From Dipteris shenzhenensis (Eukaryota), in NCBI GenBank assembly GCA_047967505.1, contig CM106538.1: a DNA stretch of 64,000 nt; one strand, given 5' to 3'. Of this stretch, positions 1-64,000 are shown piece after piece. The notes under the pieces are model-generated. The model made no database searches. It had not been told where the DNA came from and saw only the letters and a list, made by a program, of their open reading frames with translations. Every line of letters starts with the position of its first letter. Positions within the stretch are counted from its first letter, which is position 1. The position numbers and the translations under genes are program-made.

Positions 1-421
1 AACTAGATAGGGTGATGTGGTAGTTAGGTCGGTCTCAAAATAGGCCACTGACCACACGATAGAACCGTGGTGTAGAATAGAGCAACTAACCTATGGACCC
101 CGTTCGCCATCCGGGATCATCTGGGGCTCCAAACGAGCCCCACAACCTGAGAGTGGGTTGCCTCGGGAAATGCTTCATCTACCCTCAGTGCGGTTAGTCA
201 TGGATGCCTTCCTGCACTTGCATGTAGACTAGTTGGCAGTGTGCCAACTCTATCTGAAGCCGTCCAGCCATCAGGCCACACATGGCCCCCATCTAGTGTC
301 CAAACCAGGACCCACCGGATAACCGAGCTACTCAAATGCCTTCTCCTCATATGGGGGGCTTACAAGTAGAGTTAGCTGGTTCCCGCATAGTTACACGAGA
401 GTGGAGCATTGATATCTAACA
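1..421 (-). repeat. 3' LTR of a Ty1/copia element, cut by the window edge
   Basis: On the minus strand a polypurine tract GAGGGGGG (422-430) directly precedes TGTTAGATATC at 421, just downstream of the RNase H ORF. Confidence 0.8.
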
Positions 422-451
422 CCCCCCCTCAATGTCCACCCGCAAGTGAAC

Positions 452-2337
452 TTACTTTTTCGGCCCAATGCCAAGTCCATGAAGATGCCTCTCCAACAAG
501 TCTCTTCCAAGTGCCTTCGTAAAGATGTCCGCAGCATTCTCTGTAGTCAGACGGTACACCAAGTCGACCTCTCCATCCATGATGAGCTCGCATACAAAGT
601 GATATTGAATCTCAATGTGTTTTGTGCGAGTGTGGAACATAGGTTTCTTTGCAATCGCCATGTAACTCTGATTGTCACATGATAACTGCGTAGGCTTGTT
701 CTGCATTGCACCCATGTCCCCTAAAATCCTCCTCAACCACAGTGCCTCACAAGAAGCAAAGCATGCTGATTTGTACTCAGCCTCAATAGAAGAAAGGAAA
801 ATTGTGGGTTGCTTCTTGCTGACCCATGACACAGCTCTAGATCCAAGTGAGAAACAGTAACCTATCACTGATCTCCTACTATCCACGTCTCCTACCCAAT
901 CCGAGTCATAGAATCTGGTCAAGATGTTGCCCTTGGTATAGGTGATGCCATAATCAAGTGTGCCTTTGATGTATTTCAGCACCTGCATACCTGCCCTCTA
1001 ATGGTTCTCCTGGGGCTTATTGGAAAACCTGCTTAGTACACCAGTCGCAAAGCTGATGTCTAACCGCGTGTTGCACAAGTAAATTAAGCTACCCACAAGA
1101 CTTCTATACTTCGCTTCGTCCACCAGTGGTGATGAGAGCTTCACATCAACCTCCATAGGGGTACCAACTGTCTTGCACTCAGCCATGCGAAATGCCTTCA
1201 GTATCTCTCTAGCATACTTCAGTTGTGAGATGAAGATCTGTTTTGGCTCTTGCCAAACTTCAATCCCCAACAAATAGAAATGCATGAGTTCGAGGTGTGT
1301 CATTTGAAACTCTCTTCCTAGCAAATGCTTTGTCTACAAGATCTTCTCTTCATGGTTCCCTGTTATGACAAGGTCATCCACGTAAAGGACCATGATCATA
1401 CACCTGCCTCCTCCTCTGTAGTTATACAAATTTGCATCAAATGGGCTCCTCCTGAACCCGTTTTGTAGAAAGTAGGCATCAATCCACGGGTACCGTGCTC
1501 GTGGGGCCTGTTTCAGCCTATAAAGTGCCTTCTTCAGTTTATAGACTTTACCTTCTGAACCGGGGATCACAAAACTTGGTGGTTGTTCCACGTATACCTC
1601 CTTGAGATCTCCATTCAGAAAGGTGGATTTTACATCCATCTGAAACATGGGCCAACTTTCTTGTGCTGCGATAGCCAAAACACTGCGAGTTGTGGTTAGT
1701 GGTTAGTCAAGCTGTGGGAGCAAAAGTATCCTGATAATCAAAACCATGTACCTGTGTGAATCCTTTTGCCACGAGCCTAGCCTTGTACTTATCCAACATG
1801 CCGTCGGACTTGTACTTGGTCTTGTACACCCACTTGGTTTCGATTACCTTGTGTTTTGGTGGTCGATCCACAAGGTCCCAAGTGTTGTTCTTCATTATGG
1901 AGCCATACTCCGACTGCATAGCCTCCATCCACCTATCATCACCCTGTGCCCCTTCAAGACACTTGGGTTCTTCAGCATGGATCACCTCTGTCATCAAAGC
2001 ATAGTTGACCAAGTGTTCCTGCACCCTTCTTTGCTCCTCTAATCTCTTGGACCGGCGGTGTTTGGATGGTTCCTCCTCAATGGCTGGAGGTTCTCTGCCA
2101 TCCAAAAGCTGCTTTACCCACTTTGGGAATGGTCGTTGCCATTGTGGTTCTATAGGCTCTTCTTCCTCTTCTTTATCTTGAACCCTCCCAAGCACCGTTG
2201 GGGGAGTTCAGTCTACTGTTGTTGGTTGTACTAGATGGATATGCTGGTCCTGGTTGTCTGGGAAGGAAGCATCCTCCTCCAATTGATGTGGGTGTTCTGA
2301 GAAGACCACATCATGACTTAAGGGTTATAGAGATGGT
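452..2337 (-). mobile_element. Ty1/copia RT-RNase H remnant, fragmented and 5'-truncated by another LTR element
   Basis: ORFs 1707-2195, 1334-1678, 998-1324 and 452-988 carry KARLVAKGF, QMDVKSTFLNG, LYVDDL, SSIEAEY and TKHIEIQYHF. Confidence 0.93.
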
Positions 2338-4010
2338 TGTCGAGATATCGAGCTGCACTCATGATATGCCAGGGTGACCATTGTGCATTTATGTCACCAA
2401 CTTGTTAGCTGCAGATGCGGTTGGTACAGCGCCCATGAATAATAGCTGGATGATAGCTATCCTTATGTACTCTAGTTTGTGGCTCAGTTATATGCCACCT
2501 TAGTTAGCTGAGTTTGGTTTGAGACCCACATATAGGGTTCTTCTATTTCTTTTTACTAGAGTTCTTTTGGCTTTCACAACTAAGAAGAGAAAAATTGTTT
2601 TCAGCCTCCACCTTTGTGTGTATTCCCCCATTGTGTATGTGAGAAAGCCACAAGTGAGACTCCTTCCTTCTCTTCCACTATCTTCACATGGTATCAGAGC
2701 GTGGTTCGTGGTAAGGAGCTCAAGAAAGCAAACCAAGTTTGTTGTATCCTGGTAAGAGGACCAGTGTTGCTTTCCTTTTTCAAGTTTGGGAGCAAATCTT
2801 TGCAAGTAGCACAGCCAGAAAGTGCAAGAGTGCATTGTCTCAGATTGAGACACCCTTCGCGGTGTGGCGAGAAGGCAGTATATGTTGCGGGAAATGGGGA
2901 AGCCCTGGGTGACTTTATTTTTCTGATTCGAGGCCATTTCGAGGCCCGTTTTGGAGGCAGAGGTTCTCTGCAAGCACTGAGAAAAAGGCCCTGTTTTTGC
3001 TGTGCGACCACTGTTCTATAGGTCGGTGAAAAGTTGCCATAGAAATTGCATCGTATGCCTGTGTGCAGAGATATTGGGAGTTACAGAATCATCCTTATTG
3101 CCTGTTGATGTAAAATCGTCACTAGGAAGTGACTGTGTGGTCAAATACCACTTTCGTCAGTTTTGCAGATTTGCCCCTGTGAGGCACAAGCTATGTTTTT
3201 TGTAGTGACAGAATATTTTGTAGTGTTCTATAATGGCGTTTGATTCTCTTTCACAAATTGTCAGTGAAAAGCTTGACAAGAACAACTTCCAAGCATGGAA
3301 GTTTAGAATGACGAATTTCCTTATGGGAAAAGGCTATTGGGAGTTCATTATAGGAAATGAAGAAGAACTAGTTCTTCCTAATGTTCCCAATCAACACGAA
3401 ATGCAGGCATTTAAAGGATGGCATGAGAGATCCAGAAAAGTTATGTACTGGCTATCTATCAGTATTTCAGATTCTATGATTGTGCATATTCAGGATGCAA
3501 GTATGCCAAAGGAGGCATGGGATACTTTGGCAAAAATGTATTACACAAATACGCAAGCCAGGAAAATGCAGCTCAAGCAAGAGTTGCACAATGTGTAGAG
3601 AGAAAATATGAGCATCAATGACTACCAAATGAAGGTGAAGAAAATTGCAGATGCACTTGCTTCCATTGGGTCACCAGTGGAAGATGATGATTTAGTTTCT
3701 ATGACCTTGAATGGTCTAGGAAAGGATTATGCACAGTTCCAGACATCCATTGCCGTCCGTGAAAAATTTCCTAATTTTGAGGAGTTGTTTGCTCTTCTGA
3801 TTTTTGAAGAGCAGAGAAATGGTGGTGCATTTTCTTCAGGAGGAACTTCAAAAGAAACTATCTTCTACTCAAATATTGGAAGACGTAGAGGCAGAGGTAG
3901 AGCAAGCTGATCTGGAGGCCATGGTAGAAATCAAAATATGTAGCAAACTCAAGAAAACCAGTCCTATGGAGGAGGACATGGTATTTCATAGATAGTAGAG
4001 ACATGTGGCA
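2338..4010 (+). mobile_element. Ty1/copia family A 5' fragment: LTR 2338-2688, PBS 2689-2700, gag ~3233-3990
   Basis: LTR runs TG...CA and is followed by TGGTATCAGAGC (initiator Met-tRNA PBS). Gag shows KLDKNNFQAWKFRM and has an internal stop. The same LTR occurs at 4377-4680 (inverted) and 54862-55218. Confidence 0.9.
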
Positions 4011-4376
4011 CAATCAGGGTCACTAGAAGGGGATATCCAGCTTTGTTTGGTTTGTCATTCAAAAAATTGAGACACCCTAAAAAATTTAGGGTCTTTGAAA
4101 TGAGTACTATGGCCATGCAATGTCAATAAAGCTCGACAACAATTAAATTTAAAAATTCCTATGTTTTTTTGAGACTATTTCCATATAGAAAGTTCTATTC
4201 CATTTGAAAAATTAAAAAGTAAGGCCATTTTTTAACATATTACTTTTATAGTCCTAGATCAAACAAGTATCCAAGGTCATTGTTTGCTTGGGTGTAGCCA
4301 TTTTTAGTGAAGTTCAGGGACTTTTCTATATATAGGTATTCTATACATACATGCAACCAAGTAATCATTCAAAAAG

Positions 4377-4961
4377 TACACAATGGGGGAATACACACAA
4401 ATGTGGAGGCTGAAAACAGTTTTCCTCTTCTTAGTTGTGAAAGCCAAAAGATCTGTCTTAGTACAAAAGGAATAGGTGAACCCTATATGTGGGTCTCAAA
4501 CCAAACTAGCTAACTAAGGTGCCATACTAACTGAGCCACTAATTAGAGTACATAAGGATAGTTGTCATCCAGCTATTATTCATGGGTGGTGTACCAACCG
4601 CATTTGCAGCTAACAAGTTGGTGACATAAATGCACAACAGTCACCCTGGCATATCACGAGTGGAGCTCAATATCTCAACACTCCCCCTCGAGCTCAATCC
4701 CAATTCATGCACATTAAGTAGGTCTCTGAACTTGTGTAGCTTCTCTGTGCCCAATGCCTTCGTGAATATGTCAGCTACCTGATCCTCTGTGCTGACATAA
4801 ACTAGATCAATAAGACCTAGTAAAACCTTCTCCCGCACAATGTAGTGATAATGCACCTCAATGTGCGTTGTTCTAGCATGATAGACTGGGTTATTTGCCA
4901 AGTGTATACTGCTCATGTTGTCACAATTTTGATGCCATTTTGGGGCTACAATGTGATGCAT
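4377..4961 (-). mobile_element. Ty1/copia family A 3' fragment: RNase H end, PPT and truncated 3' LTR
   Basis: HARTTHIEVHYH and QVADIFTKAL motifs; PPT GAGGGGGAG at 4681-4689; LTR start TGTTGAGATATTGAGCTCC at 4680, matching 2338-2640 in reverse complement. Confidence 0.9.
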
Positions 4962-5684
4962 TCTTTGGTGAATATTTGAATTTTGTGTGGACCCGAACTC
5001 TCATTTGGAAATTTTCCTGACGTCATGAAGGCACACTGGTGTAATAATGAGACACAATCTATTTGAACACCACATAGCTCAACACACGGCATCTCTGCAC
5101 TGCTTCACACACCACAATCTTCGGCCTATGCCACTTGATCACTTATAATCACGTCGCCTTTTTCCATAGCTTTGCCACCTGTCATGAGGCACCGCACCCA
5201 TGCATATGATTAAAATTGAAGGTTGGCTTGGAGAGACCACCAGTCTGGTTCTTGGCATAATAATTAGATGCAATCTATCATTCTAAACACCACCGCAACA
5301 TAGTCTCTAGTTTGACCACCTATCATTGTATAACCTTTTGTCGCATCTTGCCTGCAGCCCATGCAAATCATAGGTTGGATTGGAGAGACCACCGTGCTAG
5401 TTTTTAGCCAAATAAATGAGACACAATCTATCATTCTGGGCATCACCTCAGTGGAGTCTTTGGCCTGACGACTTGTTATCACCCAGAATTCAAGGTGTTT
5501 TGGAGAGACCACCACACTGATTCTTGGAGTTATAGCTCCATTACCTATTTTTACGTATTACAGGAGGAGGTCTATGATGACCAGCACACTAGCAAACAAA
5601 AGGAGATCTATGAAATCCATCGCTCTGGTTCTTTGAGTTATATATTTGTGTACCAATAAAATGTATTCTATTGTGTAACCAAGC

Positions 5685-5848
5685 AAAATGCAATTGATGA
5701 TATGGCCTTTAGGGGTCCCCTTTAGGGGCAAGGCCATATCGACATGCCATTTCTGTCCAGTGGCATCTTGGATATTGTATAATGCACGTCGATATGGCCC
5801 TTGCCCTTAGAGGGGACCCCTCAACAGCCATATCTTCAATTGCATTTT
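5685..5848. repeat. Imperfect inverted repeat (~63-bp arms, ~36-nt loop), MITE-like or foldback
   Basis: Left arm AAAATGCAATTGATGATATGGC...GGCCATATCGACATGC pairs with right arm GCACGTCGATATGGCC...GCCATATCTTCAATTGCATTTT. Confidence 0.8.
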
Positions 5849-6618
5849 ATGAAAGTTTAATTGTATTTTTCTAGATGTATTTGCATGCAACCACAACACT
5901 GGGGTCGTTGGAGTCATTTTAGGGCTATTTTGGTCATAAACCAAAAAAATTATAGTCCTTCTTTCTTGGTATTTTAGTACTAATTGTAGTAGATGTAAAT
6001 GAAGGCAAAAGTACAATATATTGAGTGAAAATTGAGCAAAAGAGATTACAATACATGTACATCTACGTCCAATAAGAGGTTATATAAAAATTACCAACTT
6101 ATACTAAGCAAAAATTGCAGAAGATCTTACATTTATAAAAACTCGGCAATTGCTAAGAGCCTTAAAGGCCAAAAGATTACAGCAAGTAGAGGCCATAACC
6201 ATTCAAATATAAAAGTTAACAACAGTGCATACTGAGAGCCTCAAATTGGACAAAAAGAGATTACATTAATGCCTTAGAGACCAAAACATTACATTTGGTG
6301 AGCGAAAAGATCATTGAGAGCCTTAGAGGGTGGGAGTACTCTACTCTGAAAATATTGAGGCCTTCATCGACATCTAGGGTGGAACCCATATAGCACAGCC
6401 ATAAAGAGGCCCTCTGTGAGCATGTCATCTAAGGTGGTGACATGTAGATGTGTAAAATGCTTTAATGGAAGTGCCCAAAGTGCCAGGATATGATGGTCCT
6501 TCCTGGGCACTCACCCTATAGTTGAACACACTTTTTGGCACTTTTGGGCCCTCAATTTAGGATTTCATTCAAATAGAGATCAGCTGCCCTAAGGTGACCC
6601 TGACCTAGTCCTTCTGAC

Positions 6619-6814
6619 CCCAAAAGTTTTTCCAAATTTGACATCTAAATTGTAGTATGAGTGCCTAGGTGGGACCCCCCAAATCCTGGCACTTTGGGCA
6701 CTTCCATTAAGCATTTTGAAACGCTTAGTGGAAGTGCCCAAAGTGCCAAGATTTGGGGGATCTTGCATGGGCACTCATCCTATAGTTGGAGACAAACTTT
6801 TTGGAACTTTTGGG
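6619..6814. repeat. ~200-bp imperfect palindrome, with one arm directly duplicated at ~6465-6572
   Basis: GGCACTTTGGGCACTTCCATTAAGC pairs with GCTTAGTGGAAGTGCCCAAAGTGCC. The opposite-strand ORFs 6589-6774 and 6661-6867 translate almost identically. Confidence 0.8.
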
Positions 6815-7399
6815 CCCTCAATTTAGGATTTCATTCAAGCACTATGGGAATGAAGAGTCTTTGCTAGTGCTAGCATTTCTATTCCAAGTGAGTGCAACAC
6901 AATCACTTTATATGAGAAGGTAGATAACATTGGGATCACAAAGCATTGAGGGGGGGTGGTAGTAGGCATGCTAAAGATGAGTGGGTGACCAGCAAATGAG
7001 TAGATGAGTGATGAGAGTTTGAGAAGGGAGCATGGAGCAAAGTAGCGTAGGGGCAAAAAAGAGCTAAGGAGGGGTGTGGAGAAAAGTAGTAGAGCATGTG
7101 GAGCAAAGTAGCAGAGCATGGGCGGATCAAAGCAATGTAGTAAAATGCCAAATGCCATGGTATCTTATATATATTATAAAGTTTGAGCCACCGTGGTGGC
7201 TGGAGCTCGGGGTTCCATCCACATTAATTACAAGCCACCGCGGTGGAATCTTAGGCACCACCCCAGACGGTCTGGTAATCATGAAGAAGATGCCATGTGG
7301 TGCCACTCCGGTGGCTAGTAATTAATTGCCGGCCCGATGGAATCTTAGCCATGACAGACTGGTTGATGAGAGCCACCACCACCCGGCAATGTTTCCCAC

Positions 7400-7915
7400 A
7401 AAGGTAAATCATGAAGCTCTAATCACTCATTACCATGCATTCTAATTCTCTACTGAGCATGCGAGCCTAGTGACTGGTAATTTTTACTACACTCATAGTG
7501 ATCATGCATGCTTAAGCCTAGTGGTGGGTGAGTGGTGATTGGTAATTTGAACTGCCAACCCGATGGAATCATAGCCACAATAGACGTGGCTATAATCACT
7601 CATTACCATGCACTCTAGTACTCTATTGAGCATGTGAGCCCAGTGATTGGTAATTATTACTACACTCGTAGTGAGCTCGTAGTGATCATGCATGCTTAAA
7701 CTCGGTGGTGGGTGGTGAGTGGTGGCACGCTACAATCGTAGCCACAACAGATGTGGCTAATGTGATAGCCACCACCGTTGGGCAGTAATTCCCACAAAAG
7801 TAAATCATGAAGCCTAATCACCTCTAATCACTCATTACCATGCACTCTAGTACTCTCTGGAGCATGTAAGCCTAGTGACTAGTAATTTACTACACTCGTA
7901 GTAATCATGCATGCA
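7400..7915. repeat. Degenerate ~100-bp repeat, 3 copies
   Basis: TAATCACTCATTACCATGCA...TACTACACTCRTAGT...ATCATGCATGC at ~7420, ~7592 and ~7826. Confidence 0.7.
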
Positions 7916-8478
7916 AGCCCATTGGTGGTAACTAGAAGCTGAGTAATTGTAGGCCACTACAATGGTCGGTAATTAACTGCCAGCCACTGCGTTGGTTGGT
8001 AATTAACTGCCAGCCCAGTGGGTCTTAGCCGCCACCATAGACGTGGATGGGAATCTTAGATGCCACCACCTCTAATCATTCATTACCATGCAAGTCAGTA
8101 TTGTCTCCTTGAATGAATCAAAATTCGAGCAAACCATCATGGTGGCTCTCACCTTAATAGTAGTCGGGGGCTACAACCACAATGGTGGCTCTCACCTTGA
8201 TAGTGTAGTCGGGCTACAAACTGCTATTCCATTCCCTTAATCATTTTGTCCTCTGTTCCTCTCGACCGTTTCATTCTCCCTTGCAATCTCAAGCCTCCAC
8301 TATTCCATTTCCTTCACTGCTTCATCTTCTATCCCTCTCGACCATTTCTTTCTCCCTTGCAATCGAGCTACAAACTCAAGCCTCCACTATTCCTTTTCCT
8401 TCACTATTTCATCTTCTATCCTGCTTGACCATTTCTATCTCCCTTAAACTCTTCCTGCAACTTCTATCCCCTCTCGTA

Positions 8479-10749
8479 ATGGACCTTGCATAGTCTGGGA
8501 GCAATCTTTCCTCCCCCTCTATAGCACAGTGCGAGAGCCCCTCCTCCCCTGATCTTGAAATCGTGACATATAGGAGCTCCTCTCTTGCTCTTCAAAAGCC
8601 CAATTTGGATGCTCTCCAAAACTTCACCAAGTTGGTACAAGAGGTGAACGTGAAGGAAGGGCAACTAGTATGTCAAGGTCGAAAGATTACCATAAATGAA
8701 AGTGTGATTGAAAATGCTCTAGGAATTTCTAGAGGCAGTTTGCAAGCACACTTTTTCAAGAAGCAGTGGAAGAGGCATGATATTTTAGATGTATAATGCA
8801 ATGATTAAATTAGTAAAGATGGTGGAGTCAAGATTTTAAGCTTGCCAACAGACCTTCAAGATGTGCTGAAGAAGACCATCCACTTCTTTCTTGATACGAG
8901 AGGAACCTGCAAATTCTGGCAGGTTCAAGCAGCAGTAGAGCAACTGAAAGGACGTGATGTATCTTTCTCTAGGGCGATCTCCAAGAGTGTGTTAACCAAC
9001 TTGAAGAATCACATGGATGGAAAATCCCAATTGTCATATCAATCCGCTGGAGTTGCAATGCACCTAATGGCATGGAGGCAGTTTGCAAGCACACTTTTTT
9101 GAGAAATAGTGGAAGAGACAGGATATTCTAGATGTATACCCCAATGCTCAAATTAGTAAAGATGGTGGAGTCAAGATTTTGAGCTTGCCAATGCACCTCC
9201 AAGATGTGCTGAAGAAGACCATTCACTTCTTTCTTGATATGAGAGGAACCTACAAGTTCTAGTAGGTTCAAGCAACTATAGAGAAACTGAAAGGACGTGA
9301 TGTATCTTTCTCAAGGGTGATCTCCAAGAGCATGTTAATCAACCTAAAGAATTGCATGGATGGCAATACCAATTGTCATCTCAATTAGCTGGAGTTGCAA
9401 TGCACCTGATGGCATCTACCCTCAAAGGGATTTTTGAGCAATATGATAAGTAGATGTCTTAGAAGGTGACTTTTCTACAAGAGAAAGCCACCAATGCAAC
9501 AAAGGCATCGCAACTTGAGAAAATTCTCAAGGAAGGTGTAAAAGCCAAGGTAGAGGAGGCACAAGTGAGGGCCTTACTAGCACAAGAGCAAGTTGAGGCC
9601 ACAACAAAATTGATCGACATGGAAAGGCATAGAAGAGAAGAAGCAGAGAAGTGCATGAAGAAGCTTTGAGATAGGCTCGAAGAAGTGAGAAATGATGGGG
9701 ATATGGCAGACAAGGAGTTAGAAAAGATGTGAAAGGATCTTGAAGATTAGAGAGCTAAAAAGGAGGGTCTTTACAAATAGCTCTACAACATGAAGAACAC
9801 ATTGAAGATTGAAAAAGACCAGATGATGAAGGAGTTGAAAAGGGAGAATGCAGAAGCCAAAAACGTGATACATGATTTGTGAGAGAGCTTCAAGGCTAGG
9901 AAGGATGGCGCACAGATCATCTGAGGTAGAGAAGACAACGAGGAAACTCCCCAGGCTAGGAAGGACATAGAGAGCAGCCACGGTGGAGCAAGTTCTAGCC
10001 ACCACGGTGGAGCAATTTGCACAGTAGCCATGTTGAGGGTTGTTTTCTCAAAACACAGTTGGAAGTCCAAAGAGTAAGCTATAAGACCCTACAAGAAGAT
10101 CATGATAGATGTGTGCACGAGATTGTCGTGGCTTTTAATAGTTATGAAAAGCAGCCTATCGTCTTGAGAGATTTCCAAGCTAGAGTGGAAGTCTTGGAAA
10201 CAACCCACCATAAAGATGTTTTTCAGCAATTTACGTAGCTTCAACAAATGCTAAGGGATTCAAATGAAGCTATTGCATAGAGTGAGGAAAAAGTGGAGGA
10301 GATGAAGGAGAACATCTGTAGCCTTAGGATGAGGGAGGATGGAATCAAGAATCAACTTCATCATGTACAAAGCAAGACTGTGATATTGACAGCCACAATA
10401 GTGCAATCGGATGCCTATCCTGCTATGCAGCATGGGTTCGAAGTGCATGGTGTGCCATACCCCCACCATAGATAACTGTTGTATTTGATGGCCCACGTGC
10501 TACCACCCTATGCATATTTTTTGCTTTGGAGTGTTTGTGCATACAAAATCTAGCTGTAGAGAATGCCATTTTCCATTGCCCAGGTCATGGATAGATCAAA
10601 TGTGCTTGCCTGCTACAACTATCTACGACGAGAAAGTAGATCCTATAGCTCAATTTGCCATTTGGACAAAAGATATTAAAGACAAGGAGCTCAAATTGGA
10701 GCTTGACTATGAGGAAAAGGAGCCTAAAGGGAGGAATAGCCCCCTTTAA
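8479..10749 (+). pseudogene. Decayed TE-type ORF: N-terminal transposon-protein-like region, coiled coil, C-terminal RING-H2-like finger
   Basis: A chain of short + ORFs, E/K/L-rich over 9466-10400. 10498-10566 reads CYHPMHIFC-x10-CREC (CxHxxHxxC...CxxC). Many stops and frameshifts; a 343-bp internal tandem duplication (8732-9074 / 9075-9415). Confidence 0.55.
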
Positions 10750-11064
10750 GAAAGAAGTAAGAGAGGCCAAGCCTGCAACCAGGAACCTCAAATCAAGGAA
10801 AGAGGAAGCGGCATGAAGGGAGGGGACGGCCCCTACACAAAGGAACCAACCCCATTCTGGAAAGGAGCAAGGAGGGTTGAGCCTACAATCAGGGAGCTCA
10901 ACAAGGAGTCCTTGAGATGTAATCTAAAGTAAAGGAGTCTTTGAGATTGTAATTTATGTAATGTATGTGTAATATATTAAATTGTTAATCTTCTCTAGAG
11001 TTTACTTGGGCAAGGTTTTCTCATCTATGTGACTAGGTAGTGTCCTTTGATCCACGCCGTGGTG

Positions 11065-11350
11065 ATAATAATGAGACGAAAGATTTCAATTTGTCAAGTA
11101 ATGTGAGATGAAAGATTTTGATTAGGTCACTAATGTGAGACTGAAAGATTTTGATTAGATCACTAATGTGAGACTGAAAGATTTCGATCAGTGAACTAAT
11201 GTGAGATGAAATCTCGATTAGACAACTAATGTGAGCTAAAAGACTTCGATTAGACAACTAACATGAGACTGAAGAATGAGAAGGTTGGGCTCAATGAACT
11301 CAAAGATTTCAATTACCGAACTAACATGAGAGTGAAGATTGAGAAGGTTA
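11065..11350. repeat. Minisatellite, ~30-33-bp unit ACTAATGTGAGACTGAAAGATTTYGATTAG, ~7 copies
   Basis: Direct inspection; repeated SHISxLIxIF in the antisense translation. Confidence 0.85.
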
Positions 11351-11893
11351 AGATCAACGAAATCTCTCCCTATTCAAGTGTAGTGTAGAGACAACTAAGA
11401 GCCGGATGTGCACACTTTTCGAGCAAAAACCTACGAGAAGAAAAGTCCGAGTGATAATTTTTGACACCAACCATGCTTGTATATTATTACAAGATGAATG
11501 GATTTGTAGGATGTGTGGATTCGTTATGGAAAACTAGTGCGGTGGTTGTTGGGATATACTAAAAACTAGCATGGGATTTACCGTTTGGAATTTACAAAAA
11601 CAATACTAAAAATAAGCAATCTCAAATACAAATTCCATTTTGTAGGACAAGTTGACATATTGTTTCCTTGCAATGAGACTACACACATTTTCTTAGTACT
11701 ATCTCAGTCGTCCTCATCCACTGCTCAAGACACCCAAGATGTGCTCATGCATGTCTAAATCCAATTTTAAGACACTCTCGCCCTTCTTTCATTATGGCAC
11801 AAGTTGCATCTGGAACTTAACAGCTCTTACTAGATGAGCAGTAAAAGTTTTAGGTGAGCGGACCCTGGCGACCGGCCACAGTTTAGGCGAGTG

Positions 11894-12287
11894 GATTGAC
11901 ATGATTACAAAAATGAAGTCATAGCTCATTCAATGGTCTACAACTTCCTAGTTCACTTCACATATCACAATTCCTCACACATCATCTGATTCTATGTTTA
12001 AAAATTGATATCTACTCTCTTTTTCCTAATGGAATGAAACAAACGGTGAAAAACACAAACCATAGAGATAAAATGAAACATATCTCTCTCTCTAGGTCTC
12101 TGATTAACATGATTCCAAAAACAAAGTCATAGCTCATTCAATAGTCTACAACTTCCTCGTTCACTTCATTACTCTATTCTTCACACATCATCTGATATCT
12201 ACTCTCAAAAATTGATATCTACTCTCTTTTTCCTAATGGATGTAACAAACAGTAAAAAACACAAACCATAGAGATAAAATGGGACAT
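11894..12287. repeat. ~190-bp tandem duplication (period ~207 bp)
   Basis: AAGTCATAGCTCATTCAAT...CACAAACCATAGAGATAAAATG occurs twice. Confidence 0.85.
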
Positions 12288-12400
12288 TTGTTCAAAGAAA
12301 TGGTCCACAAAATTTAAACAAATATAAGTTCAAATACATAAACATTTGTTCAAAGCCCTGGAGCACAAAATGTATATTGTCATCACAAAATAGGAAAATG

Positions 12401-13346
12401 TCATTCCCCTTTCTTGGCATCTGGATGCATATGCTCTAAGGGCTTCAATTAAATAGTCACCATGCCATCATCTTTCTCAAGAGAGACACAATGTCTACCT
12501 AGCTGTGCACATGCATGTGCCATCTTCCCCGTGCCTGAAAATGCATCCACAACCATGTCCCCCTCCTCTATGAATGTGTGCAAGTGAAACCTAGAAACAA
12601 GATCCTCAATTGTTAACAAACCAACCATACACGAAGACTAGAAAAATCACCTGCAAATTAAAATCACTTGCTCAATCCAAGTTGTCTCTCTGCACTACCT
12701 CGCACGAACTTGTGACCCTCTTGTGTGCCTTTGAAGGTGTGGATTTTTGTCTCCCTTATCCAGTTTGACTAGCGAATGCATATGTCATTGCCTCGTCGTC
12801 ATTGCCAAGGCTCTTCTCTACTAAGGCTTTATTGTAGTATGTGGGGATCTTGCATCTACGCTGTCATATAACCAAGACCTCCCCAAGACTAGCCAGGTCA
12901 TCTATAACTAGAAAACTTAAACAAGTCAAACTTTCGCAAATTTGTGCATAAACATATTTGAAACTGTACTACCATTTAAATGAGATTTCACGTACCATCT
13001 CCTTGGGATTCTCTTGCATGTAGCTGCAGTCAAGGTATACCATTAGCATGTGAAATCCATTATCCATTGCCCCCCACTGAACACAACACACATGTTCTAG
13101 CAAGCAAGTACTGATGAGCCACCCCCCATGATTGACTATATGGTTTGCAAATGTTGGAATAGCCTCCACAAGACCCATATTTAACTAGTTCCACTCCAGA
13201 ATCTCCTTTTTGGAGATGCGCCCAACAGAGATGATGTAGGAAATTCTGCCCACATCATGCTTGCAGCTGCCTTTGTTTCTTTCTCTTCAATTGTGATTGA
13301 TGGAGGGGTCAGCAACTTAAGAAAATTCCTTACTTTCACATGAGAC
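12401..13346 (-). pseudogene. Spliced beta-class DNA amino-methyltransferase (N6_N4_Mtase-like) pseudogene, copy 1
   Basis: The last exon (12590-12401) reads FHLHTFIEEGDMVVDAFSGTGKMAHACAQLGRHCVSLEKD, a SAM-binding motif I. A GT-AG intron at 12667-12591 joins VRGSAERQLGLSK in frame. The upstream exon has MMWAEFP and IVNHGGWLISTC. Internal stops and a frameshift are present. Confidence 0.72.
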
Positions 13347-13831
13347 CTGAAGAATAGAGACATTCACATCAATAATCCACATCAATAATCATGGTTACCG
13401 ACGGTGTCTCTTGGTGCCCTAAAGAAAACCGCACGGTGTAGATGTGGGACCATGCAGGCTAAATGACTTGGTATGGATAGATACCGCACAGTAGTTATGT
13501 CATGATACTGTGCGGTAAGAGTATAAACCACGCAGTATGGTCTCGATGGACAGTGGTGTAAAGAACCATGTTTTCTTTGTTTAGGGTGTTAGGCCCTGAT
13601 CTTTATCCGAAAAGTACGTATTTTATTTTAAAAAACATGCTTTTTAAATCCTTGCTCATGGTGTCAATATTAGAAGGAAATTACAATAGTGCAATTGAAG
13701 GCTTAGGGCCTTAAATAAGAGGATTGAAGATCCCTAAAATGTTAAGGAAGCACAAGGACCTTTAAAATTATTTAAGATTTAATATAGAATCTTTGATGAA
13801 GATAATTCTCTCTGTCTCTCTGTCTCTCTCT

Positions 13832-16800
13832 TGAGAGTCCTCTCAACGGAAGCAAGAACAGAAGAAGGAGAGAGAGAGATAGAGAGCCACACAAGTTTGG
13901 TGGGTGCAGAACCACCCTAATCATCTTTTTCATTCATTTATATGTGTGTTTGAGTATTGTACATAACCGGGGTTAAGGCACAGTGACCTTTAACCCCCAC
14001 AACCTCCCACTTAAAGGACAATGTGCCTTTAAGAGAGAACAACTAGTGAGCATACTATCCAATGCCCATCAATACACGACAATACTCAAACCGCTGACTA
14101 GGTAGACTCTTCATCAGCATATCTGCAGGGTTATCGTCTGTATGAACCTTGACAAGCTCTATGCGCTTGTCCTTAAGTACCTCCCTAATGAAATGGTACC
14201 TGACCTCAATGTGTTTGGTCTTTGCATGAAAGACCGGATTCTGTGCTAGCTGAATAGCACTCATGGCATCACTATGCAATGTCGGTACACCTGTATGAAT
14301 CCCCAAATCTCCCACTAGCCGATCAAGCCATATAGCCTCCTTGCAACCCTCTGTGGCTGCAACATACTTAGCCTCTGTGGTAGACAAAGCAACGCACTTC
14401 TGTGCACGAGACATCCACGACACTGCACCACCTGCAAAGGTGAACACATAACGAGAAGTGGATCTCCTACTATCCACATGCCCTGCATAGTTTGAATCTA
14501 TGTACCCAAGTACACGCATGTCTCCTTTACCAAAGCAGATGCACATCTCCTTGGTACCCTTCATGTACCTCATGATGCACTTAACTGCCTCCCAATGCCT
14601 CTTTCCTGGATTAGCCATATACCGGCTAACAACTCCCACTGCAAATGCAATGTCTGGTCTAGTAGCTATCATAGCATACATAAGACTCCCAACTGCTGAT
14701 GCATAAGGAACCTTGGCCATCATGGCCCTCTCCTCTTCTGATTTGGGACTATCTATATGACTCAGTTTCACATATGGAGGCAATGGAGTACTCACTGCCT
14801 TCCCCCCCTCCATATTGAAACGCTGCAATACTTTTGTAACATACTCTTTTTGTGAAAGCCAAAGGAGTTTCCTACTCCGATCACGCGTGATGCACATACC
14901 AAGAATATGACCTGCAAGTCCCAAATCCTTCATATCAAAGGCCTCATGCAACTTGGCCTTTAATGCATCTAGCTCATAAGTATTCTTGCTAGCCAATAGC
15001 ATATCATCCACATATAGCGCCAGGATTACCAGGCTATTATCCTTAGCCCTTTTAGTGTAGAGGCAGTGATCAATTTCACTCCTTCTAAAACCCTGGGACC
15101 GAATGAAAGCATCAAACTTCTGATACCATTCTCTAGGTGCTTGCTTAAGACCATAGAGACTCTTCTTCAGCTTGCAAATGAAATGCTCTTTGCCCTTTTC
15201 TTCAAAGCCTTCCGGCTGCACCATGTAAATTTCCTCATGCAAATCCCCATGCAAGAAAGCTGTCTTGACATCCATCTACATAAGCTCCATATCCTATGAT
15301 ACCACTAGTCCAAGCATGCATCTAAGTGTGGTCATCTTCACAACTGGAGAGAATATCTCATCAAAGTCCACACCCTTCTCTTGCTTGAACCCTTTAGCAA
15401 CCAAACGGGCCTTGTACCTAGGCACATCATCACCTGTGACCTTCATTTTGTAGACCCATTTACATGGCAATGCTTTCTTTCCATGTGGCAAAGAAACCAA
15501 GTCCCAAGTCTTATTCTTCATAAGTGAACTCATCTCTGATTGCATAGCATACTCCCACTTGCGTTTATCCTCACGCATCATAGCCTCTCTATAGCAAGAA
15601 GGCTCCCCGCAATCAGTAAGCATCACATAGTCTACCCCTGGAACAAACCTATCAGGCGGTCTAGACACTCTAGATGATCTTCTCAAGGGCATTTCAGCTT
15701 GCTGTCCCACTTGCATATCAGCCACATTTGGCTCATCATTTCCACCAATAGATGATCCATCATATACCCTTGATTGTATACCTGTGGGAGTACTTGGTGG
15801 TACCATTTCTTGCACATTTGGTGCATGGACAGCTTGCTGTCTATCAACATAGGCAGGTGGATTCACATCCTGGAAAGTGATTCTCCTCATTTCCACATCC
15901 CTCATGGGTGCCTTATGCATCTTCTTCTCATTGAAGACCACATCATGGCTGCGTATGATCTTCTTTGCTTCTGGATCCCACAGACGATAGCCCATCTCTC
16001 CACTTTCACCATAACCCAGAAAGATGCATTTCCTAGACTTAGGATCTAGCTTCTTTCGAAGCTCTTTTGGCACATGTGCATATGCCTCACACCCAAATAT
16101 ATGCAAATGAGAGTAAGAGGGCTTCTTGCCACTCCATGCCTCTTTAGGAATACCACCATCCAAACTCTTACTAGGTGATCTATTGATCACATGCACTGCA
16201 GTCTTCATTGCCTCAGCCCAAAAACCACTAGAAAGACTTGCATTGGAAAGCATGCATTGCAACCTTTATTGAATGGTATGGTTCATCTTTTCTGCAACTA
16301 GATTTTGCTCTGGAGTATGAGGGGATGTGAGCTCCCTCTTAATCCCACGTGTATCACAGAAATGCTGAAAGTCATGAGAGAGATACTCTCCACCATTGTC
16401 AGTCCGTAGGCATTTAAGCATTCTACTTGACTGATTCTCAACCAAGGCCAGCCATTTCTGAAATACCTGGAAACATCACTCTTCCGAGCTATAGTATAAT
16501 CCCACACTTTCCTAGTTGCATCATCAATGAATGTCACATAGTATTCAGCCCTGCCTAATGACCATGTAGGCATGGGACCATATACATCTGAATGCACCAA
16601 ATCAAGCATTTCAAACTCTTTCTTTCCCCTTCTTTTATGGGCTGATTTAGTCTGCTTCCCATAGAGACAATGCTCACAAAATTCAAAATCAGAGAAACTC
16701 AAATGCGGTACATAACCCAAACGGCATAAGAGTTTCATTCCATTCTGGCTCATGTGCCCCAACCTGCAATGCCACAAAGAAGTGCTTGGCTGCTCGGTTA

Positions 16801-19731
16801 TTGCAACAACATGATCAAATACCCCTGATACATGTAAGGGATACAAAGTCCCACACTTGGCACCCCTGGCCAAAAGCATAGAACCCTTCTAAATTTTCCA
16901 ACTTTGAAAGCCAAAAGTGGTGTGAAAACCAGCATCATCTAGCTGACCCATTGAAATAAGACTCTTGGTCAACTTAGGCACATGTCTCACATGTTTCAAA
17001 ACAAATGCAGACCCATTTGCAAAAGAAAACTTTATGTCACCTGCTCCCACTATGTCACATGGATAGTCATTTCCAAGATGCACACAACTTGTCTTTCCAC
17101 TATCATAAGTGGAGAACCATTCCCTATGGGGAGTAACATGGAATGAAGCACCAGAATCCAAAATCCAATCCTGGGAATATGCATCATCTGAAGTGGTAAG
17201 CAACTCTGCAGATAAACTAGACATGAAGAGAACATCATTGTCACTATCATGTGTGACTGCATTGATCTCCTCGATCTTCACTTTTCCTTTGTCCTCCCTT
17301 GGACTCTCTTCCTTTTGATTTGCACCCCAATTTGCATTCTTTTTTTTATCCTTTTGCTCTCTTTTCAGCTTGTAGCAATCCTTTTTCATATGGCCCTTCT
17401 TGCCACAATGGTAACACTCAATGTTCCATGCCCTGGATTTTCTACGAGACTTCCCTCTTTCTTGGGACTTCCCCCTGAACTGTGATCTGCCCCTTTGCAC
17501 ATTTAAGGCTACATCCTGCTTGTTGCCATCCATAGACTTCCGTCTAATCTCCTCGGCCAACAAGCTACCCACAACATCATCAAATTTCAGTACTCCACCA
17601 GGTGCAGAGTTACTAACAGCTGTACGGAAGGTATCCCATGAGGATGGCAATGAACATAAGAGAAATATTGCCTTAGTCTTCGCATCAAAATTCATTTTCT
17701 GAGCCTGAAGCTGGCTGAAAATAATATTGAATTCATTCAAGTGAGAAGCAATGGAGACCCCTTCCTTCATCTGCAGCTCAAACAACCTCTTCATGAGGTA
17801 AACTTTATTAGAGGCAGTTTCCTTCTCATAAGTGGCACACAGTTTCTTCCGCAAATCTTCCGTAGTCTGCTCATATATACTACTGTGAAATAAACTGACT
17901 CTGCAAGATGAAGTCTAATAGTAGACTTTGCTAATGCATCCAACTCATTCCAATCATCCTCAGACATATCCGCAGGCTTAGCTTCAATACCTACCAAGGG
18001 TTTAATCTGCTTCTTTTGAATAAGCACATCCCTTATTTGTTCTTTCCACAAAGAAAAGTTTGTCCCATCAAACTTTTTAATGCTGAAAAACTCCTTTTCA
18101 GACATGGAAGAGGATGCCATGATGCAAATAAAGCAAAATCCCAAATGCTAGTGCCTGCAAGAGAGAATCACAACAAATACCAAGTGCACCCAAATGTGTA
18201 TGCCACAATAGACTAAAATATCACAAAAGACTCAAAGCTCAAAGCATCAAAAGATGCATCTGACTCATGTGCATATACTATGCATCCATATGAGCAAATC
18301 TGGCCCAAAAGAAAATGCCAATAAGTGCCAAATGACTCAAGCATAAACACCATCCACTAGCATATACATCAATTATATCTCATCCAAGAGAGCATAGCAC
18401 TATCAGTGCATCACCAACAATGTGTCAAAGCTGTCCCTCAGCATAAAATAGCATCCATGTGCAAAGCGTCCATAAAAAATAGCATCCCACAAGGCAATTT
18501 GGGCCTATCAGCGCATCCAACAAGGACCGCAATGCATCCAAATGGCCTATAAATCATCCATTGCAACCCAATGCATACCACGAATGAGTGCACACTGCTC
18601 AAACTGCAACCAGAGTGATCTGCATAAGGTATGCTGAAGAAATCATAGTCCCACGGTAATGAGCGCTACTGAAAATAGAACCTGAGATGCCTCAAAACAT
18701 GGGCGCCATTGCATAATCGGACTCAGCAAGAAAATCTGCAAATATCTCTCTTCTACCAGAACTCCAAAATCCCAACCGATGAGTGAGAAATGGGAGTCAA
18801 CACTTATCCACTGCCATGTGGCATAAATCTAAGATTTCAAAACCTTAGAATGAAAAATGCATAACAGAGAGATGAAATCGAATACACAGAGATCTATAAC
18901 TCTGAAAATCCTCCACCGAATCGCGTAAGAACTGACAGGTAGGGGTTTTTGGGCATCCGGAACACAATGGGACAGACGGTTTTGGAAACCGTGGTCTCAA
19001 TCACTGGGTCCAACACACGGACTGAAAAACGTTTTTGGAAACAGAGCTATCTGTAAACTCCACCAGAGTGTGAATGATGAGCAACATAGAAGTTTTAGGA
19101 CCTCCTGAGTCCACTGGAACTGACAGATCTGCAAATGGTTGCTCCAAACTTGAGTTCCAACACCCGGGCAAAAAACGCAGGAACTGACACAGTGAGTCGG
19201 AAATCCAATGAAATGATCCCAGATTCAAGAATGAAGGTGTTTCCAAGCTCCTAAAGTGAAGTGGACACTAAAAGCAAGCAATAGTTGCCTCTACAAGTCA
19301 ATATGGAGTCTCTGTCATCGAACAGAACAGGAAAAAGCTCAAAAAACGACTTTTTCTTTGAAACCACTTAACAGGCTCTCAAAACCACTTCGCAAAGCCA
19401 AAGTGACTTTTCCAAAGGTTCCTCCAAGGTCTCTGCACACTCGGATGCAAGTAAAGTCACCCACAAAGCTTCCCACAAAGCTTCTCCTTCCTCCCACAGA
19501 GCTGCTGAGCTTCCAAGCATTCACGCATGCTCAGCTAGATCACCCGGGCTCTGATACCAGTTGAGAGTGCTCTCAACGGAAGTAAGAACGGAAGAAGGAG
19601 AGAGAGAGATAGAGAGCCACACAAGTTTGGTGGGTGCAGAACCACCCTAATCTTCTTTTTCATTCATTTATATGTGTGTTTGAGTATTGTACATAACCGG
19701 GGTTAAGGCACAGTGACCTTTAACCCCCACA
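13832..19731 (-). mobile_element. Full-length Ty1/copia LTR retrotransposon with disrupted gag-pol
   Basis: 170-bp LTRs at 19562-19731 and 13832-14001, with 4 mismatches by eye. PBS TGGTATCAGAGC at 19548-19559, PPT just inside the 3' LTR, TSD TCTCT in a CT microsatellite. Confidence 0.96.
14055..18144 (-). pseudogene. Copia gag-protease-integrase-RT-RNase H polyprotein, broken into 5 ORFs
   Basis: CYHCGKKGHMKKDC zinc knuckle, WILDSGAS, WHCRLGH...CEHC, LVHSDV, YVDDML, KTKHIEVRYHF. Confidence 0.93.
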
Positions 19732-21267
19732 TCTCTCTCTTTCTCTCTCTCTCTCTTGTCTTACCCCTTTCTTTCACTCTTGTTTTCTTGTTTCCTTCCC
19801 TTCCTCTCCCTTTTACAAATTCTAGTTGATTCTCTTACTCTACCAGATCTTCTTGCTTAAAATAATGAGAAAGCTTTTGTAGCCAATTCAAAGCATAATA
19901 TGTTATATCTTATTGCAACTACTTAAAGATTGAAATATAACAATCACAACTCATACATATTAATGTTACTACACAAGAGTTTTAAAGCAAATAACATATT
20001 CAACCATTTCATATCCAAGCTATAATGACACTAAAAGACAAATAAACAACTAAGTGTCAAAACCTAGATAATTACAATTAAGAATTTAAAGTACAACACC
20101 TAAAGTTGAATAAATAACTAAGTGTTGAAGATTAGACTATTATATTTTTTGAAGAATTACAACAACACCATAAGCTAGATAAATGACCATGTGTCAAAGT
20201 CTAAACATTCATTCTATGATGTACACAATGATACTAAAAGCCAAATGAATGAACAAGTGTTGAAGACTGGTTATTTCACAAACTATGTACCCACCACAAG
20301 ATGAATAAACAACCAAGTTTTGAATCCTATTACCCTTCTAAGATTGGTGAACAACACATGCAACTGAATGGTATGATCAAGTGTTGAACTAGTTTCAAAA
20401 TAAGAGGAAGGAGTCCTTATAGCAACATCAAAAGTCAAGTATTACGACCAAGTGTCAAAATGCAAACTTGCTTATCTAAGTACATCTACAATCGAGTGGT
20501 AAGAAATAGGGTAGAGCAATAAGCACCATATAAATGCATGGCCCAAAAGACAACTCAAATATTACATGACAAATCAAGAAATCAATGTATTGTGATGAGA
20601 CGAAAGGCCAAATACAACACTACGTCAATACTAAAAAGTCATATAATATAAAAAACAAAAGGACACATCACACAACATTGACATATTATTTTAAAATACA
20701 ACACTACATAAATCATTGTGCTAAAAGATTTATGCCTAGATTTGCTACATTGAAGATATGCCAAAGTATACAAGTGACACATCCAACTAGATAGCATAAA
20801 AAAAAATATGAGAAACCCGCATTCTAGAATGAATTTCAAGTGAAATGTTTAAAAAACATTTACTATAGAAACTATCCATAAAGAAGATATATACTATTTG
20901 CATCCAAGAATCTCAAATAAGCTAAAAACTTAAAGAGAACTCTACCTACTCCGAACACTCATACTTAACACCAGGTAGCTCCTATCAATAATTGCAAGAA
21001 CAACCATTTTGTTACTTCTATGACCATATGTTAAAACATTTATATATATATATATTCCTATAACATTATCTAATCTAAAGAATGAAATTCTATTTAACTA
21101 CCAATAGAAATGACATGTATATAATTTACTTATTAGACTACTCTTATATTCGCTATAGGAAATCATTAAAGAAGGAAATAAAATACAGGGAGTACAATCT
21201 AGTTTACAAAATCCATGTGACTATAATTTACTAATCGTGAAGAACACATGACTAAATTAGAAGTATA

Positions 21268-21293
21268 ATATATATATATATATATATATATAT
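21268..21293. repeat. (TA)n microsatellite
   Basis: About 12 TA units. Confidence 0.95.
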
Positions 21294-22969
21294 GTCTCAA
21301 CATCTAGTTATCTCACCTTATATAAAATACTATCTATATATAAAGAAAAATTAATAACTTAAACTATACGTATAGATAAGTATACTTATAAATAGCTACA
21401 AATAAAAATGACTAACTACATCTATTAAAAAGATCTACTATAAGCCAAACAATCGAAACAAAGGCAAGTAACAAGCACACCTACATCTTGACTCATACAA
21501 TCATCATCAAACATAAATTACACTATCCCAGTGACTTACCTATCGTATTCATCGTTGAGAGGTGAAGACAAGCAAGAACCTTCGATGACGACCACAACCA
21601 CCAGACGCGATCGAGCTCTTGCCAATCAGTATGAGCCACTTGATGATGAAACAAACTGACTACCAATCTTCTTGACTATGCCGTGCAGGCAAAAATCTAC
21701 CATTAAAAAAAATCTTGAGTAGCAAAAAATCTACAAAGAAAAGAGCTAACCCACAATTAAGCACATAAAAACATAGGGCCCAAAATACTACTACCATGAA
21801 CACAAACAGTACGAAGGAAATGACCCAAGATCATGGTCTAGGGACTCATGGAGTACAACAAACTAGACATAAAGCTCTAACTAACATCCACTAAAGATCC
21901 ATGATGTCTAGTTGACAACATGGAGAAGCACATTGCTAGATAAAAATCAAGAAAGAATGCCAGGGAATAATGGCTAACTCGTAGTGACACTCAAGAGGAA
22001 GACTCCAGCTACGAGACCAAAACTAGTCTACTCTGATAGAAATACGATGGTAGGGATAGCTTCATGATGCAGATGAACGGGCTTTTAGATGGTTACTTCC
22101 TAGCACCCACTCATTCATAGCCTCTCTTGATCAGCGGTCTTACTCTTACCATGACCAAGGAAATAAGGACAAACTGTGTAGCTCACCGAGCAATTCATCT
22201 TGGGTGGAACAAACTCAGTGGAGGAAGAGATTTAACCCAAGTGCTAAGCACTAATTGGCATGTAACACAATGCCATGAGAAAATCTTGAGCAAGGCACCA
22301 GAACCAGCAATAGGGAGATGAACAATTTTGATCAAAAGGCATCAGGATTGCATCATAATGTATTGATCTAGTTAGATGTATATGCCGATGGACATGTCTG
22401 ACAAGTATGCTTTGATGACAATAAATGGAGCCACAGAATGCACTGATGTTTGCTGAAGTCACAGTGATTGGTCATTCGATGAATATGTGGCATCACCCTA
22501 AGACACTCTCACATGAAGTTGGGGGTAATAAACTTCACGCACCTCTTCACTTCCTGCTGCTTTCGACTTGAGTGATAGAGATATTCATCACTGGGAAAGG
22601 GACATTAAAAAGAAGCTTTTATAGCAAGAGACCATACCATACTATCCTCCCTTATATGAGAATGAAGATGGTAACATCCCAAGTGATGTTGTACTCAAGC
22701 ATAGGGAGAAGGAAAGGATTAGTGGAGGCCATAATCTCAGTAAGCCGGTCTACACCAAAGAGAAGAGCAATACATTGTTGAAATAAGATCTTGTGTCTCA
22801 ACGTGACATGAACTGATATATATCGAGGAGTTTGAAGGAGCTAGTTGGGTCAGATGGGTAGGTTTCGGGGAAACATTGCACCTCCTTCATAGATACCTTT
22901 ACAATTAGCTCAAAACACTCTACAAATTGTCATTAGAAACAAAGGCATATAACTTTTAGTACTAGAGAC

Positions 22970-25900
22970 ATGATATCAAATATTCAAACACATATCAAGA
23001 TGTTCCTTGAAATGGGCATCACTTTGATATAAGTTTCGTAAGAAACAGAGAAGCGGTCAGAAAGATATGGGTAGTTTAGTGGGCAGGGGTAAAAACGGTC
23101 TCCATGATTAGACTTCATCAACGATCCAAGTCCCATAGAGATCACCTAGGAGGGAAGGAAGAGCTCCCTTTTTGACTTGGGAAATAGATAAACCATGTAT
23201 GCGCAATGAGCGGCCAAATAAACAACACTTTTGAGCACTTTGGAAGAGAAAACAATGGAAAAAGGGAAGAGACACTCAAGAGAGAGAACCTAAAGTGAAC
23301 TTCATTACCACCAATAGAGTGAGACTCCACTCCAATGCAACTCAAAATACTACAAACACAAGGAAGAAGAAGAGGTTTTCTATGTACAAGAGGGAGCAGA
23401 AGCTCCAAGACTACTCATAGAGAGAGAATGAACTAGAGAGAGATGGACTCAAGAGTCTACATAAGAGAATATCTACATGAGGGAGAGAAGGCTCATGGAA
23501 GAGGCTTGAGGAGACTAATGGTGAAAGAGATGATGAAAAAGGGAGAGGAGGGCTCCTTTTATAGAGATTTTTTCACCCCCCTTCACCCATTTACAATTGC
23601 CGCCTATAGATTCCTTTCGCCATCAATCACATAAGCCCATATGTCACCATCTATATCCTTTTTGGCTACTCTTGCCATATGTCCCATCAAAAGATGCTCA
23701 AGACTCTTAAAATATTGAGAAAGTCAAGAGTCTCCCCACATGGGGCCCATAGGGACCCTCTCTTTTCCATATGTCCACATCCTCCTTATTCCACATAGGA
23801 ATTCTAGAAGGATTCCTCTTGACTCCACACTCCTCCACATGCCTTCCACATGCTTGGCATGTGGCCTCTCTTATATTATTGGAACACATGGACATGAGCC
23901 CACCTCTTTATATGACTCACTCTTCGTATTTTCTAAAAACCCCATAATATCCCATACACAAATAACTCTCACCCCATACCAAGGTATTTATCATTCATAC
24001 ACATGGCATTTACAATGATCCATTCCACTCATCCTCTCAATCCCATACAATATCTTAGAAAATAGAAATAAGTGAGAGCCACTAGGCTATCACTTGATAC
24101 TCAAACTCTCTAGAATAAAACAATACCAATGCCAAACAAAAAATATCAATTTTTGGCATCACATCTTTCCCCCTAGCAGGTCCTCTCTAGTGACAGAGAG
24201 GGTCTGCTGACCCTCAAGGTGGTCAAGCATAGAAGAATTTAAAGCGATACTCATTGGTGCATCTAGGTATCACCATGCGATCAACATCCTCAAGCTGATA
24301 GGTTCCATTTGTGAACTTCTTTTTGACTCGATATGGTCCCTCCCATCGGCCGATAAACTTATTGTCCAACTGCTTGTCCAGACGGCTATCAAATCTCATG
24401 ACCAAAACTCAATCTGCAATATCTTTCTTCTTGTGTAATTTGGTGCCAAAACGGGCCTTGCGCCTTTTTTGAGAAGCTTCCAAGTTTTGTAAGGCCTATA
24501 ATTTGCATGCATCCAAGGCTTCTAGCTATACCAAGCATTGAGCATAGGCATTCTCCTCTCCTTCTTTTCTTACAACAGCAATGCGAAGACTATGTATCTC
24601 CAATTCAATGGGAAAAATGGCTTATATTCCATACACTAGTTGGAATGGTGTAAACCCAATATCTAGCTTGTGTGTGGTTTTGTAAGCCCATAAAACTTCT
24701 GCCAAGTGCCTATCCCAATGCCTTTTCTTGGTGTCTACAAGCTTTCCCATTGAATTGCACAACAATCCATTTGTTTTCTCTGCCAAGCCATTACATTGGG
24801 GATAGTATGGCGTGGACATGCTATGATTTATCTTTAGCTTATGCACCACATCTTTGATTAGTTCATTTCTAAAAGAGGTTCCTCCATCAGTGAGAATTTC
24901 CAAAGGACAACCAAAGCATGAACAAATTTGATCAAAGAGAAATTTTGCAACTATGCTGGCCTTACTTCTGACTGTGGCCTTGGCCTCTGCCCACCAAGTC
25001 GCATAATTTGTGGCCACCAATAAATAATGCTTGCCTTGAGATGAGTGAGGGAGTGGTCCCACAAAGTCCAACCCCCACCTCTCAAATGGTCCATATGCTA
25101 GAATAGGCTTCAAGGGCCCAGGAATCAACTGTCACCTTCTAAACCTTTAGCATACTTTACAACTTTGACACCATTCATATATATCCTTATGGAGGCATGG
25201 CCAAAAGTAACATGCATTAAGAATTTTCCTAGCTGTGCTCGCTAAAGCAAAATGACTTATAAAGAATGTCATTAACAACAGTATAGGGACAAGCCTTCCT
25301 TACCAATCTCTGCTTCTGTTGTGGAGTTAACCCTCGAGGAAACATGCCTTCTTCCACATATTGCTGAACATCTTGCAGTTCTGGCCATCTAGTGTCTACC
25401 AAAGAAACCACCCCCCGGTCTTGTACTATAATGGCTTGAGTAGCTAACTCATATGCCCTTTGATTTTATTTTATGCTTATATGAACAAACTTGCAAAAAT
25501 CATACTGATTACATAGTGCCATAGCCTTTTGATTAAGCTCCTTAAAATGAGGACTTCTTGTCTTGTAATGCCCTTGCATTTGCTTTATAATAAGCTAAGA
25601 ATCTCCTTTTACTTCCAATTCTTTAACTTAACTTTAAAGACAACCCTCCAAACCAAGAATCAAAGCATTATACTTAGTTGCATTGTTAGTTGTGATACTT
25701 TGAAGCTCTTATCCTCTTGCCCACACCTCTTGACCTTCAGAATTCATCAAGACTATCCCCCCAACTCCTTGATGGCGTGAAGGACTAAAAGCCCCATTAA
25801 AATACAAGACAAAAGCTATTTGTGGTGTCTCCCTTTCATCATTAATGTCCTCCTTATATTTCTTTTTTTTCTCTTAGATCCTGCCATCCTGTGAGAAAAT

Positions 25901-27640
25901 CTGCCATAGTGGACCTAGTGGTATTTTCAGTGACAAAAGAGAAGAGAACTCTTGAATCTCTAACAACCAATTTGCAAATATCCCCCCAAGATTAGGCTTG
26001 CAAACTAGATATGCTAATATAAACGGAGAGGTAAGGAAGAAAAATGGCCGAGGTAATAAATAGGAGCGAAACTTTCTGATTGAAAACACTAAAGAGAGGG
26101 CTTGCTGCTCCATTTCTTCATACCTTGTTTCTGCCTCTATAAGCCATTGGCTGGCATAATAGATGGGTTGCATTCTACCTACCTCTCCTTTTTGTAGCAA
26201 TAGAGCACCAACTGAATGCAAAGATACACTTGGATTTACATAAAAGTCTTGAGATCAAGCAGGGGGCTTCAATACTGGGCCCTTACTCATGGCCTCCTTA
26301 AGTTGTTGAAAAGACTCTTGTTGCTCCACACCCCATTGAAAAGAAACTCCTTTTTTTGTCAACAAGTTGAACTATCTCTATGAAATCATCACAAAAGCAT
26401 TGATAATACTTGCTTTTTCCTAGAATTCTATGAACACCAATGACACTCTCAAGACTTTTTAGCAATGCCATGATTGCTTGAACCTTGTCAGGATCCATTT
26501 GTAGACCTTCTTCAGACAATATGCCCCAACAAGACTACTTTTTTTTGAGCCAAATGACCTTGCTAGGATTTAGACACCCTTTTGCTTCATCAATCCTAGC
26601 TAAGGCCATCTTTAACTTCTCCATGTGATCTATGCGCCAAGAATAAATGAAAAAATCATTCAAAAACACCCTTATGAACTTTCCCAAGTAAGGCTCAAGG
26701 ACTTGACTCATGAACCTTTGAAAGATCATATGAGCCATAGTAGTGCCTTTTGCTTGTTTTTAGCTTTTGTAGAGACTATGGTTTTTTGGTTGAAAGCAGA
26801 GAACCTTTGCACTTGAGAAGATCATATGAGCCATATCAATGCCTTTTGCTTGTTTTTAGTTTGTTATGGAATTTTCAAGACATTTGTAAAGGAGATAACA
26901 ATTGTAGACTAGCATTGAAGCATATTAGTCCATCCAAGAAGGATCACAATGCATCCAAATGGCCTATAAATCATCCACTGCAACCCAATGCACACCATGA
27001 ATGAGCACACATAGCTCAAACTGCAACTAGAGTGATCTACATAAGGTATGCTTAAGAAATCATGGTCCCACGACAATGATCACTACTAAAAATAGAACCT
27101 GAGATGCCTCAAAACATGGCTTCCGAATGTAAATTTGAAAGAACCCAGAATAGCCATCACATATAGAATACATCTCATGCCTTGCTACTTGGTCTAGTAT
27201 TTCATCTTGGAATGGCAAAGGAAAGTGATCCCTTTTAGTGCATGCATTCAAAGGATGAAAGTCTACACAAACCCGCCACTTATTTCCTTTCTTTGGTGTG
27301 ACAACTATAGGAGATATCCATTCTGAATCATCAATAGGAAAGATGAATCCTGCCTCAAGTAGTTGTGTTACCTCTTTCTTTAGTGCCTCAAGTTGGATCA
27401 CCCCCAATTGCCTTAAGCGTTGCACAACTGGCTTGCTTTCTGCTTCAACTCAATCTTGTGCTCCACAAGAGAGACCGGTCGAACCTATGAATAGCTTGTT
27501 GCAAAGAGATATGGAAAATCATCTAACATATCCAAGTACTGGAGCTTCTCACTACTTGCTAATAGAGAATCACCAAGAAGATCTTCATTGCGTTGGCATT
27601 GTTTAGTGTGCTCCACATCCTCCACATGAGCAACCCCTTC
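22970..27640 (-). mobile_element. Ty3/gypsy Tat-lineage remnant (RT-RH-aRH-INT) with probable 3' LTR at ~22970-24163
   Basis: RT: WISPIVVTPKK, WRVCVDF, DGYSGF. RH at ~25874-26221. An additional RNase H at ~25530-25820 reads LYFNGAF...TNNATKYNALILGL...VKGDS. Integrase: ERWGLDFVGPL, PYYPQCNG, WEGPY. PPT AGGGGGAAAGA precedes TGTGATGCC at 24163. The left LTR boundary is approximate. Confidence 0.85.
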
Positions 27641-29435
27641 AACACAAATGCTCTAATTTATGTACTGAATGAAATCTCTCCCTATTTAAGTGCAGTGCGA
27701 ACACAAATAAGAGCCCATTATGAAATTTAGCCCCAAAACTCTGTACATCGATCCACCAACTGCCGATCCACCTACTACGAATATATGCCATACCCAAAAA
27801 ACTTTGGAATGCTTTTGTTCTATCTGAAAACAATGTTGGATGACCTCCTCGCACATCCCAAGTGATGTACTCAAGCATAGGGAGAAGGAAAGGATCAGTG
27901 GAGGCCATAATCTCAGCAAGCCGGTCTGCGCCAAAGAGAAGAGTGATACATTGTTGAAAGAAGATCTTGCAACTCAATATGACATGAATTGATATATATC
28001 AAGGAGTTTGAAGGGGATGATTGGGTCGGATGGGTAGGTTCCAGGGAAACATTGCACCTCCTTCATAAATACAAGCTGGAGGCATGTGTATCGGTATGCT
28101 TTGATGGCGCACATTTTTTTGTGAGATGTATTTGTGTTTCATAGTGGAGAGACAATCCTGGTGGGCTCAAACTTTTGGATGTGCCAGTTTCATGTCTGCA
28201 AAAGTGGCAAACTGGGATATGAGCCATTTGTGGGGCAAGTCCTAGGATTGGGCCTTGATAAATGATCTGGATGCATCAATGTATGAGGAGTTCTAGTTGG
28301 ATCAAAAGTGGCCAGAGGACGTGTAAAAGAAGTGCTCACTATTCTTGGATTACCCTGAAGGGGAGCACCCACGAGAGGAGAAAGAAATGTACATGACGTA
28401 CAACAAACTACAGGGGCCCAAAGAACCAAAGAAGCTTGCAATGACGGTATGTACAAGCTCAAGTGTCCCCAAAATATTTATCTTCTAGGTTATTTTATGT
28501 ACTTACAAAGGACTCTATGCTACTGGAAAGTGAAGAAATCAAGGTCAGGGCTCCTGCATCTACTAGAGTGGGCAACAAAGCGGCAATTGAAAGAATGAGG
28601 GGGCAAAAAAAATATCGGGAGGCCAGATAAACCCGATAGACTTGGACAATCCTGCACCTAAAGGGATGAGACAAGATTGTGACAAAAATTGAGTTGGATT
28701 AAGAGTCGCATGGACGTTGTTTTTTATTTTTTAGAGGGCCTCAAATAATTGGCAATGTATTAGCTTCAGCAAAAATAGAGCCACTGGCTGCACAACTTGG
28801 AAGCACCCAAATAGGAGCTGCAGGGGTAGAAGCTCAATGTCGAGATCAAGGTGAGGAGGAGCTTTGTGTGACAGAATTCCTAGACATAGCCAAGTAGTAA
28901 TGAATTACCGACACAAAGTAGTCAAGTGGGACTGTTACCAATTGGCCCTGAATACATAGTGTAGGTGGGTGTATACAACTGCGTCCACACATCCTACCCA
29001 AACAGGCAAGTAGCATGCTCCTTTGTTTTTTAATTATTATCCTAAACAACATTCTAAAACATAATTTTTGTTAGCTTCTGTAGCCATAGTTGACGTGGCC
29101 ACAATTGCAAACATACAAGCATCAGGTGGACATAAAGAGAATGAGGAGGACCTACCAAGAGAGCATGAACAATCCACGTGTAAGTAGGGTCAGAAGCAAC
29201 AGATCCATGAAAATCAATAATTCGTTGTTGAGGCACTTGTAATAATGAGTTTCTTGAACATGGCCAGGGCGAGGAGGTCTAAGAGAGGCATCTTGATGTT
29301 GCATGTGAGATGTCTATGCACATGGAGACATCCACCAAGTACATTCCACCAAAATGCCAGGTTGTTATATGCAATCCATTCCAGGTAGGGAGTTCTCTAT
29401 GGAATGAGTGGAATTATGAGAACTTCAACTAGTTA

Positions 29436-29796
29436 TTGGAGCCTCTGGAGGAGGTGAACCATGGAAAGTGTTCAGAGGTAGATGGTCAGAGCACAGATAG
29501 CTTATGCAAAATCATGGTGGTTCACCTCCCTGATGCATCACTGATACTTCGACTAGGGGATGCCATTAAGTGGTGGAACAGATTTGGAGTGAATGCTTAC
29601 AACGCATTCGATCTTACAGATCCAGTGCTTGCAGACAATGGTGTCCTTATATTCACAGGGACAATGAAAGGATTGGAGGCCTTCTCATAAAGATCGGGGA
29701 GGATATGCGTCTGCATGAAGCAAAAAGATGCCAACAGTGGATGTTTTTTTGTTCGCAGGTGGTGCACTCAAAAACCACAATATGTGTGTAGGGAAA
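29436..29796 (+). pseudogene. Beta-class DNA amino-methyltransferase-like pseudogene, copy 2, 5' part
   Basis: KIMVVHLP...WWN...AFDLTDPVLADNGVLIFTG resembles the motif IV-VI region. It ends at a GTGAG donor-like site just before the TIR element and resumes at 43441. Confidence 0.5.
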
Positions 29797-30289
29797 GTGA
29801 GAAGTATGTGTTGTAATCATGAAAGGGTTTTTCAAGACATGATCACATGGTGCATATGTTACACACATTAGGGGAGAATTGGGGTCTCCAAAGGGCCCCC
29901 AATTGGTGTTTCCTAATTTCAAGTGATTAGTGAGGTATTTGAGCTGTACCAATGGGAGTGCTCCTTTTGTTGGGGCAATGCCATGTTGAGGTGGAGCATG
30001 GGCAGACCTGCAAACATCCCCTATTGGCTACTCCTCTTACACTGGGGACCACTCAAACCATCCCCCCCCCTCAACCCATGCTTGACCCTTCTCCCATATG
30101 AACCTCCCCCAAACAAACCTACAAGTCATTCAAGAGGCGGTGGGCCCTTCTAGGCAAAATTTTCACGCTCTCAAGTTGTTACAGGCCTGCCCCCTCCTCT
30201 TCTCTGGTCTAGCTTCATTCTCCCTCCATTTTTCAAACGTGGGAACTCATTTGGCATCTTCTCTGCCCCCTCCTACTCTAGTCCACTGT

Positions 30290-30560
30290 GTTTCTCCCTC
30301 TCTAGCACCTCCTGTAGTAGCTACTCATTCTCTCTCCATTCCTAGCTACAAAACCTCCTACATCAGTAGCTGCTCATCCCCCTTTACTCTTTCTTCCTCC
30401 ATTCCTAGCTACAGTACCTCCTGTAGTGGCTGCTCATTCCCCTCTGCTCTCTCTCCCTCAATTCCTAGCCATAACACCTCTTGGAGAAGCTGCTCATCCC
30501 CCTCTACTCTTTCTCCCTTTATTCCTAGCTACAACAGCTCTTGGAGCTTCTCTCAACCTT
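30290..30560. repeat. CT-rich ~60-bp tandem repeat (ATTCCTAGCTACA...GCTGCTCATCCCC), ~4 copies
   Basis: Direct inspection; repeated SIPSY..S..SCS in the ORF 30098-30637 translation. Confidence 0.75.
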
Positions 30561-30669
30561 CAGTTGCACCCTCTATACCTTCTCCCTCTCTCTCCCTCTA
30601 TCAGAGCTGCTTTCTCCCTCCAAGCTACACTTTCTAGTCCACTATTGCTGTTGTGACCTCTGTACAAGC

Positions 30670-31947
30670 ATGGTGAGGAGACCATACATGTACTCTGTGT
30701 CCCACAGGAGAAAAAATGCACTGGGTGAATGGGTGCCTTGCACCTACAGCTTGAATGATTGGATATTCATGAGAGGATCTGCCAAGGGTCAACATAATCT
30801 TCCCAAGAGCAAAAGAGGTGATCTTTTGCATGAATGGATGGGCCGCATCATGAAGTTCAAGCTTGGGATGAAAGGATTGCTTGCAAAGGTGCAACACATC
30901 TACATGGGGAAGGACATGCACCTTCCTCCGTCAAGCAATCAATTGACAATACCATCGCATTGTAAGTCACATTTTGTGTAAGATTTTGAAGTGTAATGAG
31001 TCAACTTGAAATTGTATTTTGAAATAGAACCAGTGTAATAAGTCAGTTTGAAATTGTATTTTGAAATAGCACTTGTGCATAGTAGATGTATTTCCTTCAG
31101 ACTTTGAGGAGTGGGAACCAGTCGAGTGCTTCTTATGTAAGTTTATTGCCATTCATGAGGATTTAGGAAGGCAAATGCATGCTAGAGGAAAGTTCTCTAC
31201 TTTGAAAGAGAGAAATATCTATTGGTATAATGCCAAGTACATGTTACTCCAAGGATGGCATCAGGCTATGGCCATCTTCAATGCATTGCAACACCACAAC
31301 TTGAAGACATGGATTGCAACATGGTGGACACAAGAACAATGCAATCATACAAGGAAAAGATTGCAAAGGATGTGGGCATGGCCATGAAGTTTACATCTGG
31401 CTCTAAGTGGGTAAGGTTGTCTTGGTTTATGCCTCTGCACATTTTTGCTTCTTGTTTTCATAATATCCAAATGCACAGAACAAAAACCATGTGGTCATGC
31501 AAGTGCCTACATGAGAATGCCCTTAAGGAATTGCTTGGGGTGAATTGGGGAAGTAGTTCAGGTGAACAAAAGGGTGATCTGTTTCAATGCCATGTATGTA
31601 AGGACAATGTGGTTGTCAAGTACCACATCTCCTGCCAAATGTTATATTTTGCTTTCCAATATAGGCGCTGGAAGAAAATAGGCAGCAATTAGCTCCCTCT
31701 TGACTCTAATAATGATAATAATGCAGGGGTAAGTTAATGTATCAGTTCTCATTTAGGAGATGTCAAGAATGTGACTGTCATGTCATAATGGACTCTCAAG
31801 AACATGCGGGAACACCTATTGATCATGGAGGATGCAATGTCTGAGTCCTTTCACTTTACCTTAAATGGTGAAAAGGTAAGAAAGCGTGCAGAGAAGCTCA
31901 TGCATAGTGCCACTTTTATCCCTCCTACAATATTGAAGATTGTCTAG
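30670..31947 (+). pseudogene. Transposon accessory ORF A: BAH-like N-terminal domain, unknown middle region, possible ubiquitin-like C-terminus
   Basis: Exon 30670-30961 has YSLNDWIFMR...WMGRIMKF...KVQHIY. After a GT-AG intron (30962-31085) the frame reads YVFPSDFEEWEPVECFLCKFIAIH...YWYNAKY. It continues to 31947 through a frameshift and three CAR-type stops. Confidence 0.5.
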
Positions 31948-32177
31948 AAAATGTGGGGTGGAATTATGGATTTTGACATTTTCCAATGAATAGTGGTGCA
32001 ATTAATTTTGATGTTTTGAATGGTTTTGTTTCATGTCAATGTCAAGTTTTTCCCAAAAATTTTATAATTCTTTTTATTTTTTATATTTAGAACATTTGGG
32101 TATATATAGGTTATAAAGTTACTTTAGTTTCAAAGTTTTACTATCATAGCCATAGTTCTCCTAGCTACCAAACTACC

Positions 32178-32684
32178 ATGGATTCTGCTAGGTCTGCCTT
32201 CCACAATTTCATCTCCCGTACTCCATTAATTTATAGAGAGGAGGAGTTATTTCCAGTCTTTGATAAGAGCATAGATGTCCTAGGCACCTACTTGGGAGCC
32301 CAAGATGATTTTGAAGACCTCAACTCGAGTTTTCCATATCAACTTGATGAGTCTACAAAAAGATGGGTCCCAATTGATTATTTTAAGTACTTGTTCAATC
32401 AAGAACCTAGGTTCATGAAGAGTTTAGATCGCTTTCAAGCCTAGCTCACACCCCTAGGTTCTAGGGAGGTGGACACTGATGACTTCCTACCATGTGGAAT
32501 CATCAAAAACACAGGAAATAGGTTCCTATCTTAGGAAATGACCTTTATTTTCCTTCTCCAGGAGAGACAAATGGAAGAGGAGGCCTCAACCTCAAGCCCT
32601 GACCGTGCCGCTGCCCTTTTCGATCCTCTTATTTTTGTAGATGACATTTGGGGCTCTCTTAGGCCCAATGACTCCCCTGTCTGA
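32178..32684 (+). pseudogene. Transposon accessory ORF B (~168 codons, unknown function)
   Basis: ORF 32178-32444 continues in frame through two TAG codons to TGA at 32682-32684, abutting the transposase stop tail-to-tail. Confidence 0.4.
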
Positions 32685-32686
32685 CT

Positions 32687-33744
32687 CTACATTAGTGCAA
32701 CCCCTTGGCTCCCTATTGAGGACTTCCAAGTAGCATATCTCCTTGTCTTCTTGACATGTTGAACCGCTTTTGTGAGACTTGAGACCTCTACCTTATTGCG
32801 CTTGAGAGTCCTGGCCTCTAGACATCTATAAACCCAATCGAACATTTCGTGTAGTGCATTGCTTTGCGCGATACCACCCCCATGCCTTGTATTCTTGAAG
32901 CATGCTACCTTTGCTCTGTAGTGTGATTTCTCCATTCCTTGAGTATTCCAAATGGATAGAGGGCCCCATTGCTCCATAAACAATGGTGCATGCGCGTAAA
33001 GAATATGCTGTAAAGAAAAACATTGTATTCAAAGCATAAACTGACTCGAGTTTAAAGCACAAAATTTCAACCTAAGGAGGATTACCATGTAATGTGTAAT
33101 ATGTGACTCCCCCCATGCTTCTACCATCAATGATATGAATTCTCCCAATACTGTCTTGAATCTCTCATAATAAAGCTCATCTGTTTGACCTTGTCTAAGG
33201 AACTTTATAAATGCATCAAGCTTTGTCCATAGTTTTGCTCTCAAAGTAGCAATTCGCGGATGTGAAGCTTGATTTGTGGTGCACTCACACAAATCTTTCC
33301 AGTACTCCCAACCTAGGGTACTTTGAGCCATTGTATGTTTTTCTTTATCAGCATTATGGTTGGACAAGGAACTCCTTGCCTTTCCTCCCATGGACACTTT
33401 ATCAGGAAGATTTTGTGTCTTTCGTGATTGTTTCTTGTCCTGCTTAAGCTTCACAGTGCCTCTGTGAAGTCCCATTAGTGAGAGTAGTTCAACTTTTGCA
33501 ATGCATTGTGCAAATACTTGCTATGGCCTCAAATTCCAAGCATAATTTAGATGGAGATAGAGTAACTTATCAAGTATACGCAGTTCAGCATGCAAAGTAC
33601 ACACGTGTACCCGCTCTAATGGTATTGGTAGAATGGGGTCCCACTTAGGATCCTTTTTGTGACAATCAGGGGCTGCACTTTGGTTGCAAGAAAGGATGCC
33701 ATCTTCCCACTATAGGCTTCCCTTTTGCATCTTCTGAGAGTGGG
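32687..33744 (-). pseudogene. RAG1/Transib-like DDE transposase, 3' part
   Basis: HVCTLHAELRILDKLL and KVSMGGKARSSL. A GT-AG intron at 33085-33008 joins ITHYM|HILYAHAPLFMEQWGPLSIWNTQGMEKSH. Confidence 0.82.
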
Positions 33745-35239
33745 TGTTGAGAGTTCACGCTCAACATCATGTGATCATGTGTGCATAGCACCATCACGTG
33801 ATCATATGTGCATAGCACTAACCTTATAGAGTGCTATAAAGGAAAGGGTTAGCTTCCCTAATCCTAACCCTAAAAGGGTTTGTATATATTCTATTTTTTC
33901 AACTAATTCTAGTGTACAGTTAGTCATTTGTGGTGTGCTCTCTAGCTGTGCCCTCTCTCCTCATCTCCACTCTTCTCCTCTCCCCTCTTCATATTTTGTC
34001 ATGGTATCAGAGCTCCCTTGTCTTCCGTTGAGACATTGCGATTCTTGAGAGTGTGAGAGAGTGATTGAGAGGTTTCTATCTTTCATTCCGTTGATGAAAG
34101 ATTTTCGTTCATGTGAGAGGAATTTCCGTCCATTCATTTTGTGAGAGTTTCATTGAGAGATTCATTCTCTCTATTCCGTTCATTCTTCCGTGAGAGTGAG
34201 TAGCTCTTCTTGTGAGAGATTTGTGAGTTTGTTCTTCTACTCTACCTTCCGAGAGAGAGAGAGAGATTTGATTCTTCTCCTGTAGGGAGAGAAAGAGATA
34301 GCTTCCTTCCATGTTGAGAGTTTTTTGAGTGAAAGGTTTGTATTAAAAGAGAAGAAGGGAAAGCCGAGACTTCTCCAAGGAGCCCTTGAGCACGGGGACT
34401 GTCTAAGGTAGCAAACATGCAACACAACACTTCCAACAAAGACTTCGAGTGTTCCAGAGAACCTACAGCTCAGGCTTCTACGATCGAGTCGAGGCAAGCC
34501 TATCTCCTTGAAAGACTTCTTTGTGATGTCTCCATAGACTCAGCAATCAACGCGAGCCGCCAGCCCATCTAAAGCCTTCAAACAGTCATAACATCGAAGG
34601 TGAAGGAGATGGGGAGGATGACGAAGATGACCAGGATCCATCGAAACTTGACCAGGTAGTCGACGTAGGTTGTCTTGCGCTTGGGGCGGAGAGGCTAGCG
34701 AAGCTCGTCCGACATGGTTGCGACTCAACTTGTTTTTCGGAAAAAACTTCGACGGGTTTCCCTCGCTCCGCACCTCAGACCTCAGTTTTGCGACTAGTTT
34801 CGACCTCAAACCGACGGAAGCTTCGACCGAAACCTCAGATCTAAACTAACAGCTGCAAGTCCAACTGAGCTCCTTTCAACACCATCTACTGCGAGCTCCT
34901 TCTCGGACTCCTACCTCCCAGCGGCCGTCGACCCAGCTCAACAACAAACTCAACGCAACGACCGCCGACAACAAGCTCTACACAAGCTACGCCTTCAACC
35001 TCCAGCCACGGACTTCAGACGGGCTCCCGGCTCCTGCCAGTCCACCGACGGCTCCATCGCCAGCGCCACAGCCCTACGAGCTCCTTGGCCTGCTCCAGCA
35101 AAAAGCGTGCCTCCCCCAGACATCGGCTCCACGAAACAACGTCGCAACGAATCTCATCGCAAGGCGCCATCTCCATCGCATAATCCCGTCATCGTCGTCG
35201 TCGACCATCGACCTCCAGAGTCTCCTTCTCTGAGAGAGA

Positions 35240-35595
35240 ACCTGCCACGTGGCAGATAAGGCCACGTGGCACTCTTCAAACCACACCCACCTTGGGTTCA
35301 GATTAACCCAGGTGCAGTTAGGAAAGGATAGGGTTGATCCACGTGGCATCTTATCTTGCCACGTCAGCAGACTCCAGCATCTGCCACGTCACCATCTTAT
35401 CATCTGCCACGTCATCAGCCAATCCTATCTGCCACGTCAGCACCGACTGCCACGTCACCTACCACGTCATCAGTGACACGTCATCACTGCCACGTCATCA
35501 CTGCCACGTCATCTGTGCCACGTCATCTGGCCACGTCATCTGTGCCACGTCATCAGTGCCACGTCATCAGTGACACCTCAGCACTGCCACCTCAG
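35240..35595. promoter_or_regulatory. Array of ~16 G-box/ACGT motifs (CCACGTGG, TGCCACGTCA) in the copia 5' leader
   Basis: Counted by eye; regulatory function is inferred only. Confidence 0.55.
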
Positions 35596-36457
35596 CACAG
35601 AGCTTCACTGGCACACCTCTTGCTAAGCACAGTGCCAAATCATCACTGCATGTGACTCACAGTGACACATCATCATTGAGCACCATTTGCACTCCTTTTG
35701 CCCCTCCACCTAGATCAAGTCATATCTCTTGATCCAGGAAGAATTTGAGGGTGCTCCAAAAAGGAAAGTCGCTCGATTTTTCGTGCTCTACGCGCTCGTT
35801 ACATCACGCGCACATTTCGGCGCAAGTTACACTCACATTTGAGCCTCGCCGACAAAACCACTTCCTTCACGCACATTTGCCTCTACATCAACGCATCTGA
35901 CCCAGCACTTAAAAAGAACAAAGGAAAAGGAATTATTTGCTGCTCTTTCATCGATCGACGGTTGGTTTAGATCTAGATCAGAGTAGACTAGATCGCCATA
36001 GAGGGGACGCTTTGAATTCCCCAAGTTGCCAATCTAAGCCATGCCCGAAATTCCCGACTAGTACCTACTCGGAGTCAGTCCATACGCTCACATCCGATTT
36101 CACATCATTACATTACCTGAAATCTTACGTTCATCAGTTCAGTGAGCAGACTTCAGAGTTCAGAGGCATTGTAGATTGATTCAGTGGGCAGATAGCACTT
36201 GATTTCACACACACATGCCACCATTGTAAAGCCTATTTGGCTATCTCACGGCATCGTGCACATCATTTTTTTAGCCTTGTAAAGCCTCTTGGCTATTCCC
36301 GGCATCATTGCCACAAGCCTTGTAACACAGGTCAGATCTTATTTATTACAGTTCTATCTTCACCGACGGTACAGAGATTTCACTTGGCATCTTCAGTGTA
36401 TTTGCAGTTGATTCATACAGAGTTTTCCAGGACACTTTTGAGTACATTGCTTGCACC

Positions 36458-39400
36458 ATGTCGACTAGCAACCTCAATCTGGAGGCATCTGCTAAGTTAG
36501 ACAACTCCAATTACGGTACATGGAAATACCGAATGGAGACCATTCTTGTGCTTCAGGACAAATGGGAGTATGTCGATGGATCTATACCTAGACCATTGGC
36601 CGATCCAGCCACCAGTAGCTCTACTCCATCTGTTGTCACAGCACCAGCAACAGGATCTACATTGGGATCTACATCTACACAAACAGTTTCCGCACCAGTA
36701 GCAGATCCTGCCATTGCCCGAGCTCAAGCAGAATGGGATAAGAAAGACAAGTATGCCTATCACCTGATCAAGCAGAATGTGCAAGATGTCATGCTAGCAC
36801 AGCTCAACACAGTCAAGACATCCAAAGAAGCATGGGATATGTTCGCAGCTCTCTACGAGTCCAAGAACACATCCAGGATTCTCACCTTGAGAAACCAGAT
36901 CAACCAGAGTTTCCGCAACAGCAGTGAAACCGGTCATGCTTATGTACTCCGCATCAAAGACTACAACAATCAACTTGCAGCAGCAGGAGAGACTATGAAT
37001 CCCGCAGAAATGGTTCAAGTAATCCTGAATGGACTAGGAGAAGGATATGAGAATCTGGTCCAGAGTATTGCCATCCAACGGCAAATTCCAACACTTGAAG
37101 AACTTCAGTCAGTTCTACTTGGTGAAGAACTCAGGACTCAGGCCATTCAAGCACGTAAAGGTCATTCTAATGATCAGGCATTCACAGCTTCAGACAGAAG
37201 CAGAGGTAAAGGCAGAAACAGAGGTAGATCATATCAGAAAAGTGGTCAAAATCAAAGTCAGAATCAGCATCAGCATCAGCAGCATCCTCAGCAACATCAA
37301 AATCAGCAAAGAGGAAATCATTCCAACAGAGGAAGATTCCAAGGACGAGGGAATGCATCCACCAATGTGTCAAACATTCAATGCAACTATTGTCACAAGT
37401 TTGGACACTATGAAAGAGATTGCCGCAAGAAGCAGTATGACCAAAGCGGTCAATCCAGCAGTAATCGAGGGAATTCTCGAGGAAGAGGAAATCATCGTGG
37501 TGGACATTCTAGTCACAGTCATTTTGCAAATGAACATGGGAATATGTTTCTTGCAAGTGAGGAATTGCATCAGACTGATACAATAATGCACCCAGACACT
37601 GATTTCAATCCCAAAGAGGATTTCAGCTATCAAGTCGACCAAGTGGAACAGGATCCTTGGTACATCGACAGCGGTGCATCATCTCATATGACAAATCATC
37701 AGGAATGGTTCACAGAAATGAAGCCATTAGAAGGTCAAAAGAATGTCATCTATACAGCAGACAATACACCGAATCCGGTTCAAGGGACAGGTGTTATCCC
37801 TATGAATAATTTCACTGGTACAAAAGGATTAGTCAAAGATGTGCTCTATGTTCCGAAGCTCAGCAAGAACCTCTTGTCAGTAGGTCAAATGACGGAACAC
37901 AACTACAAAGTCATCTTCGACGGTGATGAATGCACTATCAGAGACAAATCCAAAAGAGGTCAGCTAGTAGCAAAAGGTGTCAAGGAAGGACGCTTGTACA
38001 GGATGCTAGCTACAGTACCAGATAAACATGCCATGTCAGCTCAAATGCAACAGATGCCACTATCTGCAAAATGGCACAAGAGATATGGTCATGTCAACTT
38101 CAAGTACTTGTTAGATCTAAGGAATCAAAATATGGCAATTGGGATTCCGAAGCTACAGTTTCTTGGAAAGGTTTGTGAAGCATGCTTCTTCGGCAAACAA
38201 AAGCGAACCAACTTTGTCAGAAGTACCTCTCGTGCACGAGGTATTCTTGATTTAATTCATACAGATGTATGGGGTTATGCCCAGACCCGCAGCATCAATG
38301 GTTCACTTTATTACTTGACCTTCATCGACGACTACAGCAGATATTGTTGGGTCTACTTTCTGAAAGAAAAATCTGAAGTGTTTGTCAGATTTCAAGAATT
38401 TAAAGCCATGGTAGAGAACCAAACAGGCAGAAAGATCAAGGTCATGAGATCAGACAGAGGAGGTGAATACATGTCTTCAGCCTTCATGAACTTTTGCAAA
38501 ACTCACGGCATTCGAAGACAATTCACATGTGCAGATACTCCTCAGCAAAATGCAATAGCTGAAAGGAAGAATGGGACTTTAGCAGACAGTGCTAGAGCAA
38601 TGCTTAGTGAAAAGCATCTTCCGAATCAGTATTGGGCAGAAGCAATAGCTACAGCTAACTACTTGCTTAATCGGCTTCCTACCGAACCGATACAAGGAAT
38701 GACTCCTTATGAAGCATTCACTGGACACAAGCCACGCATTGGGCATCTCCGCATATTTGGTTGCATAGCATATGCCCACATACATGATGATCATCGCAGG
38801 AAATTGGATGCGAAGTCACGCAAATGCATCATGGTTGGCTACAGTGATGAGAGTAAAGCATACAAATTGTATGATCCCATCAACCGCAAAGTCATTATCT
38901 CCAGAGATGTAATCTTCGATGAGGAATCAGAATGGAAAACCTCACCTACACAGGAGATAGAAGCATCGACTTCACAGTCATCTACAGAACAGGTTGATGA
39001 AGAAGAGCAAGAATTGCCAGCAACACCCCAATCAGCGTCACAGCAGCTCAGACGGTCTACTAGGGAAAGCAGACCACCAGCCAGATTGACATATGCTCAG
39101 AAAGGCAAAGCAATTCAGGTGGAAACCACCAACTATGCTCTTATGACTACCATCATGGCTACAGAAGAGCCAGTGTACTTCGAAGACGCAGTAGATAAGC
39201 CAGAATGGCAAACTGCAATGAATGAAGAAATGGATGCTTTGTATAAAAATAACACTTGGGAATTATGCGCCCTTCCACCAGGAAAGAAGGCCATAGCCAA
39301 CAAATGGGTATACAAAGTCAAGTACAATCCAGATGGCAGTATTCAGAGATACAAAGCCAGATTAGTTGCAAAAGGATTTGCACAACAATATGGTCAAGAT

Positions 39401-40720
39401 TATGATGAGACTTATGCTCCAGTAGCAAAGATGGATTCCATACGGTTCTTGATATCACTAGCGACACTCAGTAAATGGAATGTGTATCAGCTCGATGTCA
39501 AGAATGCATTTCTCAATGGTTATCTAGACGAGGAAGTCTACATGCAACAACCAGCCGGTTATATTGAACCAGGAAAAGAGAACAAGGTTTGCCATCTCAA
39601 GAAAAGTCTCTACGGCTTAAAGCAAGCACCCAGAAGTTGGTACAGCAGAATTGACAAATATTTTGCTGATCTGGGATACATGAAGTCAAATGCAGATCAT
39701 ACTCTCTACTACAAAGTTCAAGGGGAGGATATTACTATTGCACTTTTGTACGTAGATGATCTGATTGTGACAGGAAGCAAGGATAGCTTCATCAGAAAGC
39801 TAAAACAAGACTTATCTGCAGAGTTCGACATGAAAGATCTTGGACTTATGCACTATTGTCTTGGAATTGAGTTCTAGAGAGATTCAGATAGCACATTCAT
39901 GAGTCAGCTCAAATATGTTGACAGTCTCCTGAAGAAGTTTCATATGGCAGATTGCAAGATTGCAGCCACTCCCATGGAACAGAGTTTGAAACTTACTAAA
40001 GATTCAGAAAAGCCTACAGTCAATGACAGATACTACAGGCAACTCATTGGATCTCTTATATATCTGACAATCACACGGCCAGATATTTGTTATGCAGTAA
40101 GCTCACTAGCACAATTTATGGCAAATCCAAAACAGTCTCACTGGAATGCAGCCAAAAGAGTCTTGAGATACATCAGAGGTACAAGACAATTTGGGATAGA
40201 ATACAGAGGAAGTCATCCACGGTTGCATGGATACTGTGATAGTGACTATGCTGGAGATCATGAGACCAGGAGATCGACACAGGGATATGCATTTTTCCTT
40301 GGTCAAGGTGCTATATCATGGTTGTCAAACAAACAGCCAACTGTTTCTTTGTCTTCGACTGAAGCAGAATATAGAGCACTCACTACAGGTGCATGTGAGG
40401 CTATATGGCTCAGAAGACTATTGTCAGAAACAGATTACTTTGATGAGTCAAAGCCAACAACAATATACTGTGATAATCAATCGGCTCAAGCATTAGCCAA
40501 AAATCCAGTATATCACTCCAGAACAAAGCACATTGATGTCAGAGAGCACTTCATCAGAGAAAGAGTGTTACTTGGTGACATCACACTACTGCAGCATTGT
40601 GATAGCAAAGAAAATGTTGCAGATATCTTTACCAAACCACTCGGTAAAGAGCTATTTGAGAAACACCGACTAGCTCTTGGTTTGATGCAGAGGAAGGACA
40701 TTCCCATTAAAGGGGTGTGA
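36458..40720 (+). CDS. Copia gag-pol polyprotein with one in-frame TAG (39875-39877)
   Basis: The 1139-aa and 273-aa ORFs share a frame. Motifs: CNYCHKFGHYERDC, WYIDSGAS, WHKRYGH, LIHTDV, LYVDDL, RTKHIDVREHF. Confidence 0.95.
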
Positions 40721-41065
40721 TGGAATGTAATGCTCAGTCCTTCTTCGATTCCCCAGAATCATCATCTTGAGGGAAGGCCTACTTCATGATGTTGATCTTG
40801 AGGGAAGGTGTTGAGAGTTCACGCTCAACATCATGTGATCATGTGTGCATAGCACCATCACGTGATCATATGTGCATAGCACTAACCTTATAGAGTGCTA
40901 TAAAGGAAAGGGTTAGCTTCCCTAATCCTAACCCTAAAAGGGTTTGTATATATTCTATTTTTTCAACTAATTCTAGTGTACAGTTAGTCATTTGTGGTGT
41001 GCTCTCTAGCTGTGCCCTCTCTCCTCATCTCCACTCTTCTCCTCTCCCCTCTTCATATTTTGTCA

Positions 41066-42750
41066 GTGGGTGCAATACAAGCATGTCCATTTTGCATCTA
41101 TCACAATAATACAAGCAGTTGAGGGTCTTCAAATCACTAGCTAGATGCCATTCAACTTGAAACATTCCATGCCCATCCACAATTAATGTTTGCCCTGCCT
41201 CTTGTCTTCAAATAATCCACGAGATGATAGTTCTCTCCAAAACCCACTTCAATGTCTCGTGGCACTCCTTTGGGGTCTCAAAGGTTGTAAGCCACCATAT
41301 GTCCTTCTCAGATTGGACTGAGAAACCCTGCTCAACTTCCTCATCCCGTTGAGCAAAACGTAAGGCGTCGTTCATGATACAAATGCTTACCCTCTCTAGC
41401 TGGTGCTCTTTTACCATTTCTCTTACCTTCTTCTCTCATCCCATAGAATTGGACAATGGCTCTCTACAAGTTCTCTACATCCACATAAACATTATTGAAA
41501 GCATTCATCTCAAACGTTTGGATGCCAGATTTCTTTTTACTCTTCCAAGTCATTGCGCCACTTACACAATGGGATCCTCCAAGCTTTTCTCTAGCACATT
41601 GGTTTGTTTCTTGATGTGCAAGCCTTACAGACCACGGTGTTGGCAATGGCATTGTAGATATCTTATACTTTTCCTCCATAGCAGACTTGAAAATTTTAAA
41701 AATAGAGTTGTAAGCTTCATGAATTACACCAATAGCATTACAAGCTCCAAGCATCTCCTTTGCTTCTAGCAACTTGTTTACATAGCCCTTTTTGTCTAGG
41801 GTCCTTCAACACTTCCATGACATCACTTGGCTTTATTAAACTTCTTAGAACATATGAAGAATCACTATCATCCATTTCCATTGTTCCCATCACATCCTCC
41901 ATGAAATTCCTAAAGTAGAGTACAAATGAGTCTTAGTGGAAAGAATGCAACACCACAAATATTTTGGGGTAAGAAATTTCATTGAAAATTTGGGGAACTA
42001 ACCTTGCAGCTTGTATTCTCATCTTTCGGGCACCACTAATGGTTGACAATACATCCATAGATTGCAATTGTCTTTTCCTCTCCTTTAGTCCCAAAGGTGT
42101 TCCCTTCAACTTTTGTACTCGTTCTATCGAGTTCTCTTGTTCCTTCTCCACAGCACGTTGAACTTGGCCATAGATAGACCTTTCCAAATCTTGTTTTCAG
42201 CAAGCTTCTGGATTGATTCTTCCAATTCATGTCGCTCCAAGTCTAGCGCATGTGCTTTGTCACTGAGTTCTTTGTTTTGCAATTGGAGATCTTGCATACT
42301 ATTATGCATTGCCACAATAGTAATATTACCCAAATGTGCAAGTTCTTCTGCTTGGGCTCTCTGCACCTCGCTTGCTTGCATAGCCAATGTCTGAGAATGG
42401 TTCAATTGATTGCAATAACCAAGCAATCCAGCATATCCCTTGCCAAAAAACCGAACAACATCATGCACTGTCTGAAAAGGAGGACTCTTTTGGGTGGCAG
42501 GGTCTAAAGGATACAAGATTCCATCCACCCAAAGGTCAAGATGCTTCTTGCCTTGCAATCGAAGACTATGGAGCACACTTTGAGGAGTTCTACTATATCC
42601 CAAAGAGCGTGTGCTAGCATATTCTGCCTCTAGTTGTAGGTTCACATGATACTTGTTGGATATATCCTCAAATGGTGCCATGAGTACTCAAAGAGAGGTA
42701 TCAGTGATGCTGGCTAAAATGTAGGGGAGAGCTGGAAAAGATGGAGCCAT
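41066..42750 (-). pseudogene. RAG1/Transib-like DDE transposase, 5' part
   Basis: ATG at 42750 or 42681; coiled-coil region; intron 42002-41910. Then AYNSIFKIFK...PLPTPWSVR, QSEKDIWWLTTFETPKECHETLKWVL, WHLASDLKTL and CLYC. The frame joins the 3' part across the copia TSD. Confidence 0.8.
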
Positions 42751-43200
42751 GAGAGGGAGAGAGTAGCAAGGAAGAGGGAGGAGGAGAAGAAGATGAGGGC
42801 AAGAGGAAGAGGAGGAGAAGAGTAGGGCGACATGTGTAGAAGGGAGGGAAGGAGCTGCTATAGAAGGGAGGAGGAGGGGAGAGATGCTATAGGAGGGAGG
42901 AGGAGGGGAGAGATTCTACAGGAGGGAGGAGTAGAGGAGAGGGATCCTAGGTGGCTAGAGAAGGAGGGGAGAGGGAGGGAGGAGGAGCCAGAAGGAGAAG
43001 GAGAGCCAGAAGGAGGAGGAGGAGGGGAGATGGAGGGGGGAGGAGGAGGAGCAAGACGGAGGAGGGGAGAGGAGGAGGGAGGGGGAGGGAGGGAGAGGGA
43101 GAGGGAGAGGCAGGAGGAGGAGGGAGGGAGGGAGGGAGGGAGGGAGGGAGGGAGAGAAAGGAAGGGAGGGACAGAGAGAGAGAGGGAGGGAGGGAGGGAG
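42751..43200. repeat. GA-rich low-complexity tract upstream of the transposase
   Basis: GGAG/GGGA runs. Confidence 0.9.
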
Positions 43201-43440
43201 ATTCGAAATTTGAAATTCAAATTTCAAAAAGTGACCCCCTCCCCTCATTGATGAGGGGAGAGGTGGGCTCAAATGTGGGCTTAACCCACCTAGGTTGGGC
43301 TGGTTAGGCCTCTTTGGGACCCTTCAAGCCCCTTGCATTAGCCCACTAAGCATTCCCTAATTCATTCCTTATGAGGCCCTTTTGAGACCCCAATTCTCCC
43401 CTAATGTATTTTGATTTGTTCGTGTATGTGTTATATGCAG

Positions 43441-43780
43441 GTCCACATGATGCATGTAATGGTGTACGTTTGCCAAGGTAAGGAGCATAGGGCCACCCCC
43501 TTGGATGACTTCGTGGAGGATGGGATTAGCAGCACAGAATGGGTGTGCAATGCGAATGATATCCCTGTGCGAGTTATTGCTTTAGCAATTATGTATTAGC
43601 TTTGGCAAAGTTTGAAATACAAGTTGGGCTTGCATTGATTTTTAGTGTTATGGTAGGTGGCATGCAACATGGACAATTTTTTTGGATGAGGTTGCTGTAG
43701 GAATGCTCAGAAGATGGAGACACACTCCTTGATTGAATGTAGGGTGCAGAGACTTAGCCGAACCTGCAGAGACTTAGACT
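43441..43780 (+). pseudogene. Beta-class DNA amino-methyltransferase-like pseudogene, copy 2, 3' part
   Basis: Acceptor TGCAG at 43440, then VHMMHVMVYV...IPVR. After a second acceptor at 43656 the frame reads GGMQHGQFFWMRLL*ECSEDGDTLLD*M*GA, then DLA..CRDL after frameshifts. This parallels copy 1. Confidence 0.55.
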
Positions 43781-46700
43781 TAGGGTGCAAGAGGGGTGGA
43801 TAGTCTTGTGCCTCACCCACAAAGGGAGGGGAACCATGATTTTTAAGAGGCAGAGTATGGATTCGAGTTTGACATCTCCATGAATGTTTGTTGAAATTCA
43901 ACTACATACAATTTGGTTTTTCCTTTATACAATATTGCACTTTTGTAATCTCATCGAGGTTGAACACTTGCCTCCACCTTTGAGAGTTGGTGATTTTTTA
44001 TTTGAATGGGGGCTTACTTCATAGGAGGCTAAGGACTCAGGGTACCTTGTCGGCCAAGGCATTAGAGCTAGAGAACCACTTGGTCTTGTTAAGACCTAGT
44101 GGCCAAGTTCCTCCATGAGGTGAGGAGGCAGTTTGATGTGGCTATTTGGAGCTCGGTACAACATGACAATCTATAGAGATTATTGGTCCTGCTAAAGGGA
44201 GAATGTCACCAAGCGACTGGCTATCACGTCCTTGATCTTTGTGTTTGAGTATAGCTAGGATAGATGTACGACACAGGCCACAGATGTAGGAAGAGGACAG
44301 GGGCATGCGAATCCTAAGTTTGGGAAGCACTTGGCCGACATCAATCGGCAACACTTTGACCCTTCGGCAATGTTGCTTGTGGATGGTAAGGATGTTTTTA
44401 TCAAAGCTATGCTTATATATATATTAATATAAAATCTTGGCAAAAGTTCTCAAGCTCATTTTTCAAGTTTCACAATATTGGTAGAATGTGGTACTCTTTT
44501 TTATATTTTATTTTGAATTTTGAATGAAAAAGTGTAAATCCTGGTGAAACTTTAAAATTTCTTGCATAAAAGTTTCAAATCTTGGCGAATATTTCAAACA
44601 TTTATTTTTATTAAGGCATACAAACTTCTGACGCCAATATAAAAGTTTAGCCTCTCAACGAAACTAACTTGAAAAAATCATCTATGGTGGATGACAATGT
44701 GAAAAAATAAGCATTATGAGAGGAGGAGCAATGCTTCTAGACATCTATTTTGCCTATGCCTCTTTGCATGACATCTCCTCTAGCAATGATTTTTATCACC
44801 AATTGTTGTGTTTGCAGTTCTATGTCTTATTTCTAGTCGGGGATAGGCCAAGTGGGGCATATTCTGGGGGGATGCACTACTAATAAACCCTACATATCAC
44901 GTGCATTCAAGGGGTATTTAAAAATCCCTCAACTAAAATTTCCCCCCTAATAAAACCACCCCTCTTTATTCATGGACTATGGAATTTTTAAAAATTTTGG
45001 ATTAAAAAACTCTCCTATAGTTGTAATCTTAGAGTAATCTTGTTAAATTTTTCCTAATTATCGAGTTAGAATACCCCTCCTCTTGAATGCACATGGTACA
45101 CTAAATTGTTTTGAGGTAAACCCCTCGAGGGCATATTATGGAGAAGGATAAGACTTCATAAAAGGATAATTTTGAAGTGAAAACTATGGACAACTCTACA
45201 AATGCATTCAAACTGAAGGTGGAAAGAACTCTCCAAAAGCAATAATCTCTCAACTACATTGTTAGATTGATCATAAATTTGTCTCTTTCTCCTGTCGTTC
45301 ATAAATATGGTTTGGTGGATAAGTTATGTTCTTATATGTTTTGGCATATAAGTCAATCCTAAACCAAGGAAAATCTATTTCCTTCACTCTAAAACTAACC
45401 TAAAATTTGAACTAGACTAATTTAACTACTTCAAAACACATGAATTTCAACTACTGGGCTGGTCATTAATTATTTTTGTTCTGAAATATATTTTTGTTTT
45501 TAATTTCTATAAGTAGATGCTAATAAAAGTCAGACTAGGACAATCACAATAACATCAATTAAATTATATTTGCTACTGTTAAAACCACCTGGCAAGTTTT
45601 GAATTATCACAATCCAAGTCATCCCATGTATGACCCGAAACAACCTAGAAACTAAACTATTAAACTAATTTAAGTACTTGGAAACACAAAAATTTCAACT
45701 ATTGGGCTGGTCATCAATTATTTCAATTTCCACATGCTAGAATTTAACAGGTGGTACATGCAGACTTGTAATAATCATGGAGCTGAGAGCTCAAAATTTA
45801 AACTAAGCCAATTTGACTACTCGTAAACTAAACTAGAACACAACACCACTGGGTTGCCACCATGTTAACATTCAATAGGCACAAGACATGGAGACTTATA
45901 ATATTGATGGAGCAGAGAGCTTAAAAATAAACTAAACTAATTTAACTACTCGTAAACTAAACTAATTAAACTACTTGGAAAAACAACACCATTGGATTGG
46001 TCATCAATTGCCACCATGCTAGCATTCAATAGGCTAAACATGGGGACTTATAATAATGATGGAGTGGAGAGAAAAATGTTGGTGTGGTAAGGATTAAGTG
46101 GTAGACAGAGACCTTGTGAAAATGAAGTGCCGTGTTGGAAAATTTTCTTATGATGCCTCTTATGAAGTAACCAGGCAGCTAATTGGCTGGTAATTTGATC
46201 AAAATACCTTAACTAGAAGGACGGCAAACTCGTCGAGGTGGATTAGTGGGTATTAATTATTGAAGTGCCATGTAGGCTCATCAACTTCACATTTCTCCAC
46301 CCTTGTCTCCCACCCTCATCTCCACTACCTTTGTCGACTTCATACTAATCTACCCTCATCAAATTCACACAACTCCACCCTTGTCTCTTGCTCCATTGTC
46401 TCCAACCCTCATCTCCACCTAAGTTGCATTAATTTGAGTGTTTTTTTTAATTTGAAAAAAATGCTAAAATACGCATTTTTTACGATTTAAAACGTTTCAA
46501 ACTTTTTTTGCTATTTTATTCATACACATAGGTTATTCATACAAATAACTCAGTTTATTCATACGAATAAACATAGTATAAACTTGCAGCCACCACTGCT
46601 ATTTTTGGTATTCAAATAAATACATCCACCTACCTTCCTTGCCACCTCAGCCACTTGCTTGCCAGCCCTACTCCCTCTTGCTTGCCTACTTGCTACCTCC

Positions 46701-46809
46701 AGCTTGCTTCCATACCTACCACCTCTCTTCATAGGTATCTTACTACACCCTTGCATGTGTTGCAGTCTTTTGTTAGTAATTAATGTTTCTTTTGCTTTGT
46801 TTTGTTTAG

Positions 46810-47505
46810 GACTAGCACTCATCTCTCTTAGGAGAGTTGTGTCTTGCAATCTTTTTAAATTATACAATATTTATTTTATATTGTATTTAAGTGTGTAGAC
46901 AAGCTGGCACTTGTCTCTCTTGCGAGAGTTGTGTGTGTTGCAGTCTGTTTTTGTTGTGTGTTGTAATTTCAATTATAATATAAATAATTATTTTTTACTT
47001 GAGGCTGGCACTCATCTCTCTTAAGAGACTTGTGTGTTGTAGTCTCAGTTTGTATAAAAATGTTTGTTTGTAGGGACTCTTGGGTTGGCACTCATCTCTC
47101 TTAAGAGAGTTGTGTGTTGTAGTCCAAGCTTAGTGATGTTTTCATAGATGCTTATTCTAGCACTCATCTCTCCCTTGAGAGTTGTGTGTCATAGTCTAAG
47201 TTTAGAGATGTTTTTAAGCACTTAGTCTAGCACTCAACTGTCCCTTGATAGTTGTGTGTTGTAGTCTAAGTTAGATATCATGCGACATGCTCTTAGACAC
47301 TTAGTCTGGCACTCAACTATCCTTTGATAGTTGTGTGTTGCAGTCTAAGTTAGATATCCTACGATGTGCTCTTAGACACTTAGTCTGGCACTCAACTAGA
47401 TTCCCTTGATAGTTGTGTGTTGCAATTTAAGTTAAATATCATGTGATGTGCTCTTAGACACTTAGTCTAGCACTCAACTATCCCTTGATAGTTGTGTGTT
47501 GCAAT
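46810..47505. repeat. Array of ~9 hairpin-forming units (GCACTCAACTATCCCTTGATAGTTGTGTG-like) in the left arm of the hAT
   Basis: Units at ~46812, 46904, 47005, 47085, 47157, 47227, 47306, 47386 and 47467. Confidence 0.85.
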
Positions 47506-49599
47506 TGAAGCCTAGTGTTACATGGTAAAGTCCACGATTATGTTATACCCAGGTCATTTTTGTGTAGGTTACATGCTTATTTTTTGTGTTTTGATTTTCT
47601 ATAGTCTGTTACATGATGTGAGCTTGAGTTGGGAGGCTATATCTAGGTAATTTCTTAGAATGCTTGCATTGTTAATTGTTATGTCTTAGTGAGTTTCTTA
47701 TTACACCTGGCACTGAATTCTTTGTTGCAGCTTAGTGCATATGAGATGGCTTGCATAGGTGAGAAGAGGAAGTGTCAGCAACCTGATCTCACTAAGATTC
47801 AGAGGAAGGTGCTGAAAAATGAGAATGTAAACTCCTTAATGAATGTCAATCATGATGCGACAAATTTTTTTTAAATATTATTTCTATAGGTTTAATATTG
47901 TTTAATTGTTTAATATTGTTTGTGGTTACAAATTAATTCTATCTTATTGTCACTTTTTAGGTTAAGTATGAGCATGGAGGGAGAGAACTTAGAGAACATT
48001 CTCCCACACGATCCTTCCCCAACTAGAGCAACTTCCACTTCAAGAGGGCCCACAAGGTGTTTTTCTACCTCAAGAGGCTAATTAAGTAGACCAGCTAAAT
48101 CACACCGAGGCTCAAGCTATCTTATAGGCACAAAGAGAGATGCTGGGCAAACTTGAGGGGCTAGGTATTTTTGTTGCTGGTTTAGTGGATGATGATACCA
48201 TATAAGGCGACCCACTCTCTCTTCGACAAGTACAGAGACTATGTCCATCAAAGTTCGTAAGAAACACCTTGTTTCTTCGTTCAAGAAATGCTAGGAATAA
48301 ATATGCATAGCCCAAGTTGTCAGACTTGCAGCACAAAAACCTAGCCCACATCCTTCTCCAGCAATTCATATAGGTGGAAGAGAGCATCCCCAACAACCAG
48401 CAAATACCCATGTATTTCATTCAACAGGTGTATGTCTACAATGTCTTGCATCGACGTGTGGATTGGAATGACAAGCATCACTTGTCAAGAATAGGAAAGG
48501 GACGTCCTGCAGAGTGCAAGTGAGCAAGGATAGAGAATAGAGAGCCCGTGTCTTAGAGACCTCATGTGCTAACTCCCCAGGCACATAGTGATCTTGTTGA
48601 CTTGGCCACATGTGCCATACCTCTCTATCAACAAGGTGTTACTCTGCTGAGGAGTTACAAGATCGTGTTGCATCACAAGCCAAAGGGATCGAGAACTTGC
48701 AAGCATGCGTATAGACATTCAAGACTGATCTAACACGCTACAAACATACCTTTGGAGATTTGGATGCAACTGAGGATACCGTCATTTTTTATTTGAAGGA
48801 CCTCACTAATATACATTTGTAGGGTACAGGACCAAGCACTCAGGGAATAGCAAATGTGGATCCTATTGCATAATTATGTACATTGTAAACTTCATATATA
48901 GCTTTGTAATACTCTTCTTCAAATATAATGATCTGGGTTAAGTGCATTTGTTTCATTGTACAATTTTATCATCCTCCAACTTTTTATGCAATGATGGTTC
49001 GAGTGATATAAGTGATCTAAGTGGTTGAAGTGGACTAAGTGATATAAGCGATTTAAGTGATTTAAGTAACTTAAGTGACTTAAGTGGACTAAGTGATTGA
49101 AGTGATTTAAGTGAAGTAAGTGGCATAAATGATTTAAGTGGACTCAGTGGATTAGGTGGACTTGTAAAGTTAATGCAAAAATATTGAAATATATCGATGT
49201 GAATTAGTGCACATGGTAGCTAGATCAACCCTTGAGACTTGAAAATATAAACTTAGATTTTGCATATTCGATTATTTTTTCCAACTTTTCGATGTTGCCT
49301 TGAAAGTATTTGCAAATCACAAGGTTGGCTCTAGCTATTATGTATACCAAAATCATCCACAATCTCAATAGTTACAACACAACATCGCTTGTAGCCCACA
49401 TGGTTCTAGCTTTCAAGTACAAAAGAAGACGAGATGGATACGAGCATATGCGCTCTTCCATCGCTTGAAATATTCTCCCATCTATCCCGTCGCATACAAC
49501 ATTATATCCGATATAATTTAAGCTTCATCCACTACTTCTATCACCTATCATATTGTTCTATCACTCTATATTGTATTCAACATAAGTACAATATCGTCT

Positions 49600-51075
49600 A
49601 TCCCTTTGACTTCACTATTGTCACTGAGTAGCTTAAGCTCGTCTTCCTCTTCGCTGAATGCACACTTAGCCACTAATTCTGTAGTCAATCGTTGTCTAGC
49701 AATTCTCATTACAGTGGCCTCACAAGTGCTGCTTTAGCCACTACAACATTGAGCCTGTATTGCATACTGCATCTTTTTCTCAAGCCAATTTGCCCATCAT
49801 CTATCAGCAATAGTCTCGACTAAAGCTTGATGGACTTCCAACAATCTAGTAAGAACTAGAAAAGAAGTGGCAAATCTAGTTTGACAAAATTGCATGAGTT
49901 GCTTCAGAAAGTGCTCTCTAAATACTACATGCAAGTATTGATGACTCTTTATAAAACTCACTACGACATTAGCATCTTGCAGTATTGGTTGCACAAATGG
50001 AAATTGTCCAATACCCTTCAACAATAAGTTGAGAGTATGAGCACCACATGGCACCCATGTCAAAGTGGGATACTTTGCCATGACATCTCACTTGCGGTCT
50101 TGTAATTCGATGCATTATTTGTTACTAATGCAGTAACATTTTCACTACCACTAACTTTATGAATTGCTCTTTCGTATATTTTTACAATATATGCTGAAGT
50201 TTTTTCCTTTAGAGACATATCAATACTCTCCAAAAACATAGTTCCCTTGGGAGTAATGCACATTACATTTATCAAGGGCCTAGCCTACTTGCTAGTCCAT
50301 CCATCAAAAGCAAGAGTGCATCCATCTGTAGGCATAAAATCCAATATCTTTTTTTTCAAGAAATCTGCCACAGTTTGTTTGACTCTATCAAGATGATCTG
50401 TACGCATTTTATTATAATCCAGCAAATAAATCCTGGTTTAGCACATGATTTCAAGGCATTATGAAATGTCTCATCTTCATGACATTGAATGGTGTATCAT
50501 TTTTAACAAATGCTTCATGATTTCAAGGCATTACGAAATGTCTCATCTCTCATGACATTGAATGGTATACCATTTTTAACAAATGCTTCGGTCCATCTTA
50601 AGTGCTCTTCATGCACTTGTTTGCTGAAGAAATCCATCCTCCATAGAAGATTGTTTCCCTTTTTTCTCTTCTTTACCTGACAGGCATTAGTCGCATCAAA
50701 ACTTACATGCGACCCGCTTGCTAGCAAATCTACATCACCTTCATGTATGGATACACACCTCGCATTTATTGATGCTTCTCCTTCAACCGTCTCATCAACC
50801 TCAGCGCTCACATCTTGTTGATTTGGACAATTTCTTATCAAGGTCAGATTAACCACTTACTTCACTTTCTCTAAATACAATTTGCATAACAGAAGAACAT
50901 CAGACGACAGGCATGTGTAAGCTCCAACATCACTTCCTATTCCGAGAAAATGTTGCTTGATGTAAGTAGAACTGCCTATGAACTTGTGTCCACAATATTT
51001 ACACTCCAAGAAAGAGACCGATGCATGTACTTTTTGTATCTCCATCACATATGACCAAATCTTGCCATCCACCAT
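49600..51075 (-). pseudogene. hAT transposase (BED zinc finger and DUF659-like core), fragmented
   Basis: W..V...CKYC...IKQH, FDGWT, LVTNNASNY, WVPCGAHTLNLLL, TRFATSF. A 72-bp internal tandem duplication lies at ~50444-50588. Confidence 0.88.
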
Positions 51076-51647
51076 GCTTTTAAAGTTGCCAAAAAAGAAA
51101 ATGCAAAAAAATTAATTTGAGTATATAATAGAAACATACTATAATACAATTTTTTAAAAAAACAACACATATCCTTTAAAAAACACGTTTAAGCATGCAA
51201 TATATTAATTGTCATTCATGCTCTATTAAAAGAATATGAAATATTCATTCAAAAGAAACTGTAAGAATAAGTAATAAAAATTAAGACATTGATTCATTTC
51301 TATTGAAAGAATATACTCAAATTGAAAATCATTCATTCACATTCTATTGAAAGAATATTATATATTCATTCAAAAGATAGTGAAAGAATTGAGTAATAAA
51401 AAGAGATATGGATTCATTTTTATTTGAAGAATACACTCAAATTGAAAATCATTCATTCACATTCTATTGAAAGAATATTAAATATTCATTCAAAAGAAAG
51501 TGTAAGAATTAGACAACTTTTCTAATAACTTTTAAAACTTTCAATTCGCACACTTTAAAACTTTTTATTCTTTCACATTCTATTGAGAGAATATTAAATA
51601 TTCATTCAAAGAGAGTGTGAGAATACAAACACAAAATAAAATCATAT

Positions 51648-52275
51648 TTCTCACAAGAGATCTAGGGAAATCAACGAGGAGATCCTAGAACTCCCACATA
51701 CAAAATTCTCACAAGAGATCTAAGGAACTCAACAAGGAGATCCTAGAACTCCCACAAACAAATTTCATAATTTTATAGACACAAAAACAAGCCCATTCCT
51801 CATAAGAGATCTAAGGAACTCAACAAGGAGATCCTAGAACTCCCACATACAAAAATCTTATCATAAGAGATTGAAGGAACTCACCAAGGAGATCCTAGAA
51901 CTCCCACGTACAAAAATCTATCCACATGAGATCTGAGAAACTCAACAAGGAGATCCTAGGACTCCCACAAATAGATTTCATAGACACAAAAACAAGCACA
52001 TTTCTCACAAGAGGTCTAAGGAACTGAACAAGGAGATCCTCAAACTCCCACAAATAAATTTATCTCACAAGAGATCTAAGGAACTCAACAAGGAGATCCT
52101 AGAACTCCCACAAACAAGTTTCAGACACAAAAATATCTAAGACATTTTTCTCACAAGAGATTGAAGGAACTCAATAAAGAGAACCTAGAACTCCCACAAA
52201 CAAAAGAACAAAGACCAAAACCAAAAACCTCACAAGAGATCTCAGGAACTCAAAATGAGATCCTAAAGCTCCCTA
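51648..52275. repeat. Array of 9 ~50-bp units (CTCACAAGAGATCTAAGGAACTCAACAAGGAGATCCTAGAACTCCCACA) with variable A-rich linkers
   Basis: Direct inspection. Preceded by ~4 copies of an AT-rich ~120-bp repeat at 51215-51620. Confidence 0.9.
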
Positions 52276-53219
52276 ACAAAAAATCCATCTTATTTCGGAC
52301 CTTCTAGATTTCTTTCACAACCTTGAGGACCTTTCTTCTCGTTTTCCTTGTTTGATCTCTTATGTTCGGCTGGGGAACCAAGCATGAGATAAGAGACATT
52401 GGCAAACAGTGAGCTTATATTGAGAAACGCATCAACATATTCATCCTAATATAGGTTTATTTGTACGAATAAGTATTTGTACAAATAAAATTTATCCGTA
52501 CAAATATGTAGGGATGACATGTCAATCATACGAATATGTAGGGATGACATGTCGATTTATGTAAAAAATGTGACATGTCACCGCTTTTTTAATTGATTTT
52601 TTCCTCCATTCGAATCATTCGAATGATTTTATCAAATTTTTTGAATCACGAATTCGATTTTTTCTACTTAGATCTCCACCACCTTTGTTGATTTAACACT
52701 ACTCTACCGTCATTTGTATCACCCTTGTCAACTTCACATAGCTCCACCCTCTTCCTGATCCACCCTTGTCTCCACCGTCTAGCCTATCTCATCTTCAGTT
52801 GATTTCATTCTGATTCCTAGACATCCCTAGAGTAGTGGTAGTTCTCTCACATGATTGTAGTGTGGTTAAGAAGGTAATGGATCTATTACATCACCATAAA
52901 GAGGGCTAACTCCGATTCTCCACCTAGGCACCACGATTCCAAAGTACTCCTTCGTGTATCCATCTGTGAACTCCACCTTAGAGTTCCCTATCCTTCCTTC
53001 CTTTTGTGGAGCCTCTCTTTAGAATCTCCCTTGAACCCAATGCATGCCATGTGGACCCCTTTTATGCCAAGTTTCCTTTCAAAGGACCTTACTCTTTTGA
53101 CCCCTCTTGGTATCCTTCTAAAATACTAGGTCTATTTTGCCTAGGCATTAATTCATGTGTCCACCGTTGCACTATCAAGCCCTCTCATTTCTCGCTTCAC
53201 CATAACCACACCAAAGTGA

Positions 53220-54840
53220 ATTATCTCTAAGTAGCTGGAACACTTTTCGCAAATGTTCCAAATGCTTTTTTCTTGTTTTACTATAAATAAGGATATTGTT
53301 TAAAAATAATACAGTAAATTTTCCTAAATATGGCCTTAAGACACTATTCATAAGTGTCATGAAAGTTGTTGGAGCTTTTGTTAATCCAAATGGCATTACT
53401 TTAAATTGATAATGCCCATACCTAGTACAAAATGATGTCTTAGGGACATCCTCTTCCCTAATTCGTACTTGGTGATATCCTGATCTTAAATCAATTTTAG
53501 GAAAGTATTTTCCCCCTTGCAATTGATCAAAGAGCTCATCAATGCGAGGCCAATGCGAGGCATAGGATACTTATTTTTTATGGTGATTTTGTTTAGTGCT
53601 TGGTAATCTATGCATAAATGCATAGTACCATCCTTTTTCTATAGTAGTAAAATTGGTGCATACCAAGGTGAGCTACTTGGTTGCATTTGGCCCTTCCTAA
53701 GGCATTCTATTAGTTGTCTTTCAACCTCACATTCCTCCGTTTGACTAAACCTATATGGGGGTTTATAGACAAGGGTTGATCCAGGAATTAAATCTATTTT
53801 ATGATCTACTTCTCTCTCAATAGGTAAACCATCAGGTAAATCAAACGAAAAAACATCTTTAAATTCAAACATTAAATCATTGAAAGAAGATTTATACTTT
53901 TTAACATTATCAAAAACAACATTACTTCTTTCCAATGTAGAAGACATAAAATCACCAATAAAAATAAGTGCAAAGAGATATACCTCGCATTCTTCTTAGT
54001 GTAGTAGCTGTTCCAATTCCATTGAACAAATAAGAGGAGAGTTAGGCGCATCATGTTCTCCTTGAATCTGGAAGACTCTATCCTCTTTCTCAACATAATG
54101 GAGTTATTAAGATAACTCCTCTATATGCTATGCCCAATAATATACAGCCATTCTCGACCATGCACTACATCTGTTCAATCAAGATGCATGATTTGGAAAT
54201 CCAAGGCATCCTAATAACCTTGAATATCCACCTCTACACCATCTATCATGGTATCCTAAACTTTTTTATCACTTCCTTTTGCCAAAAAGACCACATATTT
54301 ATGGTCACTAGGGCTCTTGAGAAATTTTAATTTCTTAACTAATGAGTAGTTCAAGAAATTATGTGTTGCACTATCATTAACCATCACTCTTAGTCTTTGC
54401 TCCTTAATTTTTCCATGCATCCTCATTAAATCATGAGGACCAAAGGTGGGCTGCCACATTGCCAATGATAGACAACACATGTGGGTACTATCCTCATGAT
54501 AGACCTCTACCTTAATGTACTTTCTAGTATCATTAAGCAGGCAACACTTGCATCACATGTACTTGTCTTTGTGGAGGTCTATTTGGGGCTTTAGCTCCTG
54601 CTGGTTTATTTTTAGGACAATTCTAAGCAGCATGGTCTTTACCCAAACATTTAAAGCAAAGATTTTCTTACGTGGCCCTTTCATAATCCTCTTTCTTCAA
54701 GAGAGGATAATTTTGTGTTTGAGGTTACTTAGGTGGTGCCTAAGGAACCTCCTTCTTAAAGTGCCCCCTCCTTTTCAAATTGGAAAATTTATTGAACTTT
54801 GGAAAAACCTCTTTGCTTTGAAGTTCCAACTATGAATTTC
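53220..54840 (-). mobile_element. Ty3/gypsy remnant (gag end, protease, RT N-terminal half)
   Basis: VMVNDSATHNF, HKIDLIPG...[33 protein letters not shown]. Confidence 0.88.
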
Positions 54841-54861
54841 CCCATCATATCATCGTATATT

Positions 54862-57785
54862 TATTGAGATATAGAGCTCCACTCGTGATATGCCAGGGTG
54901 ACCGTTGTGCATTTATGTCACCAACTTGTTAACTGCAGATGCGGTTGGTACATCGCCCATGAATAATAGCTAGATGACAGCTATCTTTATGTACTCTAAT
55001 TAGTGACTCAGTTAGTATGCCACCTCGGTTAGCTGAGTTTGGTTTGAGACCCACATATAGGGTTCACCTATTCCTTTTGTACTAAGAGAGATTCTTTTGG
55101 CTTTTATAACTAAGAAGAGGAAAACTATTTTCAGCCTCCACCTTTGTGTGTATTCCCCCATTGTGTATGTGAGAAAGCTGCAAGTGACACTCGTTCCTTC
55201 TCTCCCACTCTCTTCACATGGTATCAGAGCTCGGTTCGTGGTAAGGAGCTCAAGAAAGCAAACCAAGTTCGCGGTGTCTTGGTAAGAGGATCAGTGTTGC
55301 TTTCCTTTTTCGATTTGGGAGCAAATCTCTGCAGGTAGCATAGTCGAAAATTGCAAGAGTGCACTGTCTTAGATTGGGATGCCCTTCGCGGTGTGGCGAG
55401 AGGGTAGTATATGCTGCATCCATTTCAGGGCCTATTTTGGTGGTGGAAGTTTTCCATAGGCACTCAGAAAAGTGCCCTGTTTTTTGCTGTGCGACCACTG
55501 TTCCGCAAGTCAGTGAAAAGTTACCGCAGAAATTGCATCGTATGCCTATGCGCAGAGATATTGGGAGTGACATAATGATTTTTATTACCTGTTGATGCAA
55601 AATCGTCACTAGGAAGTGACTATGTGGTCAAATACCACTAAATTCGTCAATTTTGTAGATTTGGCCTTGTGAGGCAGAAGTTGTGTTTTTTGCAATGACA
55701 GAATATTTTTGTAATGGCATCTGATGCTCTTTCATAGATAGTCACTAAAAAGCTTGACAAGAATAACTTCCAAGCATGGAAGTTTAGAATGACGAATTTC
55801 CTAAAGGGAAAAGGCTATTGGGAGTTCATTACTAGAGCTAAACAAGAACCAGTTATTCCAGAAATGAGCATTTGTTTATGGTGCAGCACATGACCAATTC
55901 TGTGACAAGTGTAGAAGAAAGCGATGATGTGTGGTATGTTGACTTAAGTGCATCAAACCACATGATAGGTCATGCAGAATGGATGCAGGATGCAAGGAAA
56001 ATGGAAAGACTAGGATTTGTGGAGACTGATGATGATACTACACATTCTATTGTGCAGATTGGTAAAATTCCTTTGTCTATGCAGGATGGGAAAAAGAAAT
56101 ACCTGTCTGATGTATTTCATGTCCCGAATATCACCAAGAACCTGGTTTCTGTTGGTCAAATGGTTGAGCAGGGCTTGTAGGTCAAATTTAATCCTCATGG
56201 ATGCTTTGTTGAGGATATGAAAAATAAAGGTCGCTTGATAGAAAAAGGGAAGAAGAAGGGTAGGATGTTTACATTGGATGTGGACATGCCTGAATTGGGT
56301 GTAGCAATGTTTGCACATGGGACCGGTGTAGTTGTAGATATTGATATTTGGCATAAACGCATTTGTCATGTTAATGTACAGTGACTTAAATTAATGCAGG
56401 CCCAAAATATTGTTGCAGCATTGCCTAAGTTCAAAGTTGCAGAAATGCATAAGGTATATGAAGCTTGTCAATTTGGAAAACCAAGGAAACCATTTCCTAG
56501 ACATGTTCAAGAGAGTAAGAGGCCATTGGAATTAATCCACTCTGATGTGTGGACTACTAAAGCTACATGTATTGGAGGCTATCATTATTTTGTCACTTTT
56601 ATTGATGACTACAGTAGAAAAGTTTGGGTGTATTTTATGAAAAAGAAAAGTGAAGTGTTTAGGCATTTCAAAGCTTTTAAAGCTATGGTTGAAAAAGAAA
56701 CAGGCTTGCAAATAAGATGCCTAAGGTCAGATGGAGGGGGAGAGTACCTCTTAAATGAGTTTGCAAGGTTCTTGCATGAGCATGGCATAAAGTAGCAATA
56801 TTCATGCAATCATACCCCACAGCAAAATGGACTTGTAGAAAGGAAAAACATGCATATTGGAGAGGTATCTCGTGTCATGCTCATTGAAAAAGACCTGCTA
56901 GATTATTATTGGGCTGAAGCAATTGCTACAACAGTCTACATAATGAACAGGACTCCCACTGTAGCAATACATGGCATGACGCCAGAGGAGAGGTATACTA
57001 GTAGGAAACCAGATATTTCTCATTGGAAAGTTTTTGGTTGCATTGCCTATGTTCATGTGCTAGATGAGTTGAGAATCCAAGTTGGATCCAAACACTGAGA
57101 AGTGAATCTTTATTGGTTATTCTCTGCAGCAGAAAGGGTATAGATGCTATAACCCTTCTACTCATAAGTTTACAGTGAGCAGAGATGTTGTTTTTGATGA
57201 GATGAGTAGCTGGTATAAGCCAGTAAATGTGATTGATGATGTAGATGCACAAAATGGTAATGCTGCACAAAATTCGTAATCACAAAATATTAGTGGACCT
57301 GTAGTATCCTCTAGCAGTGGTTCACATACTTCACCATGGACAGTCAGATTGAGATCAGGAGAATCTCCTCAAAGCAATGCAAATAGTGGTATGCAAGTAT
57401 CACAAAAGGGAAAAGAGAAAGTAGATCAGCCCATGGTTGATGTGAATGCAGGTCACTCTTATGTGTATGGTGAATCCAGTGGCTCAGCCAGAACAGAGCC
57501 TTGATGATGAGTTGGGTATTCCTTCTATTGTTACACCTGGAGTAAGGAAGACAAGGGATGTTTTGAGAGCACCTGGTAGTGAGCCTATTTTGCATAGGTC
57601 TACCAGAGTTAAGTATCCTATGGATAGGCTGAAATATGATGGATTTATAGCCATTCACTATGCCTATATGGTCAAAGTGATACACGAACCAAAACCCACT
57701 TCTTTTTAGAAAGCCATGAATGAAGAAATGGATGTCTCAGAAGCAAATGCTACATGGGAATCGGTGCCTTTGCCTAAAGACAAAC
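54862..57785 (+). mobile_element. Ty1/copia family A 5' portion with internal gag deletion (LTR 54862-55218, PBS, protease, integrase)
   Basis: LTR and leader match 2338-3360; PBS at 55219-55230. Gag jumps at ~55862 to WYVDLSASNHM. Integrase: LIHSDVW, LRSDGGGEY. Truncated at the RT start. Confidence 0.9.
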
Positions 57786-58599
57786 TACGCTTTCAAATTC
57801 TGACCATGTGTGGAAATGCCATGAAATGAACCTTAATGAACCCAACAAGCTAATACCTAGTTGTAGTTCACATTAATGATGTTGTCTAAGGCCTATTAAG
57901 AAGACGGTGGATGAGAGGTTAAAGTGGTTCAGCTAGCTAGTGAGACCAATGCCAAAATATCATTTGCATTATGCACAAGTGTTAATTATTAGGCATCTTG
58001 CAAGGGATTGTCATTAGCCAGTGACATGGCAAGTAGGATCGAGAAGAAGATGGATACGACATTGGTAGGTAGCCCTCCTACTTCATCTTTCTTGGGTCAT
58101 GAAATCATGAATGGAAAGACCATATAACCCTCCATTTGTTGTGAGACCAAATTTGATTCCCTTTTCTCCAAAAGAGTAATGTGGATAGTCAACCTATGAC
58201 CTCATTCCAAGTAATCCAAAATTTTCGGCCTAATGTAGTACTCACGCATGTTCGGACAAAGGGAGAGTGAATGGGGATAGTGCTCAACAAAAATGTTTTT
58301 CGGAGCCTTGAAAATTAAAGGTACCACCAAGATAGAACCTTGGTGAAATTATAAAAGTCCATAAAAATTTATACTCTTACCGGGATTTATAACTAAAATA
58401 TGTAAATCCTAGCCCTTAAAATGAAAGGCAACCTTCAACTCCAACCAGGATTTTTCAATTTCAACCAGGAATTTTATATGCTCAACCGGGTTTGGTGAGC
58501 AGTGAATGGGGATTGAATGGTGAGCATGAAATTCATGTTAGTCGTATTTTTTCCTAGTCTCCTAGTCTTACTTGCGTAGGCTACCCACCCTGTGGACAA

Positions 58600-58850
58600 C
58601 CCAAAAAAATGAAAGCATAAGGGCCTAGAAGTTGTGAATAATCAATGCTGGTTGTGAATAATCAAAAAAATGAAAGCATGAGGGCCTAGAGGCTACCCAC
58701 GCTGGTTGTGAATAATCAATGCCCTGACGCTGGTCCTTAGACCAAGCTGTATATTCGTATTCTATAGCATGAGGTACACACGCTGGTTGTGAATAATCAA
58801 TGCCCTGACGCTGGTCCTTAGGCCAAGCTGTATATTCGTATTCTATACAG
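58600..58850. repeat. Nested short tandem duplications upstream of the lipoxygenase
   Basis: GCTGGTTGTGAATAATCAATGCCCTGACG...TTCTATA occurs twice (period 82 bp); AAAAAAATGAAAGCAT.AGGGCCTAGA occurs twice. Confidence 0.85.
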
Positions 58851-58989
58851 TCCTGGTGAGTCGTCTGCAAAGCTGCCAAAAGTTGTAAGCTCCTCACCGA
58901 CCTCATCTTGGCCTCTCACCCCTCCTCTTTGATTCCACCCTTGATTGCCTCCGTTTGCAGCTGGCCAGCCCGCTCAGTTCATCGCAGAT

Positions 58990-61900
58990 ATGACCATGCT
59001 GACTGTGAATGCCACCGTTGTGATCCTCAAGGAAAGTTTGATAGACCTTGGTATTCATGTGCTTTACAATTTCATGGGCAGTAAGATTAAGCTGCATCTC
59101 GTCAGTCTCGACATCGATCCAGGCAAGTTTGTGCATGGCGTCTCGGATGTTGTAAATTGAGATATAGAGATACTCTTTATCTGGAAAGCATAGGTTACTG
59201 CTCACCTTATCAATTGTTTGAAGACGTGGAACGAATTGTGTGCAGAGACACAAGAGGGCAAGCGCAGCGCAGAAACGGATTTGAAGATCTGGGGCTCGGA
59301 TGGAAAGTCCCATCCTCATCCAAGCGATGACTTGTACTCTTTTCTCGCCGTCACGTTCTCTATACCTACAGATTTCGGCAGACCCGGAGCCATCCTCGTG
59401 CTAAGCGAAGACTCCAACGAGTTTTTTCTTAAATCGATCACCCTGGATCTGCCTGACGGCCAGGAAATATATTTTGCCTGCAATTCCTGGATAAACATCG
59501 CCAAGGCATACGAGGGGCCTCGCATATTCTTTGTCAACGAGGTTCACATCCCTAATGGTTTTGTTAAACGTTCCTTGTAGCTGAGGCCCAAGCTGATGCG
59601 TAAATTTCTCCGGGGTTGCAGCTTTTGTTTACTTTGGAGGTTACTTGCAGGCTTATCTTCCAAATCAGACACCGCTGGCGCTAGTAAAACTGCGACGCGA
59701 TGAGCTTGTGAACTTGCGGGGAGATGGTAAGGGTGAAAGGCATAGTAGCGAGCGAATCTACGATTACGATGTTTACAACGACCTGGGAAATCCAGACAAC
59801 GGAGAGGAGGCTGCGAGACCTGTGCTCGGCGGGTCTAAGGAGCTTCCATATCCTAGAAGATGTCGGAGTGGACGCAAACCCACAAACTCAGGTATGCACA
59901 TTGAACGAATATTTAATGGCAGAAGCCCATGTAACAGTTGACGAAACTGTGTGCGCTTGTGCAGATCCTAACTCAGAGCGGCAGGGTTCCTTATATGTAC
60001 CCCGAGACGAGCAATTCAGCCCTATGAAGTACCAGCAATTCATAGCTGCTGGCATTAGATGCTTCAGACATGAGATTTCTACCATGATCCGGAATCTGTT
60101 GAGCCAGGCGAGTCATTTCAGCTTATTGGATGAGATTCATGACCTCTATGTGGGATCCTTAAAGGAAGTGCGTCGAGAATTAGCAAACGCATGTGGGAAC
60201 CCTGAAGATGGAACACTCATGGACTATCCACCACCCGCAGTAGTTCAAGGTAACAGCATAGTATCCGTTGTTCAGTGCATTCAAAAGCATCCTTGAGTTC
60301 CGATCCGGGGAAGACTGCTCAAATTGATCTATAAACTGTTGTGCTTGCAGCTGATAGAGAAGCCTGGAGGACCGACGAAGAGTTTGCACGTCAAAGGCTT
60401 GCTGGAATGAATCCGCTTGTGATTTCAAGACTGACGGTAATGTTGGAATATAATCCTTGTAGTTTAATACATTAAACAAAACAAACAGTTGACAGACCGA
60501 CCCGAATTTTGACGACCGGCTCTCCATATGCTTCGGTCAGGTGTTCCCGCCTGTGAGCAAACTGGATCCTGAGGTCTATGGGCCATCTACATCGTCTCTT
60601 ACAAAAGAGCATCTGGAAAACAACCTAGATGGCCTGACGGTAGAGGAGGTATCGTGGTCACATACTTGGATTGATGAAAATTCAAAGCTACTGTTCACTT
60701 CGACCATCTACTCACTTTTGAAGATGTGAACACACAGGCACTGCAGGAGAAGAGGCTTTATCTTCTCGATTACCATGATACTTATCTGCCATTCGTCGAG
60801 AAGATCAACGCTTTGAAGGCGAAAACGTACGCTTCTCGCACAATATTCTTTCTAAGCAAAGTCGGTATTCTGAAACCCGTTGCCATAGAGCTCAGTCTAC
60901 CTCCCAAGTGCAAAGGTGAAAAGTGTGAGACCAGAATTTTCAGGGCACCTCCTCCTGGCGTAATAGACTGGCTCTGGCGGTTGGCCAAAACCCATGTGGT
61001 CGTTGAAGACGTGGGATATCACGAGCTCTGTAGTCATTGGTAGTATCCTTCGTCTTTATCAAAGCTACTCGCGGCAGAAGTAGTGGCTCATATGTTTCTC
61101 ATGAAGCTGGATTTTGACTGAAGTTTGTATGTTTGTTGTATTACTACATGGAGTAGGTGGCTCATCTGTTTCTCATGAAGTTGGATTTTGACTAATGAAG
61201 TTTGTTTGTTTGTTGTATTACTACATGGAGTAGGTTGCGAGCCCATGCTGTCATCGAGCCCTTCATCATAGCAACACACAGACAGCTGAGCGTCTTGCAT
61301 CCTGTGCATGTGTTACTGTCCCCTCACTTCAAGGATACAATGCACATCAACGCTTTAGCGAGGGCGAGTTTGATCGCTGCTGGAGGCTACATCGAAAAAA
61401 CTTTCACTCCACGCAGATATTGCATGGAAATGTCGTCAGTGATGTACAAGAACTGGCGCTTCGATGAAGAATCTCTCCCTCGAGACTTGATCAAGAGGTC
61501 GTATCCTTGCGGCATACCTTCTCTAATGTTTCGAGACAGAGGGTCTAGTTATTTTAGTGTGGTGAGATCTGGCGGCTTTCGTGGTGAAATTTTGATATCT
61601 TGATACAAGACTGAGGGAGGTCTAGAGATTTTAGTGTGATCACTTCTCTAATCATCAACAGTTTTAGTTAAAGAATTTGTTCTAGTGACTTTCATTAGAT
61701 TATCCATTGAGTACTTGTGATTTTCATGAGATACGCGTTTGATCAACAATATTTGATATCTTAAGTTTTAAGAGATCGACACTGACGCAGTCGCGATGAT
61801 TGTAGGGGAATGGCCGAGAGAGATGAGAAGGAATTGCATGGTTTGAAGCTGAACATCTCGGATTATCCATATGCAGTGGACGGGCTAGATCTATGGTGGG

Positions 61901-62568
61901 TAATAGAGTCCTGGGTGAAAGACTATGTGGGCATCTACTACAACGATGACACGGCTATAAAATCAGATGAGGAGCTCCAAAATTGGTGGAAAGAGATCAA
62001 GGAAGTTGGGCATGGAGATCACAAGGATGCAAGTTGGTGGGTGGCCATGGACAAAGTGGAAGAATTGGAAGAAGTACTGTCAATAGTGATATGGTTAGCC
62101 TCAGGACATCACGCAGCTGTAAACTTTGGGCAATACGCTTATGCAGGTTTCATGCCAAATGCCCCAACTATTAGCCATAAACTCATTCCAGAGATAGGAA
62201 GCCAAGAGTATATGGAGATGTCCAAAGATCCGGAGAAATATTTTATGACCTGTTTGGCAACCAAAGGGGAGGCTATCTTAATAATGGCAGTAGGGGAGGT
62301 ATTGTCTCAACACTTAGCGGGTGAGGAGTACATAGGGCAGAGAGAAGACCCCAAGTGGACTAGCAATGAGAAGGTGTTGGCTGCTTTTCAGGACTTTGGG
62401 AGGAAGGTAGAAATGGCTGAGGCTAAGATGGTGGCAAGAAATGAGGTGCAGGACTCCCTCAAGCTTGCCCACCGTGTTGGTCCCGCTTTAGTACCCTATA
62501 CCCTCCTTTGTCCCTCCTCTAGTCAGGGCCACACACTTAGAGGTGTCCCCAACAGTATCTCCATCTGA
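58990..62568 (+). CDS. LOX: Lipoxygenase, 9 coding exons: 58990-59122, 59246-59541, 59651-59891, 59965-60249, 60351-60436, 60541-60648, 60738-61039, 61234-61497, 61806-62568 (825 aa)
   Basis: Exons sum to 2478 nt in frame. PLAT domain, [52 protein letters not shown]-terminal PNSISI. Intron 1 is GC-AG. A probable 5' UTR intron lies at 58856-58960. Confidence 0.95.
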
Positions 62569-64000
62569 CACCATGGTTTGTGTTTTTTCATGCTTTTTTT
62601 GAATATGGATATAGATGTGTTTGTTCTATGTGATCAAGGGAAACACTTTTAAATATGTAAATGTAACACACGAGTTTAACTACAAGAGGGCTTTTTCAAT
62701 AGTAAACACTTACTACATTTTATAAAATATACTTTTGGAAGAGGTGCTCTTAATTGGGTAAGTCTATAAGCTTATATTTAAAAAGGGAATTTTTATAGCA
62801 TTAACTTTTATAAAGTATGAGACTGATTTTGGGCATATCTTATGCATATCACTTTGGTTTCAATTGGAGCCATGTTTGCTTATTTGTGGTTTGCATTGGG
62901 TCGTAGTGGTTACTTTAGAGGTCATTTGGATGCATTGTGGTCCTTGTTGGATGTGTTGGTATGCCTAGATTGCCTTGTGAGATGCTCTATTTTGATGAAC
63001 ACTTTGCACATGGATGCTATTCTATATTGAGGGATAGCTTTGACACATTGTAGTTGATGTACTGATAATGCTATGGTATCTTGGATGAGATATTGTTGAT
63101 GCATATGGTCATGGATGGTCTTTATTCTTAAGGCATTTGGCACTTATTGACATTTGGATCTTTATTACAGTTGGCAATTTCTTTTGGGCTAGATTTACTC
63201 ATATGGATGCATATTATATGCACATGATTCAGTTGCATTTTAATGCTTTGAGCTTTGAGCTATTACTCTTGGGGTAGGGACATTGGTATTTTGCAATACC
63301 TCTAATTTGAAACCACCCAAGGTTAACATGTCAACCTCTCCTTGTGTTATGTTGGTCTGTGTATCAATGGGTCACATAACTAGAAGTGTGGGGATTAGAG
63401 AGATATTGATATCCACTCTCCAAGTGTGTGTTTGTGTAGTAAAACCACATCATCTATGTTTGTGTAGCAAAACCACATCATCTGGGCTATTGGGCCATGA
63501 TTAGGATGTTTTCTGAAGGAAAAGAAGTATGGTGAAACACATCCCTTTCTAGAATCACAAAGTGGTTGGTTGCACTTGCCATTACGTGGGGTCCACCCAA
63601 GACATTTCACATGGCTTCCCACATTTGTTCTTCTAATGGCCCAAATTGTTTGGTTCATAACTCTCTCCACCACACATTACCTATCTTGCATAATAGATGT
63701 ATTGTTGCGATTCTCATCATTGATAGTGGTGCTAGCATGAGGTGTACTCACATTGTTAGGTGTAGTCACATTGACTCCCCTTGGAGGCTTGCATAATTTT
63801 GATCCCTTGTTTTATAATTGTATTCAAAGAGATGGTTGCTTTCTTCATCAAAGTCAATGATAGTTCTCATCCTTATTCTTTGTCGGACAATCTCCCTATC
63901 ACCCTCCAAATTGGTTCTCTTATGATACATAGGGCTTCCAGCAACATGGTTCTTCACTATGCATATCACTTTAGATATAGCTTGTTTGATTTTGATGATG

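Follow-up and report, generated by a model that had tools for sequence, protein, structure and literature searches.

We analysed a 64,000-nt stretch of DNA from Dipteris shenzhenensis (referred to as the window in the rest of the text), which carries on its minus strand the remains of a gene related to DNA amino-methyltransferases. The recognisable parts of this gene, pieces A to D, and the neighbouring elements are listed in the table. The frame at 12637-12449 encodes ...EEGDMVVDAFSGTGKMAHACAQLGRHCVSLEKD..., the peptide in which the first-pass annotation had recognised a DNA-methylase-like C-terminus. That peptide is real: in a Pfam scan the last exon (piece D) matched PF01555 (N6_N4_Mtase) with 34.6 bits (E 2.5e-8), above the family cut-off of 26.7 bits, and its frame aligned to positions 173-217 of the 221 positions of the profile, which form the C-terminal AdoMet-binding end. 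AdoMet-binding motif I reads DAFSGTG (codons 12547-12527) and is followed by R-H-C-V-S-L-E, with the acidic residue after motif I in place (D-A-F-S-G-T-G ... S-L-E). A profile built in this analysis from fern relatives (the family profile) matched the last exon with an E-value of 2.8e-14 among 60 minus-strand ORF pieces from 12300-13830, and the residues V, D, F, G, R, H, C, E and D were invariant in all eight aligned eukaryote-like sequences. Two candidate acceptors precede piece D: AG 12606-12605, in frame with the donor at 12705, and AG 12592-12591, which is homologous and out of frame.

Table. Features of the methyltransferase-like locus and its upstream neighbourhood (positions in the window).
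Feature	Positions	Strand	Basis
Piece A, first recognisable exon-like piece	13184..13346	-	translation; family profile; hhalign
Frame change inside continuous sequence	13178..13186	-	three-frame translation; homology resumes in other frame
Piece B	12996..13181	-	tblastn with fern P0030; family profile
Intron-like gap GT...AG, 88 nt	12908..12995	-	sequence; fern model alignment
Piece C	12697..12907	-	translation; by-eye comparison with fern alignment
Piece D, last exon	12452..12604	-	Pfam PF01555, family profile, protein search
Premature TAA (12451-12449) and trailing frame	12401..12451	-	tblastn across stop; profile to position 315; tail alignment
Short palindromic, MITE-like stretch	13417..13586	.	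inverted repeats I1, I4, I7
Ty1/copia LTR retrotransposon	13831..19731	-	self-BLAST; gag-pol ORFs; 5' LTR sequence

Piece A begins directly after an AG, its own frame ends at TAA 13183-13181, and it carries the motif IV-like MMWAEFPT, in which EFPT (codons 13246-13235) takes the place of motif IV, as had been proposed for WAEFPT. By itself, the motif IV piece was not significant against the family profile (E 3.2, 60 ORF pieces). Piece B reads ...VNHGGWLISTCLLEH...AMDNGFHML..., which corresponds to the strand and helix that follow motif IV (motif V/VI-like), and a GT comes directly after it. It was recovered by tblastn with the fern sequence P0030 (35% identity over 43 residues, E 0.018); the stretch 13184-12972 matched the family profile at the expected positions 119-167 with an E-value of 0.04 among the 60 ORF pieces, and when the entire window was searched as raw translation in six frames, piece B reached only E 0.61. 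The intron-like gap next to it sits about where the fern models P0044 and P0046 run past ...E-P into V-S-Y-L, an extension that looks like a read-through GTAAGT donor. We infer that this intron position is conserved with the ferns, one position probably being common to the window and the Adiantum and Diphasiastrum models described below. Piece C weakly resembles, by eye, the ...YN[KR]A...DD... and E-K-S-T-Q-F stretches of the family; it contains an in-frame TGA (12866-12864) and TAA (12758-12756), shifts frame afterwards, and is left unaligned by the family profile.

GT or AG dinucleotides lie at the homology breaks (AG 13348-13347, GT 12995-12994 and AG 12909-12908, then GT 12705-12704 or 12698-12697 and AG 12606-12605 or 12592-12591), bearing out the description of the gene as intron-containing. 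The more specific claim, that canonical introns join the upstream exons, held for the collinear order and for the dinucleotides at the breaks but not for the junctions as a whole, as not every piece joins in frame. When pieces A to C were joined with X at the breaks, they scored 4.9 bits against the family profile (E 5.2e-4), a score reached by one of 500 within-piece shuffles. Profile positions 91-167 were aligned across pieces A and B, and the window then matches positions 257-315, in collinear order. These results bear on a reading that accepts the last exon alone, as an isolated fragment of a methylase-like gene taken up, for example, by a mobile element, and takes the upstream exons for chance look-alikes. 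Piece D is the only piece that is individually significant, which together with the unaligned piece C, the junctions that do not join in frame and the further database relatives that likewise appear just as last-exon ORFs speaks for an isolated fragment. Nevertheless, the order, strand and profile positions of pieces A and B are as expected, the joined score was rarely matched by shuffling, piece B alone reached E-values of 0.018-0.04, and the intron-like gap falls near the inferred fern intron. We therefore give the isolated fragment a small chance and prefer to see the locus as what is left of a whole intron-containing gene.

The window copy is dead, with a frameshift, two stops inside the frame and a further, premature one that can all be read in the sequence, and 5' exons are missing, in agreement with its annotation as a pseudogene. 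The change between pieces A and B, from the frame of 13399 to that of 13400 at about 13183-13181, is a disabling lesion and no intron. Past the premature TAA, the frame continues for 15 codons (LKPLEHMHPDAKKGE) up to TGA 12403-12401. In relatives the sequence goes on past this stop (...[IL]-x-P-L...) and has a long proline-rich tail; in the window this conserved tail is absent, removed by the premature stop. The limits 12401..13346 given in the first-pass annotation are exact, 13346 being the first base after the AG and 12401 the final base of the TGA closing the post-stop frame.

The MITE-like stretch separates piece A from the copia LTR, in a region where one would look for 5' exons or a promoter; profile searches found no family homology in it. 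About 470 bp lie between piece A and the copia element upstream, which inserted into a GA-rich tract and has 171-bp LTRs that are 97.7% identical (self-BLAST). Tblastn with the fern models over 19732-24500, upstream of this insertion, gave nothing convincing, and a six-frame profile search of the whole 64-kb window returned neither a second copy nor a 5' part of the family. The suggestion that the gene is borne by a transposable element found no backing, as the 64-kb window showed neither terminal repeats nor a transposase nor a further copy of the gene; a search for inverted repeats that might mark the ends of an element around the gene gave two weak pairs that were not convincing. We also considered a location inside the neighbouring gypsy fragment and rejected it, as the gene lies outside the bounding repeat of that element, probably the 223-bp direct repeat at 22674-22896 and 27853-28072 (88.8% identical by self-comparison).

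Pfam, feature and fold searches agree with the proposal that the gene is a relative of the beta-class N6/N4 DNA amino-methyltransferases. An ESM Atlas feature search placed PF01555 in 27 of the 30 nearest clusters. The permuted order of this class is present, with the motif IV-like region N-terminal and AdoMet motif I C-terminal, the window and the family being collinear with the bacterial enzymes. Aligned by hhalign with nine bacterial-type beta-class enzymes, the family gave a probability of 98.4 over the C-terminal 61 columns; the N-terminal half gave an E-value of 0.0019 over 97 columns but a probability of only 14%, and the alignment sets N-F-[SP]-T of the family on the bacterial D-P-P-Y. 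Sequence searches of the PDB were weak both with the last exon (best E 0.087, a Thermus enzyme) and with the family profile (best E 0.12). The fold was examined on the fern relative P0031, not on the window protein: its AlphaFold model (core pLDDT ~80-88, mean 55), which reads its own motif IV exon in a shifted frame and is biased toward a methyltransferase fold because the input alignment held 12 bacterial-type methyltransferases, matched in Foldseek beta-class DNA amino-methyltransferases at every PDB entry listed to rank 35 (E down to 2.8e-10, target TM 0.45-0.68), among them M1.HpyAVI, CcrM, TTHA0409, M.MboIIA, rotifer N4CMT, M.RsrI and M.BceJIV.

A generic FxGxG could also belong to a relative of the RNA or small-molecule methyltransferases (TRM11/UPF0020, TRM5 or rRNA adenine dimethylase), and the runner-up Pfam families of the last exon, TRM5/TYW2 (18.5 bits, E 0.002) and RrnaAD (14.3 bits, E 0.023), as well as one UPF0020 chain in the PDB search (E 1.6), point that way. 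However, both runners-up fall under their own cut-offs and PF01555 alone exceeds its own, the motif order is permuted, and the best fold matches are without exception DNA amino-methyltransferases, which makes this origin very unlikely; best matches to RNA or small-molecule enzymes, named in the first-pass annotation as a result that would speak against a DNA methyltransferase, were not seen. Like the bacterial and phage beta-class enzymes (for example M1.HpyAVI, CcrM, TTHA0409, M.MboIIA, M.RsrI and M.PvuII), the gene has motif IV first and motif I last, D-x-F-x-G-x-G with the following acidic residue and, judging from the fern relative, the same fold. Unlike them, it lies in eukaryotic nuclear DNA, has introns, an altered motif IV and a replaced H-P-x-x-K-P, and its relatives bear a proline-rich tail; the window copy is moreover broken.

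Among 1.84 billion proteins, the last exon had no close relative; a search of this set returned 24 matches at E<=1e-3, and a search for longer proteins with the last exon alone gave none at E<=0.01. What did emerge is a eukaryotic family characterised by R-H-C-[VI]-S-x-E, with 17 mosaic models from Adiantum nelumboides (for example, MCO5591272.1, or P0012), one from A. capillus-veneris (KAI5082603.1, or P0033) and one from Diphasiastrum complanatum (KAJ7542955.1, or P0022), plus further contigs. The gene thus belongs, as had been supposed, to a eukaryotic family, with relatives in Adiantum and Diphasiastrum. PF01555 exceeded its cut-off in 12 of the 16 search matches that were scanned, including the eukaryote-like P0001, P0002, P0005, P0006, P0008 and P0012, and stayed under it in P0022 (21.4 bits); in five fern models it was the only family over the cut-off (27.2-34.8 bits). 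The Adiantum and Diphasiastrum models share with the window R-H-C-[VI]-S-x-E, a GG...DNGF segment and a non-canonical motif IV. They differ from it in sequence, with 44-57% identity in the last exon and less upstream, and the fern models carry additional acidic regions at the N-terminus and a tail at the C-terminus, neither of which is found in the window. These relatives are automatic gene models, unstudied and in many cases fused to unrelated genes. Each of the 17 A. nelumboides models is a mosaic or a chimera, and no complete intact member was seen. Last-exon ORFs of 176-206 residues are open in four sequences (P0002, P0025, P0026 and P0062), whose proline-rich tails share S-P-x-x-S-T-x-S-S-W; since these ORFs with a common tail remain open, some members of the family may be under constraint. 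In full-text literature searches, no paper describing genes of the PF01555 type from ferns or lycophytes was found, a broad search giving just general papers on these plants; homologues may be treated in the Marchantia paper in its 2025 Cell version.

It is exceedingly improbable that the locus is a bacterial contaminant or stems from a very recent insertion of bacterial DNA in the assembly. The nearest characterised relatives are indeed bacterial or phage enzymes, yet the locus lies between plant LTR retrotransposons and is broken by intron-like gaps, and its nearest relatives overall are nuclear gene models of ferns and a lycophyte, with 44-57% identity to the last exon versus 29-50% for the bacterial-type matches that were aligned.

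The motif IV signature (D/N/S)PP(Y/F/W) is absent from the window, which has EFPT, and from the five fern models that are readable in frame, which have KFST, NFST, DFST, NFPT and DLPT, i.e. [NDK][FL][PS]T in five out of five. The H-P-x-x-K/F-P stretch before motif I is likewise absent, the fern family having E-K-S-T-Q-F and the window E-G-H-K-F at best; of nine bacterial-type sequences, seven have H-P-[TA]-x-[KY]-P and two have variants (H-K-Q-Q-A-P and H-K-T-Q-L-H). The first-pass annotation had called the family a 4mC/6mA writer with the caveat that it may be inactive. Because none of the members examined has a canonical motif IV, the label of writer is unsupported, and the caveat stands for the window and for all five fern models. 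Judging from these motifs, catalysis would have been lost, and intact members would at best be AdoMet-binding, DNA-methylase-shaped proteins devoid of canonical transfer chemistry.

Eukaryotic genes derived from PF01555 are documented in the accounts of rotifer N4CMT and Marchantia DN4MT1, both described there as active 4mC writers with clear biology (PMC8885841; bioRxiv 10.1101/2021.02.12.428880). N4CMT of Adineta vaga (PDB 8S9M/N/O), which its authors describe as a 4mC writer of bacterial origin in bdelloid rotifers, resembles the present family in being eukaryotic, intron-bearing and of PF01555 origin, and differs from it in being active and having a chromodomain according to that description (PMC8885841), whereas the window family has neither a chromodomain nor the canonical catalytic motif. 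No special kinship to N4CMT was seen: its PDB chains matched the last exon with E-values of 0.1-0.11, which does not surpass the bacterial matches (0.087 for the Thermus enzyme). In the P0031 Foldseek search it occupied ranks 22-27. Pfam found no chromodomain in the pieces of the window gene or the fern models. The sperm 4mC methyltransferases DN4MT1a/b of Marchantia polymorpha are set apart by their described TSPPY, which the window family lacks.

An active intron-containing 4mC/6mA methyltransferase gene comparable to these two is highly unlikely at this locus. PF01555 homology, the beta-class fold of a relative and intact motifs I and II are what such a gene should have, but the frameshift, the in-frame TGA and TAA, the premature stop, the missing 5' exons, the EFPT at motif IV and the failure to find a chromodomain or other partner domain all argue against it. 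METTL14 and DNMT3L are catalytically silent methyltransferase-like partners. They belong to different families and might offer a functional analogy, in that the methyltransferase fold is kept and the catalytic loop is degenerate; we know of no partner enzyme for the fern family.

We consider it likely that the locus holds a decayed copy, without function, of a plant gene with introns that comes from a repeated family and derives from a bacterial or phage beta-class PF01555 methyltransferase. Such a family would have arisen from a permuted N6/N4 DNA amino-methyltransferase. It keeps the AdoMet-binding half at the C-terminus, with D-x-F-x-G-x-G followed by R-H-C-[VI]-S-x-E, and has exchanged the (D/N/S)PP(Y/F/W) loop for [NDKE]-[FL]-[PS]-T and H-P-x-x-K-P for E-K-S-T-Q-F. 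The window copy has no protein function, the MITE-like stretch and the copia element occupying the expected promoter site. Copies appear to have spread as DNA rather than via spliced RNA; the many mosaic or chimeric fern models indicate only that the family is repeated, and no mechanism follows from them.

A bolder interpretation, which we hold tentatively and regard as rather doubtful, is that ferns, lycophytes and the source plant harbour a third independent eukaryotic lineage of beta-class amino-methyltransferase genes of bacterial or phage type, which gained introns and a proline-rich tail, multiplied as DNA and changed DPPY into NFPT. Intact members might then either function on DNA or chromatin as 'pseudo-methylases' that bind AdoMet or be enzymes whose catalytic loop is non-canonical, and the window would hold a fossil. 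A repeated vascular-plant family of PF01555 origin, its AdoMet-binding half intact and its catalytic loop rewritten, would be a new example of a foreign DNA-modifying enzyme taken up and altered. Such a family would also be a candidate for testing where 4mC/6mA signals are reported in fern genomes, and the window locus, a dead copy, has its value as a pointer to it.

Bacterial ParB-methylase fusions exist, and a V-W-D-G-N-H-R stretch in the N-terminal region of P0028 and P0012 was considered as a ParB-like domain; this candidate was rejected, as the region had no Pfam match at E<=10. An ESM Atlas feature search with the same N-terminus returned instead, at the level of a lead, eukaryotic clusters together with fungal DUF3723 at scores of 0.93-0.94; no paper joining DUF3723 and ParB was found in the literature.

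The peptide FIEEGDMVVDAFSGTGKMAHACAQLGRHCVSLEKDDGMVTI, quoted in the first-pass annotation, is indeed present in the minus-strand frame 12637..12449, which contains piece D, the last exon. This frame matched Pfam family PF01555 (N6_N4_Mtase) at 34.6 bits (E 2.5e-8; curated cut-off, 26.7 bits) over the last 45 profile positions (173-217 of 221), and it retains motif I, the AdoMet-binding motif that is C-terminal in beta-class enzymes, with the subsequent acidic residue. TRM5/TYW2 (18.5 bits) and RrnaAD (14.3 bits) both fell below their own cut-offs, and Pfam gave no methyltransferase match in the other four ORF pieces. Comparison of piece D with PDB sequences was weak and pointed in the same direction, Thermus TTHA0409 (E 0.087) ranking ahead of rotifer N4CMT, CcrM, M.BceJIV, DpnA-type enzymes and M.MboIIA. 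Piece D is cut short by a premature stop where relatives continue ...[IL]-x-P-L..., and the window resembles them for 10-15 more codons past it. The relatives end in a proline-rich tail with S-P-x-x-S-T-x-S-S-W, which is conserved between Adiantum and four sequences whose last-exon ORFs are open for 176-206 residues (P0002, P0025, P0026 and P0062) and is absent from the window copy.

The limits first assigned to the gene, 12401..13346, proved exact: 13346 lies directly after an AG, and 12401 is the end of the TGA closing the frame beyond the first stop. Upstream of piece D, family likeness can be followed through pieces A and B and, by eye, into piece C. Piece A, whose fern counterpart reads I-R-R-F-L-G-S-L-T ... 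L-C-I-C-N-F-P-T ... V-P-S-W-N-T, terminates at TAA 13183-13181. Since homology continues in piece B with no gap between the two, the switch of frame is a frameshift. Piece B aligned with the Adiantum nelumboides gene model P0030 (tblastn, 35% identity over 43 residues, E 0.018) and with positions 119-167 of the family profile (E 0.04 among 60 ORF pieces). The intron-like gap that follows falls approximately where, in two fern models (P0044 and P0046), ...E-P is followed by V-S-Y-L, apparently a GTAAGT that was read through; most other models spanning this junction pass directly to (T)-Q-T-L-L. Piece C carries TGA 12866-12864 and TAA 12758-12756, after which a change of frame is required. At the second gap, the downstream candidate acceptor is homologous to a relative's acceptor and out of frame with both candidate donors, while the upstream acceptor and a donor at 12705 make an in-frame join. 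When joined with X at the breaks, pieces A-C scored 4.9 bits against the family profile (E 5.2e-4), a score reached by 1 of 500 within-piece shuffles, with 151 of the 500 below reporting level. In a raw translation of the entire 64 kb in six frames, the profile matched piece D (E 4e-13) and otherwise only piece B (E 0.61), and it detected no second copy or 5' part of the family.

Features of the pseudogene and its surroundings
Feature	Position	Strand	Remarks
Shorter-period tandem array	11072-11349		downstream of pseudogene
48-bp fragment of 223-bp repeat family	11356-11403		opposite side of pseudogene from the repeat pair
Tandem repeat	11894-12281		two units of ~208 bp, 88.5% identity; just downstream of pseudogene
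Piece D stop	12451-12449	minus	TAA
Second intron-like gap	between pieces C and D	minus	candidate acceptors AG 12592-12591, AG 12606-12605
Piece C	12907 to ~12697	minus	likeness by eye only (Y-N-K-A ... D-D; E-G-H-K-F)
First intron-like gap	12995-12908	minus	88 nt; GT 12995-12994 to AG 12909-12908
Piece B	13181-12996	minus	different frame, directly adjoining piece A
Piece A	13346-13184	minus	V-R-N-F-L-K-L-L-T ... M-M-W-A-E-F-P-T ... R-R-F-W-S-G
Palindromic MITE-like stretch	13417-13586		170 bp; upstream of piece A, between pseudogene and copia LTR
Ty1/copia element	13831-19731	minus	171-bp LTRs 97.7% identical; in GA-rich tract
Direct repeat	22674-22896 / 27853-28072		223 bp, 88.8% identical; ORFs for gypsy RT, RNase H and integrase in between

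When 1.84 billion representative proteins were searched exhaustively with HMMER, the piece D exon had 24 matches at E<=1e-3, the top one 51% identical over 47 residues, and none at E<=1e-10. In the eukaryote-looking subset, motif I is followed by a shared R-H-C-[VI]-S-x-E, and an alignment of eight such sequences has nine invariant columns. The named relatives from this first search were hypothetical proteins of the fern A. nelumboides and the lycophyte Diphasiastrum complanatum. After two more searches, the family comprised 17 A. nelumboides gene models (P0012, P0027-P0032, P0034 and P0043-P0051), one member each from A. capillus-veneris (P0033) and Diphasiastrum (P0022), and the ENA and Logan contig members P0001, P0002, P0005, P0006, P0008, P0025 and P0026. 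The fern gene models are mosaics that differ in the parts they omit, and several are joined to unrelated genes, such as gypsy RNase H and integrase (P0045), a zinc knuckle (P0012) or an RNA polymerase subunit domain (P0050; PF02150, precomputed Pfam). P0049 contains a stretch that is presumably a DRM-type cytosine methyltransferase. These mosaics are the automatic annotation of dispersed, partly decayed repeats. Residues 1-130 of the A. nelumboides models P0028 and P0012 gave no Pfam match; they hold a V-W-D-G-N-H-R stretch near the start, which we take to recall ParB/sulfiredoxin-type motifs, and an ESM Atlas feature search with this region returned, as a lead only, eukaryotic clusters and fungal DUF3723.

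In five fern models, PF01555 was the sole Pfam family over its cut-off, the alignment of P0030 spanning profile positions 29-217; 27 of 30 ESM Atlas matches to its residues 130-345 were PF01555 clusters (0.95-0.96). Alignment by hhalign of the cleaned family with nine bacterial-type enzymes reached a probability of 98.4 over the last 61 columns. The N-terminal half alone gave E 0.0019 but a probability of only 14% (97 columns); in this alignment, the family's N-F-[SP]-T coincided exactly with D-P-P-Y, and its A-G-G-V-V-I-A-L strand matched the 'G-G-x-l' strand of the bacterial enzymes. An AlphaFold2 model of the fern protein P0031, for which the input alignment included 12 bacterial-type sequences and the motif IV exon was read in a shifted frame, was poor overall (mean pLDDT 55, pTM 0.48) with a confident core (~66-88 for residues 220-310, dipping near 273-278, and ~67-88 for 355-410). 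With this model, Foldseek found 69 PDB matches at E<=1e-3; among the matches listed, ranks 1-35 were all beta-class DNA amino-methyltransferases, and MT-A70-type enzymes appeared from rank 37, interspersed with two more beta-class or Mod enzymes: M.PvuII at rank 38 and, at rank 41, a Mod methyltransferase specific for adenine. The initial reading of the locus as an intron-containing beta-class DNA amino-methyltransferase pseudogene of a eukaryotic family is supported.

That this family writes 4mC or 6mA, as was also proposed, found no support. The catalytic motif IV, (D/N/S)PP(Y/F/W), is replaced by EFPT in the window and is non-canonical in all five in-frame fern models (KFST in P0044, NFST in P0046, DFST in P0048, NFPT in P0051 and DLPT in P0032). 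Two further fern models, P0029 and P0031, read ...C-[ND]-Y-A-F-A-I-F-P-Q-T-L-D-Q... at this position, which would correspond, codon by codon, to the +1 frame of V-Q-L-C-I-C-N-F-P-T-N-T-R-P-D; judging from the peptides, these models therefore probably span a frameshift. Ahead of motif I, the family has E-K-S-T-Q-F in place of H-P-x-x-K-P, which is canonical in 7 of 9 bacterial-type rows. With motif I and its acidic residue kept and both other motifs replaced, it is the AdoMet-binding half that looks preserved, not the catalytic loop. Given what has been established for enzymes of this class, such a loop would be expected to abolish methyl transfer.

Two eukaryotic 4mC writers of bacterial origin are described as active: rotifer N4CMT, which carries a chromodomain (PMC8885841), and Marchantia DN4MT1, which has TSPPY (bioRxiv 10.1101/2021.02.12.428880). 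The fern and lycophyte family shares with both its origin and a eukaryotic gene structure but, unlike them, lacks the catalytic motif and, unlike N4CMT, has no chromodomain; the PDB comparison of piece D detected no closer kinship to N4CMT than to bacterial enzymes. For these reasons, we class the family as PF01555-derived but not with the 4mC-writer group. Our full-text literature search, which covered PF01555 and N6_N4_Mtase in eukaryotes, transposons, ferns, lycophytes and plants, brought up no account of a family like this one. The locus as such is inert; the family to which it belongs represents a rare kind in a modestly novel form.

The locus is the fossil of a family member that carried introns. 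Intron traces persist in the window gaps, in the fern read-through pieces and in the contig member P0025, where a pyrimidine-tract-like C-L-F-L-F-C precedes R-W; because copies retain introns, they would have spread in the form of DNA and not by way of spliced RNA. The vehicle may have been a DNA transposon, another element that captured the gene, or segmental duplication, and the donor may have been a bacterium, phage or giant virus. The suggestion that the family is TE-borne found no support: an inverted-repeat search gave no convincing terminal pair flanking the pseudogene, and the profile search of the window gave no other copy.

The DNA of the window is plant-like, repeat-rich and nuclear (G+C ~40%), with Ty1/copia and Ty3/gypsy gag-pol ORFs and, at ~59000-62600 on the plus strand, an ORF series that we take to resemble plant lipoxygenase exons. 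Inside the MITE-like stretch, whose termini are CCCTAAAGAAA / TTTGTTTAGGG, lies a perfect hairpin of 12 nt. In the neighbouring copia element, gag-pol is broken into five ORFs and a TGGTATCAGAGC stretch, presumably a tRNA-Met-type primer binding site, adjoins the 5' LTR; A+T-rich sequence with no family homology lies beyond the element. The 223-bp repeat pair probably bounds a gypsy fragment at ~22674-28072, which places the pseudogene outside that fragment. A second copia element (33743-41069, plus strand) looks like a young insertion: its 263-bp LTRs share 99.6% identity, and its gag-pol is almost unbroken (a 1183-aa ORF at 36326-39877, followed by 280 aa up to 40720).
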